Position numbers and translations under genes: made by a program. Of a stretch of 64,000 bases of DNA, positions 1 to 64,000 are shown in pieces. Source of the DNA: an uncultured delta proteobacterium. Its GTDB lineage: Bacteria > Desulfobacterota > Desulfobacteria > Desulfobacterales > SpSt-501. Each line of letters opens with the position of its first letter. The stretch's first letter is position 1. The notes beneath the pieces are model-generated. The model was given only the letters and a program-made list of their open reading frames with translations. It did not search any database and was not told where the DNA came from. The DNA is taken from contig CAVQUW010000006.1 of NCBI GenBank assembly GCA_963716785.1, positions 7,810-71,809 on the forward strand, read 5' to 3'.

Positions 1-86
1 CCTCGACCAGCAGGATTTTTTCCTCGGAAGTACCCTTCATATCCGGGGTTCCGGCATCTTGCGTCATCGGTGTGTTCTCCGCCGCG

Positions 87-1190
87 TCAGTCGCCGAATG
101 AGATCCCGATGTCGCGCGCGGTGAGCATGGTGTCGCAGTCCAGCGGGACCGTTTTCATCCGCCGGATGCTCGACTCCAGCGGCACGTAGTCGACCGTCGG
201 CGGGGCCAGCGCCACCATGATGCCGGATCGGCCCTCGCTGAGGGCCCTGACGGCGGCCGCGCCGAAGCGCAGGGAGATCAGGCGATCGGTGGCCGTGGGC
301 CGCCCGCCGCGCAAAAGATGGCCCAGCACCACCACACGCGACTCCTTGCCGCACAACTTCTCCAGCTCCGCCGCGACCTTTTGTCCGACCCCGCCCAGCC
401 GCTCCATCTTGCCGGCGACTTTCTCCTCCAGCACCGTGCGGACGCCGTCTTTGGGGGCCGCGCCCTCGGCCACCACGACGATCGAGAAATGCCGTCGGCC
501 GCGCTCGCGCTCGGCGATCTTCGCGGCCACCAGGGAGAGGTCATAGGGGACTTCCGGAATGAGGATGGCATCGGCGGATGCCGCCAAACCGGCGTGCAGA
601 GCGATCCAGCCGGCGTAGCGGCCCATGACTTCCACCACAATGATGCGCTGGTGCGACTCGGCCGTCGAGTGCAGGCGGTCGATGCACTCGGTGGCGAAAT
701 CCACGGCGGTGTCGAAGCCGAAGGTCACCACGGTCCGGTCCAGATCGTTGTCGATCGTCTTGGGCACCCCGATCACGCTCAGACCCTTGCGGTGCAGGGC
801 GCTGGCGATCTCGAGCGAGCCGTCGCCGCCGATGGCGATCAGGGCGTCCAGGCCCTGCCGGCGGAAGAGGGCCACGAGCTCGTCCGTGCGGTCCTTCTCG
901 ACCACCTTCCCGTCTTCCATCGTCACCGGGTAGCGCAACGGGTTGCCCCGGTTGGTGGTCCCGAGAATGGTGCCGCCCAGGTGGGTCACGCCGCGCACTG
1001 CGCTCCGGTCGAGGGGGATGAGCCACCCCTGCGGGTATTCCGCCGGGGCCAGCAGCCCGTTGTAGCCGTCGCGGATGCCCACGCATTCCCAGCCGCGGTT
1101 CAGGGCCGAGAGCACGATGGCGCGGATGACGGCGTTCAGCCCGGGGGCGTCCCCGCCGCCGGTGGAGATGGCAATACGGTGAATGGTCAT
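87..1190 (-). CDS. pfkA: 6-phosphofructokinase, PfkA family group III (probably ATP-dependent)
   Basis: Motifs TGGGDAPGLN, GGTILGTTN, GGDGS, PKTIDND and EVMGR. ATG at 1190 follows an AAAGGA RBS. GGDG rather than GGDD suggests ATP use. Confidence 0.9.
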   Translation of the reverse strand: MTIHRIAISTGGGDAPGLNAVIRAIVLSALNRGWECVGIRDGYNGLLAPAEYPQGWLIPLDRSAVRGVTHLGGTILGTTNRGNPLRYPVTMEDGKVVEKDRTDELVALFRRQGLDALIAIGGDGSLEIASALHRKGLSVIGVPKTIDNDLDRTVVTFGFDTAVDFATECIDRLHSTAESHQRIIVVEVMGRYAGWIALHAGLAASADAILIPEVPYDLSLVAAKIAERERGRRHFSIVVVAEGAAPKDGVRTVLEEKVAGKMERLGGVGQKVAAELEKLCGKESRVVVLGHLLRGGRPTATDRLISLRFGAAAVRALSEGRSGIMVALAPPTVDYVPLESSIRRMKTVPLDCDTMLTARDIGISFGD

Positions 1191-1215
1191 CGATTCGTTT
1201 CCTTTGTTTTCGTTG

Positions 1216-2667
1216 TCATGGAATGAAACCGGCCTCCAGGGCCGGCTGGACCGCCATTCCGCCTTCGACATTCTCCACCCAGCCGCCGCCCATTGCTTTG
1301 TAAATATTGCTCAAGGAGCGGAAAAGGACGTTCTGACTGCCGGTATAGGACAGCTCGACGTTGAACAGGCTGCGCTCGGCGTCGAGCACCTCGAGATAGC
1401 TGGTCGCCCCCTCGTCGTAGCGCAGGCGCGCGAGGCGCACATAGTTGCGCAGCGCCTTGAGCTGGCGGCTCAGGGCTTCGAGCCGCTCTTTGGATTTGCT
1501 GCGGTCGATGAGCGCGTCCTCCACCTCCCGGAACGCGTTCTGGATGCTCCGTTGGTAGCTGTAAAGCGCCCCTCTTTGGGCGGCCTCGGCCGCTTTAACC
1601 TCACCGCCGATGCGCCCGGCCGTGAACAACGGCACGCTCACGGGAATGCCAAGGTTCCAGGCCTTGGCGGGGCCCGTGAACAGGTTCGCAAGCTCCGTGC
1701 TCACCGTGCCGAATGCCCCGGTGAGGGAGATCGTCGGAAAGTAGAGCGACTTGGCGACCCCGATACGGGCGTTGGCGGCGACCAGGACCTGCTCCGCCTG
1801 CCGGATGTCCGGCCTTCTGACCAACACATCTGAGGGCAGGCCGGCGGGGACCGCGGGCAGCTTGAGATCGTCGATCGAAAGCCCCCGAGGGATGGGCGCC
1901 GGGTTGCGCCCGAGCAGGATGCTCAGGGCGTTCTCCGACTGGGCGACGGCGCGCTCGATGTCCGGGATGCGGGCCAGCGCGTCCTCGTACTCGGACTCGG
2001 ACTGGCTGAGATCGACCTCGGAGATGATCCCCCGATCGAAGCGCAGCTGGAACAGCGCCAAGGTGCCCTTGCGGCTTTCGGCCGTGCTCCGGGTGATCGC
2101 AAGCTGCTTGTCGAGGGCGCGGATATCCACATAGGTGCTGGCCACGGCGCTCGCGAGCGTCAACACGACGATCCGCCGGCCCTCTTCGGCGCTCAGGAGC
2201 TCGGCCCGGGCGGCCTCGGTCGCGCGCCGGAACTTGCCCCAGAAGTCGATCTCCCAGCTCGCATTCAGGAATGCCTCGTACTGGTTGTAGGGGTTGTCCC
2301 GGCCGTCGATGGGGGTCAGCCCCTCCTCCGTCAGGCGTTGGCGCGAGGCGCTGCCGCCGACGCCCGCCGCCGGGAACTGGTCACCCCGCGTCGAGAAATA
2401 GCGGCCGAAGAACTCCTCGATGCGGGCGGTGGCGATGAGCAGGTCCTTGTTCTGTTCCAACGCCGCGGCAACGAGGGAATTCAGCACGGGGTCGTTGAAC
2501 TGCTCCCACCAGGCCGTGTCGGCGAGATCCCGGACATCCTTCTCCTCGAACCGGAAGGCGGCGGGTGTGTCGATACTCGGGCGCTGGTAATCCGGGCCGA
2601 CCGTCACGCAGCCCGTCAGCAGCGCCAGGATGACTCCGCACAGGATGCGCACGGCAGATTTAGGCAT
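1216..2667 (-). CDS. RND efflux outer-membrane lipoprotein (NodT/OprM family)
   Basis: Lipobox [12 protein letters not shown] and motifs [24 protein letters not shown]. Lies directly downstream of the RND permease. Confidence 0.92.
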
Positions 2668-5600
2668 GCTCCCCTCCTTTCCGGCTCATCTGTTGGGGGT
2701 CCTGGTGTGGATCCGGGCCCGGGCTGTGGCCCTTGGCCGAATCCCCCCGATGGCTGAGCTTTTCAACGACGAAGAAGCACATCGGTACCAGGAAAATAGC
2801 GATGAAGCTTGCCGCGAGCATGCCGCCGATGACCCCCGTGCCCATCACCTGGCGGGCGACCGCGCCGGCCCCGGAGGCGATGGCGAGCGGGACGCAGCCC
2901 AGGATGAAGGCGAAGCTCGTCATCAGGATCGGCCGCAGCCGCAGCCGCGCCCCTTCCAGGGCGGCGTCCATGACGGACTTGCCCTTTTCGTATTCCACTT
3001 TGGCGAACTCGACGATCAGGATCGCGTTTTTGGCGGCAAGCCCGATCAGCATGATCAAGCCGATCTGCGCGTAGAGGTTGAACTCCATGTGGCGCAGAAA
3101 AATCCCGACGAAGGCGCCCAGGACGGCGATGGGGGTGCCTAAAAGCACGCTGAAAGGCAGCGACCAGCTTTCGTACTGGGCGGCCAGGATCAGGAAGACG
3201 AACAGCAGCGAGAGCGCGAAAATGACCGACACCGGCACCCCCTCGAGGGCCTGCTTTTCCTGGAAGCTCATGCCCAGGTAATCATATCCCATCTCCCGCG
3301 GCATGGTCTGCGCGAACACCTCCTCGAGCGCGCCCATGGCCTGGGCCGAGCTGAACCCCGGCGCGGAGACGACGTTCAACTGGGCCGAACGGTAGAGGTT
3401 GTAGCGCATGGTGAACTCGGGACCGCTGCGCTGCTCGATCGCGGTGACGGCCGAGAGCGGGACGGTGTTCCCGGCCGAGTTTCGCACGTAGAACTGGCCG
3501 AGTTGCTCGGCCTGGGTGCGGTAATCGCCCTCGGCCTGCACGTAGACCTGCCACTGGCGGCCGAAGCGGTTGAAGTAGTTGACGAAGTAGCCGCCCATGA
3601 AGGCCTGCAGGGTGCGGTAGACCTGGTTTAAGTCGACCCCCTGCTTGAGCACCTTGTCGCGGTCCACGTTTACGAAGATCTGCGGCACCGTGGGCAGGAA
3701 GGTCGTGGTCACGCGCGCGATCTCCGGCCGCTTCTTGGCCGCTTCCATGAATTTCTGCGCGTTCTCCCACAAAAACGCGATATCCTTGCCGGCGCGGTCC
3801 TCCAGGATGAAGGTCACCCCGCCGGAGGTGCCGATGCCCGGAATGGCCGGCGGCGAGAACGCGAAGGCCACCCCCTGGGGGATGCCGCCCATGCGCCGGT
3901 TGAGACTCGCCATGATGGCCTCCGTATTTCTCCTCGGGGCTCTTGCGCTCATGCCAGGGCTTGAGCGTGATGAAGAAAAACCCGCTGTAGGTGTTCGTCA
4001 CCCCGGCGAGCATGCTGTAGCCGACCACCGTGGTGCAGTACTGCACCCCGGGGGTCTCCATGATGATTTTCTCGAGCTCCCGGGTGACCTCATCGGTGCG
4101 CTGCAGCGAGGCGGCGTTCGGAAGCTGGACCCCGGCGTAGAGGTACCCCTGGTCCTCCTCCGGCAGAAACCCGCCGGGGACCCGCTTGCCGATCACGCCG
4201 ATGGCGCCGGTCATGATGACGAGCAGGAGCAGGCTGATCACGAACTTGCGGATGAACCAGCCGCAGAGGCCCACGTAGCCGTTGGTGGCCTTGCCGAACA
4301 GGGTGTTGAACCCGCGGTAAAACGCCCCCAGGGGGCCGCGGGCCTTCTTCTTGGGCTTCAGGATGAGGGCGGAGAGCGCCGGGCTCAGCGTCAGCGCGTT
4401 GAAGGCCGAGATGATGACCGAGATGGCGATCGTGACCGCGAACTGCTGGTAGAGCTTGCCGGTGATGCCCGGGATGAAGACGGTCGGCAGGAACACGGCC
4501 GAGAGCACGAGCGCGATGGCGATGACCGGCCCGGAGACCTCCTCCATGGCCTTCAGGGTGGCCTCCTTCGGCGAGAGCCCGTGCTCGATGTGGTGCTCCA
4601 CGGCCTCGACCACCACGATGGCGTCGTCGACGACGAGGCCGATCGCGAGCACAAGCCCCATCAGGGCGATCGTGTTGATCGAAAACCCGAGCAGAGGGAA
4701 CATGGCGAACGTGCCGATGAGCGAAACCGGCACGGCAAGCGCCGGGATCAGGGTCGCGCGCCAGCCCTGCAGGAAGATGAAGACGACGATGATGACGAGC
4801 ACGAGGGCCTCGGCCAGCGTGTACAGGATCTCCTTGATGCCCTCGCGCACGGATTGGGTCGTGTCGAGCGGGATGCTGTATTCCAGGTCCGCGGGAAAGT
4901 TCTTCTTGACCTCCTCCATGAGCCGCGTGACGCCGTCCACGGCCGCGATCGCGTTCGATCCGGGCAGCTGGTAGAGGGCGAGCACCGCGGAGGGCTTGCC
5001 GTTCAACCGGCCGACCATCGCGTAGGTCTGGGAGCCGAGCTCGATGCGCGCGACGTCTTTCAGCCGGACGAGCGAGCCGTCCGGCTCGGCGCGCAGGACG
5101 ATCTGCGCGAATTCTTCGGGCGTCTCGAGGCGGCCCTGCGCGCGAATGGAGTAGGTGTAGTCGACGCCGGGCGGCGCCGGCTCCGCCCCGACCTGGCCGG
5201 CCGGGTTGACCGTGTTCTGCTGCTTGATGGCGTCCACGATCTCCGGCACGGTGATGTTGAGCTTGGCGAGCTGGTCCGGCTTGACCCACAGGCGCATGGC
5301 GTATTGGCCGGCGCCGAAGACGGTGACGCTCGCGATCCCGGGCACACGCGTGAGCTGATCGTTCAGGTTGATGTAGGCGTAGTTGGCGAGAAAGGTCGCG
5401 TCGTAGGTCCCGCCCGGCGAGGAGAGCGCCACCAGCATGAGCGGCGAGGAGGTGGACTTCTTGACCGTGACCCCGTAGTCGCGCACCTCGGAGGGCAGCT
5501 TGGAATCCGCCTGGGATTTGCGTATCTGCGTCAGCACCTGGTCGATGTTGGGGTCGGTCTTGACGTCGAAGTTCACGTAGAGCTTGAGCTCGCCGTTGTT

Positions 5601-5849
5601 GGCGTTGAGCGAGTACATGTAGTTCATGTTGTCGACGCCGCTCATCTCCTGCTCGATGGGGGTGGCCACCGACTGCTCCACGGTCTGGGCGTCGGCGCCG
5701 ACGTAGGTCGTGTTGATGTTGATCTCGGGCGGAACGATGTCCGGGTACTGGGCGATCGGCAGCCCCAGGATGGCGACGGTTCCCACGATGACGAAAATGA
5801 TGGAGATCACGATCGCCACGATCGGCCGGTAGACGAAGAACTTTGCCAT
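2660..5849 (-). CDS. RND multidrug efflux permease (HAE1/AcrB family), one frameshift near 3930
   Basis: [12 protein letters not shown] start, [26 protein letters not shown] and RLRPILMTS. Split between ORFs 3282..5849 and 2660..3952; removing one G restores KYEAI. Confidence 0.92.
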
Positions 5850-5866
5850 GGGAGTTCAACCTTTCG

Positions 5867-5903
5867 CCCCCCCGCTCCCCCTTTTGCAAAGGGGGTTGGG
5901 GGG
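5867..5903. repeat. REP-like palindrome CCCCCCC-GCT-CCCCCTTTT-GC-AAAGGGGG-TT-GGGGGG
   Basis: Inverted repeat visible in the gap between the MFP and RND genes. Confidence 0.55.
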
Positions 5904-5921
5904 ATTTTGAAAGCGCCCCGT

Positions 5922-7053
5922 CTATGACTTCGGCGCGTACGGCTTGGGCGTCACCTTGGCACCGGTGCCGACCTTTTGCGTCCCCTCGGCGACCACCTTC
6001 TCACCGGGTTTGAGCCCCTCGCTGATCACCCACATATCCCCGAAACGGCCGCCGGTTTTCACGGTTCGGATCTTCACCGTGTTGTCGGCCTCCACCACGG
6101 CCACCTGGAAGCTGCCCTGAAGCTCGCCGACGGCGCGCTGGGGTACGAGCAGCGCCCCTTTCTCGGTACGAATCAAGGCCCGCACCTTGGCATATTGGCC
6201 CGGCCGCAGGATGTTCTCGCCGTTGGGGAAAAGGATCGCCACCTTGATGGTCCCGGTCTGGGGGTCGACCTGGCGGTCGGCAAAGGAAAATTCCCCCTTT
6301 TGAGGCCAGGTGCTGCCGTCGGCCAGGATCAGGTCGAAGGTGGTCTTATCGGTTCCCGGGGCCTGCCCCTGCTTGTTCCGCTCGACCGCCTGGAGATACT
6401 CGCGCTCGCTGATGGGGACATAGACCTTGATCGGGTTGACGGTGGAGACGGTGGTCAGCACCTGTGCCTGGGGTGTTCCGACCAGGTCGCCGATCTGGGC
6501 CTTGGCGGCGCCGGCGATGCCGTCGATGGGCGAGATGATCTTCGTGAACCCCAGGTCGAGCTCGGCCCGGCGGACCTGCGCCTGGGCCGCCAGCACCTGG
6601 GCCTCGGCGCTCTGCACGGAGCCGACGGCGTTGTCCTTGTCGCGCTGGCTGACGGCATTCGCCGCCGCCAGCGGCAGGATGCGATTCAAGTTCGCCTGGG
6701 CCGTCTGGAGCACGGCCTTCTGGTTGGCAAGCGCCGGCCCGGACCTCGTCGAGCGTCGCCTGGAAGGGCCGGGGGTCGATCTCGAACATCAGGGTGCCCT
6801 TCTTGACGAATTCGCCCTCCCGGTAGTTCTGCTTGGTGAGATACCCCTGCACCTGGGCGAGAATGGTGGCGTTCACCATGCCGTCCATCGAGGCCACCCA
6901 CTCCTGATAAACCGGTACGTCTTTCTGGACGACCTCGACCACCAGGACCTCGGGCGGCGGCGGTGGTGCGACGGCCTTCTTTTCCTCCGGGCATCCCGCC
7001 AAACCTGCTGCCGCAAGCATAACCGATAAAATATAGAAAAATTTCCCCTTCAC
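5922..7053 (-). CDS. RND efflux periplasmic adaptor (membrane fusion protein), frameshift near 6735
   Basis: Lipobox LAGC and motifs GTLMFEIDPRPFQA, IISPIDG, VDPQTGTIKV, LRPGQY, GLKPGEKVV. Split between ORFs 6346..7053 and 5922..6713. Confidence 0.9.
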
Positions 7054-7084
7054 GTGGCCCCCTTTGCGATCAGGCTTTCAAATG

Positions 7085-7214
7085 ATTACCCCGGCAATTC
7101 AATATGCCGAAACTCGTCATTCCGGCGGCCCCCGGATCAAGTCCGGGAGGAATCCAGGCTGCGCACGGAAGCCGGATCAAGTCCGGCATGGGTGTATGGC
7201 GCTGCCGTTTGATA
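7085..7214 (+). repeat. ~130-bp REP/MITE-like palindromic element (copy A)
   Basis: Core GTCATTCCGGC..CCCGGATCAAGTCCGGGAGGAATCC..GCCGGATCAAGTCCGGCATG aligns along its length with the reverse complement of 29070-29209. Confidence 0.75.
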
Positions 7215-7329
7215 GGACGGAACATGAACGCTTTTTATATGACATCGACGGCGGTTTACAATCTTGTTCATCGTGATTGGAGCCCTTATTTCATCGTTCC
7301 CGGCATCCACCTTGCTCATGGCGATCATG

Positions 7330-7755
7330 TCAGTCGGCCTGCCGATTGGAATAGACGCGTTGCACGGCGTTGATGACGATCGCGGTCGACCATCCGAACA
7401 TGATGATGCCGTTGACGGCTTCGATCGCAGACAGCAGGCGCCGGCTGCCGTCCAGAACCACATCGCCGTATCCCAGGGTAGTGAAGGTGACTGCCGAGAA
7501 GTAGATCGCCTCTTCGACTCCTTCGACAATACCCAATGCCAGGTAGGCGGCGCCCCAGACCAGCACCTCAACTATCGCGACGAGGTACATGGTCAGCACC
7601 ACCTCCCCCACCCTGGAGACACGATTCAGTCGCCATCGCGAACCACCGAGAGTCGCCGGGTGGCGGATGGACCGCAACGACAGGTACATCCCCCCCGCGT
7701 GAACGGCGGTGGTCAGCAGAATCAGGATTGCGCCGATGGCGATGTTCGACAGCAT
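7330..7755 (-). CDS. Small potassium channel family protein (Ion_trans_2)
   Basis: Pore helix and filter YFSAVTFTTLGYGD flanked by hydrophobic helices; 141 aa. Confidence 0.85.
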   Translation of the reverse strand: MLSNIAIGAILILLTTAVHAGGMYLSLRSIRHPATLGGSRWRLNRVSRVGEVVLTMYLVAIVEVLVWGAAYLALGIVEGVEEAIYFSAVTFTTLGYGDVVLDGSRRLLSAIEAVNGIIMFGWSTAIVINAVQRVYSNRQAD

Positions 7756-7799
7756 TGCGCCTCGTCTGATACAGCCAATTTAGGCCCTCACGCATCCCC

Positions 7800-9005
7800 T
7801 CATTCCGCTGTTGAGGCCTCTCTTGCACCCAGTAGCGCCGCGAGCGGGTTCGCGCTGAATCCGTGCGCCAGGATGCTCAAGGTCACCGTGCAGGCCGCGG
7901 TCAGGGCCAGTGTCTGTCCGCCCGGGAGGTGATGCTCCAGAACGATAATGGCGAAGACGACGGTGGCAAGCCCGCGCGGGCCGAACCAACCGAGGAAGAG
8001 TTTGCTGCCCGGTTTCAGACCCGACCCGGCAAGCGACAGGTATGACGGCAACATGCGAACGACGGTCAGGCTGAGTAAGGAATACACCAGAATCGGCCAG
8101 TTGAATTTAAACATGACCTGCCCGACGACTGCCGCTCCGAAAGACATCCAGGTGGCCAGTGACAACGCGTCTCCGGTGCCCTCGGCCGCGCGGAGCAGGT
8201 CATGCTTGTGCTCTTTCGCCAAAGCCCCGAAAAGAATGCCGCCGGTGAAGGAGGCGATGAACCCGCTGCCGCCCAATTCCTGGGCTACGGCAAAGCACAC
8301 AAACGCCAGGGCGACCACGGGGAGCTGCCGCCAGGTTTCGGTGATCCAGTCGCGCTGCGCGCAGCGCTTGAGAACCCACCCGCCGGCCGCCGTCAAACCG
8401 AGACCGACGGCTGCGCCGATGCCGATCTGCTGCGCGACCAGAACCAAGGCCAGCTGAAAACCGCTGCCTTTCATGGTCGCATCGGATGCGAGGGTAAGAA
8501 ACACGAGCAGAATGGGGACGCAGATTCCGTCGTTGAGGCCGCTTTCCATGTTCAAGCCCTCCCGCAATGCTGCCGGAACGGCCGGGTGAGTCACGACGGC
8601 TTTTCCCAAGGCGGCGTCGGTGGGGGCGAGCATGGTCGCAAGAACGGCGAGCTCGAACAGGGCCATACCGGGAAATATCAGGAAACCGAAGCCGAAGCCG
8701 AGCAAAATGGTCAACGGAAGGCCGATCAGCAGCAGCCGTACCGGGAGTTGCCGGTTGATCCTGAGAATGCTCAGGTTCGCGTTGGCCGCATCCGTGAACA
8801 GGACCAGGGAGAGTGTCAATTCGGCCAGTATCCGCAGCAGCTCGCCGTCGACGTGGGGGGTAAAGATTCTCAGCCCGAGCGGACCGCAGACGAGGCCGAA
8901 TCCCATGGCGATGATCGCCCCGCTCAAGGGCGATTTTTCCAGGCGCCCGGCGACGACGCTGTAGAGAAGGACAAACGCCGACAGGATCGCCAAATTTTGA
9001 TACAT
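7800..9005 (-). CDS. Cation:proton antiporter (CPA1/NhaP-like)
   Basis: LAPTDAALG, ESGLNDG and WFGPRGLA motifs with many TM segments; ATG at 9005. Confidence 0.9.
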   Translation of the reverse strand: MYQNLAILSAFVLLYSVVAGRLEKSPLSGAIIAMGFGLVCGPLGLRIFTPHVDGELLRILAELTLSLVLFTDAANANLSILRINRQLPVRLLLIGLPLTILLGFGFGFLIFPGMALFELAVLATMLAPTDAALGKAVVTHPAVPAALREGLNMESGLNDGICVPILLVFLTLASDATMKGSGFQLALVLVAQQIGIGAAVGLGLTAAGGWVLKRCAQRDWITETWRQLPVVALAFVCFAVAQELGGSGFIASFTGGILFGALAKEHKHDLLRAAEGTGDALSLATWMSFGAAVVGQVMFKFNWPILVYSLLSLTVVRMLPSYLSLAGSGLKPGSKLFLGWFGPRGLATVVFAIIVLEHHLPGGQTLALTAACTVTLSILAHGFSANPLAALLGAREASTAE

Positions 9006-9103
9006 GCGCTGCACCTTGCTGTTTCTTAACAAGACCCGCGGCCAGCTCCGCGGGTTCGCGGCCAAGCCGCGCAGAAATATGTCCCCGCGCCGTTGCCGAG
9101 CTC

Positions 9104-9249
9104 ATGGATTCGTAAGAACTCTCTATCGTTGTCACCCCGGCGAATGCCGGGGTCCAGAACGTCCAGAAATAACCGGATTCCTCTCGGACTTGATCCGGGA
9201 TCCGCCGGAATGACAAATCGTGAAGAATTTAATCTTCTTACGAGCTCAT
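9104..9249 (-). repeat. REP/MITE-like element related to copies A and B, with different imperfect terminal inverted repeats
   Basis: Ends ATGGATTCGTAAGAA / TTCTTACGAGCTCAT. Internal GGATTCCTCTCGGACTTGATCCGGGGATCCGCCGGAATGAC is shared with the 7.1 kb and 29.1 kb elements. Confidence 0.7.
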
Positions 9250-9281
9250 CAGTATTGGTGATCGGGCTCTGGCGTTCACGA

Positions 9282-10316
9282 CTACTTCCAGCGGAAAGCA
9301 ATCCCGGCCAAGCCGAGGGCGGCTTCCTGGTTGTAGAAGTCGATGTTGGAGTCGACCGCGGTGTAGGCGCCGGTCACGAAGAAGCGCATCGGCTCGCTGC
9401 CGAACAGCCTCCAGCCCCAGGGGTTCGTGTAGTAAACCGATGCGCTGGCGCCATAGCGGTCATCGTCGCGGGTCTTGCCGTAGACCGGGTTATTCTTGTC
9501 GTACTCCGCCCCACCGACGTACCCGTTGAATACCAGCGTGATCGGGTCGGCGTCGAAGAGATAGGTCAGCTGCAGATCGACCCCGGCGTTCGCCATGGCC
9601 TCGCCGTCAAGGTCTTCGTAGAACACGGCCACACTGGGGACCAGCTTGTGCCGTCCGCCGAACTTCAACTCGTAGTCGGTCGTAAACCGGTGAATGGAAC
9701 CGTTGCGCTCCAGGCGGTCGCGCTGGCCACTGGTGAGGGCCAGCGACTCGCCGCTGCGCTCGCTGCCGACGTCCACCTTCCTCAAGGTGTACTCCAACTC
9801 CAGACCCGTGCCGAAGACCTTGTCCCAGACCAGCTGCCCCCCCATGTTCCGGCGGCTGGTGTCGTCGCGGTTCTGGTTTGTCTCGAAGGGGTCCTTCCAG
9901 ACCCTGACGTTTCCGCTGAACAGCAGGCCGGCCTGGAACACGCCGACGGAGCCGATTCCCTGCTTGACGCCCAGCTGCTGGGCCGTGTCGAAGGACAGCA
10001 GGTCGCCCACTTCGGTGCCCAGAAACAATTCGGTGCGCGAGCCGGCGAAGGTGTAGGCCAGCTTGAAGGGCAGAGTGAAGAACGCCGTCGACTCGGAATC
10101 CGGCTCGTTGTCGACATCTCCGATCTGCTTTTCCGACAGATCGAAGCTCAGGACCTTGGCCACCGTGTTGCTTTTGATGGATAAATACCCGCCTCCGGGC
10201 TGGATATATCCGCTGAATCCGGATTGCTGGGAAATCGGGTCCAATGCCAAAACCGCACCTGACCCTGCACCCATGCATAACGCCACAGCGATTACGACGA
10301 TGGCTTTTTTTAACAT
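9282..10316 (-). CDS. Putative outer-membrane beta-barrel protein (DUF2860-like)
   Basis: Signal peptide, SGFSGYI N-terminus, alternating amphipathic strands and C-terminal GIAFRWK. Family assignment is from recalled similarity. Confidence 0.6.
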   Translation of the reverse strand: MLKKAIVVIAVALCMGAGSGAVLALDPISQQSGFSGYIQPGGGYLSIKSNTVAKVLSFDLSEKQIGDVDNEPDSESTAFFTLPFKLAYTFAGSRTELFLGTEVGDLLSFDTAQQLGVKQGIGSVGVFQAGLLFSGNVRVWKDPFETNQNRDDTSRRNMGGQLVWDKVFGTGLELEYTLRKVDVGSERSGESLALTSGQRDRLERNGSIHRFTTDYELKFGGRHKLVPSVAVFYEDLDGEAMANAGVDLQLTYLFDADPITLVFNGYVGGAEYDKNNPVYGKTRDDDRYGASASVYYTNPWGWRLFGSEPMRFFVTGAYTAVDSNIDFYNQEAALGLAGIAFRWK

Positions 10317-10424
10317 CTTCTCCTCCTTTTTTTTTGGACTGGTTTCAGAATCCCGGGTCACGCCTGCTCGGCAAGGCGCCGGGCGATTCGAAAGCCCTGC
10401 AACCTTTTATTGAAATGACTGCCC

Positions 10425-10988
10425 CTATTTCCCCGGCGTGATTTTGGTGATCTTGTTCCCCTGGATCCCCAGTCCGGCCATGAGCCCCTTCTGGTCGAAG
10501 AAGAAGGCGTATACGTCGGCCTGCGCCGTGGTCGTGGTCCGGCTCGTGGCGGCGCCCGCATCCCCGATGACGATATTGGGCCCCACGCCGAGCTCCCAGC
10601 CGTCGCTGCGGTCGAGGTATTCGCGCGCGGAGTCGTTCATCAGAAACAGGGCGAACCCGTACTTCTGGACCCCGGCCTGCAGGCCGTAAGAGAGGGCGAC
10701 CGTGTTGTAATAACCGACGGCTTCCCCGCCCTTCAGGAGGGCGCCCTCGCCATACTGCCCGCCGACAATAAAGCCGGCTTTGGCAATGTCCGGAAAGACC
10801 AGGATGGCCGTGGCCTTTTGCCCCAACTCCTTGGCCGCGTTCGATTTGGCATAGAGTTTCTGTAAAGCGCCCTTGGCGTCGCGGCTGATTTCCGCCGCCG
10901 ATCCCGCCCGAACCTGATCCGCGCTCATGAGCGCGCACACCGCAAACGCCAGCAAGCCCAATATAATAGTCGAACGCCGGTAGCTCAT
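10425..10988 (-). CDS. Ysc84/SYLF lipid-binding domain secreted protein
   Basis: AILVFPDIAKAGFIVGGQYGEG, SYGLQAGVQ and GLMAGLGIQGNKI; signal peptide. Confidence 0.85.
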   Translation of the reverse strand: MSYRRSTIILGLLAFAVCALMSADQVRAGSAAEISRDAKGALQKLYAKSNAAKELGQKATAILVFPDIAKAGFIVGGQYGEGALLKGGEAVGYYNTVALSYGLQAGVQKYGFALFLMNDSAREYLDRSDGWELGVGPNIVIGDAGAATSRTTTTAQADVYAFFFDQKGLMAGLGIQGNKITKITPGK

Positions 10989-11012
10989 TGTCGTGTCCTC
11001 CCTTGGCTTGAA

Positions 11013-11507
11013 TTACTGGGCCGGTTTCATCAGCGGAATCTCGGCCGCGAGATCATAGTTCAGCGCCGCGTTGATCTTGTTCTCGATCTGGTAGTAGCGC
11101 ACCACCTTGATCTGCGGCAAAACCTTGCGGAACTTCGGCAGATAGGTCTGGCGCAGCTTCGGCCCGAGAACCTCGATTGCCATGGATTCGTCCATGAGCT
11201 TCTTCGCCTTGGCGCCGTTCATTTTATCATAGGCATCCGCGTAATCCCGGATCAATTTCGCGGTGCGTGCACGCAGCAGGAACAGCTCGTGCTGATACTG
11301 GTCGTAGACGGGCCAGAAGGCTTTCGCCTCGGCCTCGGTCAGCTGCAGGTTCGCCGCCACCAGAAGCTTCTTGTCGGCGCGGAGCTTCTCCCTCAGGATC
11401 TGCATGTTGTCCGCCGGTTTGTCCTGAGCCGAAGCCGCCAGCCCGCCCAGCGCAGAGAAGCCGACCACGAGCGCCGCCAATAGAACAATCCCCTTCCTTT
11501 TGATCAT
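11013..11507 (-). CDS. Secreted alpha-helical hypothetical protein (LTEAEAKAFWPVY family)
   Basis: Signal peptide ending AASAQ, AGGAG RBS before ATG 11507 (alternative start 11525), LQLTEAEAKAFWPVYDQYQ motif. Confidence 0.7.
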   Translation of the reverse strand: MIKRKGIVLLAALVVGFSALGGLAASAQDKPADNMQILREKLRADKKLLVAANLQLTEAEAKAFWPVYDQYQHELFLLRARTAKLIRDYADAYDKMNGAKAKKLMDESMAIEVLGPKLRQTYLPKFRKVLPQIKVVRYYQIENKINAALNYDLAAEIPLMKPAQ

Positions 11508-11521
11508 GTGAATTCTCCTTT

Positions 11522-13005
11522 TCATTGTTTGAGCTCCTCGATCACCCGCGCGGCGCCGGGGTGCAGGGGCACCGTCAGCCCCAACAAGGCATTGCCGGCC
11601 GAAATCTGAGCGGCCTGCACGCTGCCGAGCGCGACGAAGTCCTGCCCGCGCGAATATAAGGCCCGGGTGAGGCGCTCCACCTCGTTCCCGGTGAGGTCGG
11701 GATTGACGAGCAGCAGCGCAGCCACAGCGGCCGTCGGCGTGCGCTCCAGCTGCCCCTCTAAGTTCCGGCCGGCAAACTGTATCCGAAAACCCCCGGCGCC
11801 GCAACGGACAGGCGCTCCACCGCCGCCGCCTCCAGCGGAACGAACCGCAGCGGAAAAGCGGCTGCTGCCGAGCGCAGGCTGTCGGCGGGCGCCCCGATCA
11901 CCTGCAGGAAGGCATCGATCTGCCGGTCGCGCAACGCCAGCAGCGAATCGCTCAGGTTCAGCTCGGCCGCCTGCGCCAAATCGGCGGCGCGGATATCGTG
12001 GGCCGCGAGCACGGCCAGCGACGTGATGCGCGAGGCCGACCCCGGGACGCCGATCGAGACCCGCTTGCCGCGCAGATCGGCCATGGATCGGATTTCGCCG
12101 TCGGCCCGGGCCACGACATGCACCGGTTCCGGATAGAGGCTGCCCGCGGCGGAGATCTTGAGATCCGGCCCGCGGCCGGCAAAGGGCCCCGCGCCCGCGT
12201 AGGCCAGGTGCGCCACGTCCCCCTGGGCCAGGGCGAGCGACACCTTGCTGTCGCGCAGCAGCACCAGGTTCTCCTCGCCGCCGGCGGTCACCAGCGCCAA
12301 GATCCGCACGCGCCCGGTGGCGGAGGCGGCGGAGAAGGCCTTGGCCAGGCGCAGGTACTGCCCGTTTTCCGGTCCCGCCGCGACGGCGTATCCGCCGCTC
12401 AAACGCGCGAGCCGCCCGCGGATCGCCGTCTGGGCCTGGGAGAGCTCCTCTTCCGTGACTTCGAGGGCAACGGGCCTGACGTCGGGAGGCGTGGATTCGA
12501 GCACCGTGGCGATGGACTTGAACAACTGCTCGACCACGGGGCGTTGGGTGCGGGTGTCGAAAGCCGTGGCGGCCGCCGGCTCGAACCCCTCGGCGGCCAC
12601 CGGGGCCCAGCGTTCGCCGTCGCGCCGATAGATCGCCGTGCCGTGGGCGCGCAGGACGTCGCCCGCCTTATTGCCGCCGCTGGCGATGCCCACCAGCCCC
12701 TTCGGACCCGTGCCCAGGGCCGTCACCAAGCCGGCCACACCCGGCGACTCCCAGCCCCCGAAATCGTAATCCTTCACGAGCGCAAGATCGGCATCGAAAT
12801 AGATCAGGCAGCGTTCCTCACCCGCGGGGGCTTTGGCGTCCGATGCCGAACCGCGGCGGCTGAGCGAATCGATCTTCAAGACGCCTGCAGGTATGCTCTT
12901 TTCGAGACGCACTGCAACGTCCCGGCCCAGCGTTTCGGCGTCCGGCCCCTGGCTACAACCGGCGGCGATCAGCGCCACCGCCAACACGATCGTGCGCCAC
13001 ATCAT
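11522..13005 (-). CDS. TAXI-family TRAP solute-binding lipoprotein with long N-terminal extension, frameshift near 11759
   Basis: Lipobox IAAGC. TAXI motifs AAGPENGQY, TAGGEENL, LYPEPVHVVAR, DLRGKRVSIGVPGS, LPAGT(Y) and VPLHPGA. Restoring one base gives T-Y-E-G-Q and joins ORF 11522..11725. Confidence 0.8.
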
Positions 13006-14213
13006 CAGCCTCCCAGATAGCGCAGGGTCAGAAACCCTGTCAGAATGACGGCATTCGCGAGGTCGACGAAAAACGCGCCGGCGAGCGGCACGATCAGAAA
13101 CGAGGTCGGGGCCGGACCGTATTTCTCCGTCAACGCCTTCATGTTCGCCATCGCCGTGGCGGTGGACCCCATGCAGAACCCGATGAAGGCAGCCGACGCC
13201 ACCGAGGCCTCGTAATCCTTCCCCATGAAGGGAAAACAGGCCCAGACCGCATAGGCGGCGATGAAGACCCCCTGCAGCGCAACGAGGGCCAGGATCGGCC
13301 CGGCCGACCGGGCCACGTCGGCCAGATCGAGCGTCATCATCGTCATGACCAGGAAAAGCGACAGGCAGATGCCGGCAATCAGGTCCGAGGAGCGGTCTTC
13401 GAAACGCACCCCGCAGAAAGGCAGCAGGTTGCGCAGGGCTACCCCCAGGACCATGCACCACAGAAACTGCGGGATCATGATGGGCGCGCCTGCGAACCGG
13501 TCGGCCAACCAGCCGCCCGCGATCACCGCTACAAGAATTCCCGCCAGCGAGCCCAAGGTAACGACCGGACGGATGCTCGAGGCCGGCCGCCCCGGAGCTC
13601 GACTTTCCGTCTCGCCTTCCGCCCCCCGGCCGGCGCCGCCCGCGGCGCCCAGCTTGTTGCGCACGATCAGGAACTGGGCCACCGGCCCCCCCAGGATTCC
13701 ACCGAGGATCAGCCCGATCGTGGCCGCGGTCATGGTCAGCTCCAGCACCGACTGCAGGTTGTTCACGTCGGCGAATCTCTCGGCATATGCGGCACCGGTG
13801 CCGTGGCCGCCCACCAGGGTGATCGATCCCGCCAGGACGCCGAAAAGGGGGTGCAGGTCGAGGCCCCAGGCGCCGAGGATCCCGGCGAAGTTCTGCAGGA
13901 CGATGAATGGGATCAGGACGGCCAGGAAGACGGCCAGCGCCTTGCCGCCCTTTTTGAGCTGCCCCAGGTCCGCCGTCATGCCGGTGCCGGCGAAGAACAT
14001 CAGGAGCAAAAGCGGCTTGAGCGTGGTGTCGATCGACAGGCGGAAGCCGGCAAAGGCGGCGAGCAGCGAGGCGGCCGCCGCGAACAGCATCCCGCCCGTT
14101 ATCGGGTCGGGGATGTTGTAGTTCGACAGCAGCCGTACGCGACCGTTGACGAATGTGCCCAAGAGCAGCACGAGAATAGCCAGCAACAATGACATGACGG
14201 TGTTCAACGCCAT
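13005..14213 (-). CDS. gltS: Sodium/glutamate symporter (ESS family)
   Basis: YNIPDPITGG, GSITLVGGHGTGAAY, GFCMGSTATAMANM and FLIVPLAGAFFVD are GltS hallmarks. Confidence 0.9.
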   Translation of the reverse strand: MALNTVMSLLLAILVLLLGTFVNGRVRLLSNYNIPDPITGGMLFAAAASLLAAFAGFRLSIDTTLKPLLLLMFFAGTGMTADLGQLKKGGKALAVFLAVLIPFIVLQNFAGILGAWGLDLHPLFGVLAGSITLVGGHGTGAAYAERFADVNNLQSVLELTMTAATIGLILGGILGGPVAQFLIVRNKLGAAGGAGRGAEGETESRAPGRPASSIRPVVTLGSLAGILVAVIAGGWLADRFAGAPIMIPQFLWCMVLGVALRNLLPFCGVRFEDRSSDLIAGICLSLFLVMTMMTLDLADVARSAGPILALVALQGVFIAAYAVWACFPFMGKDYEASVASAAFIGFCMGSTATAMANMKALTEKYGPAPTSFLIVPLAGAFFVDLANAVILTGFLTLRYLGG

Positions 14214-14261
14214 AGTCCATCTCCGCCTGCGAAGAATTAAACTCGGATCAAGATGCTTTCT

Positions 14262-15961
14262 TCACCCGGCCAGCACCATCGCAAAATAGCCCCCGACCGT
14301 CAAGAGCACGCCGGAGACGGCGTAGGCCACCGGAAATCCGATCCAGGGCACCGAACTGTCGATCTCCTTGGCCGCCTCGCGGCAGGGCCCCGAATGCGAG
14401 CGGGCGCCGGCCACACCGCCCATCAGCACCGCGGGGTTGATCTTGAACACGTGAAAGCCGATGGCCCAGACCACGAACGGCGGCACGCTGCACGCGACGA
14501 ACCCGACGATGAAGATCTTGAGCGCGATCGGGCCGGTGATCTGCGCCAGGAGCGAGTTGCCGGCGTTGATGCCGACGATGCAGACGAAGACCACCAGCCC
14601 CAGGTCCTCGAGGATGTTGCGGGCCGCGTTCGGCGTGTTGCCGAAAAAACGCAGGCGCGACGGATCGAGGAGACGATCACCCCCGAGACGAGCAGCCCGC
14701 CGGCGTTGCCCAGGCCGACCTTGGAGCCGAAGGCGGGAAACTCGATCGCGCCGATCAGAAAGCCGAGGACCATGCCGACCGCCAGCGTCAGGAGGTCGGT
14801 GGCGGTGCTGGGCCGGGCGATCGCACCGAGCGTTTCGCCGAGCTTGGAGACGGCATCCTTCAGCCCGGCCACGAACAGCACGTCCATGCGCTCGAGTTTG
14901 GTATCGAGACTCGGTGGAAAGGGCACCCCGCCGCGTTCCATGCGCGTCACCTGGAGTTGCCCCGCGATCTCGGTCTGCTGGAACACTTTCAGCTCGCGCC
15001 CCACGACCTCTTTGTTGGTCACGAGGATCTCTGCCTGGTCGAGAGGGATGTTGAGTGCCTGGGGGTCATGCATTTCCGGCCCGATGAGCCCCATCTTGTC
15101 GGTCAGCGATTCGGTTTTGCCGCCGAGGGCGATCACGTCCCCGGTGACGAAGGCGAGGCCCGGGTCCGCGCCGAGCAGTTCTTTTCCGCGGCGCACATTG
15201 AGAATACGGTACTCCGGGTTCTCGCGGCGAAAGTCCTGGATGCTCTTCCCGACCCACTGCGCGTTCTCGAGCCGGTAGGCCCGCAGCCCGAACGGCCGGT
15301 AGCCGGTGATCCCGGCGTCGTCGGCACTTTTAACGCCGTGCTCGGCCTCGTATTGGCCGGCGGCGGTGCGGCCGTCCACCCCCCACCAGCGCGGCAGGTA
15401 CTTGCAGATCAGGATGATGCCCACCGTGCCCCAGATGTAGGAGATGCCGTAGGAAAGCGCGATCATCGAGGAGACCTGCTCGACGGAGCCGCCCTCGGCA
15501 AGCTTGAGCACCCCCTGGGTCACCGCCTGCTCGGAAGAGCCGATGGCGGCCGACATGGTCTGCGAACCCGCGAGCAACCCCCCCGCGGCCCCCTGCGGCA
15601 GGTCGAACATCCGGACGCCTAAAACGACGAGCACCAGGCCGATTGCGCAGGATACGAAAGCCAGGAAGGTGAACTTCAACCCGTCGCCCTTCAGGCTGTT
15701 GATGAAGGACGGCCCCACCCGCAGGCCCACGCCGTACATGAAGAGGTAGTAGAACAGGCTCTTGGCGAAGTTGTCGAGCGCGAGTTTGACCCCGTAGGTC
15801 GAGGCCCAGACCGAGAGCGCGCAGCCGACCACGATGGAGGCCGCCACCATGCCCAGTCCGTAGCCCTTGACCGCAAAGCGGCCGATCCAGACCGCGAGCC
15901 CCACCGTCACGAACAGCAGGATGAAAGGGTTCGCCGCCAGAAACTTGAATATCGCTTCCAT
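14262..15961 (-). CDS. AspT/YidE/YbjL-family amino acid antiporter with TrkA-C domains, frameshift near 14660
   Basis: FMYGVGLRVGPSF, GLLAGSQTMSAAIG, two central TrkA-C-like repeats, LGNAGGLLVSG and GFPVAYAVSGVLLT. Confidence 0.85.
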
Positions 15962-15989
15962 CGGATTGCCTCCTTGAGCTGTCGGGTGT

Positions 15990-18783
15990 TTACCTGCCCT
16001 TGCGCTTGCCTTTCGCCGCGGCCGGTTTGACCGCCCCCGGCTTTTCGCCCAGGGCTGCCGGGCGGATGAGCTTGAGGCCCAGGCCGGCGTCGTAGCCGTG
16101 GATCTCCTTCACGTCGAGCTTGCGCATGAACTCGATGGTGTCGGCTTTGATCACCTGGCCGGGCACCATGATCGGGAAGCCCGGCGGGTAGGGGATCACG
16201 AAGTTGGCCGAGACCAGCGGCGGCCCGGTCTTGAGCCGCTCGTCGATCTCCGGGCTCGACGAGCTGCAGGTGCTCGCAGTCCTCCTCGTCGTAGGCCATG
16301 AAGAAGGCCGTGCGCATGTCGCCCTCGAGGGTCGCGCCCTTCGGGTCGTCGCGGAACCGGTCGTGGAAGCGGCTGAAGTTCGGCAGGTCGGGCACGTCCT
16401 CCATCAGCGACTTGACGCGCGCCGCGAAAGCGCTCCGCGCTTCCTCGCCGCCCTCTGCGAGCCGCGCCTCGATCCCCTTGGAAATTTCGACCAGCACCTC
16501 GCAGCAGGTTGGCGACGTCGCTGCGGGTGTTGTTGATGTTGGTCTGCAGCAGGATGCGAGTTGCGCGAGGTCTTGTTGAGCTGGATCTCGTACTCGGCGG
16601 CCAGCAGGTTCTTGAACTGCGTGCCGTCGAAGCCGGCCGTGCCGCAGACCAGCGTCAGGCGCGTCGGGTCCAGCACGAACTCGTCCTCGCGGAAGGCCTT
16701 GAGCGTGCCCGCCCAGGTCATGCCCGGCTCCAGGAAGTCCTTGAAGCCCGACTGCCGGAACTCGGCCGGGATCATCTCCTCGGCCGTGAGGACCCGGAAG
16801 TATTTCGAGATCAGCGGATGGCTGTTCACGCCGCGGCGGATCTCGATCGCCAGCTCGATGGCGCGCATCACCAGATCGTAGCCCTCCAGTTCCATCTGCC
16901 GCCGGGCGACGTCGAGCGAGGCGATGATCTGCAGGTTGGGCGAGGTCGAGGCGTGGGTGAACACCGCCTCGTTGAACGGCTGCTCGTGCATGGAGGTAGT
17001 CCTCGTCGCCCACCAGCGACCATCGACCCCTGGCGCAGGGAGGACATCGACTTGTGCGTCGAGTTGGTCTGGTAGACGCGCAGCTTGGCCTTGCGCGGGT
17101 CCGGCACGAGCCGCGTCTCGAGCAGGCGCTTGTCCTTCGGGTCGAGGTCTTCGCCGAGCTTCTTTTCCTGGTCGAGGTAGCGTTCGAGGTAGGCCGGGTC
17201 GGCGAAGGCCTGCTTCAAGATTGGCGCGCGCGCCCATGGCCGTGCGCGGGCGGTAGAGCCAGGAGAAACGCGCGAAGCCGAACCAGGCCTCGTCCCAGAG
17301 GAAGACCAGGTCCGGCTTGATCGCCAGGCACTCCTCCATCACGCGCCGCGTGTCGTACATGTGCCCGTCGAAGGTGACGTTGGTGAGCGCCAGCATGCGC
17401 ACGCGGTCGAGCCGCCCGTCGGCCTTCAGATCGAGCAGCGCCTTCTTGATGCGTGCGCAGCGGGACGCTGCCGTACATCGAGTACGCTGTCAGCGGGAAG
17501 GCTTCGACGTAATAGGGCTGGGCCCCGGCCAACACCATGCCGTAGTGGTGGGACTTGTGGCAGTTGCGGTCGACGATGACGATGTCGCCCGGCCGGCAAA
17601 GGGCCTGGTAGACCATCTTGTTGGAGGTCGAGGTGCCGTTGGTGACGAAGAACACGTGGTCGGCGCCGAAGGCGCGCGCGGCGGCGTCCTGGGCCTTCTT
17701 GATGTTGCCGGTGGGCTCGAGCAGGCTGTCGAGCCCGCCGGTGGTGGCCGAGGACTCCGCCAGAAAGAGGGTCGGGCCGTAGAACTCGCCCATGTCGCGG
17801 ATCCAGTCCGACTTGAAGATGGACTTGCCGCGCGCAATCGGCAGGGCGTGAAAGGTGCCGACCGGCTTCTGTGCGTATTTCTTGAGGTTGTCGAAGAAGG
17901 GCGTCTCGTAGCGCTCGGCCACCCCGGCCAGGATCGACAGGTGCAGTTCGAGAGGTTCTTCGACCTCGTAGAACACGCGACGCAGCCCGGCCGCCGCCGG
18001 GTCGGAGACGATGTCCTCGGGCCGGCTGTCGTCGAGCAGGAAGACGTCGAGCTCGGGCCGGATGGCCTTGATGGCCCGGGTCAGCATCAGGCCGTAATCC
18101 CCCGGCGGAAGGCTCTGCGGGTCGACCTGCAGCCACTGGGCCAACACGCCGCGCAAGAGCGGTGCGTCGTGCGCGGAGGGGTACGGGAAGCCTTCGTAAA
18201 TCACCACCGACTGCAGGCCCGCGTTCAGGATCACGCCCAGGATGGCATCTTCGAAGTTGCCGACGAACACGGGCTCGTAGACGAACTCGTCCTGGGCCCG
18301 GCGCAGCTTGCGCATCTGCTGCACGTGTGCCGGCCAGCGCGACGGCGGCGTCGGCACGACCATCAGCACCTCGAAGTAGGGTCGGCCGCCGGCCTCGCCC
18401 GCCGCCGGGGGCATCGGCCGCACCGCATCGGAAACATCCTCCTCGGGTTCCCACTCGCCCGGGTCGCGGCGGTAGCTGCGCGACATGAGCGCCATCGAGA
18501 CGCGCTGCACCAGCCGCGCCAAGCCCGCGGCGTCATCCACGGTCAGGCGCTCCCGCAAAACCGCAAGCAGGCGCGCGCCCGGGTATGCATGGAACCCTTC
18601 GAGCGGGGTCAGCTCTTCCAGCGCGGAAGCGCACTGGGACCGGAGCGCCGGGGCGTCCGGGGTCCCGATCCTGGCGGCCCAGACCTGCGCGGTCTTGTTC
18701 AACACGCGCCAGCGGTCTGATCGCGCCGCCACGGTCGAGAAAAAATGATCGATCTGTAATCCGGGAGTGGTTTTCGCAGCCAT
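15990..18783 (-). CDS. Orn/Lys/Arg decarboxylase family PLP enzyme, long form with N-terminal extension; several frameshifts
   Basis: FFVTNGTSTSNK, IVDRNCHKSHH, WDEAWFGF, STHKS (PLP lysine), HASTSPN, LDPTRLT and IPYPPGFP, spread over overlapping ORFs 17215..18783, 16404..17402, 16868..17218, 15907..17013 and 15990..16199. Confidence 0.88.
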
Positions 18784-18826
18784 GGGGTTCTCCTCATGAT
18801 TGGGTGTGGTACTACTCAGGTGTTTA

Positions 18827-18854
18827 GGCTGAAGGCTGAAGGCTGAAGGCTAAA
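18827..18854 (+). repeat. Heptamer tandem repeat (GGCTGAA)x3 + GGCTAAA
   Basis: Seen directly. The same unit occurs at 55909-56005. Confidence 0.8.
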
Positions 18855-18929
18855 AAACATATCGCGCTGAACGAATAAAGCCATTCAATTCAAAACCTTC
18901 TCCGTTTCTACGACCTTGAGCACGACCGG

Positions 18930-19400
18930 TCATTCGTCTGCATCGATCGGCCGATCACGGCTCGTCCCGCTCTTTTCGTGCCGCGCCCGATGCTCACGCG
19001 CTTCACACCGGTGGTGGATCGCGCAGCGGATCAGGTCCATCAGGGCTTGATCCATAAATGGCTTTCGCAGGAAACCGGCGGCTCCGGCCTTCAAGGCCGA
19101 TTCCTCGACACCCTCCTCCTCGTAGGCCGTCATGAAGATGACCGGCAGGTCCGATCCGATCCGGACCATGTGGCCCTGGACCTCCAGCCCGCTCATGCCC
19201 GGCATCTTCAAGTCGATCACGGCGCAGTCAGCTTCGGGCGACCGGCCCAGGGCCGACAGGAACTCCTCGCCGGATGAGAACGTCCGGACACGCATGCCCC
19301 AGGAATTCAGCAGGCGCTTCAGCCCCCGGGTCACGGACGGATCATCGTCGACGACGCTAATCATTGGCGGGGTATTCGTCAATCGGCGGCACCTGCGCAT
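18930..19400 (-). CDS. Single-domain response regulator (receiver only)
   Basis: ISVVDDD, DLKMPGMSG, PVIFMTA and FLRKPF. Start is uncertain (19364-19400). Confidence 0.88.
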   Translation of the reverse strand: MRRCRRLTNTPPMISVVDDDPSVTRGLKRLLNSWGMRVRTFSSGEEFLSALGRSPEADCAVIDLKMPGMSGLEVQGHMVRIGSDLPVIFMTAYEEEGVEESALKAGAAGFLRKPFMDQALMDLIRCAIHHRCEAREHRARHEKSGTSRDRPIDADE

Positions 19401-19518
19401 CGGGCATCGAGCCAGACGATTGCATCCTTATTTCACCGGAAAATCACTCCACCGGCGCTTCACCGATAGAGGGGGGCTTTTGGTCATCCCACTATCAGAA
19501 AACCCCGGCCGCTCGCAA

Positions 19519-19534
19519 TAAGACCTTGGTCCTA
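19519..19534. promoter_or_regulatory. Palindromic regulator site TAAGACCTTGGTCCTA
   Basis: Matches 21742-21757 at 15/16 and lies upstream of the receiver/decarboxylase unit. Confidence 0.65.
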
Positions 19535-19588
19535 TGATGGGTGAGAAGGATTGATTCATCATTGAGCCATCGTTGATTGGCCAGCCTT

Positions 19589-20671
19589 TCATGGCCCTTG
19601 CAGGTCGGGCGACTCGATTTCAGCGATTTCCTCATCGACCCATGCCGAGAGAAGCTTGTGGGCTACGGCGAGCACGACCGGACCCACGAAGATGCCGATG
19701 AGGCCGAAGGCGATCAGCCCGCCGACCACACCGACGAAAATGAGCAGCAAGGGAAGATCGGCGCCCTTCCTGATCAGGATCGGGCGTAGGAAGTTGTCCA
19801 TGGTTCCGACCACCAGGGTCCAGAACAGCAGAAACGTCCCCCAACCGGTCTGGCCGCTCCAATATAGCCAGGCCACCGAGGGTACCAGCACGAGCAGGGG
19901 GCCGATCTGGGCGATCGCCAGCATGAACATCGCGGCGGTGAAAATTCCGGCAAATGGAACGCCGGCGACAAGCAGCCCGATACCGCCCAGAATCGATTGG
20001 GCCAGGGCCGTCACCACGATGCCGAGCGCGACCCCGCGCACGGCCTGCCCGGCCAAGCGGATGGAGCCCTCCCCGCGCGCGCCGGCCAGCCGCCGCCCGA
20101 AGCGGTTGATCCAGGAGGCCGCTTGCTCGCCCCGGGCGTAAAGCATCGCCGCGAAGCCTACCGTCATCAGGAATTGCAGGACCAGAAACCCGAAACCACC
20201 CACTTCCGTGGCAAACCACCCGATGGCTTTACCGCCGTATGGGGCCAGTTTTTTAAGAAAATCCTGAATCCCCGCCACCGCGACCTTCTCCCATGCCGCC
20301 ACCAGATCGCCACCGAAGAACGGCAGACCCGCGAGCCACGCCGGGGGCGGCGGGACTTCGAGGGTCGGCACCGATTTCACCCAGACGGCGATCCGGTCGG
20401 CGTTCGACACGATGGTGCCGATGGCCAGCCACAGAGGCACCACCAGGAACCAGAGCAGGGCCACCGTCATCACCGCCACCGCAAGCGACCGGCGGCCCCA
20501 AAGCCGGCCCTGGATGGCAGTCATCAACGGCCAGGTCGCGATCACGATCATCACCGCCCAGACCGCGGCTCCCAGGAAGGGCCGCAGGACCCAGAGGGAC
20601 GTCGCGATCAGTGCCCCGATAAAGAGCACCGCCAGAAAGGTGCGGGTGAGGTCGCGCTGAATATCGGCCAT
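19589..20671 (-). CDS. ydiK: AI-2E family transporter YdiK
   Basis: DLTRTFLAVLFI, IATWP, VRGVALGIVVTALAQ, DNFLRPILIRKGADLP and GLIGIFVGPV. Confidence 0.85.
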   Translation of the reverse strand: MADIQRDLTRTFLAVLFIGALIATSLWVLRPFLGAAVWAVMIVIATWPLMTAIQGRLWGRRSLAVAVMTVALLWFLVVPLWLAIGTIVSNADRIAVWVKSVPTLEVPPPPAWLAGLPFFGGDLVAAWEKVAVAGIQDFLKKLAPYGGKAIGWFATEVGGFGFLVLQFLMTVGFAAMLYARGEQAASWINRFGRRLAGARGEGSIRLAGQAVRGVALGIVVTALAQSILGGIGLLVAGVPFAGIFTAAMFMLAIAQIGPLLVLVPSVAWLYWSGQTGWGTFLLFWTLVVGTMDNFLRPILIRKGADLPLLLIFVGVVGGLIAFGLIGIFVGPVVLAVAHKLLSAWVDEEIAEIESPDLQGP

Positions 20672-20685
20672 GGGGATCCCCCGGT

Positions 20686-21510
20686 CTATTTCATCTGCGG
20701 CAGCCAGGCCGGCTTGACGAACCATTTCACTTTCAGCTCATCCATGTATCCGGCCTTCTCCAGGCCGCTCAGGAAGTTCCCCAGCCAGTTGAGCAGGTGC
20801 GGGTCGCCCTTGGGCACGGCGATCCCGATGGGCTCATAGGTGATCGGGGCCGAAACGGACACCAGGCCCGCCGCCGGGTTGCGGAGCACCGCGACGGCGC
20901 AGATGGGGAAATCGGCGAACATGGCATCGGCCCGGCCGTCGACCACGATTTGAATGGCCTCGTTCTGGGTGGCGGCCGTGAGCACCTTCGCCTGGGGCGC
21001 GCCCTTGCGGATCACCGCTTCGCTGGTGGAGTCCTTCAGGACGACGAAGGTGAATTGCGGGCTGTTGAGGTCGAAAACCCCCTTGGCCTGGGCGAGGCTG
21101 CTGCGCTTGGTGAGAAGCGCCTTGCCCGAAGTGAAGTATGGCCCCACGAACGCCACCTTCAGGTTGCGCTCCGGGGTCATGGTCATGTTGGAGACGATCA
21201 TGTCGATGCGGCCGGCATCGAGGGCCGGCAGCAGACCCCCGAAATCGATCCGCTGCAGATTCAGCTTGACACCCATGGCCTCGGCGACCATCTGGGCCAC
21301 ATCGACATCCATGCCGATGATTTTATCGTCTTTGGTGAGAAGGTTCATGGGCGGCATGTCTCCGGAAACACCCACGCGGAGCTCGCCCCGCGCGATGATC
21401 TGGTCCATGACCGGCGATGAAGACGCTTTCACCGTCTGGCCCATCTCGGCGCACCCCGCCAAAAGGCAGGCCACCATCAACACGATCAGAATTTTCTTTG
21501 CTTCTTTCAC
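20686..21510 (-). CDS. Amino-acid-binding periplasmic lipoprotein (SBP family 3), orphan
   Basis: GTG at 21510 with GAGGAG RBS, lipobox LLAGC, GELRVGV, GMDVD, MTMTPER and EPIGIAVPKGD. Confidence 0.85.
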   Translation of the reverse strand: MKEAKKILIVLMVACLLAGCAEMGQTVKASSSPVMDQIIARGELRVGVSGDMPPMNLLTKDDKIIGMDVDVAQMVAEAMGVKLNLQRIDFGGLLPALDAGRIDMIVSNMTMTPERNLKVAFVGPYFTSGKALLTKRSSLAQAKGVFDLNSPQFTFVVLKDSTSEAVIRKGAPQAKVLTAATQNEAIQIVVDGRADAMFADFPICAVAVLRNPAAGLVSVSAPITYEPIGIAVPKGDPHLLNWLGNFLSGLEKAGYMDELKVKWFVKPAWLPQMK

Positions 21511-21740
21511 GGCTTTTCTCCTCTTTTTGAAATCGAAATCCTGTCCTCCTGCCGGCAATGTCACTTCGGGGCGCCGGCGCTGTCCAAGAACAACTTGATT
21601 CTTTCCGCCCAGAACTTGAAGGCCTCTTCGGTAAACTGAAAACGTCTGGGTGCCGGTGGGATCGAAAATGGCCGGCGAGCCGCCCCGACTTCCCCCTGCC
21701 CTTCTGGTGATGGCCATAACAGGCGGGCGGCTGATTATAA

Positions 21741-21758
21741 ATAGGACCTTGGTCCTAT
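21741..21758. promoter_or_regulatory. Palindrome ATAGGACC-TT-GGTCCTAT with perfect 8-bp arms (putative response-regulator site)
   Basis: 8-bp inverted arms in an AT-rich patch upstream of the SBP gene. Confidence 0.7.
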
Positions 21759-21808
21759 ATTCCAGCAGTGAGGGCCATGCGGCATGCTCAAGCTGCGGCC
21801 GGGCGCGG

Positions 21809-24014
21809 TCAGGGTGCCGGCAGGCTGAAATAGAAGGTCGCCCCGCCATCCGGGTTGTTCTCAACCCAAAGCCGGCCGTTATGCGCACTGACGATCGAGC
21901 GGCTGGTGGACAACCCCATGCCCAATCCCTGAGGTTTGGTGGTGAAAAAGGGTTTGAAGATCTTTTCGGCGTCGCCGATGAAAATGCCCGTCCCGCTGTC
22001 GGACACGGCGGCCAGGACATGGGAATCCTTCAGCCAGGTCCGAACCAGTACCCGGCGTCCGGCCGGCGGTTGTTCGCGAACCGCATCGAACGCGTTGACC
22101 ATCAAGTTCAAGACGACCTGCTGCAGCTGGATCCGGTCGCCCCGGATCAAGGGCAGCCGGGGGTCGAGATCGGTGGTCACCGCGACATCGCGGATGACGG
22201 CATCGCTGCGCAGAAACCCGACGACATCCCTGAAAACCGAGTTGAGATCGAGCGGTTCGAACGCGACCGTGTTTTTCTTCAGGAGCACCCGCAGGCGCTT
22301 GATGACGTCGCCGGCGCGGGCGTCGTCCTTGACGATGTCCTGCAGGATTTCCTTCACCTCTTCCAGGTCGGGCGCCGGGGCGCTCAGGTACCTCAAGGCC
22401 GCCTGGGCATTGCTCATGATCCCGCTCAGGGGCTGGTTGATCTCGTGCGCGAGCGCCCCGGCCAGCTCACCCATGGTGGCAATGCGCCCGGCGTGCAACA
22501 ACTCCTCCTGCAGACGCCTGGACTCCTGCTGGGCGAGGTTTCTTTCCGTGACGTCCATTCCCAGGGTGTAAAACCCGCGCACCCCGCCCCGCTCATCCAC
22601 GTCCGGCACGTAGATGGCCTCCACCCAGATGAGGCGCCCGTCTTCCAACTCGAAGTCCTGCGTGTAGTGCACATATTTACCCTGAAGCACCCGCTCGACA
22701 TGGGGGGCGACTTTCGCGTAGTTTTTTTCCCCGATCACCTCCCGCAGGGTGCGCCCGGCCGTTTCTCCCGGGCTCGAGCCGAACCACGTCTTGTAGGCGT
22801 CGTTGTTGAACCGGTAGCGCTGATCCGCATCGACATAGGCGATGAGGGCCGGCAGGGCATTGGTGATCATCCGCAGCCGGCGTTCGCTTGTCACCAATTC
22901 GCGTTCGGCACGTGTGCGGCGTCTGCGCTGCACGATGAGCCGGGCAATCAAAAAAGCCTGCAAGGCAATCACCCCCGCCGCAAAAACGATGCGCCAACGA
23001 TACTGGTCCCACAGGGACGGCTGGCGGAAGTCGATGGTGCCATCCTTCGGCAGCCGGTTCTCGCTGATGCCCCAGCGCCGCAGGGCCCGCCAGTCGTAAA
23101 CCGGAAGGCTTGCCGCCGGGGCGGGGGCCGTGATCCGCGCCGGGGGCTCGCCCATGAGGATCCGCAGCGCGGCATCGGCCGCCTGCAACCCGATCTCGCG
23201 CTCCCGGACGAGTCGGCCGCCGACGATCCCGAGGCCGAAGTAGCTGTGATGCATGGCGAATACCGGTGCGTTGGCGGCCGTGATGATGCCTTTGAGCGCG
23301 ACATCGTTGTCAAAGAGAACGCCGGCGGCATCCACGATGAAGATGCCGTAAATAACAGCCGAATTCGGCGGCAGGGCGGATACGCGCTCCTGAATCTCTT
23401 TGTAGGACAGGTGGTTCAGGTAGGTGAAATCGACGCGGTGTGAAAAAGCGGCCAATTCACTCCGGAACTCGTCCAGCCAGAACGTTTCCAGAGGTGAGGT
23501 GCCCAGGACCACGAAGAGGTTCCGCGCAGCGGGCAGCACCTGGAGGATGTCTTCCATTATCGTTTTCGGCTCAGTCGGGGCGGGGATGACAACGGCATTG
23601 TCGATAGCCGGCTGGTCGCGCAAGTGCTGAAAGGCGACTCCCGCAATCAGCACCGGCCTTGAGGGGAAGAGGGACCCGCGGTGGCGGCTCAAAAACGCAT
23701 AGGCCGGTCCTCCCATGGTGACCACCAGATCTGGCTGTCGCCGCGTGAAACGTTCATTGAGGACATTGACCAACGCATCTTCTTGCTCCCGGCGGTCGAA
23801 GCGGGCCATCTCCAGGTACACTTCATGGATTTCGACCGGGCCCGGGGACTGGGACGAGAGCCCCGTCTGGAAAGCCGAATTGACGGCGCTGATGGGAAGC
23901 ACGTTGCGGCCGAAGGAATCGAGAACGAGGACGAGCTTGGGCGGGTCGGCGGCCCAGGCAGACTGGGCGAAAAAAAGAACCAGCGAGCAAGGCCAGACAC
24001 CTTCGCGGTTTCAT
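21809..24014 (-). CDS. Sensor histidine kinase (periplasmic SBP-like domain, TM, PAS, HisKA, HATPase; FixL/NodV-like), frameshift near 23985
   Basis: ALAHEINQPL H-box, QQVVLNLMVNA, DSGTG, FFTTKPQGLGMGL and PAS (YRFNNDAY). Signal peptide MKPRRCLALL..VLFFAQSAWA is restored by one indel. Confidence 0.88.
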
Positions 24015-24272
24015 CGCTTTTATCCTCCGGCGCTGAATACGATATGGCCATACACTATTGTTGCCGAATTGTATATCGGTTTGCCGGCTTGAAGAATCGG
24101 GAATCGCCGAATTTCAAGCCCCCCTGGCCCCGGCATTTCACGCGACGGCCGGATTCAGGAGCGACCAGCCGCCCCGGACTTGATATCGAACGCTTATAAG
24201 GCTATAGACGATTATCCGATTACACCTCCGGGGCGCAAGGGTTGAACACCAGGAGCGGACCGTAAGCCGAGC

Positions 24273-24914
24273 ATGATCGAGTCTTCATCCCATGTCTTTG
24301 TCGTAGACGACGACGCTTCGGTGCGCAGGAGCCTGGTGCGCCTGTTGGAGTCCGCCGGCTACCGCGCCGAAAGCTTCGCTTCGGCGGATGAGTTTTATCG
24401 ATGCTGGCAGCACGGTCCTTTACCCGGCTGCGTCCTGCTCGATATTCAGATGCCCGGTATCGACGGTCTCCAACTCCAACAAGAGTTGAATGATTCCGCG
24501 CACGGGATCCCGATCATCTTCATCACCGGCCACGGCGACGTCCCCGCCAGCGTGAAGGCCATGAAGGCCGGGGCGGTCGATTTTTTCTCCAAGCCTTTCA
24601 ACGACAAGGAACTGCTTCGGGCGGTCCGCGAAGCCATCCGGCGTGATCAAAAAGCGCGCCACGAAAGTGCCGAGCGGGCCCTGGTGGCGGAGCGGTTTGC
24701 TACGTTGACCCCGCGCGAGCGCGAAGTGCTGGAAGGGGTCGTTCGCGGCATGCTGAACAAACAGATCGCCGCCCGGCTGGGTGCGAGCGAGAAAACCATC
24801 AAAATTCATCGCGGCCGGGTGATGGAAAAAATGAAGGTGCAGTCGGTGGCCGACCTGGTGCGCGCCACGGACAAGATCGGCATCCGGCCCGAGTCCGTTC
24901 CGCCGCCGGCCTGA
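24273..24914 (+). CDS. FixJ/NodW-type response regulator (REC + LuxR HTH)
   Basis: VFVVDDD, LDIQMPG, FITGHGD, LTPREREVL and NKQIA..SEKTIKIHRGRVMEKM. Confidence 0.93.
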   Translation: MIESSSHVFVVDDDASVRRSLVRLLESAGYRAESFASADEFYRCWQHGPLPGCVLLDIQMPGIDGLQLQQELNDSAHGIPIIFITGHGDVPASVKAMKAGAVDFFSKPFNDKELLRAVREAIRRDQKARHESAERALVAERFATLTPREREVLEGVVRGMLNKQIAARLGASEKTIKIHRGRVMEKMKVQSVADLVRATDKIGIRPESVPPPA

Positions 24915-24964
24915 AGGGCCCGCGCCTCCGTTTCTCCCCGGCATCGGGACAAAGTCCGAGAGAA

Positions 24965-24980
24965 TAGGCCCAAAGTCCTA
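24965..24980. promoter_or_regulatory. Palindromic site TAGGCCCAAAGTCCTA
   Basis: Third copy of the TAGGAC-N4-GTCCTA motif, upstream of the plus-strand hydrolase/MlaA unit. Confidence 0.6.
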
Positions 24981-25004
24981 TTTCGACCCACCGGCATCCT
25001 GTGA

Positions 25005-25145
25005 TACGGAAGTCCCGGCGCCATAACCTTTGTGGTGGGCCACGACGGGGTGGTGTACCGGAAGAATCTTGGAAAATACACCGCGAAGACCGCCGCGGCG
25101 ATCATTTCATTCTATCCCGACAAGACGTGGAAGTGGATCGAATAA
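25005..25145 (+). pseudogene. C-terminal remnant of a DUF2950-family gene
   Basis: Frame reads YGSPGAITFVVGHDGVVYRKNLGKYTAKTAAAIISFYPDKTWKWIE*, resembling the DUF2950 C-terminus (recalled similarity). No start codon or N-terminal part is present. Confidence 0.55.
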
Positions 25146-25168
25146 GCATGAACCGGAAAGGAGGCAAT

Positions 25169-26452
25169 GTGAGAAAGTTTTTAGGATTTGTGCTGCTCAC
25201 CGTCCTGACGGCGGCCATAGGCTCCCATGCGTGGGCCTACGACTACCCGCTGAAGGACCCCTACCTGGCAACCATCATCTCCACCCCGACGGAGTTCCAG
25301 CCGACACTGCCGGAGAAGATCGACTATGAGATGTTGAGCCTGAAGGTGTTCCCGGAACGCGTCATCCCCGAGGTCTTCTGGTACCAGCGCGAGTTCCGCT
25401 ACTCGCTGACCTACCAGAAAGGCGAGGCGCCCCTGATTTTCATCATCGCCGGAACCGGCAGCAGCTTTTACTCCACCAGCATGGTCTTTTTTCAAAAGAT
25501 TTTTTATCAGGCCGGGTACCACGTGATCTGTCTCTCCTCGCCCACCCACATGAACTTCATCACCACCGCCTCCGAGACGAGTCTGCCGGGCAACATCATC
25601 GCCGACGCGCGGGACCTCTACCGGGTGATGGGCATGGCCTGGGATCAGGTCAAGGGCCGCATCAAGGTCTCGGAGTTCCACCTGACCGGCTACAGCCTGG
25701 GGGCCTCCGAGGCGGGCTTCGTCGCCAAGCTGGACGAGGAGAAGCGCGTTTTCAACTTCAAGAAAGTCCTGATGATCAACCCGGCGGTCAGCCTTTACAC
25801 CTCGGCCAAGATCCTCGACGACATGCTGTTGGCCGCGCTGCCCGGCGGACAGGATGATTTCAACGACTGGTTCAAGCGCATTCTCGGCCGCTTCGCCGAG
25901 ATCTACAAGACGATGGGCAGGCTCGAGCTCAGCCAGGACTATCTCTACGATGTGTACCGGACGATCTACAAGACCCGCCAGCCGCGGCGCGAAGACCTGG
26001 CCTCCATGATCGGCACCTCCTTCCGGCTCTCCTCGCAGAACATGACGTTTACCTCCGACGTGATGACCAACGCCGGCCTGATCGTCCCCAAGAACCGGGT
26101 GCTCGGGAGCGCGGACTCGCTGACCGACTACATGAAGGTCGTCGGGGGGGCCACGTTCGTCGACTATTTCGATGAGCTTCTCTTCCCCTATTACAAGGCC
26201 AAGCACCCCGAGCTCAGCCAGCAGATGGCGATCGAGATCGACAGCCTGCACTACATCGAGGACTATTTGCGCAGCAGCGCCAAAATCGGTCTGATGGGCA
26301 ACGAAGACGACCTGATTTTGACACCGGGGGACCTGGGTTTCCTGAAAAGCGTTTTCGGCTCCCGCGCGAAGATCTACCCGTTCGGCGGCCACTGCGGCAA
26401 CATGAGCTACCGGGAGAACGTCGAATACATGCTCAATTTCTTTAAGAGCTGA
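25169..26452 (+). CDS. Secreted alpha/beta-hydrolase-fold protein
   Basis: GTG start after GGAGG, signal peptide (AWA), IAGTG, nucleophile elbow GYSLG, NEDD and GGHCGN. Confidence 0.75.
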   Translation: MRKFLGFVLLTVLTAAIGSHAWAYDYPLKDPYLATIISTPTEFQPTLPEKIDYEMLSLKVFPERVIPEVFWYQREFRYSLTYQKGEAPLIFIIAGTGSSFYSTSMVFFQKIFYQAGYHVICLSSPTHMNFITTASETSLPGNIIADARDLYRVMGMAWDQVKGRIKVSEFHLTGYSLGASEAGFVAKLDEEKRVFNFKKVLMINPAVSLYTSAKILDDMLLAALPGGQDDFNDWFKRILGRFAEIYKTMGRLELSQDYLYDVYRTIYKTRQPRREDLASMIGTSFRLSSQNMTFTSDVMTNAGLIVPKNRVLGSADSLTDYMKVVGGATFVDYFDELLFPYYKAKHPELSQQMAIEIDSLHYIEDYLRSSAKIGLMGNEDDLILTPGDLGFLKSVFGSRAKIYPFGGHCGNMSYRENVEYMLNFFKS

Positions 26453-26466
26453 AAGGACTATCGGAT

Positions 26467-27240
26467 ATGAAGCGCGCTCTGAGTCTCATGCTACTCACGG
26501 TTTGGGTTTTTTCGGCCGGCTGCGGGACAGTGCCGGTACGCAAGGAGCCGGAAATACCCGCCAAGTGGCCCGTCAGCACCCACGTCAAGGCGGACAGGGA
26601 GTACGCCATCGATGCCTACGACCCCTGGGAGCCGATGAACCGCCGGATCTACAATTTCAACGCCATCTTCGACGAATACGTGTTCCTGCCGGTCGTGCGG
26701 GCTTACGAGTTCGTCCTGCCGTCGTTTGCCCAGACCGGGGTCAGCAATTTTTTCAACAACCTGACCGAGGTCGGCAACCTGATGAACTCGCTCCTGCAGT
26801 TCAAGATCGTCAAATCCCTGAACACGGTCGCGCGCATCGCCGTCAACAGCACGGTCGGTTTAGGCGGGCTCATCGACGTCGCCGCCATCGACGGGATCAA
26901 ACGCGAAAACGAGGATTTCGGCCAGACCCTGGGGTTTTACGGCGTCGGCCCCGGTCCCTACCTGGTGCTGCCCCTCTTGGGGCCCTCCGGCCTGCGGGAC
27001 ACCGCCGGCCTGGTGACGGACTCGGTCGTCGTCTACAGTTTCATGATGGGCCAGCTCATCGCCGAGCTCGGCATGGACGACACGAATGAGACCATCCTCA
27101 ACTACAGCCTCACGGGCCTTTATGTCATCGACAAGCGCCACACCCAGTCCTTCCGCTACTTCATGACCGGCTCGCCGTTTGAATACGACCTCGTTCGCAG
27201 ACTGTATCTGCTGCAGCGCGAATTTTTGATCGACAATTGA
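26467..27240 (+). CDS. mlaA: VacJ/MlaA family lipoprotein
   Basis: Lipobox SAGC, DPWEPMNRRIYNFN, NFFNNL and EDFGQTLGFYGVGPGPYLVLPLLGPS. Confidence 0.9.
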   Translation: MKRALSLMLLTVWVFSAGCGTVPVRKEPEIPAKWPVSTHVKADREYAIDAYDPWEPMNRRIYNFNAIFDEYVFLPVVRAYEFVLPSFAQTGVSNFFNNLTEVGNLMNSLLQFKIVKSLNTVARIAVNSTVGLGGLIDVAAIDGIKRENEDFGQTLGFYGVGPGPYLVLPLLGPSGLRDTAGLVTDSVVVYSFMMGQLIAELGMDDTNETILNYSLTGLYVIDKRHTQSFRYFMTGSPFEYDLVRRLYLLQREFLIDN

Positions 27241-27335
27241 ACCGAAAAGGCGGGCGCATTCCCCGCGGCTTGCGGCGGGGAGATTCAATCGGGGGCGGCG
27301 CAAATCACACCGGCTGAAGAAGGCGGGATGGCCGG

Positions 27336-28662
27336 TCAGTAGTAAAGCGACTCCATCCCGGCCGAGAAATAACGGTCGACCACGGCGACAAGCTCCCGGC
27401 GCAGGGCGTCGCCTTCCCGGCCGGCGTACTTGCCGTAGAGCTCGGGGGCGATGCCGGCAAAGGCATCCAGCAGCGCCGGGTCGAAGTGCCCCCCGCGGCC
27501 CTGCCCCAGGATGGTCATGGTCTCTTCGATCCCGAGGGGATCTTTATAGGGCCGCTTCGAGGTGAGGGCGTCGAAGACATCCGCGATGGCGAAAATGCGC
27601 GCCGGCAAAGGGATGGCCTGCCCTCGGGCGTCCGCGGGGTAGCCGCCGCCGCCGAATTTCTCGTGGTGGGCCGCCACCACCGCAACGCTGTCGCGCAGCC
27701 AGGCGGACCGGCCCACGATGTCGACCCCCTTTTCCACGTGGGTCTGCATGACCCGGTACTCATCTTCGTCCAGGCGCCCGGGCTTGAGCAGGATGGCATC
27801 CGGGATGCCGATCTTGCCGACATCGTGGATGAAGGAGCCCTTGATCAACCCCCGCATGGCGTCCTCCTCCAGACCGATCTTCTCACCGAGACGGGCGGCG
27901 TAGAGCGACACCCGGTAGTTGTGGGCGTCCGTGTCCGCATCGCGCTTGGCGATGGCGCTGCCGAGCACGGCCAGGGTCTCCAGGTTCGCATCGAGCAGGC
28001 TCGTGGAATAATCGGCCAGCCGGCGCGTCAGCCTGAGGATGACGGGGTAGAGGATCGCCGTAACGCCGAAAACGATGCCGACCACGATGAGAACGCTGCG
28101 CAGTACGGCCGCACGCTGCTCCGCCGCGGCTTCGGCGGAGATCGCGAAAGCCCCGCGCGCGTATCCCCTGACGGCACCCTGCCGGTCGACGAGCGGCACC
28201 ACGCAGTAAAGAAAAGGGCTGTTTCCGGCCCGAAGCGTCCTGACTTCCACCTGGCCGGCGGCGGGAAAGGAAACCGCCTCCCCTCTCACCAGGGTCCCGG
28301 CCGGGGCGACCGCCTCATTTTTCGGGTCGGAACTCTCGGCAAACATCGCACCGGAACGGTCATAGAGCTGCACGAAAACGAAACTGCCCGAGCGGTAGCT
28401 CGCGGGGGTTTCAGCGGCGGTTCCCAGGGCTTGAAGCAGCGCGGCCGCGGGCGTCAGCCGCTGCTGATCGACGATGTCCAGCACCCGGCGAGTCAGGGCG
28501 GAGATCCCCTGTCGGGACGAGATCCGCCACCTCCTGCTGGAGTCGGTCCTTTTGGACGAAATACGTGAGCGCGCCGGCGGTCAGAGCGATCAAGAGGGCG
28601 GCCGATCCGATCCGAAGCAATAGCACGCGCTGCACGAACGTGCCGAGCCGGTGGACCTTCAT
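27336..28662 (-). CDS. Membrane-bound HD-GYP domain phosphodiesterase, frameshift near 28500
   Basis: HDVGKIGIPD, HHEKFGGGGYP and ADVFDALTSKRPYK. The N-terminal TM lies in ORF 28411..28755 from ATG 28662. Confidence 0.85.
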
Positions 28663-28764
28663 CGCCCCGCCCCCTTCATGACCCCGGAAAATGACAGCGA
28701 TGGCGGCGGCACCCTTGCCACATAGGTCCGTCCGCCGTTCCGGAATCCCGGTCACGTGTTTCGA

Positions 28765-28986
28765 CTAATCCGTGTATTTCTTCATCAGGGCCTTTCTGGC
28801 TTCCTTGTATTCCTTTTCGCTCATGAGCCCTTTCTTATAGGCATCGTCCAGATCCTGCAGCTCCTTGCCCAGCGTGGTGGTGGTCGTCTGCTGCTTGACA
28901 TCGGCGCCGCCGCCGCCGCACCCGAGCATGCCGCCGGAGAAAGCCATTAAAAGCACGATTGCCAGCACCCTCACCAACTGTGTCAT
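28765..28986 (-). CDS. Small SHOCT-domain lipoprotein
   Basis: Lipobox MLGC and TLGKELQDLDDAYKKGLMSEKEYKEARKAL; GGAG RBS. Confidence 0.75.
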   Translation of the reverse strand: MTQLVRVLAIVLLMAFSGGMLGCGGGGADVKQQTTTTTLGKELQDLDDAYKKGLMSEKEYKEARKALMKKYTD

Positions 28987-29069
28987 TCCCACTCTCCTTT
29001 TTGGTTCCTGGGTTTACGGGTTTACGCCCCGCCGGTTGAACGCATCCTTTACACAATAGAACCGAAACA

Positions 29070-29209
29070 TTATTAAACCGGCAGCCATATCCGCAACGGC
29101 CGTCATGCCGGGCTTGATCCGGCATCCACTCTCTCGCATGGATTCCTCCCGGACTTGATCCGGGATCCGCCGGAATGAATATGGGCATATCGAAATGCCG
29201 GAGTAATAA
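29070..29209 (-). repeat. ~140-bp REP/MITE-like element (copy B) with imperfect 14-bp TIRs
   Basis: Ends TTATTAAACCGGCA / TGCCGGAGTAATAA match 12/14 as inverted repeats. The interior matches 7085-7214 in reverse. Confidence 0.75.
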
Positions 29210-29357
29210 ACCAAAATGGCCGTGGGTGCAATACCTTGAAAAAGAGAGAAATAAAACGGCAAGGGACGCCCGGCCGCATTTCACCGAAGCCGGCTTGACG
29301 TTGTCGGCGCGACTCGCTACGGTGAGCCGCAAACCCACTTCACAAGCCGGAGCAACC

Positions 29358-30350
29358 ATGTCCATTGCGACCCTGTGGAACAAATGGCGGCAGAGGGGCG
29401 ATGCCGCCGCGGCCGCCCGCGCGCAGAATGCACACCTGACCGATGCGATCGAGCGCATGGTTCAAAACAGTGACCCCGGGATCCGCAGCGTCCGGGGGTA
29501 CCGGCAGCAGTTGCACCGGCCCGCCGCCGACGCGCTGGCATACATCGAGCGCCTCGTCGCCGTGGTCCCCGGACCCGTCGACCTGGCGCCCGGCCGCTGG
29601 GACAAGACCCCGCTGGCCCGCGCCCTGTTCACGGACCCGGCCGAGGCCGCCGGCCTGATCCAGGGATCAAGCGAGCTCAAGGCGTTTTTCAGCGCCCATC
29701 CCCAGGCCCGGGAGGCCATCGCCATCCTGACGGCGACGCGCAAGGAGCGCACCATTTTCGCCACGGCGCAGGAGGGCGAGATCGTGCGGCGCGACGTCCC
29801 GCAAGTGAGCGTCGAGTTCAGGGACCTGCGCATCGTCGCGCCGGCGGCCACCGAGGCCGAAGCCCGCAGGGAGCTCGAGGCCCGAACCCTTCAACTGCTG
29901 GCGGCCGGGTCTCTCCGGCACATGCTGGAGCGCCGTTCTCTCAGGGAGGAGCTGGCCGAGCAGCGCCGCATCCTCGAGATCAAGCTGAAAATCCTGCGCA
30001 CCCGGGCGGACGCGCTGGAATGCACGCTGGCGTCCGACTGCGACCCGCCGGAGCCGGCCGAACCCGGCGCGGACATCCTGGCCGATGTCGACCGGCAGCT
30101 CGCGGCGCTCGCCCCGGAGTCGATGTCGGCCGACGCCCACTTGGAGTATCTGGCCGAGGTCCTGAACCACCCGGCGGAGGTCATGGAGGCCCGCGCCTTT
30201 TCGCTGAACCTCAACTGGATGGGCGTCAAGTCGCAAGAACCGACCCCGGGCAGCGCGCCCATCACCCTGGCGGAGCTGGAGATCAAGGGACGATTGAAAC
30301 GCGTTGCAGTCCTGATCAGGGTCCCGCGGGCGGAGTGCCTCGTGACGTGA
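29358..30350 (+). CDS. Hypothetical protein (about 330 aa, C-terminal coiled coil)
   Basis: GGAG RBS before ATG 29358, GC-rich third codon positions, uninterrupted ORF. No family recognised. Confidence 0.7.
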   Translation: MSIATLWNKWRQRGDAAAAARAQNAHLTDAIERMVQNSDPGIRSVRGYRQQLHRPAADALAYIERLVAVVPGPVDLAPGRWDKTPLARALFTDPAEAAGLIQGSSELKAFFSAHPQAREAIAILTATRKERTIFATAQEGEIVRRDVPQVSVEFRDLRIVAPAATEAEARRELEARTLQLLAAGSLRHMLERRSLREELAEQRRILEIKLKILRTRADALECTLASDCDPPEPAEPGADILADVDRQLAALAPESMSADAHLEYLAEVLNHPAEVMEARAFSLNLNWMGVKSQEPTPGSAPITLAELEIKGRLKRVAVLIRVPRAECLVT

Positions 30351-30391
30351 AGGGCGCCTGCTCGAGGGACTCGAAACGGACGGGGCACCGG

Positions 30392-31681
30392 TCAGCTCAT
30401 GGTCTTCGGCTGGCCGGTGCTGGTCAGGACACTGCTCCACACCCAGCCCTCGGGGTCCACCTTCTTGCGTTCGGCAACCGCCAGCGGAATGGGTACGTGC
30501 GTGAAGGTGCTCATCCAGAAACCCACCACCATGTTGGTCCTGCCGGCCATGCCGGCATGCACCGCGTTCTGACCGAGCAGCAGGCAAAAGGCCGAATCGT
30601 AGGGGTTGGCCGGGACACTCCGGATCGTGTAACTGGGGTCGATGTATTTCAGGGTGGCCTCCAGGCCGGCCTGCTTGAAGTAGACGTTGATGCGCTCCTT
30701 CAAGAACACCCCGATATCGTTGAACCGGGCGTTGCCGGAGGCGTCCCGCTCCGCGGTCGCATGCATCAGATGCTGGCCGGCGCCTTCGGCCACCACGATC
30801 ACCGCATGCCCTTTGCGTTCAAGACGCCCCCGCACGGCTTCCAGGAGCTTTTCCAAAGAGAACGGGACTTCCGGGATCAGACAGAAGTTGACATCACTGC
30901 GCGCCAGGGAGGCGTAAGTGGCAATAAAGCCGGACTCGCGCCCCATGAGCTTGACCATCCCGACCCCGTTGCGCGCCCCCTTGGCCTCGGAGTGCGCGGC
31001 GTCGATGGCCGCCACGGCCTCGGAGACGGCGGTTTCGAAGCCGAAGGAGCGCTCCACGCAGGAGATGTCGTTGTCGATGGTCTTGGGGATGCCGATGACG
31101 CTGATCTTCAGCCCCCGCCGCAGGACCTCCTCGGCAATCGCCTGGGCCCCCCGCAGGGTGCCGTCCCCGCCGACGGCAAAGAGAATCCCCAGGTTCATCC
31201 GGTCCAGGGTGTCGACCATCTCGCCGATGTCCTGGGGCCCGCGGGACGACCCCAATATCGTTCCGCCGTATTCGTGGATGCGGCTTACCGTGCCGGGGTC
31301 GAGGGCCACCGGGGCATGGCCGTGGCGATAGGTGAGCCCCTCGTAGCCGTACGGGAACCCGAGGACGTTTTTCACCCCGTAGTTGTGGAAAAGGCTCAGC
31401 ACGAGCGCCCGGATGACGTCGTTCAGACCCGGGCAAAGCCCGCCGCAGGTGACGATCCCGCATTTGAGCTTCGAGGGGTCGAAGTAGATCTTCGACCGCG
31501 GGCCCGCCTTCTCGAAGCCCGGCAGCGGCTCCCCGCTCGCCATCGCGGCGCTGATCGCCCCTATGCTCGCGTGCAGGGACACCCGATCGTCGTCCGGCGC
31601 AAAGTGCACCCCCGAGAGGGGGGATTCGATGCGGCACGGCCCGAGACGCCGGATATCGAGTTCTTGAGGATTGAGCGGCAT
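30392..31681 (-). CDS. pfkA: ATP-dependent 6-phosphofructokinase, clade X (copy 1)
   Basis: GIVTCGGLCPGLNDVIR, GGTILGSSRG, GGDGT, PKTIDND, KLMGRESG and KYIDPSY. Confidence 0.92.
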   Translation of the reverse strand: MPLNPQELDIRRLGPCRIESPLSGVHFAPDDDRVSLHASIGAISAAMASGEPLPGFEKAGPRSKIYFDPSKLKCGIVTCGGLCPGLNDVIRALVLSLFHNYGVKNVLGFPYGYEGLTYRHGHAPVALDPGTVSRIHEYGGTILGSSRGPQDIGEMVDTLDRMNLGILFAVGGDGTLRGAQAIAEEVLRRGLKISVIGIPKTIDNDISCVERSFGFETAVSEAVAAIDAAHSEAKGARNGVGMVKLMGRESGFIATYASLARSDVNFCLIPEVPFSLEKLLEAVRGRLERKGHAVIVVAEGAGQHLMHATAERDASGNARFNDIGVFLKERINVYFKQAGLEATLKYIDPSYTIRSVPANPYDSAFCLLLGQNAVHAGMAGRTNMVVGFWMSTFTHVPIPLAVAERKKVDPEGWVWSSVLTSTGQPKTMS

Positions 31682-32027
31682 CGGTGGTGCGTCGACCCCC
31701 TTTTATCGTGGCGGTCACAAGAACATCCCGGTTGCCGGACGTCATTTTGTTACCACCGCTGATACCGCCATCCTCATTTCCGGAACATAAAAATGACAAG
31801 CGGTATCACCCGAAACGGGCTACCCATATGCTCACATCTTTGGCCTGAAAAGTAAAGCGGGTTTGAGGGTGCCCCGCAGTCACGCGGCGCGGGGTGCCTT
31901 CGCTGCTGCGGCTGAAGACGAATTAAATCGGGGGTTGAAAAACCCGGGCGGCTCATGTATAAGAGCAGATTATTTTAAGAGCCATCAAGTCGAACCGGCA
32001 TGCCGCCACCCTACCCGGGATGGAAAA

Positions 32028-32534
32028 ATGAAGCGCATCGCACTGTGCGGCACCCTTGGGGTGCTTTTCGCCCTGATCGCATTGGCGCAGGGTTGGGCCA
32101 ATTCCCTGCCGATTGCCGACCGGGTCGTCATCCGCAAATCCGAGCGCAAGCTCTTCCTCGAAAAAGAGGGCCACGTCCTGCGCGAATACCCTGTTTCTCT
32201 GGGGATGAACCCCGTGGGGCACAAACAGCGCCGCGGCGACAAACGGACCCCGGAAGGCACGTATTTCATCAGCTACCGCCTGCCCGAGAGCATGTTCTAC
32301 AGGTCGCTTCACATCTCCTACCCCAACCCGACCGACGTCCGGACGGCCCGAGGGAAGGGATACGACCCGGGCGGGCTGATCATGATCCACGGCCTGCCCG
32401 ACGCCGCCGAAGGGGATGAGGAGGACTACATTCAGCGCGACTGGACCGACGGGTGCATCGCGGTCACCAACGACGCCATGGACCAGATCTGGAAGCTCGT
32501 CAAGAACGGCACCCCTGTCGAGATCCTGCCCTGA
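32028..32534 (+). CDS. L,D-transpeptidase family protein (YkuD/YafK-like)
   Basis: KSERKL, GDKRTPEG, SLHISYPN and IMIHG...WTDGCIA catalytic His/Cys. Confidence 0.88.
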   Translation: MKRIALCGTLGVLFALIALAQGWANSLPIADRVVIRKSERKLFLEKEGHVLREYPVSLGMNPVGHKQRRGDKRTPEGTYFISYRLPESMFYRSLHISYPNPTDVRTARGKGYDPGGLIMIHGLPDAAEGDEEDYIQRDWTDGCIAVTNDAMDQIWKLVKNGTPVEILP

Positions 32535-32628
32535 GCCGCCTCGCGGCGGGCCAAATGGGTGACGACCCCACCCCCGACCACCACCGCCGCGCCGTCATGC
32601 CCCCGGCCCCACGCCGCGGACCGGCCCG

Positions 32629-34348
32629 TCAGCCTCCCCCGCATCCCTGATCGTTCACCGGATCGTTTCTTTCGTTCAGCATCCGCAGCACTTCCTCGTC
32701 GCGATCATAGACATCGTCCCTGAAAAACAGGGTCCCGTCCTCCTCGACCAGCACCGTCATGTAGACGAGCATGATGGGCATGGGTTCCGACAAGCGGACC
32801 GTCTTGGGCTTCTTCGCGTGGATGGTTTGAAGGATCCGCTCCAGGCTCCATTTGACCGGGTCGTTCAGCAGCAGCTCCGCCAGCTCCAACGGCTTCTCCA
32901 CGCGCACACAACCGAAACTGAAGGCCCGCTGCCTGTCTTCGAAGGCCTCCCGTTCCGGCGTGTCGTGCAGGAAGATCATGAATTCGTTCGGGAAAAAGAA
33001 CTTGACGGCGCCCATGGGGTTGGTGGGGCCCGGCCCCTGGCGCAGCCGGTAAGGCAGGGTCCGGGCGGAGGTGGCCGCCCAGTCGATTCGCGCCGGATCG
33101 ACCGCCTTTCCCCCGGCGCCGACGACCGTGAACCCTTGCCGCTTCAGGTATCTCCGGGTCCTTGCGCGCCTCCGGCAGAATGAGCGCATCGAGAACGCCG
33201 GGGGGAACGGTCCAGGTGGGGTTCAACACCAGGTGGTCGATCCGCGACCGGAAGGAAGGGGTCTGCCGGACCGGCCCCCCGACCTGGATGCGCGACCGCC
33301 ACCTGATTTCGTGATCCCGGTAAAAGTAAACAAAAAAACCGGCGACATCGACAACCACGAACTTCGACGGGAGACGGTGAAGCACCCAGCGGGCCCGCTC
33401 GAGGTTGACCCTGATCTTGTCGATCCAGTGTGCGACCGGACGGTTGAGCTCGAGCAGGGCCGTTCGGTGAAGAGATGGGTCGATGCCGAGGTGGTTTCTG
33501 ATTTTGAACCGGACGATGCCCAATTCCAGTTCATCGTCGAACAGCTCGGGATCATTGCCCGGAACGGTCAAATCCCCCGTGAGCAGAAGCCTCTCTCTTA
33601 AAAGCGCCACGTCCGGGCTGCGCTCGCCTTTGACGAACCGGGCATGTTCCGGGATGGGTCTCCACCCCCCGCTCCGCTGCAGGTCGCGGTACACCGCCAG
33701 CGCGGTTCTCAGCTTGAGATAGTAGGGGACCTGCGGCTTGAGGTCATCCAGGAAATCAAACACCTTTCCGGAGCGAATGGCAGCCAACAGCAAAGGGACG
33801 GGGTCGCGATCGGCAATCTTGGAACCGAAGCCCCACGCCGGGTTGAGGCCCCGGGGGTTCGCCTTGCCGTAGAAGAGATGGTAGGCGAGCCGGATGAAAC
33901 TGTCGGTCAGCAGCAGATCCAAATTGGATGCCGCGTCGCTGTCGGTCTTGGCCGCCCCCCTGAGGCCGGCGCGCAGCCGCAGCAAATCTCCCAGGCGATA
34001 ATCCTCGGGGTCGAGACCGTCGTCATGGACGGCGTAAATGGCTTTGAAAAGCTGGTCCAGGGTCTCGGGGTCGACCCACAGGGGTTGATTGCCGTTCTTG
34101 CGGTAGAGCTCCGTCAGGATCGGGATCGATGAAATGCCGACCCCCGCGGCCTGCCCGTAGCCGGCGGCGAGACATTTTCTTATTTTTTCCCCGATTGCCG
34201 CCGCCGAGGGCTGCGTCCGCCCTGCCGCGGGCCAGGCGCCCCCGAGCACCAACAGCGCGAGCAGAAGCGCAGCCGATCGGGAAAAGCGTGGTTTCGGGCT
34301 TGGGGCCTCGACAGGGCAGGGAAAAAATTTGAACCGGAGTTCCTTCAT
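32629..34348 (-). CDS. L,D-transpeptidase YcbB/LdtD family, frameshift near 33170
   Basis: GLDPEDY, PG-binding segment, NLERARW, NPTWTVP, GPTNPMGAVKF, LHDTP and FSFGCVRV. Confidence 0.88.
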
Positions 34349-34494
34349 CCTGGATCGTTAAGCCCTCACCCGCACTTTCGATTCGCAACCACCGTGGTAC
34401 CCCCTGGCGGGAAAAAGGAACGAGCAACCGGCTCCCCGGCACCATCTGCCGACCGGACCGGCCGTACCCGCCGCCTGGCACGCCCACCGCGATC

Positions 34495-35785
34495 TTACTG
34501 CATGTCCTCGGGCTGACCGGTGCTGGTCAGGACGCTGCTCCAGACCCAGCTCCGGGGGTTCACCATTTTGCGCTCGGAGACGGCCAGCGGGATCGGCACG
34601 TGGGTGAAGGTGTTCATCCAGTACCCCACGACGGTGTTGGTGCGGCCTGCCATGCCCGCGTGCACCGCGTTTTGCCCGAGCAGCAGGCAGAAGGCCGAGT
34701 CGTAGGCGTTGGCGGGCACCCCCCGGATGGTGTAACTCGGGTCGATGTACTTCAAGGTGGCGTCCATGCCGATGCCGTCGAAGTAGTCGTTGATCCGGTC
34801 CCGCAGGAACAGCCCGATGTCGTTGAATTTGACGTTGCCCGAAGCATCCCGCCCCCGGGTGTCCCCGGTCAGCTCCTGTCCGGCGCCCTCGGCCACGACG
34901 ATCACCGCGTGCCCGCGGCTTTGCAGACGCTCCCGGACGACCTCGAACAGCCGCTCCAGATGTGAACGGCACCTCCGGGATCAGGCAGAAGTTGACGTCG
35001 CTGCGGGCCAGCGAGGCGAACACGGCGATGAACCCGGACTGCCGCCCCATGAGCTTCACCAGGCCGATCCCGTTGCGGGCCCCCTTGGCCTCGGCGTGCG
35101 CCGCGTCGATGGCCTTCACCGCCTCGGACACGGCCGTCTCGAAGCCGAACGAGCGCTCCACGAACGAGATGTCGTTGTCGATGGTCTTGGGGATGGCGAT
35201 CACGCTGATCTTCAGACCCCGCCGCCGGATCTCCTCGGCGATGGCCTGAGCGCCGCGCAGGGTGCCGTCGCCGCCGACCGCAAACAGGATCCCCATGTTC
35301 ATGCGATCCAGGGTGTCGACCATCTCGACGGTGTCCTGAGGCCCCCGGGACGACCCCAGGATGGTCCCGCCGTATTCGTGGATGCGGCTCACGGCCTCCG
35401 GGTTAAGCTCCATGGGGGCGTGTCCGTGGTGGTGAGTGAGCCCCTCGAAGCCGTAGGGAAACCCGAAGACGGTTTTGACCTTGTAGTTGTGGAACAGGCT
35501 CAAAACGATGGCGCGGATGACGTCGTTCAACCCCGGGCACAACCCTCCGCAGGTGACGATGCCGCACTTCAGCTTGGAGGGGTCGAAGAAAATTTTCTCC
35601 CGCGGACCGGCCTTCTCGAAAGCCAGGAGCCCCTTTCCGCCGTCCAGCATCGATTTGAGGAGGTCCGGGTTCGAGTGCAGGACCACCCTTTCGCCGTCGT
35701 TTATGAACTGAATGCCGGCGACGGGGCTTTGGATGCGGCACCCCCCGATCCTCTGGACTTCGAAATCGTCTGGTTTCAGTTCCAT
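34495..35785 (-). CDS. pfkA: ATP-dependent 6-phosphofructokinase, clade X (copy 2), frameshift near 34960
   Basis: Same motifs as copy 1. Split between ORFs 34358..35785 and 34495..34905. Confidence 0.9.
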
Positions 35786-35789
35786 GGTC

Positions 35790-36605
35790 TCAATGACCGA
35801 TGCGCTTCTCGCCGCAGAACACCATCAATTCGGATTCCTTGTCGACACAGGCGAGGGTCATGTTGAGGGCTTTTCCCATCTCGGCGGCAAGCGCGGTCGG
35901 CCTTGACATGCTGATCAGAATCGGCAGACGCGCCCTGGCCGCTTTCTGGACCAATTCAAAGCTGATCCTTGAGGAGAGAACGAGAAGGACGGCCTCGGGC
36001 AGCTTCCGGTTGACAAAGACCTTCCCGATGGCCTTGTCGAGCGCGTTGTGCCGGCCGACATCCTCGGCAAAAGAGATCACCTCCAGCTGGTCGTCAAATA
36101 TCATCGCCGCGTGCGACCCCCTCGTCCTGCGGTAGAAACTCTGGTTTTCCGAAAGCTTGCCGATGCAGTCGAGAATGCGGTTGATTTCAACCCTGAGGGC
36201 CGTTTTCGGCCGGAGTCAATACCTGATAAAGATCCTTGACCATTTCCTTGCCGCAAATGCCGCAGCTGGTCTGGCTGACAAAGCCTCGCTGCTCTCGAGA
36301 AGATCGTGTATTTTTTCGCGCCGCTCGGGCTTGAGCCGGATCTCGACGACATTCGGGTCGAGATCCGCGCAGTGCCCGAGGGTGAGGAAGTCGTCCGGGG
36401 AGTCCGCAATCCCCTCACCGAGGCAGAACCCGGCCGCGTGGAACAACTCCTCCCCGGGGGTTCTCATCACCACGGAATAAGGCTTGCCGTCGATGCGGAT
36501 CAACAGGGGTTCCTCCCCGATCAACTCGTGGGTCCCCGTTCGGGTCCCCCCCTTGTCGAACCGGATCACCTTGTGGGAGGCGGTGTTTTTAATGGTGGCG
36601 TCCAA
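35790..36605 (-). CDS. fdhD: Formate dehydrogenase accessory sulfurtransferase FdhD, frameshifted
   Basis: EEPL, VMRTPG, AAGFCLGEG, SCGICGK (alternate frame), EDVGRHNALDKAIG and SSRISFELVQKA. Confidence 0.88.
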
Positions 36606-36743
36606 TGGTCAACGATCCTTGCGTACGGGATGTGTCCGCGCTTTCGCGGGCAGCCGTAAAAGCCGCCGGCCGGCCGGCTGCCTGACCCGGTTTTGGGATT
36701 GGGGATTTTCCGTCGGATGCGGGTGAGCGGTCAGGACCCCGGC

Positions 36744-37359
36744 TCATTCCCCCGGCCCGTTTTGGCGCTCGGGCGGGGGAGGCGTCAGTGAATGCGTCAA
36801 GGCAAACGCCGCTTGCAGATAGGATGTGGGGCAAAGCGGAAAGCACTCTTTGCAGTCCCAGCACACCTTGGAGGCGATCTCCGGGATGAAATTGATCTCT
36901 TTTCGGATCCCCCTGTCGACAAACCCGACGGCGTTCTCCTTCTTGATCTCGGCACAGTATCTGACGCAGAGGCCGCAATGAATGCAAAACGAGGTCTCTT
37001 TCTGAAAACGGTCTCTGTCGGCCCCATATTCCTTGGCCAGCTCCTTCAGCTCCGGGGCATCCGGGGCATGGGCCATCAGCAGCTCGATGATCATTTTGCG
37101 GATTCGGTCGATCTTGGCGGATCCTGGTTCTGACCACGAGATTTTCCGCCACCGTGTAGACGCAGGCGACAGCGAGGTTGGTCCAGCCGCGGGCTTCCAC
37201 TTCGACCGTGCACAGCCGGCAGCCCCCATGGGGCTCCAATTTTTCGTGGTGGCAGAGCGTGGGGATTTTGATCCCGGCGCTCCGGGCGGCCTCCAGGAGG
37301 GTCATCCCCTCTTTGGCCTGGACTTCTTTTCCGTCGATCTGCAAAAGGATATCGCTCAT
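36744..37359 (-). CDS. bamI: Class II benzoyl-CoA reductase subunit BamI (NuoG-like Fe-S), frameshift near 37125
   Basis: [27 protein letters not shown] and [12 protein letters not shown]; last gene of the bam cluster. Confidence 0.8.
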
Positions 37360-39285
37360 TTTTCCTTGCTCTTTCTGGTGATCATTCTTTCTTCTTCAGG
37401 GATCGGAGGCGGAACGGGCGCGCCGGAAATTTTCTTCACCGCGGCAAAGCGTGAAGGGCAGACTTCGTGGCAGGTCCCGCACTTGGTGCACTTCTCCTGG
37501 AGGACCACATGGATTTTGTTTTTACCGCCTGAAATCGCGTCGGCCGGGCACTTCCGGGCGCAAATCATACAGGCCGTGCACCGGGCAGGGTCGATGTGAT
37601 ACGCGATCAGCTCCTTGCAGGACAAGGCCGGGCACTTTTTCTCCTTGATGTGGGCTTCGTACTCGTCTCTGAAGTAGCGCAGCGTGCTCAGAAACGGGTT
37701 GGGGGCGCTTTTGCCCAAGGCGCACAGGGAGGCCTCGCAGGCCACCTCGGAGAGCCCTTCCAAAAGCTCGATGTCGCCCTCCTTGCCCTCCCCCCGGGTG
37801 ATGCGGGTGAGGATCTTCAGCATCTGCCGCAAGCCCTCGCGGCAGGGGACGCATTTGCCGCACGATTCATCCGTGAGGAAGTCGATGAAGTACCTGGCCA
37901 CATCGACCATGCAGGTATCCTCATCCATGACGATCATCCCGCCCGAGCCCATCATCGAACCGGCTTGCGTGAGTTCGTCGAAACCGACTTCCAGGTCCAG
38001 CAGCGCCTCGGGGATGCATCCCCCGGACGGCCCCCCGGTCTGCACGGCTTTGAACCGCTTGCCGCCCGGGATTCCGCCGCCGATCTTGTAGATGATGTCC
38101 TTCAGGGGCATGCCCATCGGGACTTCCACGAGCCCGGTGTTGGTGATCTTGCCGACCAGGGAGAAAATCTTCGTGCCTTTGCTTTTTTCCGTGCCCAACC
38201 GGGTAAACCAGTCGGCGCCCTTGTTGACGATCAGCGGCACATTCGCCCATGTCTCGACGTTGTTGAGCACGCTGGGTCTTTCCCACAGGCCCTTGATGTT
38301 GGATCGGACGTACTTCGGCCGGGGTTCCCCCGCCCGGCCTTCCAAGGCCGTCATCAGGGCGGTGGACTCACCGCAGACGAAGGCACCGGCCCCCTGGTGG
38401 ACGATCACCTTGAAATCGAAGCCCGAGCCGAGGATGTTCTTCCCGAGAAAACCATACTCCTCGGCCTGCTTGATGGCGATGTGCACGTTCTCCACCGCCA
38501 GGGGGTATTCCTGGCGGACGTAAATGTAGCCCTCCCGGGCGCCGATGGTATAGCCCCCGATGATCAGCCCCTCGAGGACCGAGTGGGGGTTGCCTTCGAG
38601 GAGCGCCCTGTCCATGTAGGCCCCGGGGTCGCCCTCGTCCGCGTTGACGATCACATATTTGACGTCGTCCGGGGCATTGCGGGACCCTTCCCACTTTCTG
38701 CCCGCCGGAAAACCGCCGCCGCCTCGGCCTCTCAGGTTGGATTTTTTGACTTGCTCCAGCACCTGGTCGGAGGTCATCTCGCACGAGGGCCTTGGCCAAG
38801 GCCGAATAACCGCCGATGGCGAGATAGTCGTCGATCTTCTTGGGGTCGATCGCGCCGTTTGAGCCGAAAACAAGCCGCTCCTGGTGCTTGTAGAAGGGGA
38901 TTTCGGATTCGTGAACGATCTTTTCCTTGGTGCCGGGCTCGGTGTAGAGCAAGCGCTCGATGACCTTCTTTTCCTTCATGGTCCGGGAGACGATTTCCGG
39001 GACATCCTTGGGCTCGATTTGGAGATAACAGGTTTCCTCGGGGTGGATGACGATGATGGGGCCCCGCTCGCAGAACCCGTGGCAGCCGGTCCTGCGGATG
39101 TCCACCGCGGCGCTCAAGCCCTGGTTCTTGATCTCCTCTTCGAGGCTCGCAGCGACTTCGCGGCTGCCTGAAGCTTGGCACGCAGACCCGGAACAAAGGG
39201 TGATACAGGGTTTGTTCGGGTCTCTCTGCGACAGGATACCCTTTCGGAGCGCTTCCAGTTCCGATGGTGACTTTATCCGCGACAT
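37356..39285 (-). CDS. bamH: BamH (NuoF-like NAD(H)/FMN-binding Fe-S subunit), frameshift near 38781
   Basis: [54 protein letters not shown] and a C-terminal 2x[4Fe-4S] domain. Confidence 0.85.
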
Positions 39286-39294
39286 GGCATCATC

Positions 39295-39747
39295 CTACTC
39301 ATAGTTTTTCAAGACGTCGGCCGCCCCGGCCGGCGCCATCTTGCCGTGGGTCTTGCCGCCGATTTCCATCACCGGTCCCAGGGCACAGCAGCCGAGGCAG
39401 TTGACGGTTTCCAGGCTGAACTTCAGATCCAGGTCCGTTTCGCCGGGTTTGATCCCCGTCAGTTCCTGCACCGTGTCGAGAATGCGCGACGCGCCGCGGA
39501 CATGGCAGGCCGTGCCCATGCAGATGTGAACCCGATGGCGGCCCTTGGGGACCAAACTGAATGCCTTGTAAAAGGTGGCGATGTGCTGGATCCGGGTCAG
39601 GGGGACCTGCAATCTTTCGCCGACCCGCTTTAGCGCCTCCGTGGGAAGCCAATGATTTTCGCTTTGAATCTCAAGCAGTATCTGGATGAGCGCGCTGGCT
39701 TCGCCCTGATATTTGTCTATGATCTGATCGACTCGCCCGTTGTCCAT
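39295..39747 (-). CDS. bamG: BamG (NuoE-like 2Fe-2S subunit)
   Basis: ATFYKAF, ICMGTACHVRG and VNCLGCCALGP; ATG at 39747. Confidence 0.85.
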   Translation of the reverse strand: MDNGRVDQIIDKYQGEASALIQILLEIQSENHWLPTEALKRVGERLQVPLTRIQHIATFYKAFSLVPKGRHRVHICMGTACHVRGASRILDTVQELTGIKPGETDLDLKFSLETVNCLGCCALGPVMEIGGKTHGKMAPAGAADVLKNYE

Positions 39748-39784
39748 AATCGTTTTCCTCACTTCTTTGCCTCTGACCAAGAGA

Positions 39785-40568
39785 TCAAGCCCTTCCACCT
39801 TGGGCGAGAACATAGCATTTGCGGCCGACATCGTAGCGGACCAGCCCCTGCCGCGACGAGCTCTTCATGTGCCGCGACACCTCCGAGGGGGTCAGTCCCA
39901 CAAGCTCGGCGATTTCCCCGGTGGACAGGGGGCTTTGCTTCAGGTGCAGCAGGATTTGGCTGACCGACAACTTGTCGATGATCAATTCACGAATCAGCCG
40001 ATCGACCTCGTCGCTGGTGAAAAACCGGTGATACTCCGCCTCCGACTTGAAAGGCGCCCTCAGCTTCTCCCTTTCGACCAGCTTGATGTAGGGGACCAGT
40101 TGGGTGGCCGCTTCGAGCTTCAATTTCAGTACATTTGCCTCGATGCCCTCGCTTTGGCCGAGAGGCCCGATCTCCTTCACCTGCTTGACGAATGCATTCG
40201 AGACTTCGGCAAGACGCAGGCCGTCGCTCGAGGACATGAATTCGATCCTCAGCCGTTCCGGATCGAGGCCGATGTGCTCCATTATTTTTTTGCACAGAAA
40301 CACATTGCCCAAGGCGTCGTAATTGCCGTGGGTGATGTAATTGCACTCATTCAGGCGGCAGCCGCCGATGAGCACCCCGTCCGCCCGATTGGAGAAGGCC
40401 CTGAGTATGAATTCCAGGTCGACTCTGCCGGAACACATGACGCGGATCAGCCTGATGTCGGGCGAATATTGCAGTCTGGAAACTCCAGCCAGGTCAGCAG
40501 CGCCGTATGCTCACCAGTGGCAGACGAAACTCAATATTTTTGGCTTGAAATGTCAGTCGGGTGCTCAT
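39785..40568 (-). CDS. bamF: BamF (MvhD-like selenoprotein); Sec UGA at 40511-40513, indel near 40550
   Basis: FKPKILSFVCHW-U-AYGAADLAG is in frame with IRVMCSGRVD and GGCRLNECNY; C-terminal HTH-like tail. Confidence 0.85.
40476..40488 (-). other. Putative bacterial SECIS hairpin of bamF (CUGGA-GUU-UCCAG)
   Basis: Stem-loop with G in the apical loop, about 22 nt 3' of the in-frame UGA. Confidence 0.6.
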
Positions 40569-40653
40569 TCGTCCTCAACTCCTTCGTTTGGTAGTCCCGG
40601 CCTTGCTCCACTCGAGTCAGTTCCGCACGTCTCCGGCCGTCGCCCCCATCCGT

Positions 40654-43600
40654 CTATGGGGAGGTCTCTTCCTCCGGAAACGCCGCGTCGATTTGGCCCA
40701 AGAGCTCCTCATCGGTGAAGTGTTTCAGGAAGATGGCGTTGGTCGGGCATTTTGCGGTGCAGACCCCGTCCCCTTTGCAGAGAACGGGGTTGACCCAGGC
40801 CTTTCTGCCCTGTGATGTCTCACGAAAATCGATGGCACCGTAGCTGCAGGCGGTGATGCAGGCCCCGCACGACACGCAGTCGCTGTCCTTCACCTCGCAA
40901 ACGGAGCCTGAGACCGTGACGATTTCATGGGAGAGCAGGGTCAAGGCCCGGCTGGCGGCGCCATATGCCTGGTTGATCACCTCCGGGATGTGCTTGGGGT
41001 AGTGGGCCGTCCCGCACAGGAAAACGCCGTCCGTGACGAATTCAACCGGCTTTAACTTGACATGGGCTTCTTTGAAAAAGCCGTCCGGCCCCAGGGGGAC
41101 CTTGAACAATTGAGCCAGTTCACTGTTCCCCGCGCCGGGAATGACCGCGGCGGCCAGCGAAAGGAAGTCGGCATCGATGGCCAGTTCCTTGCCCAAAATG
41201 GGGTCGTTCACGCAGACCCTCAACACCGGCCGGCCCTCCGGCGTGAGCGGCTTCCACCCGGGGCTTGGCATCGGGCTCGAAACGGATGAATTTGACATCG
41301 CTGTCTGACGCTTCACGGTAGTAATCTTCCGCGAACCCATAGGAGCGGATGTCCCGGAAGAGGATGTAGATGTCCATCCGGGGATTGATCTTTTTCAGTT
41401 TCAGGGCGTTTTTGATGGACTGGTTGCAGCAGATCCGGGCGCAGTAATTGCGATCTGCCTGCCGGCAGCCGACACACTGGATCATCACCAGGCTCTGGGA
41501 GCTCAAAAGCCCTTCATCGCCCTTGACGATCCGCGCCTCCAGCTCGAGGTTGGTCATCACCCTGTCGTCTTCCCCGTACAGGTATTCGCCCGGGCGTGTG
41601 GGCTTCGGCGCCGACGGCGATGACGGTGGCGCCGTGTTTGATCTCCGTGTGCCCTCTTTCCGATGTCACCGTGGTCAGGAAATTGCCGACATAACCGGTG
41701 GCCTCGGTGATGGTGGCATCGGTATACACATGGATCAAGGGGTGCTGATAGACCTGGCGCACGAGATCGCGCACGATATGCCTGAACATCCATCCCATCG
41801 AGGGTGTAGTGGATGTTTCTGGCCATGCCCCCCAGCTCCGAGTCCTTTTCCAGCAGGTAACACCCCGTGCCCCTGTTTGGCGATGGAGAGCGCGCAGGTC
41901 ATGCCGGCCAGGCCGCCACCCACCACCAGCGCCGACTTGTTGACCGGCAGATCGATTTCCTGCAAAGGCTCGAGGTGGCAGGCGCGGGCGATCGCACATC
42001 CGGGTGATGTCCTTGGCCTTTTGGGTGGCCTCTTCCTTTTCGCGCGCGTGGACCCAGGAGCAGTGCTCCCTGATATTGGCCATCTCGAAGTAGTGCTGGT
42101 TGATACCCGCCTCCCGCAGCGTGTCCCGGAACAGCGGCTCCAGCGTCCTGGGGGAGCAGGCCGCGACCACCACGCGGTTGAGCCCTTTTTCGCGAATCGT
42201 CGCCGCGATCGACTGGGCGGAATCGGTCGCGCAGGAAAACAGCTGTTCCTGGGCGTGCACCACGTTGCCCAGGGTCAGGGAGTAGTCCACCACGGAGGGG
42301 ACATCGACCACCCTGCCGATATTGGCGCCGCAGTGGCAGACAAAGACCCCCACCCGGGCCTCTTCTTCGGAGACATCCTTTTCCGGGGGGTAGACCCTTT
42401 CCCGGGAGAGCTTGCCGCGCCGGTAGTCGAGGAATTCACCGCACTGGGAACCGGCCCCGCTGGCGGAAAAAACCGACTCGGGGATGTCCATGGGGCTCTG
42501 GAAGGCCCCGCTGACGAAGACCCCGGGCCGGGTGGTCCGCATGGGGTTGAGGGGCGTCGTTTTGCAGAAATGGTGGGAATTGAGCTCGATACCGAACTTG
42601 CGCGCCAGACCCTCATAGTCGGCCGGGGGGTTCAACCCGACGGACAACACCACCATGTCGAACTCTTCTTCGATGACGCCGGCGTCGGGGGTGGCGTATC
42701 GGACAAACACATTCCTGCTTTCCGGGTCCTCTCTGACAATGGAGACATAGCTTCTGATGAAACGGGTGTCGGGCAGCTGCTCCGCTCTTTGGTAAAAGGT
42801 CTCGAAGTCCTTCCCGTAGGAGCGGATGTCGTTATGGAATATCGTGCACTCCGCCTCCGCGTTATGATCCTTGGTCAGAATCACCTGTTTTTGAGTGTAG
42901 GTGCAGCACACGGCGGAGCAGTAGCTGTTGTTGCCCGGGGTGACCCGCCGGGAACCGATGCATTGAATCCAGGCGATTTTATGGGGGTGCTTCCGGTCGG
43001 AGCCGCGCAGTACCTGACCCTCGTAAGGCCCGGTGGCGCACAACAGCCTCTCGAAGTCCATGCTGGTGACCACGTTCTGCATCTTGCCGTAGCCGTACTC
43101 CTCGCACACCTTGGGGTCGAACGGCTCGAGGCCGGGGGAGAGGATGATGGCGCCGACGTTGACATCGATCTTCTCCGGTTTTTGCTGAAAATCGATGGCT
43201 TTGTTCTTGCAGACGTTTTCGCAGATGCGGCACTTCTTCTCTTTCAGGTAAAGACAGCTCTGATCGATGTAGGCGACGAGCGGAATGGCCTGGGAAAAGT
43301 AAATGTGGACGGCCTTGTTCTGCGATATCTCCTGGTTGAATTTGTCCGGGTAATGAACCGGGCAGTACTCGGCGCAGGTCGCACAACCCGTGCACTTGTC
43401 CTCGATGATGTACCGGGGGTTCTTGACCAGCGAAACCCTGAAATCCCCCGCCTCCCCTTCGACACGCTCGACTTCAGTGTGCGTCAGGACCTCTATGTTC
43501 GGATGCCGGCCGACCTCGACCAGTTTGGGCGAGAGTATTCACATGGAACAGTCATTGGTCGGAAAGGTCTTGTCGAGCTGGGCCATGTGGCCGCCGATGG

Positions 43601-43769
43601 CGGGGGCCTTCTCGATCAGGTACACCTTGAACCCCGAGGCGGCAAGATCGAGGGAGGCCTGAATGCCGCTGATCCCGCCACCCACGACCATGACATCCCC
43701 AAAATTCCTGTCTACAAGAGTTTGGCGAAGCTGTTGGACTTTTTCTTGTAGCCCCTGTTCTTTTTCCAC
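40654..43769 (-). CDS. bamE: BamE (HdrA-like flavin/Fe-S subunit) with Sec UGA at 43539-43541; several frameshifts
   Basis: [58 protein letters not shown], a second GGGLAG, IQCVGCR and ferredoxin motifs. Confidence 0.85.
43508..43521 (-). other. Putative SECIS hairpin of bamE (GGUCGA-GG-UCGGCC)
   Basis: G-containing stem-loop about 17 nt downstream of the in-frame UGA. Confidence 0.55.
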
Positions 43770-43809
43770 TTTCTATCCCCTCATCAGGTTTCTGGTGATG
43801 AAAACCGTT

Positions 43810-44961
43810 CTAAATCACTTCGGCGATGATCTCCGTGATGTCCTTTACCTCAAGGCTTTCACGATCCTCCAGGGTCAGCCTGCTCTCCTCGAAATGGGTG
43901 ATGCAGTACGGGCAGGAAGTCACGAGCACCTCGGCCCCGACGCCCTCGGCCTGCTTGATTCTGAGATCGGAGAAGCGTTCCCCCTTCAGCGTCTCCATCC
44001 AGATCCGGCCGCCTCCGCCGCCGCAACACAGACTGGCCACGCGCGTGTCCGGCATCTCCCTCAGCTCAACCCCCCCTATTTTCCCCAGGACCTCCCGCGG
44101 CGCGTCGTACACGCCGTTGTGCCGACCGAGATAACATGGGTCGTGATAGGTCACTTTCTTGACGAGTTCCTTGTCGAGCTCGAGCCGGCCCTCGTCGATG
44201 AGCTCGGATACGAATTGGGAGATGTGAACCACCTCGAATTTCACGCTGAACTCGGGGTACTCGTTTTTGAAGGAGTGGTAGCAGTGCGGGGAGGAAACGA
44301 GGATTTTCTTCACGCCATGATCGATAAAGGTCTTGATGTTTTCCCGGGCCAGGCGTTTGAACAGTTCCTCATCGCCCGTCTTGCGGATGCTTTCGCCGCA
44401 GCAGTTCTCCTTGGTCCCCAGGATCCCGAAATCCACCCCGGCCCGGTTGAGGATGCCGGCGGTGGCTCGCGCGACTTTTTTCAATCTCGGGTCGTAGCAG
44501 AGGTAGCAGCAGGGGAAGTACAGGACGTCCATCCCCTCGGTGAAGGTCTTCACCGCAAGGCCTTCGGCCCAATCGGCCCGTTTTTCCCGCTTTTCATTCA
44601 GGGGATTGCCCTCCGCCGTGAGGCTTGCGCTCACCCCGCGGACGGGGCGGACGGAAGTGGGAAAGACCCCATATTCGGTGGCAATCCGGCGCAGGGAGAC
44701 CCCGGATTCGATTTGTTTGACGTCCCGGGGGCACTGCTGCGGGCATATTCCGCAAGTCGTGCATCGCCAGATGGTGTCATTTTCGATGTCCGTCAAGCCG
44801 AACGTGGCTTCACGGATGATCTTGCGCATGCTGAAGGTGCTCACCCGGTTCCACGGGCAGACCGCATCGCACAACCCGCACTGGTAGCACCTTTTGAACG
44901 CTTCGCCGCCGTTCGCTTTGATGGCGTCTATGATCTCTTTATAGTCGGCTACGTTTTCCAC
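43810..44961 (-). CDS. bamD: BamD (HdrBC/HdrD-like Fe-S, CCG-domain protein)
   Basis: CYQCGLCDAVCP, CTTCGICPQQCP, ENCCG, YHDPCYLGR, LCCGGGGG and TSCPYC. Confidence 0.88.
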   Translation of the reverse strand: MENVADYKEIIDAIKANGGEAFKRCYQCGLCDAVCPWNRVSTFSMRKIIREATFGLTDIENDTIWRCTTCGICPQQCPRDVKQIESGVSLRRIATEYGVFPTSVRPVRGVSASLTAEGNPLNEKREKRADWAEGLAVKTFTEGMDVLYFPCCYLCYDPRLKKVARATAGILNRAGVDFGILGTKENCCGESIRKTGDEELFKRLARENIKTFIDHGVKKILVSSPHCYHSFKNEYPEFSVKFEVVHISQFVSELIDEGRLELDKELVKKVTYHDPCYLGRHNGVYDAPREVLGKIGGVELREMPDTRVASLCCGGGGGRIWMETLKGERFSDLRIKQAEGVGAEVLVTSCPYCITHFEESRLTLEDRESLEVKDITEIIAEVI

Positions 44962-44994
44962 TGGCTTATCGAACCTCTTCTCGCGCTTTGGTGA

Positions 44995-45531
44995 TTAGCC
45001 CTTCTTTGACATCCGGGCAATGGTGTCCAGCAGTTTCTCCAACCCGTATTTGTCGGCCAAGGATTCCAACCCGACTTCCAGATCCTCCTGCTCCTCCTGC
45101 TCCTCGACTTCCTCCTCCCGTTCCTCGTACGTCAGGGCATCCACCATGCACCACTTGACGCACAGGGGCTCTTCTTCGCCTTCGCACATGTCGCATTTGA
45201 GGGGAAGACCCGAATCGGGCTCTTTGAAATCGCCCCGGGAGGGGCAGGAGGCCCGGCAAAAGGCGCACTCCTCGTATTCTTTGCCGTCGATCGTGTACTT
45301 GTTCCGGCCCATGCACTCGGCCGGCGCATGCTCGCCCGCGTGCACCGGCACATAGATGTCCTTCAACGGGTCGTGAATGACCCGGATACGGGATCGCGCC
45401 GGGTTGTTGCTGCTGTATTTCGGCGCCGCGTGAAAAGCGGAACAGATCAGCTCGCACGCCCGGCAGCCGTTGCATTTATCGACGTCGATTTTTATCGATT
45501 TGACTATTTTCTTTTTTTTCTCGCCTTTCAA
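44995..45531 (-). CDS. bamC: BamC (polyferredoxin-like subunit)
   Basis: CNGCRACELICS, CAFCRASCP and CDMC..PLCVKWC; follows bamB. Confidence 0.88.
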   Translation of the reverse strand: MKGEKKKKIVKSIKIDVDKCNGCRACELICSAFHAAPKYSSNNPARSRIRVIHDPLKDIYVPVHAGEHAPAECMGRNKYTIDGKEYEECAFCRASCPSRGDFKEPDSGLPLKCDMCEGEEEPLCVKWCMVDALTYEEREEEVEEQEEQEDLEVGLESLADKYGLEKLLDTIARMSKKG

Positions 45532-45560
45532 GGTTCGCGCCCTCCACTCTGTTTCTTCTC

Positions 45561-47553
45561 TTATTCCGCCGAAGTTGCCTGGGGTGAAGCACCCTCGTCG
45601 TCCGTCAGGATTCCCCTCCGCACGAACTCCTCGCTCACGTAATCCAAACCCAATTCATGCAGGGACTCCTTGGTGGGGATGCCGTCGTCGTTCCAACCCT
45701 TGAATTGGTAATACGTGTCCAGGAGCTCCTTTTCGAGCTCGGGGAATCGTTTCTTCCAATGGTTCTCCGGGGGCTTCTCGTCTTTTCTCCGCATACCCGT
45801 CTGATATTAATGGCCCTGACCAAGGTCCGGTATCTCTTGGTGGCCTGGGTCAGTTTGTCTTCATCCATGTCGATCCCGGCGCCGGCCGAGATGAACTTCG
45901 GGTAGTTGTGGATGTGATACGGAGGTTTCAGGGGAAACGACGACAAGCCGGCGCACATCCCGAGGGCGTCGTCGATGTAGTGCATCCGCTCCTGCCAGTC
46001 GACGATGTCGCAGCACATCTCGACCGTCGGGTAATAGGGGATCGAGTTTTCCCCGCGCGGCTCCCAGTCCAGAAAATACTGCTTGAACTTCTCGTCCGGG
46101 ACCTGGAACCAGTCCTTGACGAATTCCTCGCGCTCCTCGCGCGTCATAAAAGGCGCCTGCGGGAACTGCCCTTCGATCTGGGTGATGTTGATCTTCTCGC
46201 CGGTCGAGTACATGAGGAAATAGATGGGATTCAGCATGGAGAGCTTGAGCGGCAGCTGCTCGTGTTTTTTGATGTTGTTGTGCGCATAGGCTTCCGCGCC
46301 CTTGCCGATCTGCTTGGCCGCCCAGTAGGTGCCGTTGGCCAGCACATCCCCGATCCCTTCCCGCCGGACGATCCGGTCCAGCAGCCAGTAAAACCTCTCC
46401 CCGTTGTCGGCCGGCAGCCCGGCCATGTCCTCGTCGGTCAGAATGCCGTCTTCGTAAAGCTCGAGGCCGAAGGCCATCACCTGCGGCGCCGAGTAGCCAT
46501 CCACGCCGTACTCCGTGGCCTTTTGGGCGATGGTCAGGCCGAATTCAAGGTCGGTCATGGAGGCCATCGTATAGGTCAGCTTCGAGAAGCATTTCATCAT
46601 GTAGGTGGGCATCCCCGGCGCGGAAATGGTGGCCCCGCATTTCATCGGGCAGTTGTAGCAGCTGATCAGCCGCGTCCGCATCCGGTCCAGCGTCTCCGTC
46701 CACTCCTTGGCGACTTCCTTGTTCCAGAAATCCTTGCGGCGGTGGCGTGAATTCCCCCACATGAAATTTTCGGTGTGCCATTTCTCATCATGCACCTTCA
46801 TTTCCTGCGGCGATCCCAGGCCGGCCAGAATGGGCATGACCCCCGGGATCGGGTTTTGGTTTCGAAATTTGATGTAGGTCATCACTTCGTTGCAGAGCTC
46901 CAGGAATTCCGCCGGCCGCGCGACGGTGATGTCCTTTGTCCCGCGGACAACGATGGCCTTGACATTCTTGTCCCCCATGACGGCGCCGATGCCGCCCCGG
47001 CTGGCGCTGGACCGGCCCTGTTCGATGGAGGCAAAGTAGACCCTGTTTTCGCCGGCCAGGCCGATGGACGCCACCTGGGCTTTCGGCTCCTTCAGCTCCT
47101 TGCGAATGAGTTCGGCGGTTTCGACGGCGCCTTTACCCCGCAAATGAGAAGCGTCCCGTATTTCCACTTTGTCGTTGTTGATCCACAAATAGACCAGATC
47201 GGGGGACTTGCCGCGCAGGATCACTTTGTCATAACCGGCATATTTCAACTCCGGTGCCCAGAATCCCCCCATCATCGAAAAGGCCATCAACTGCGTTTGA
47301 GGCGAAATGGTGGAAACGATGGTGCGGTTACAACCGGTGGCCGGTGTGCCGCACAAAAGACCGGCGCCGAATATGAGCAGATTATCGGGAGAAAAAGGTT
47401 CGACTTCGGGGGGACCCGATCCCACAGTATCTTGGCGTTGGTACCCAGGCCCCCCAGATAAAGCTCGGTGTCCTTGGGGTCGGTGGCCACCCTTTCGATG
47501 TTGCCACGGGTTAGATCGATTTCCAGATTGATCCCTGTCTCTGCGTACCTCAT
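45561..47553 (-). CDS. bamB: BamB, tungstopterin catalytic subunit of class II benzoyl-CoA reductase (AOR family); frameshifts near 47410 and 45795
   Basis: N-terminus MRYAETG..ERVATDP..LGGLGTNAKILWDRV, active-site stretch SPQEMKVHDEKWHTENF, W-ligand region YMMKCFSKL and NNIKKHEQLPLK closely match Geobacter BamB as I recall it. Confidence 0.93.
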
Positions 47554-47629
47554 TTTTTTCCCCTTCTAGGTTGCCTGAATCCTTGGCGTACTTTTTGATC
47601 ACGCATGGGTTGCAGGCACTTAGCTCAAA

Positions 47630-47658
47630 TGAACCTTCACCTGTCGGGTGAAGGTTCA
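47630..47658. promoter_or_regulatory. Perfect 12-bp hairpin TGAACCTTCACC-TGTCG-GGTGAAGGTTCA in the bamB leader
   Basis: Seen directly. The role (attenuator, RNA processing or operator) is unknown. Confidence 0.5.
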
Positions 47659-47713
47659 AATCGTTTTCGATTCCGGACTTGCGGTTCATATCGCATTCAG
47701 AGCCGGCTTTCCA

Positions 47714-47914
47714 TCAGTCGATGCGAATTATTTTGACATGCTTGCCTACCCAATCCAATGGCAGGTAGACCCGGCCGGTGTTCCCGCTCGATTTGACTTC
47801 CTTTTCGATCAGCTCTTCCCCGAAGACCCCGAACTTGGTCTTGGGGGTATCGTCGCGGGCTTCCGGCCTCCCGCCGGGCACTTCCAGGTTTATTTCTTTT
47901 TTCGGGGAGACCAT
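47714..47914 (-). CDS. Small DUF2080-family protein (AbrB-like), 66 aa
   Basis: EKEVKSSGNTGRVYLPLDWVGKHVKIIRID pattern; ATG 47914 after AGGGAAG. Confidence 0.7.
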   Translation of the reverse strand: MVSPKKEINLEVPGGRPEARDDTPKTKFGVFGEELIEKEVKSSGNTGRVYLPLDWVGKHVKIIRID

Positions 47915-48092
47915 ATTCTTCCCTGACCGCGGGAATAAATGGAGTTCCTTCCGGCCCGCATCCAATGACATTCCCCGGTGGGTTCCAGCCAAGTTCCCGA
48001 TGACTGGGGGGATCATCCACAACAGGCGAATCCGTGGTTATTTTTACCGATGACCGGCGTTGGCCCCATGATCGGCGACAGCAGATCAATGG

Positions 48093-48153
48093 CTATAAGG
48101 TAACTATAATTTAGCTATATCGTATTTATAGAGAGTTGCCATAAGTCTGTCAA
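48093..48153 (-). promoter_or_regulatory. Sigma70 promoter for the DUF2080-bam unit with 11-bp phased YTATA repeats
   Basis: Minus strand TTGACA (48153-48148), 17-bp spacer, TATAAA (48130-48125). CTATA/TTATA occurs at 48093, 48104, 48115 and 48126. Confidence 0.7.
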
Positions 48154-48534
48154 GGAAAAAACTCGGCGGGAAATGGGGAAAGGAAAACAAATTGGGGACG
48201 TTCGTGCAGAACATGAATAACAACTGCCCGCCTATCTGCGATGCAGCACTCCACGGTCACGCGGCGATCCACCTAAGGTTTCACCTTCCGGCTGCACAAG
48301 CGCCTATGTGATAGCTCACGGGCGTTGACGGGATGGGATGGACCGGGAACCGGTGCGCCGGAAAAGGGATTGAGGCAGTTCATCGACAGCGCCGCCGGCG
48401 GCGGTGCTGTGGGTTTGGTGGTTGCCGCCATGTTCTCGACAAGCCCGTCGCCGTCTAGATCGGCAACGGCCGACCAGTGCTCCGCCGGGGTCCTGCGGCT
48501 TTGATGGTACCGAACGGGCACCCGGCTTTCAGCC

Positions 48535-49312
48535 TCAGAAGGCCGTCTCCCCATGCGCTGCCGTAGACGATTTCAGGGTGAAGCGCCAGGCGCAGTACCA
48601 CTCCTGTGGGTGCGGGTCAGGCGGGCAGCCGATGCACTCGGTTAGGATCCGGTCGTCGATGCTGCGGGCGAAATAGGTGTACTCGACAAGGCCGGCGGAC
48701 TTGCACGGGTAGTCCTCCAACCCCTTGCGCTTGCGGGCGGACTGGACCCGGCACTCGTCCATGCGGAAAACGAGACTGTCGGGCCCCTCATCGAAGGCCG
48801 ACTGGATGTTGATCTGAGAGTAGATCCGCAAGCCCAGGGCGCGTTTCAGCCCCGCCAGCCCCGGCCGTTCGGGCAGCTTCAACAACCGCTTGATGGACCA
48901 GGCCTCCACGGGCGAAAACTGGGCCCAGACGGAGTCGTTGCAGCGCTTGGCGTCGTTCATCCCGTCGGCGAATTCCACCGCCTGGAACCAGACCCCGTCG
49001 TTGGCCAGCCAATTGGCGCACAACCCTTCCAGAACCCCTTTCAGCTCTTCGCGGGGCATGGCGACCAGCGCCTTGGGCAACCCGTTTTCAAGTTCGAAGC
49101 CGAACAGTTTGGCAGAGACGCTTGAGCTGGATCTCGAAGCTGCGCTCCGATGCGTTTTTCAGCACCTCCAGCGCCCGCGCCGTCCCCATCTGGTGCCGCA
49201 CCTCGGTGAACCACAGACCGTAGTGCAGGAGGGAGCGGTGGAGCACATCCAGCACAAACCGGGCCATTTCCTCGCGGCTGAGATCATCGACCTTTTCAGC
49301 ATCCACACCCAT
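48535..49312 (-). CDS. DUF6125-like cytosolic protein (two related repeats), frameshift near 49110
   Basis: HYGLWFTEV and NDGVWFQAVE repeats, CRVQSARKRKGL..PCK and CIGCPPD..WYCAW. Confidence 0.65.
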
Positions 49313-49420
49313 CAGCCCCTCTATGCGGTCACCGGGCGACGGGCATGGCGCAGCGGGACTGAACCCGCCCTTCCTGCGCGGCGTGCATCTCACCATCGGC
49401 GCCATGCCCCGTGCCGGTGT

Positions 49421-50593
49421 TTACTTGGCCCGGTATTTCTCGGGCAGGTTCGCCTCTTTCCCCCAGTCGGCCGGGAATTTCTGGCCGGCCGCTTCGCCGA
49501 GTTTCTCCTTGAGCTTTTTCGAGCCCGGGCGGGCGTACTTCAGGTGGCCCTCCTTCAGGGTGCGGCCGTTGATCGCGGCCTCCGAGCGCAGACGGATCCC
49601 GACGGTTCTTTCCATCTGCCGGCCGAGCCACAGGACCCGGTCCACGTCGTAGCCGTGCTCGATGCCCATCTCGTCGATCTGCACCAGCATGTCCTCCAGG
49701 CAGGTCAGCCCGACGTAGCGCGGGTCGTCGTAGTAGTATTCCCCGGTGCCCGGCACCGGGCAGTCGTCGAGGAAGTTGGCCGGCTGGCCGCCCAGCCCGC
49801 CCAGGGTGGCCTCGAAGTGGGTGATGCCGGCCTGCAGGGCCGCCAGCACCGAGGCGGAGGCCACGCGCTTGGTTTCGTGAAAGTGGGCGATGTGCAGGCT
49901 CGGTGTCCGGGATCGCGTCGAGGATCATGGAAAAGTAGCGGTAGACCTCGGGGCGGAGGCGCTGCCGTCGTGGTCGGCGTGCTCGATGTCGCGGCGCCGA
50001 TCTCCAGCCAGCGCTTGGTGAACTCGACGGCGTCCTTCAGCTCGGTGGCGCCGGCGATGGGGCTGCCCCAGATGGTGCTGACCGTGCCGCACATCTTCAT
50101 GCCGGCGTCGTTGCACTTCTTGATGGCGCGCTCGCCCTCCTTCCAGTACTCGCGGCAGGGTGCGTCCCGGAGTTGGCGAAGTGGTGCTCCTCCTCGGTGG
50201 AGACCATCATCAGCAGCCGGTCCGGCCCGACGCCCTTCTGGCGCAGCTCGATCGCCCGGTCCACGCCCGGCTCGCGGATGGTGACCGCCGTGATGCAGAC
50301 GTCGTCGATGTTGATGCCCTTCTTGGCGCAGCGCTCCCTGAACCGGTCGCTGCGCAAGATGGGCCAGCAGCTCCTCGGCGTCGCTGAACTGCGGCATGAG
50401 GTAGGGGTTGCCGAGGTTGGTGACCTCGATGTTCCGGCAGCCGGCGAAGATCAGTCTCCTCGGCGTAGAAGATCTTGGCGCGGGTGGAGATGAACTTTTC
50501 CAGGTGCTGGAACCCATCGCGCACCGTGATGTCGCCGATGGTCACTTTCCGGGGCATGCGGGGGAAGATTTTCCAGTAATCGTATTCGGTCAT
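49421..50593 (-). CDS. HMG-CoA lyase-like (HMGL/DRE-TIM) enzyme, multiple frameshifts
   Basis: DITVRDGFQH, HADHDGSA, HFHETK and FEATLGGLGG across several frames. Confidence 0.8.
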
Positions 50594-50613
50594 TGCAGTG
50601 CTCCTTTGCAAGT

Positions 50614-50773
50614 AGGGTTCAAGGGTTCAAGGGTTCAAGGGTTCAAGTGAAAGACTTGGAAAACCGACGATTCGAGTGAGGAAGCAGGCCCGCTTGTTGA
50701 TCCTGGTAAAGGCTTAGGCCCTGGCTGCTATCAGAGTCTCTTCCTTGCAACTCACTCGACCCCTTGACACCCT
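50614..50773. repeat. Octamer tandem repeat (GGGTTCAA)x4 with degenerate inverted arm TCACTCGACCCCTTGACACCCTT
   Basis: Seen directly in the intergenic region. Confidence 0.75.
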
Positions 50774-50778
50774 TTTCT

Positions 50779-51561
50779 TTACTTACCTTTGTACACCGGC
50801 TTGCGCTTCTCGCGAAACGCCGCCAGGCCCTCCAGACGGTCCTCGGTGGGGATGGTCACCCAGTAGGCGTTCGACTCGATCGCCAGTCCCGTGGCGATGT
50901 CGGTCTCGAGCCCGTGGTTGATGGCGTACTTGGCCTGCTCGATGGCGATCGGCCCGGTCTCGCAGATCATGGCCGCCATTTTGCGGCACGCGGGCAGAAG
51001 TTCCTGGGGCGCGCACACCTGGTTGACCAGACCGATCTGCAGGGCCTCCTGCGCGTCCACACGCCGGCCGGTGAAAATGAGCTCCTTGGCCTTGCCCCGG
51101 CCGACCAGCCGCGGCAGCCGCTGGGTGCCGCCCGCCCCCGGGATGATGGCGAGACGCGTCTCGGTCAGGCCCATGGTGGCCCCGGTCGAAGCGATCCGGA
51201 TATCGGATGCCAGCGCCAGTTCCGTGCCCCCGCCGAGGGCGATGCCGTTTACGGCGGCGATCACGGGCTTGTTCAGCTGCTCGATGGCGGTGAAGAGATT
51301 GCGGATGGTGAAGATGAATTCCCGGACCTGATCGGGCGACAGGGTGGCCCGCTCCTTGAGGTCCGCACCGGAACAGAAGGCCTTTTCGCCGGCGCCCGTG
51401 ATGACGACCACCCGGATGTCGCGCCGGAACCGGTAGCCCTCGATGGCGTCGCGCAGCGCGAACAGCAGGGGAAAACTCAGGGAGTTCATGACCTCGGGCC
51501 GGTTCAGGGTCAGCGTCACGACCCCCTCGGCCTCCTGCACCAGCAAAACCTCCTCGCCCAT
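50779..51561 (-). CDS. Enoyl-CoA hydratase (methylglutaconyl-CoA hydratase-like)
   Basis: LNRPEVMN, AFCSGADLKE, ALGGGTELAL, ETRLAIIPGAGGTQRL and FREKRKP. Confidence 0.92.
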   Translation of the reverse strand: MGEEVLLVQEAEGVVTLTLNRPEVMNSLSFPLLFALRDAIEGYRFRRDIRVVVITGAGEKAFCSGADLKERATLSPDQVREFIFTIRNLFTAIEQLNKPVIAAVNGIALGGGTELALASDIRIASTGATMGLTETRLAIIPGAGGTQRLPRLVGRGKAKELIFTGRRVDAQEALQIGLVNQVCAPQELLPACRKMAAMICETGPIAIEQAKYAINHGLETDIATGLAIESNAYWVTIPTEDRLEGLAAFREKRKPVYKGK

Positions 51562-51618
51562 CTCTCCTCCTTTGCCCGAAAAATGGAAATATGGCTTTAT
51601 TTCAAAAGTTTAACTTTT

Positions 51619-51667
51619 TGAGCGAGCGCTCAGTCGTATTGTTAATTAAACCCTTGCAATTTGTCAA
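51619..51667 (-). promoter_or_regulatory. Leftward sigma70 promoter with operator TGAGCGAGCGCTCA
   Basis: TTGACA on the minus strand (51667-51662), an AT-rich -10 region, and the operator at 51619-51632. Confidence 0.6.
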
Positions 51668-51728
51668 TACCTTTGTTGAAACCCCTGTGCGCGGCTTTTT
51701 CACATCGTTTGGGCATGGGCGAATCGCC

Positions 51729-51780
51729 TTGACATCCTTTTTCGGGCCATGCTAATAAAAATTGATTGAGCGCTCGCTCG
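51729..51780 (+). promoter_or_regulatory. Rightward sigma70 promoter with operator TGAGCGCTCGCTCG
   Basis: TTGACA at 51729-51734 and TGCTAATAA -10. The operator at 51767-51780 is the reverse complement of 51619-51632 (13/14). Confidence 0.65.
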
Positions 51781-51843
51781 GATTTTTCGACCTGCGCCCG
51801 CAGCGGCACCGCACCCCAAACCCGGACGGGCTTCGACCCTGGC

Positions 51844-52629
51844 ATGAACGATCTCACGCGCACCACCGACATCCCCACCCAGGTCAAAAACCCGGACCTG
51901 GTCGATCGCCGACGGCGGCAGATCGCCGAGGCGGCGGTCACCCTGTTCATCGACAAGGGGTTCCACAAAACCACCACGCGCCAGATCGCCAAGGCGGCCG
52001 GCATTTCGATCGGATCCCTCTACGAGTACTACAACTGCAAGGAAGACATCCTGTACCTGGTGTGCGACTCCATCCACTCCCAGGTCGAAAAAGGGGTCTC
52101 CGCCGCCATGGCCAAGGCCTCCGGCGGCCGGGACGCCTTGGCCAAGGTCATCCGGGAGTATTTCATGGTCTGCCACCGGATGAGCAATTTCATGCTCCTG
52201 ATCTACCAGGAAACCCACTCCCTGCCCAGCCAGTGGCAAAAACGGGTGCTCGAAAACGAGCTGCGGATCACCGGCCTGCTGGTGGAGGTGCTGGCGCGGC
52301 TGTCCCGCTCCGGGGAACTGCCGCACCTGGACGGCGGGTCGATCGAAATGGCCGCCCATGACATCGCGGTCCTTGGCCACATGTGGACCTTCCGCCGCTG
52401 GCACCTCGGGCGGCACTACCGCATCGAGGACTACATCGCGGTGCAGACCGACTTCATCCTGCGCATGTGCACAGGCAATTACGACGACGACGGCGGCGGC
52501 GGAGCGAGGCCACCCGCAGGCACGCAACCCCATACGGAATCGGGCATGGGGCTCAGCGCATGGGGTAAAGGGCTCCCTACTTTTAACCCCGTGCCCTCGG
52601 CACCCGGTCACCCCAAGGAGGCAGAATGA
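51844..52629 (+). CDS. TetR/AcrR family transcriptional regulator (true C-terminus uncertain)
   Basis: [45 protein letters not shown]. Confidence 0.9.
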
Positions 52630-55600
52630 CGGCACCGGTTGAAGCCTACACACCTGAAAACCCCATCCGCATCGTGACCGCCACATCCCTCTTCGACGGA
52701 CACGACGCCTCCATCAACATCATGCGCCGGATCATCCAGGACACCGGCGTGGAGGTGATCCACCTCGGCCACAACCGCTCGGTGCAGGAAATCGTCGACG
52801 CCGCCATCGAAGAGGACGTCCAGGGGGTCGCCGTGTCGAGCTACCAGGGCGGGCACATCGAGTTCTTCAAGTACCTGGTCGACCTGCTGCGGGAGCGCGG
52901 CGCCCCGCACGTCAAGGTCTTCGGCGGCGGCGGCGGCGTGATCGTCCCCGAGGAGATCGCGGAGCTGGAAGCCTACGGCGTCACCAAGATCTACTCGCCC
53001 GAGGACGGCACCCGCATGGGCCTGCAGGGCATCATCAACCACCTGGTGCAGTCGCTCGATTTCCCGACCGTCACGGGTTTCGATTTCCCCTCGACGCGCT
53101 CACGGCGGACAACAAGTCCCTGGTGGCCGGCCTCATATCGGCGGCGGAGCTCGCCAAGGCGCAGCAGGACGGGCACCTGGACCGGCTGCGGGCGGAGTTG
53201 ACCAAAAAGGCCGGCGGCCGCCGGGTGCCGGTGATCGGCATCACCGGCACCGGCGGGGCCGGCAAGTCCTCGCTGACCGACGAGTTGATCGTGCGCATCC
53301 TGCACGACCTCAACCGAGGTGCGCGTCGCCATCTTCAGCTGCGACCCCTCGCGCCGCAAGACCGGCGGCGCCCTGCTGGGCGACCGCATCCGCATGAACG
53401 CCATCGGCAGCCCGCGGGTCTACATGCGCTCGCTGGCCACCCGGCGCTCCGCAACCGAGATCCCGGCGGCCCTGCCCGATGCCATCATGGCGGTCAAGGC
53501 CGCCGGGTTCGACCTGGTCATCGCCGAAACCGCCGGCATCGGCCAGGGGGATTCGAGCATCACCGATCTGGTGGACGTGTCGCTGTACGTCATGACGAGC
53601 GAGTTCGGGGCCGCCTCCCAGCTCGAAAAAATCGACATGCTCGACTTCGCCGACCTGGTCGCGGTCAACAAGTACGAAAAACGCGGCGGCGAAGACGCCG
53701 TGCGCACGTCCGCAAGCAGGTCCAGCGCAACCGCAAGGCGTTCGACCGCGCCGCCCGAGGAGATGCCGGTCTTCGGCACCATCGCCTCCAAGTTCAACGA
53801 CGACGGGGTGACGCGCGCTCTACCACGCCCTGATGGACGCCGTCGCCGCCAAGACCGGGGTGCGCTTCGACACGCGCCTGCCGCGGCCGCAGACCAAGAC
53901 CTCCTCCTCGAAGACCATCATCATCCCACCGGAGCGGATGCGCTACCTGAGCGAGATCGCCGAGACCCTGCGCGGCTACCACGCCAGAACCAGCCGCCAG
54001 ATGGAGGCCCTGCGCCGGGACTGGCACCTATCGGAAGCGGCCGGGGCGGCCGCTGCCGCGACCCCGGACGGCACGGCGCTTGAGCTGCTCGAGCGGCTGC
54101 GACAGGAGGCCGCGCGAGCGCGTCGAGGCGGAGACCCGCCGCGTGATGGCGGAGTGGGAGGAGATCAAGGAGCCTTATTCCGGCGACGAGCTGGTGTACA
54201 CGGTGCGCGACCGGGAGATCCGGCTGCCGCTGCTTCTCCGAGTCCCTCGCCCGCACGCGGATCCCCAAAATCGTCCTGCCGCGCTTCGCGGACCCCGGGG
54301 AAATCTACCGCTGGATGCGCGCGGAAAACGTCTCCGGCCGTTTCCCCTTCACCGCCGGCGTGTTTCCCCTCAAGCGCGTCGACGAGGACCCCACCCGCAT
54401 GTTCGCCGGCGAAGGGGACCCGGCCCGCACCAACCGCCGTTTCAAGCTGCTGTCGGCCAGCTACGAGGCCAAGCGGCTGTCGACCGCCTTCGACTCGGTG
54501 ACCCTCTATGGCTACGACCCGGACCGCCGCCCGGACATCTACGGCAAGGTGGGCACCTCCGGGGTGAGCATCTGCACCCTGGACGACGTCAAGGTGCTCT
54601 ACGACGGCTTCGATCTGTGCGCCCCGAGCACCTCGGTCTCCATGACCATCAACGGGCCGGCCCCGATCATGCTGGCCATGTTTCTGAACACCGCCATCGA
54701 CCAGCAGGTGGACCGGTTCACAGGCCGAAAACGGCCGCGCGACCCGACGCCGAAGCAGCACGCGAAGATCCGGCGCGACGGTGCTCTCCAACGTGCGCGG
54801 CACGGTCCAGGCCGACATCCTCAAGGAGGACCAGGGCCAGAACACCTGCATCTTTTCCATCGATTTCGCCCTGAAAATGATGGGTGACATCCAGGAGTAT
54901 TTCATCGACAACCACGTGCGCAACTTCTACTCGGTGTCCATCTCCGGCTACCACATCGCCGAGGCCGGAGCCAACCCGATCACCCAGCTGGCCTTCACCC
55001 TGGCCAACGGGTTCACCTACGTGGAGTACTACCTCTCGCGGGGGATGCCCATCGACAGCTTCGGCCCGAACCTCTCCTTCTTCTTCTCCAACGGCATGGA
55101 CCCGGAGTACACCGTCATCGGCCGCGTCGCCCGGCGCATCTGGGCCGTCGCCATGAAGCACAAGTACGGCGGGTCGGCGCGCTCCCAGATGCTCAAGTAC
55201 CACATCCAGACCTCCGGGCGCTCGCTGCACAGCCAGGACATCCAGTTCAACGACATCCGCACGACCCTGCAGGCCCTCTGCGCCATCTACGACAATTGCA
55301 ACAGCCTGCACACCAACGCCTTCGACGAGGCCATCACCACCCCGAGCGCCGAGTCGGTGCGGCGCGCACTGGCCATCCAGCTCATCATCAACCGCGAGTG
55401 GGGCCTCACCAAGAACGAAAACATGAACCAGGGCAGCTTCATCGTGGAAGAGCTCACCCAGCTGGTGGAAGAGGCGGTCCTCTCCGAGTTCGACCGCATC
55501 ACCGAACGCGGCGGGGTGCTGGGCGCCATGGAAACCGGCTACCAGCGCAGCAAGATCCAGGAGGAGTCCATGTACTACGAGAGGCTGAAACACAGCGGGG

Positions 55601-55903
55601 AGCTGCCCATCGTCGGGGTCAACACGTTCCGCGACCCCGACCCCGACGGGGAGCCGCTGAACGAGGTGGTCGAGCTGGCGCGGGCCACGGAAGAGGAGAA
55701 GCAGTCCCAGCTCCGCGCGCCTGGCCGAGTTCAAGCAGCGCCACGCGGACCAATCCCCGGCCGCCCTGGAGCGGCTCCAGCAGGCCGCCCTCGGCGGCGG
55801 CAACATCTTTGCCGAGCTGATGAACACGGTGCGCCACTGCAGCCTGGGGCAGATCACCGAGGCGCTCTACGCGGTGGGCGGAAAGTATCGGCGGAATATG
55901 TGA
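52626..55903 (+). CDS. icmF: Fused isobutyryl-CoA mutase/MeaB GTPase IcmF, many frameshifts
   Basis: B12 motif [10 protein letters not shown]-loop [18 protein letters not shown], mutase TRMFAGEG (Phe specificity residue), [23 protein letters not shown] and C-terminal GGKYRRNM*. Confidence 0.9.
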
Positions 55904-55908
55904 AAATA

Positions 55909-56005
55909 GACTGAAGGCCGAAGACCGAAGGCTGAAGGAACAGATGTTTGGAACCTTTGAGCTTCAAGCCTTCAGTCTTCAACCTTTAGCCTTCAGTCTT
56001 CAGTT
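55909..56005. repeat. Inverted heptamer arrays (GRCYGAA)x4 ... (TTCAGTC-like)x5
   Basis: Seen directly between icmF and the thiolase. Confidence 0.8.
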
Positions 56006-56023
56006 AAAAGAAAGGACGACATC

Positions 56024-57201
56024 ATGCGAAAGGCAGTCATCGTCAGCGCGGTGCGAACACCTCTGGGGGCTTTCAACGGGGCACTGAGCGGGATCGGCGC
56101 CACGAAGCTCTGGGGGCAATCGTCATCGAGGAGGCGGTCAAGCGGGCGGGGATCGACAAAAGCGGTGGTCAACGAGGTCATCATGGGGCAGGTGCTGCCC
56201 TGCGGCTGCGGCCAGAACCCGGCCAAGCAGGCGGCCGTTACGGCCGGGATGCCCTGGGAGGTGGAGGCGCTGACCGTCAACAAGGTCTGCGGCTCGGCCC
56301 TGAAAGCGGTGATGCTGGCGGCCCAGGCCATCCAGACCGGCGATGCCGACGTGGTGGTCGCCGGCGGCATGGAGAACATGAGCCTGGCCCCGTACTACCT
56401 GGAAAAGGCGCGCTTCGGCTACCGCATGGGGCCGGGCACGATCCAGGACCACATGGTCCACGACGGGCTGTGGGACATCGTCAACGATTTCCACATGGGC
56501 ATCTCCAACGACCTCTGCTCGGAAAAATACGGCGTCAGCCGCGAAGACCAGGACCGCTACGCGGCCGAGTCCTACCGCCGCAGCCTGGCCGCCATCGCCT
56601 CCGGCCGGTTCGACGAGGAGATCGTTCCGGTACCGGTCCCCCAGCGCAAGGGCGCCCCGGTGGTGTTCACCCAGGACGAGTGCCCGCGGGAGACCAGCTA
56701 CGAGGCGCTCGCCAAGATGACGCCCGCCTTCCAGAAAAACGGCACCGCCACCGCCGGCAACGCCTCGGTCATCAGCGACGGCGCCGCGGCCGTGGTGGTG
56801 ATGGCCGAGGAAAAGGCCGAGAGCTCGGGTGCCCGGTCCTGGCGACCATCGGCGCCCAGGCCTCGTCCGGCATCGACATGAAGTACGTCCTGGTGGCCCC
56901 CATCCTGGCCGTGCCGAAATGCCTCAAGAAAGAGGGCATCGGCGTCCAGGATGTGGATCTGTTCGAGATCAACGAGGCCTTCAGCGGCTCGACCGTCGCC
57001 GTGCTGCGGGAGCTCGGGCTGGACCCCGAAAAGGTCAACGTCAACGGCGGCAGCGTCGCCCTGGGGCACCCCATCGGCGCCAGCGGCTGCCGGGTGCTGG
57101 TGACCCTGATCCACGAAATGATCCGCCGGGACAAGAAAACCGGCCTGGCCTCGCTCTGCCTCGGCGGCGGCGAGGCCGTGGCGCTGGTGGTCAAAAGATA
57201 G
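56024..57201 (+). CDS. Acetyl-CoA C-acetyltransferase (thiolase), frameshifts
   Basis: [48 protein letters not shown] and CLGGG. Confidence 0.92.
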
Positions 57202-57317
57202 TTTAAAGTGTCAACAGATAGTTTAAAGTTTTAAGGTGATTGACGTTTTAACGCAAGGGACCTAACATCCTTCATCTAATATCGACTTTAACTTTCCTTC
57301 GCGTAACACTTTAAACT
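57200..57317. repeat. AT-rich element with 12-bp inverted ends AGTTTAAAGTGT/ACACTTTAAACT
   Basis: Perfect inverted repeat; AGATAGTTTAAAGT is duplicated at the left end. Confidence 0.7.
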
Positions 57318-57392
57318 TGATCCTTAAAACGAATCCGACAAGCTTTCAAAACCAGTCATATTTTCGCGAAAAGGAGGATTTCAAGATGCGAA

Positions 57393-58246
57393 ATGGAGAT
57401 CAAAACATTCGGCGTCATCGGCGCCGGTCAGATGGGCAACGGCATCGCCCAGGTGGCGGCGGCCAGCGGGCTGAAGGTGATCATGAACGACATCAAGGCC
57501 GAGTTCGTCGAGCGCGGTCTGAAGAACATCACGAGCCTCCTCTCCCGCGGCGTCGAAAAAGGCAAGATGACCGTCGGACGAACGGGATGCCCTCCTCGGC
57601 AGGATCCGGACCAGCACCAACCTCCAGGACATGGAGACGGCCGATTTCGTGGTCGAGGCCGCCACCGAAAAGGAAGACCTCAAGTTCGAGCTCTTCCGCG
57701 ACCTGGACCAGATCTGCCGGCCCGCGGCGATCCTGTCCACCAACACCTCCTCGATCCCGATCGGCCGGATCGCGGCGCAGACCAGGCGGCCCGGAGAAGG
57801 TCATCGGCATGCATTTCATGAACCCGGTGCCGGTGATGAAGCTGGTGGAGGTCATCCGCGGCATCGCCACCTCCGAGGAGACCTTCCAGACCACCTGGGG
57901 CCTGGCGGAGAAGTTCGGCAAGACGCCGGCCAAGGCCAACGACTACCCCGGGTTCATCGCCAACCGGATCCTGCTGCCGATGATCAACGAGGCGGTCTAC
58001 TGCCTGTATCACGGGGTCGGCACCCGCGAGGACATCGACACGGTCATGAAGCTGGGCATGAACCACCCGATGGGCCCGCTGGCCCTGGCCGACCTGATCG
58101 GGCTCGACACCTGTCTGGCCATCATGGAGACCCTCTACGAGGGCTTCAAGGACTCCAAATACCGCCCCTGCCCGCTGCTGCGCAAATACGTCGAGGCCGG
58201 CTGGCTGGGCCGCAAGACGGGCCGCGGGTTTTTCGAATACAAATGA
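57393..58246 (+). CDS. hbd: 3-hydroxybutyryl-CoA dehydrogenase, frameshifts
   Basis: [43 protein letters not shown] and NHPMGPL. Confidence 0.9.
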
Positions 58247-58249
58247 GCT

Positions 58250-58348
58250 GGGTCGCCGGTCGGCCCGTCCGCCGGTCTGTCCCGTGGAACGGATGCTGAT
58301 CGCATTTGCCGGGACCGGCCGACCGGCGACGGGTCGACCGGCCGACCC
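58250..58348. repeat. GC-rich inverted array of (GACCGGCC)-like units
   Basis: The left arm GGGTCGCCGGTCGGCCCGTCCGCCGGTC pairs with the right arm GACCGGCCGACCGGCGACGGGTCGACCGGCCGACCC. Confidence 0.6.
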
Positions 58349-58365
58349 GCAACTGCGGAGGACTT

Positions 58366-58917
58366 ATGCCACGAGCCAAGAAACCCACACGTGCGCCGAT
58401 CGGCAGCAAGATCAAGAAGGCCCGCACCGACAAGGGCATCACCCTCGACCGTCTGGCCAACGACACCGGGTTTTCGGTCGATTACCTCAAAGACCTGGAA
58501 GCCGGCAAGGCCAAACCGCCGGTGGGGACCATGCTGCAGATCGCCCGGGCCCTCGAGATCGACTCCGCCTCCCTGCTCAAGGAGCCCGAGTCCCGCCTGG
58601 AAAAGCGCATCCAGGCCCACACCAAACGCACCGAAAACTACGCCTACTCCACCCTGACCCCCGGCGCCGAGAACAAGCACCTCAAGGCCTTTCGCGTGGT
58701 CATCGAGGCCAAGAAGGACCATCAGGGGGTGGACTACCACCACGAGGGCGAGGAGTTCGTCTACGTGCTGAGCGGCAAAATCGAGGTGACGGTCGGTGAG
58801 CACGTGAACACGCTGGCGGCCGGGGACTCGCTGCACTTCAACTCCGGGATCCCGCACACGCTGAGAAGCACCAGCGCGGAGCGCGCCGAGTTGATTGTGG
58901 TGATCTACACCCCGTAG
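58366..58917 (+). CDS. XRE-family HTH regulator with cupin domain
   Basis: IGSKIKKAR..LDRLA HTH and HEGEEFVYVLSG..GDSLHFNS..H; GGAGG RBS. Confidence 0.9.
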   Translation: MPRAKKPTRAPIGSKIKKARTDKGITLDRLANDTGFSVDYLKDLEAGKAKPPVGTMLQIARALEIDSASLLKEPESRLEKRIQAHTKRTENYAYSTLTPGAENKHLKAFRVVIEAKKDHQGVDYHHEGEEFVYVLSGKIEVTVGEHVNTLAAGDSLHFNSGIPHTLRSTSAERAELIVVIYTP

Positions 58918-58932
58918 ATGCAAGGAGGCCGA

Positions 58933-60088
58933 ATGTCGCTCAAACTCACCGACGAGCAGCTGATGATCCAGTCCATGGTGCGGGACCTGGCACGCGAGGA
59001 GTTCGCGCCGGGGGCCATGGAACGCGATCAGAAAAAGCAATTCCCGGCCGAAAACCTGCGGAAACTGGCCGAGCTCGGGTTGATGGGCATGATGGTCCCC
59101 CCGGAGTGGGGCGGGTCGGGGGCCGACACCGTGAGCTATGTCCTGGCGCTCGCCGAGGTGGCCTATGCCTGCGCCTGCGACCGCGGTGGTGATGTCCGTG
59201 CACAACTCCATCGTGTGCGAAAGCCTCCTGTGCTACGGAACCGAGGCGCAAAAAGAAAAATACCTCCGGGCGCTGGCCGCCGGCGAGATCATCGGCGCCT
59301 TTTCCCTGACCGAACCGAACGCCGGCTCCGACCCGTCCCGGCAGACCACCAAAGCCGTGCGGGACGGGAAGCACTGGGTGCTGAACGGCAGCAAACGCTT
59401 CACCACCACGGGCCGCAACGCCGGGTTGACCATCGTGACCGCCAAGACCGACGACGGCAAGGCCCACCGGGGCATCAGCGCCTTTCTGGTTCCGCGGGGC
59501 ACCCGGGGCCTTTCCACCGGACCGCTCGAGGACAAAATGGGGCTGCGGGCCTCGGACACCTGCGACCTCATCCTGGAGGACTGCCGCATCCCGGCCGATC
59601 ATCTGCTGGGCAACGAGGGGGACGGGTTTCTGATTGCCATGACGGGGCTCGACTGCGGCCGGATCGGCATCGCCGCCCAATCGGTCGGTGTGGCCCAGGC
59701 GGCGCTCGACGCCGCCGTGCGCTATGTCCAGGAACGCGAGCAGTTCGGGCAGAAAATCTCCAAGTTCCAGGGCATCCGCTGGATGATCGCCGACATGGCC
59801 ACCGAAATCGAGGCCGCGCGGCTGCTCATGCTGTCGGCGGCCATGATGAAGGACGAGGGCCGGAACTACTCCGCCCAGGCCTCGATGGCCAAGCTGTTCG
59901 CCTCCGAGATGGTCAACCGCATCACGGGCCAGGCGCTGCAGCTGCACGGCGGCTACGGGTTCACCAAGGAGTACGCCGTGGAACGCTATTACCGGGATGC
60001 GCGCGTCTTCACCATTTACGAAGGCACCTCGGAGATCCAGCGCATCGTGATCTCCAATCACATTCTCAAGGACAAACGCAGTCCGTAA
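58933..60088 (+). CDS. Acyl-CoA dehydrogenase (butyryl-CoA dehydrogenase-like), frameshift near 59177
   Basis: FSLTEPNAGSD, LNGSKRF, KMGLRAS, GRIGIAAQ, HGGYG and IYEGTSEIQR. Confidence 0.92.
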
Positions 60089-60105
60089 AAACCGAGGAGT
60101 ATCTG

Positions 60106-60585
60106 ATGGTCAGAACCGAAATATCGCTGTTTTTGAAAAACGTGCCGGGAGAGCTGGGGCGGCTGTCGGCCTTGCTCGGCAGCAACGGGGTCAACATCGA
60201 CGCCCTCATGATCCAGGACGCGTCGAGCTACGTGCAGCAGCTGTTCCAGGCCCGGGGCAAGTCCCTGCAGCGCATCGCCTCCGCCGCCAGCTACAACTCC
60301 ATGCGCAAGGACTCCGCGGAGTTCGCCTTGATCCGGATCCTGGTCGACAACCCGGACAAGGCCGTCGGCTTGCTCACGGAACACGAGTATCTCTTCGACA
60401 GCCAGCCCGTGATTGCCCTGGATCTGGAAAACCGGCCGGGGGAGTTGGCCGCCATCACCCAGAAATTCGGCGAGGAAGGGATCAACATCAACTACGTCTA
60501 CGGCTCGGTGGCCGGGCCGGACGCCAAGTGCCTGTTCGTGTTCTGCCCGGAAAATATCGATCTGGCGGCGAAGATCTACAAGTAG
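60106..60585 (+). CDS. ACT domain-containing protein
   Basis: ISLFLKNVPGEL..GVNI and LENRPGEL..GININYVY; GAGGAG RBS. Confidence 0.82.
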   Translation: MVRTEISLFLKNVPGELGRLSALLGSNGVNIDALMIQDASSYVQQLFQARGKSLQRIASAASYNSMRKDSAEFALIRILVDNPDKAVGLLTEHEYLFDSQPVIALDLENRPGELAAITQKFGEEGININYVYGSVAGPDAKCLFVFCPENIDLAAKIYK

Positions 60586-60658
60586 GGTCCGCCACCGGGC
60601 AAGCGCGCGGTTTTTTGGCGGGGTGCGACTTGCGACCGGTCCCGGCGGCGGGACCGGC

Positions 60659-62185
60659 CTACTTCTGCTCCCCGCCGAAGGCCTCTTTCACCTTCGCCCG
60701 GTCGATCGTGCCGTCGGGCCGCCGCGGCAGATCGTCGACGAACTCGAGGTACTGGGGCTTTTTGTAGCTCGCGATGCGCGTGCCGACGAACTGGATCAGC
60801 TCGCGGGCTTCCAGTTTCCGGCCCGGTTTCAGCCGGCAGACCGCCTTGATGCCCTCTTTCCACTTGGGGTCGGGCACCCCGAAGACCACCGCCTGGTCCA
60901 CGGCGGGATGCTCGAGAATGGCCTTTTCCACCTCGGCCGGATAGACGTTCTCGCCGCCCGGCTTGATGAGCTCCTTCTCGGGCTTGCGGCCGGCGTAGAA
61001 CAGAAAGCCCTCCTCATCGAAGCGGCCGAGGTCCCCGGTGTGATGCCAACCGCCGCGCAAGGCGTGAGCCGTATCCTCGGGAAGGTTCCAATAGCCGTTG
61101 AAGACCATCGGGCCCTTGACCGCAATCTCTCCCACCTGACCGACTGCGACGTCCCGCCCGGCTTCGTCCACCAAGCGCACATCCGCAAGCGGAATGGTCC
61201 GGCCGGCCGAACCCGGCCGCTCGTTGTAGCGGCCGAAAGTGGCGATGGCCGAGGTCTCGGTCTGGCCGTACATGCAGTAGAAGGTGCCGCCGGTGAGCTT
61301 CTGGTACTTCTCGATGGTCGGCGGGGCTTCGAGACCGATGACGTGCTTAAGCGAGCCGATCTCCCCCCCGCCCTTCTCGTGCGCTTCGAGAACCGAGGCG
61401 AGGATCGGGGAGAAGTCGAACATGACGCTGACCTTCTTCGCGGCGATCAACTCCACCGCCCGGGCCGCGTCGAACTTGCTCATGTTGACGTTGAGCGCCC
61501 CGGCGTGAAACGCCATGGTCGCCATGAAGAGCCCGCCGACGTGGAAGAGCGGCAGAATATTGAGGTGCACGTCGCGCGGCGACAACCCGGTGAGCAGGTT
61601 CAGATGCACGTCGGCGCTGATGAAGTTCCTGTGGGTGAGCAGCGCCCCGCGCGGCCGCCCGGCGACCGCCGCGGTGTGGATGATCACCAACCCATCCCCG
61701 TTGCCGACCTCCGCCGGCTTGAAATCGGCGGCGTCGGCCATCAACTCGGCACAGGCGGTGAACTCCCCCCCCGGCGGACGAAGTGCAAAATACTCCCGGA
61801 CCGACGGGAGCCGGGCCCGGGCCGCTTCAATCATGCCCTGGTACTCGGGGTCGACGAACAACAGTTGCGGCGTGCCGTCGTTGAGGTTGAAAAGAACCTC
61901 TTCGGCCGACAACCGCCAATTGATCGGCAGCAGGATGGCGCCGAGGGCGGCGGCCGCCCCGTAGAGCAGGAAGTATTCGAGGGAGTTTTTCCCGAGCACC
62001 CCGATCCGGTCGCCTTTGCCCAGGCCCCGGCCCTGAAGTCCCGCGGCCAGGCGATCGACTTGATCCTTGACCTCGGCGAAGGAGAGGCTGCGACCGTCGT
62101 CGTCTTCGACCCAGGCCGTCTGGTGGTTGAAACAAACGGCATTGCGGCGGATCAGATCGTAGAACGTAAAGTCGTGAAGCGCCAT
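60659..62185 (-). CDS. Acyl-CoA synthetase (AMP-binding, long-chain fatty acid--CoA ligase-like)
   Basis: IIHTAAVAGRPRG, YGQTE, HTGDLG and IKPGGENVYPAEVE. Confidence 0.9.
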   Translation of the reverse strand: MALHDFTFYDLIRRNAVCFNHQTAWVEDDDGRSLSFAEVKDQVDRLAAGLQGRGLGKGDRIGVLGKNSLEYFLLYGAAAALGAILLPINWRLSAEEVLFNLNDGTPQLLFVDPEYQGMIEAARARLPSVREYFALRPPGGEFTACAELMADAADFKPAEVGNGDGLVIIHTAAVAGRPRGALLTHRNFISADVHLNLLTGLSPRDVHLNILPLFHVGGLFMATMAFHAGALNVNMSKFDAARAVELIAAKKVSVMFDFSPILASVLEAHEKGGGEIGSLKHVIGLEAPPTIEKYQKLTGGTFYCMYGQTETSAIATFGRYNERPGSAGRTIPLADVRLVDEAGRDVAVGQVGEIAVKGPMVFNGYWNLPEDTAHALRGGWHHTGDLGRFDEEGFLFYAGRKPEKELIKPGGENVYPAEVEKAILEHPAVDQAVVFGVPDPKWKEGIKAVCRLKPGRKLEARELIQFVGTRIASYKKPQYLEFVDDLPRRPDGTIDRAKVKEAFGGEQK

Positions 62186-62214
62186 GGGTGCTCCCTTGAA
62201 TCGACGGCCACAGG

Positions 62215-62607
62215 CTACTTGACGCAGATGACCGGACAAGGCGCCTTCAAGATGACATACTGCGCCGTCGATCCCATAAAGAGTTTGCGGGTTTTGGATT
62301 TCTTTTCGATGCCGACATACACCTGGTCGACCCCATTCTCCTCGACATAGCGAACGATGTCCTCCCCGGGCGTCAAACCCCTGGCAAAACTCTGGACCTC
62401 GCACTCGATGCCCGCTTCCTTCAGAAAATTCAGGGCCCAGTTGAGCTCGTACTCGGCCTTGCCCACTTCGTCGGCCGTCTCCGCGGAGCCGCCCTCCATG
62501 GAAGTCATCACGATGATTTTCGCCTGGAACAGCTTGGCGTAGTCTCGCGCGAGCGCCAGGGCCGATTTGGCCTCCTTCGACCCGTTGTAAGCGACCAGAA
62601 ATTTCAT
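62215..62607 (-). CDS. Universal stress protein
   Basis: FLVAYNGS and LFMGSTAQYVILKAPCPV. Confidence 0.88.
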   Translation of the reverse strand: MKFLVAYNGSKEAKSALALARDYAKLFQAKIIVMTSMEGGSAETADEVGKAEYELNWALNFLKEAGIECEVQSFARGLTPGEDIVRYVEENGVDQVYVGIEKKSKTRKLFMGSTAQYVILKAPCPVICVK

Positions 62608-62666
62608 CCCTCACTCCTTTGAAACGTGCCTGTTGATTTGCCGTCGGTCGTCTCCGACAGAAGCGA

Positions 62667-63489
62667 CTACATCCAGCGCTTGCGCCGCTTGTACGATTTG
62701 ACCTCCTTGAAGGACTTGCGCCCCCCGCCCCGGGTGATGCCCATGTAGAATTCCTTGACGTCCGGGTTCTTCTTCAACTCCTCCGAAGGCCCTTCCAGGA
62801 CGATCTTCCCGGACTCCATGATATAGGCGTACTGGGATATCTCCAGGGCGACTTTGGCGTTCTGCTCCACCACCAGAATCGTGGTTTTCATCTCCTGGTT
62901 GATGCGCTTCACGTTTTCGAAGATCTCCTTGACCAACAAGCGGCGCCAGACCGAGGGACGGTTCATCCAGCATCAGCATGCGCGGGGCGGCCATGAGCGC
63001 CCGGGCAATGGCGATCATCTGCTGCTCGCCGCCGGAGCAATAGCCGGCCAGCCGATGCGTCACCCGCGCAAGCCTCGGAAAGTGCACGTACATGAGCTTG
63101 AGGTCCTTGCGCACGCCGGGGCCGCCGTCCTTGCGGGTGATGGAGCCGGCGCGGATGTTTTCGTCGACACTCAGGTGCTTGAACACCCTGCGGCCTTCCG
63201 GGACCATGACCGCGCCGTGCCGGACCACTTCGGTGCCGAGCCGGTTGGTGATGTCGACCCCCCGGAAGCGGACGAAGCCGTCCTTGATGAAACCGTTCTC
63301 CGGCTTGAGCAGCCCGCTGATCGCCCGCAGGGTGGTCGTCTTCCCGGCGCCGTTGGTGCCGAGCAGGGCCACGATGGCGCCCTCGGGGACGTTGAGGCTC
63401 ACCCCGCGCAGGACCTGGATGATGTCGTGGTAGACCACCTCGATATTGTTGACCTCGAGGAGGTATTTGGATTTTTGCTCCGGTTCCAT
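62667..63489 (-). CDS. livF: Branched-chain amino acid-type ABC ATP-binding protein (LivF-like), frameshift near 62940
   Basis: LGTNGAGKTT, VPEGRRVF, SGGEQQM, LDEPSLGLAP and VEQNA. Confidence 0.88.
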
Positions 63490-63617
63490 AGGATCGATCT
63501 ATTTACCTTCTTGATGCCGCGTTCAGGTGGTCGGCTCCGGCCGCACCGGGGGAGCGGCCGGCGGCGGCTGCACCGCCGCCGGCCGGGTCCGATCGGCGCC
63601 GTCGGCGCGATTCGCCC

Positions 63618-64000
63618 CTATTTGATCTTGTTGACATATTCCGGTGAGAACGGGGTCCCCACCGACTTGAACACGCCGCCCTTCACCACGTAGAGCTGCA
63701 GGGTGTCCACGCCTTCCTTGTCCGCCTGGGAGTAGGTGACGGGGCCGACCGTGGTGTAGGGCTTGTAGGCGCCGTCGCCGTTCATCAGCAGCAGCTCTTC
63801 GTAAAGCGACTTGCGGTTGATTTCCTTGCCTTTCTTTTTGGCGCGCACCATGGCCTCGATGGCGATCTGGGCCACCATGACGCCGTTGGTGTAGTTGTGC
63901 GAGTTGGCGGTCTTGTCGTCACGGCCGTAGCGCTTCGCCAGCGCCAGCTGCTGCTTGGTCCATTCGCCCGGCTCCGTGGTCAGCTTGTAGGAGGTGGTCC
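63618..64000 (-). CDS. Liv-type ABC substrate-binding protein, C-terminal part (5' end outside the window)
   Basis: Open frame to the window edge (NYTNGVMVAQIAIEAM..GPVTYS), upstream of livF. Confidence 0.6.
   Translation of the reverse strand, partial: TTSYKLTTEPGEWTKQQLALAKRYGRDDKTANSHNYTNGVMVAQIAIEAMVRAKKKGKEINRKSLYEELLLMNGDGAYKPYTTVGPVTYSQADKEGVDTLQLYVVKGGVFKSVGTPFSPEYVNKIK

Follow-up and report, generated by a model that had tools for sequence, protein, structure and literature searches.

A gltS-TAXI gene pair in a dsrA-bearing metagenome-assembled genome as a likely member of the published TAXI-GltS transporter class, probably acquired within a four-gene island

Which membrane protein does a TAXI-type binding protein (SBP) serve when its gene directly follows gltS? 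The question is raised by a stretch of 64,000 nucleotides from an uncultured delta proteobacterium (assembly GCA_963716785.1, contig CAVQUW010000006.1; hereafter the window). A preliminary description had suggested that GltS may replace the DctQM permease as the membrane partner and thereby form a high-affinity glutamate importer of a new type. Based on the analysis presented here, we consider it likely that the pair belongs to the TAXI-GltS class of binding-protein-dependent secondary transporters, that it arrived horizontally, making up the distal half of an island of four genes, and that the break in its TAXI gene is most probably an assembly error. The transporter idea was right, but the type is not new, as the same proposal, together with binding data, was already published in 2025 (Jaques et al., 2025, Commun Biol 8:1201, PMC12344293, available to us in part).

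The gltS gene (13005..14213, minus strand) is intact and encodes a Na+/glutamate symporter of the ESS family of 402 amino acids. The protein covers the Pfam model Glt_symporter (PF03616) at full length (positions 2-368 of 368, E 6e-102), scores 367 bits against the NCBIfam gltS equivalog TIGR00210 with its cut-off of 310.75, and shares 41-65% identity with GltS of 30 related loci. At the junction with the TAXI gene, the gltS stop TGA (13007-13005) and the TAXI start ATG (13005-13003) have one base in common. The resulting TGATG (13003..13007, minus strand), read directly, bears out the stop/start overlap noted earlier, and a GGAGG lies inside the final gltS codons, a few bases upstream of the TAXI start. 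Likewise, a start codon is positioned between -4 and +4 nt from the gltS stop in all 54 related loci for which the lipobox Cys could be placed; of the remainder of the 79 loci, 23 escaped the motif search and two are without gltS. The TAXI protein is predicted to be made in step with GltS via translational coupling.

The TAXI gene itself occupies two frames. Its first 415 codons (11758..13005, minus strand) end at a premature TAG and encode a signal peptide with Cys17, an alpha/beta domain at the N-terminus, a helical hairpin and the first three quarters of the binding domain, residues 209-415 corresponding to positions 2-213 of 289 of the NMT1_3 profile (E 9e-37). The last 78 codons of the binding domain follow in another frame (11522..11757, minus strand, TGA at 11524-11522) and match NMT1_3 positions 213-287 of 289 (E 1e-10), with a translation that agrees with the C-terminus of P0003, a full-length relative of 507 amino acids to which the first piece is 82% identical. 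Read across the break, the protein counts about 494 amino acids. A metagenome scan for relatives like this 82% one gave three loci only, at 53% identity.

The hydrophobic N-terminus ends in ...IAAGC, a predicted lipobox. Its cysteine, Cys17, does not vary among the 28 aligned sequences, and the same holds for Tyr217 and Gln261, which are separated by 44 residues. In TAXI proteins of the PDB, the residue aligned with Gln261 is a Gln (8s4j) and that aligned with Tyr217 is a Tyr (1us4). In BP0403 of Bordetella pertussis, the SBP of the published BP0402/BP0403 pair, the available part of the paper reports L-glutamate binding with a Kd of 180 nM, ligand residues Y219 and Q263, and a dimer, formed through the helical domain, with L201 at its interface (PMC12344293). 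Leu199 of the window protein takes the position that corresponds to L201, and Tyr217/Gln261 are equated with Y219/Q263 by numbering and spacing, no Bordetella being among the 79 loci. In the AlphaFold2 model of P0003 (mean pLDDT 83.9), residues 23-135 form an alpha-beta-beta-alpha-beta-beta domain, which a linker connects to a helical hairpin (157-204); the SBP domain follows (206-490). This SBP part superimposes on the glutamate-bound TAXI proteins 8u79, 9ibo, 1us4 and 8s4j with a target-normalized TM of 0.82-0.83. The two domains that precede the SBP part are particular to the elongated TAXI clade; a PilO-like fold has been reported for the N-terminal one (PMC12344293, in the part available). 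Architecture, residue spacing and the presence of Alcaligenaceae orthologues together argue for orthology to BP0403.

The preliminary description had read the TAXI gene as a single open frame from 13005 to 11522. This reading does not hold, since the frame opened at 13005 stops at TAG 11760-11758 after 415 amino acids. The frameshift (11758..11759, minus strand) falls in the Tyr codon of ...LPAGT-Y-EGQ..., where one base is missing compared to close relatives. Indeed, the sole covering contig of metagenome run X3 (depth 35.2 of 35.2) and that of run X4 (6.93 of 6.93) both have an extra base behind 11758, giving ...LPAGTYEGQ... in one frame. These two runs are the informative ones, as the contig of X1 breaks off at 11758 and this position is not covered in X2. 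No sequencing run contained as much as half of the sequence words of the queried stretch. The frameshifts in the TAXI gene and in the two genes upstream had been missed, and they could be taken as signs of a decaying pseudogene cluster, i.e., an acquired island in the process of being lost. With a broken TAXI gene and at least seven frameshifts in the two upstream genes together, the transporter may no longer function in this organism. Within about 7.3 kb there is one frameshift in the TAXI gene, one in the transporter gene upstream of gltS and at least six in the decarboxylase gene, and the island appears dispensable for the genus because it was not found in 26 same-genus genomes. However, the frameshifts are genome-wide and strike genes that cannot be dead, with rpoB and gyrA each split into two frames and dsrA in three pieces; the native AcrB gene in the window and three of the six TRAP_fused genes of the genome are split as well. 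In addition, gltS is intact, and the relatives from X3 and X4 with an intact TAXI frame are 94-97% identical. Because rpoB, gyrA and dsrA are frameshifted too and close relatives have the base, the TAXI break is probably an assembly error, and we regard decay of the island as unlikely.

The association of the two genes is widespread. In 77 of 79 loci encoding an orthologue of the elongated TAXI protein, gltS is located directly upstream on the same strand, the exceptions being a locus whose contig begins at the TAXI gene (L040) and one where gltS is absent within 7 kb (L078). These loci are distributed over Burkholderiaceae, Alcaligenaceae, Comamonadaceae, Sphaerotilaceae, Rhodocyclaceae, Reyranellaceae, Xanthobacteraceae and metagenome-assembled genomes. 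The adjacency proposed for checking is thus conserved. Moreover, gltS and the TAXI gene are the sole gene families common to most loci, the next real neighbor occurring in at most 14, and by this gene-context evidence the pair is a self-contained two-gene unit. A quick IQ-TREE tree of 76 rows (L078 was left out as too short, and L089, L112 and L115 have no closed ORF in the locus) does not resolve the position of the window TAXI protein; we name no donor lineage because the tree does not place it.

A conventional TAXI-TRAP transporter was considered and rejected, as the contig carries no fused 4TM/12TM (DctQM) gene and the six pairs of the genome are on other contigs. The earlier statement that the window lacks a TRAP fusion gene is confirmed and extends to the contig: the own genome gives 30 matches to TRAP_fused/DctM-like models, none of them on the contig of the window. 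These six permeases nonetheless raise the possibility that the TAXI protein is an orphan SBP feeding one of them, placed beside gltS merely through common control of glutamate genes, and orphan TRAP SBPs are known (PMC12344293, in the part available). Yet each of the six has its own adjacent TAXI gene, which also bears on the concern that a cognate DctQM might be found elsewhere in the genome. The elongated TAXI protein is, on the contrary, tied to gltS across its loci and has domains found in its own clade, and it is present in genomes without a TRAP_fused gene over the cut-off (three of five carrier genomes tested). In two of these carriers (G041 and G042), the gltS-linked protein is the only TRAP_TAXI match over the cut-off and no TRAP_fused gene is over it. 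We therefore see scarcely any chance that the protein is an orphan SBP. The conserved adjacency and these two genomes instead support GltS as the predicted membrane partner in a high-affinity glutamate importer.

A complex prediction for GltS and TAXI residues 18-415 gives weak support to this partnership, with a score of 0.57 (runs 0.58, 0.56 and 0.57) versus 0.00 for the best of three controls. Contacts agree by at least 96% between the runs, and the pLDDT of the partner does not fall below 70. Of 157 solved complexes, 116 reach the mark used, as against 2 of 215 mismatched pairs; at scores up to 0.60, just 18 of the 157 pass, and both mismatches do so too. These benchmark counts hold only roughly because our own alignments were used. 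The structure check that had been suggested was thus passed, but weakly; it concerned a 1:1 complex in which the SBP was truncated at its C-terminus, while the published assembly has a 2:2 stoichiometry (PMC12344293, in the part available). In the mechanism that we propose, a lipid-anchored TAXI protein of about 494 amino acids, with its N-terminal alpha/beta domain, helical hairpin and glutamate-binding SBP domain, would capture glutamate and hand it over to GltS. The coupling of TAXI and GltS in transport is likewise put forward as a proposal in the accessible part of the published work (PMC12344293).

The lipoprotein could also bind glutamate without donating it, acting as a regulator, gate or stabilizer of GltS or as a sensor. 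According to the part of the paper available, GltS of Escherichia coli works without a binding protein and the authors call the need for the extra N-terminal domain unclear (PMC12344293), and both points are compatible with such a role. On the other hand, the SBP domain retains the ligand residues of TAXI proteins that deliver glutamate, natural TAXI-GltS fusions have been reported (PMC12344293, same part), and the stop/start coupling fits a stoichiometric partner. We consider such a role without substrate donation very unlikely and favor delivery of glutamate by the TAXI protein to GltS.

The pair does not stand alone in the window. A DNA search of 26 same-genus genomes delimits an island of roughly 7.5 kb (11510..18930) that comprises genes for a decarboxylase, a transporter of the AAE family, GltS and the TAXI protein. 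The 26 genomes match the window at 1-11457 and 19020-20000; between 11457 and 19020, the one match listed is to the AAE gene (71%), on another contig of one of the genomes (G022). Neither Glt_symporter nor the decarboxylase was found in any of the 26 same-genus genomes (0/26 each), and a full-length TAXI orthologue did not turn up in 40 relatives. In GC content, the island (0.63-0.71) does not stand out from its flanks, and a repeat search over 11200-19200 yielded no noteworthy direct or inverted repeats at its borders. The order decarboxylase-AAE-gltS-TAXI recurs in 4 of 79 loci. We consider horizontal transfer the likely route by which the pair came into the dsrA-bearing genome, where it forms the distal half of the island. 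In some relatives, a porin is found between the AAE gene and gltS.

The gene for the AAE-family (AspT/YidE/YbjL) transporter is located about 50 nt upstream of gltS (14262..15961, minus strand; about 566 codons). It shows family-level membership in Pfam (Asp-Al_Ex, TrkA_C) and has one frameshift near 14650; aligned by tblastn with intact relatives of 566 amino acids, residues 1-443 are in one frame and 435-565 in another. An assignment to the AspT Asp:Ala antiporter equivalog was tried and rejected, as the AAE protein of the related locus L085 reaches 379.5 bits on TIGR03802, where 546.95 is the cut-off, and the genome to which the window belongs (70% complete) has no asp_4_decarbox match over the cut-off. 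Further upstream lies a long-form gene of the Orn/Lys/Arg decarboxylase family (15990..18783, minus strand; about 930 codons, Pfam OKR_DC_1), recovered by tblastn with intact relatives of 952 and 917 amino acids in at least five frame pieces and one garbled stretch.

This decarboxylase is of the type of Rv2531c from Mycobacterium tuberculosis, a long-form L-glutamate decarboxylase of the KOR family (Thai et al., 2026, PMC13506015; PDB 9n0n/9n0o). As marks of the Rv2531c subfamily, we took a length of about 950 amino acids with an extra N-terminal domain, similarity to Rv2531c over the full length, and K406, R576 and T606. The intact relative L043 shows these features; it matches 9n0n over residues 52-911 (E 5e-222) and keeps H405, K406, K570, R576, T606 and N731, with R718 replaced by Lys. 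In the window, the pieces keep the motifs DRNCHKSHHYG, HASTSPN and NKTS; those of K406 and T606 are present, and the region of R576 is garbled by frameshifts. By this comparison, made on L043, the island gene is predicted to encode an L-glutamate decarboxylase of the Rv2531c-type long form. The link between the transporter pair and the adjacent decarboxylase/antiporter genes, suggested at first sight of the locus, gains support from this assignment and from the gene order in 4 of 79 loci. A constant neighborhood of AAE gene and long decarboxylase is ruled out: among 400 sampled genomes, an AAE gene is within 1.5 kb in one of eight long-decarboxylase loci, and in that locus gltS-TAXI was not found within the 18 kb examined.

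As a tentative extension, the four island genes may form one mobile glutamate module. The TAXI protein and GltS would scavenge glutamate, the decarboxylase would convert it to GABA, and the AAE protein would serve as a glutamate/GABA exchanger or a GABA exporter. With the porin that some relatives have, these parts would amount to a system spanning the cell envelope, used for acid resistance, for proton-motive force or to produce GABA, which would have been exchanged between Alpha- and Betaproteobacteria and have reached a sulfate reducer. In their available parts, neither source paper (PMC12344293, PMC13506015) describes such a four-gene module. If true, glutamate/GABA would be a new substrate pair for the AAE family. 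The placement of the genes suggests a function for an uncharacterized AAE branch and, as independent evidence from gene context, favors glutamate as the substrate of the transporter pair as well as of the decarboxylase. The recurrent position of the pair behind an Rv2531c-type decarboxylase and an AAE gene thus ties together two discoveries of 2025-2026. To the published class, our work adds comparative support in the form of the conserved pairing and of two genomes in which this is the sole TAXI protein and no fused TRAP permease is present, and it indicates that the pair can move between phyla inside a larger island.

Compared to known systems, the window GltS is of the same family as GltS of E. 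coli and passes the equivalog model, but the latter protein works on its own. The TAXI-GltS fusions of Lachnospiraceae (PMC12344293, in the part available) likewise join the two modules; compared by description, they consist of one polypeptide with a TAXI part of conventional size, whereas here two genes encode the modules and the TAXI protein is an elongated lipoprotein. TAXI-TRAP systems such as VcGluP of Vibrio cholerae, with its fused membrane part (PDB 8s4j), share the SBP fold and glutamate as likely ligand. They differ from the window pair, which has no fused 4TM/12TM partner and instead an extra N-terminal region of 190 amino acids, a lipid anchor and a partner of the ESS family.

Decarboxylases that are paired with an exchanger of precursor and product are exemplified by AspD-AspT and GadB-GadC. 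The island similarly presents a decarboxylase gene followed by a gene of an exchanger family (AAE/AspT), but its decarboxylase is from another family and the AAE protein, judged by L085, is below the Asp/Ala antiporter equivalog cut-off. With Rv2531c, the island decarboxylase has the long form in common, as found in the intact relative; here the copy is in pieces and lies beside transporters, while the available part of PMC13506015 names no transporter context. BP0402/BP0403 of B. pertussis, the published representative of the TAXI-GltS class, is the closest system. The overlap of stop and start is one base here (TGATG) versus 3 bp reported there, and the window pair is found in a dsrA-bearing lineage whose 26 genus relatives were not found to carry it, has its TAXI frame broken in the assembly and is located behind a decarboxylase and an AAE gene, two words for which ('decarboxylase', 'antiporter') have 0 occurrences in the available part of PMC12344293. 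Both systems nevertheless have gltS directly upstream with an overlapping stop and start, the same Tyr/Gln spacing in the SBP and no TRAP membrane gene nearby.

The complete gltS gene occupies 13005-14213 on the minus strand, on which all genes of interest (decarboxylase, AAE-family transporter, gltS and TAXI) are located. Its 402-residue ORF covers positions 2-368 of the 368 in the Pfam profile Glt_symporter (E 6e-102) and scores 367 bits on the NCBIfam gltS equivalog (cut-off 310.75). At the junction TGATG (13003-13007, minus strand) the gltS TGA and the TAXI ATG overlap by one base, and a GGAGG lies inside the last gltS codons, ahead of the TAXI start. The TAXI protein has a hydrophobic N-terminus ending in ...IAAGC, followed by about 190 residues without any Pfam match and an NMT1_3 binding domain from residue 209. 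The first frame comprises 415 codons up to a TAG at 11760-11758, which corresponds to position 213 of the 289 of the profile, while the last 78 codons (profile positions 213-287) continue in a different frame to a TGA at 11524-11522. The gene and its TGATG overlap are thus present as in the preliminary description, whose observation is real except that the gene is split over two frames and does not form one ORF.

Two explanations can be considered for this break, real decay of the gene, which is less probable, and an assembly error, which is probable. Contigs of four public metagenome runs (X1-X4) were aligned over 11400-14300. One additional base after 11758 is present in the single covering contig of both X3 (depth 35.2 of 35.2) and X4 (6.93 of 6.93), restoring the coding-strand reading ...LPAGTYEGQ... 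of the full-length database relatives P0003 and P0004; the X1 contig ends at 11758 and X2 has no cover at the site. A search for the source reads gave no sequencing run with half of the words of the stretch. The source assembly, a MAG of 52 contigs with 69.9% completeness, contains many frameshifts: rpoB (C8:121496-125552) and gyrA (C44:122666-125054) are each split between two frames, dsrA (C33:51907-53120) is in three pieces, the native AcrB gene of the window (2663-5849) is split between frames, and so are three of the six fused TRAP permease genes. Since essential and native genes are affected, the assembly carries many one-base errors, and the completeness of 70% may therefore be an underestimate. 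Given frameshifts throughout the assembly, we read the TAXI break as one of its errors, and the TAXI-GltS copy is probably intact in the cell.

The pairing of both genes is conserved across genomes. A database search returned 306 TAXI homologues at E <=0.001; the best 120 of them are mostly 480-520 amino acids long and are also covered in the N-terminal region, with the top two being 82 and 81% identical over their full length. In an alignment of 28 sequences, Cys17 is invariant and the N-terminal region is highly conserved. A scan with one genome per species yielded 79 TAXI loci, and in 77 of these tblastn with the window GltS located gltS immediately upstream in the same orientation. The exceptions are L040, where the contig starts at the TAXI gene, and L078 (Variovorax saccharolyticus), which encodes a relative of the elongated TAXI (match starting at residue 21) and is the sole locus with full flanks to lack gltS within 7 kb. 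The lipobox motif search was unsuccessful in 23 loci; in all 54 with a placeable lipobox Cys a start codon falls between -4 and +4 nt from the gltS stop. When all ORFs of the 79 loci were clustered, gltS and TAXI were the only real gene families common to most loci, the next real neighbor family occurring in at most 14, all Cupriavidus. The gltS-TAXI pair is a self-contained unit without a conserved third component. Burkholderiales-type pairs were also seen in three MAGs labeled Planctomycetota, Pseudomonas and Enterobacteriaceae (L037, L065 and L089, respectively), reflecting either transfer or mis-binning.

A TRAP permease encoded elsewhere could be the true partner of the TAXI protein. The genome indeed has six TRAP_fused genes over the cut-off, on contigs C12, C36, C8, C25, C3 and C19, each adjoined by its own TAXI gene; none is located on the contig of the window, in agreement with the earlier remark that the window has no TRAP fusion gene. 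Moreover, three of the five carrier genomes tested have no TRAP_fused match over the cut-off (G041, Cupriavidus sp. H19C3; G042, Ralstonia pickettii RAL3; G044, Roseateles violae), and two of these, G041 and G042, have no TRAP_TAXI match over the cut-off besides the gltS-linked gene. The latter two genomes argue strongly against a hidden DctQM partner, which is therefore unlikely; the finding of a cognate DctQM elsewhere had been put forward as a ground for rejecting the GltS partnership.

In this genome the gltS-TAXI copy is horizontally acquired, as part of a foreign island of four genes (11510-18930). When 26 genomes of the same genus were searched at the DNA level, 1-11457 and 19020-20000 matched at 70-90%, and for 11458-19019 the matches listed, besides which there are 229 weaker ones, include only an AAE gene (71%) that adjoins a response-regulator paralogue on a different contig, in genome G022. 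Neither the Glt_symporter family nor the decarboxylase was found in any of the 26 genomes, and among the listed TAXI matches in 40 genus and order relatives none extends upstream of residue 197. The genome itself carries dsrA over the cut-off; the closest TAXI relatives are proteobacterial. The window TAXI branches deep in a quick tree in which its position is not settled, and we name no donor lineage. A native gene for a 164-residue secreted protein (11016-11507, minus strand; weak Metal_resist/Spy-like match, E 0.003) starts 14 nt past the TAXI stop, hence the island was inserted directly ahead of it. Beyond the other border lies a gene for a 444-residue protein (20689-22020, minus strand), of which the N-terminal 210 residues are without a match and the second half contains an SBP_bac_3 amino-acid-binding domain. 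There is a 37-nt overlap between this gene and the start of a gene for an AI-2E family transporter (19592-20725), and the protein may be another binding protein adjoining a non-ABC membrane protein.

The remaining island genes encode an AAE-family transporter and a long Orn/Lys/Arg-family decarboxylase. The transporter gene (15961 to ~14262, minus strand; ~566 codons; Asp-Al_Ex and TrkA_C domains) ends about 50 nt upstream of gltS and has one frameshift near 14650. On the Asp/Ala antiporter equivalog, a relative reaches 379.5 bits, under the cut-off of 546.95, and the genome has no aspartate 4-decarboxylase over the cut-off. Upstream, the decarboxylase gene (18783 to ~15990, minus strand) is broken into at least five frame pieces, and the sequence around its PLP-lysine region is garbled; its pieces retain the motifs DRNCHKSHHYG, HASTSPN and NKTS. 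The intact 952-residue relative of locus L043 matches Rv2531c of Mycobacterium tuberculosis (PDB 9n0n/9n0o; E 5e-222, residues 52-911), an L-glutamate decarboxylase and not a Lys/Orn/Arg enzyme according to Thai et al. (2026; PMC13506015). In the alignment with Rv2531c, the L043 protein shares H405, K406, K570, R576, T606 and N731, but has Lys at the position of R718. With a decarboxylase of this type beside the AAE and gltS-TAXI genes, all four island genes plausibly deal with glutamate.

Four of the 79 loci (L043, L085, L091 and L112) have decarboxylase and AAE genes ahead of gltS-TAXI, all on one strand. L104 has the order AAE-porin-gltS-TAXI on a contig that breaks off at the expected place of the decarboxylase; in L086 both genes lie upstream but in the opposite orientation, and in L092 a decarboxylase lies downstream together with an AAE paralogue (30%). 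An outer-membrane porin of the OprD or Porin_4 family lies between AAE and gltS in L091 (4289-5656), L112 (4499-5587) and L104 (1690-2934), and is absent there from the window and L043. The long decarboxylase is uncommon, occurring in 8 of 400 sampled genomes of the class of G041; AAE adjoins it in one of the eight, with no gltS-TAXI in the 18 kb covered there. At L127 (G063:C22:336000-354000), decarboxylase and AAE precede another AAE paralogue, 30% identical, and gltS-TAXI is absent. These modules thus occur together in some lineages without being obligate partners. Decarboxylase-linked loci are scattered on the TAXI tree (five changes, reached by 3 of 500 shuffles). That the island works as one module of glutamate uptake, decarboxylation and export is a tentative proposal, which we consider rather improbable.

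The partnership of GltS and TAXI, as interpreted in the preliminary description, is supported by the conserved adjacency, by the evidence on DctQM and by the fit to a published class; it is not a new transporter, since such a system was published in 2025. A predicted complex of GltS with TAXI residues 18-415 lends it weak support, scoring 0.57 against 0.00 for the best of three controls, with at least 96% contact agreement between runs and a partner pLDDT of at least 70. Of 157 solved complexes, 116 reach the mark used, as do 2 of 215 mismatched pairs; 18 of the 157, and also both mismatches, pass at scores <=0.60. With the custom alignments used here these counts hold roughly. Literature searches on this system gave only that publication (PMC12344293), its preprint and one citing paper, and none of the papers searched combines Rv2531c with GltS, TAXI or AspT; of the TAXI-GltS and Rv2531c papers, neither names the other system. 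The unpublished part is the recurrent island in which gltS-TAXI is joined by an AAE transporter and a decarboxylase of the Rv2531c type.

According to Jaques et al. (2025, Commun Biol 8:1201; PMC12344293), BP0403 of Bordetella pertussis is a lipoprotein of 503 residues. Its N-terminal alpha/beta domain spans residues 20-139; the other two domains are a helical one for dimerization, where L201R renders the protein monomeric, and the TAXI SBP domain (208-503). BP0403 binds L-glutamate via Y219 and Q263 (Kd 180 nM). Between its gene and the end of gltS (BP0402) there is an overlap of 3 bp, and gltS-TAXI adjacency in other bacteria and TAXI-GltS fusions in Lachnospiraceae are also described. Our 79 loci include no Bordetella record but 20 orthologues from Alcaligenaceae, the family of BP0403. 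The AlphaFold2 model of P0003 (507 residues, 82% identical to the window protein; mean pLDDT 83.9, pTM 0.62) begins with a signal helix and an alpha-beta-beta-alpha-beta-beta domain (23-135), which a linker modeled at low confidence connects to a helical hairpin (157-204) and the SBP domain (206-490), the latter superposing in Foldseek on the glutamate-bound TAXI structures 8u79, 9ibo, 1us4 and 8s4j with target-normalized TM-scores of 0.82-0.83. Tyr217 and Gln261 of the window protein, invariant in 28 of 28 aligned sequences, are spaced by 44 residues like Y219 and Q263; Gln261 aligns to a Gln of VcGluP (8s4j), Tyr217 to a Tyr of 1us4, and Leu199 takes the place of L201. Compared by description, the window TAXI protein fits the published account of BP0403.
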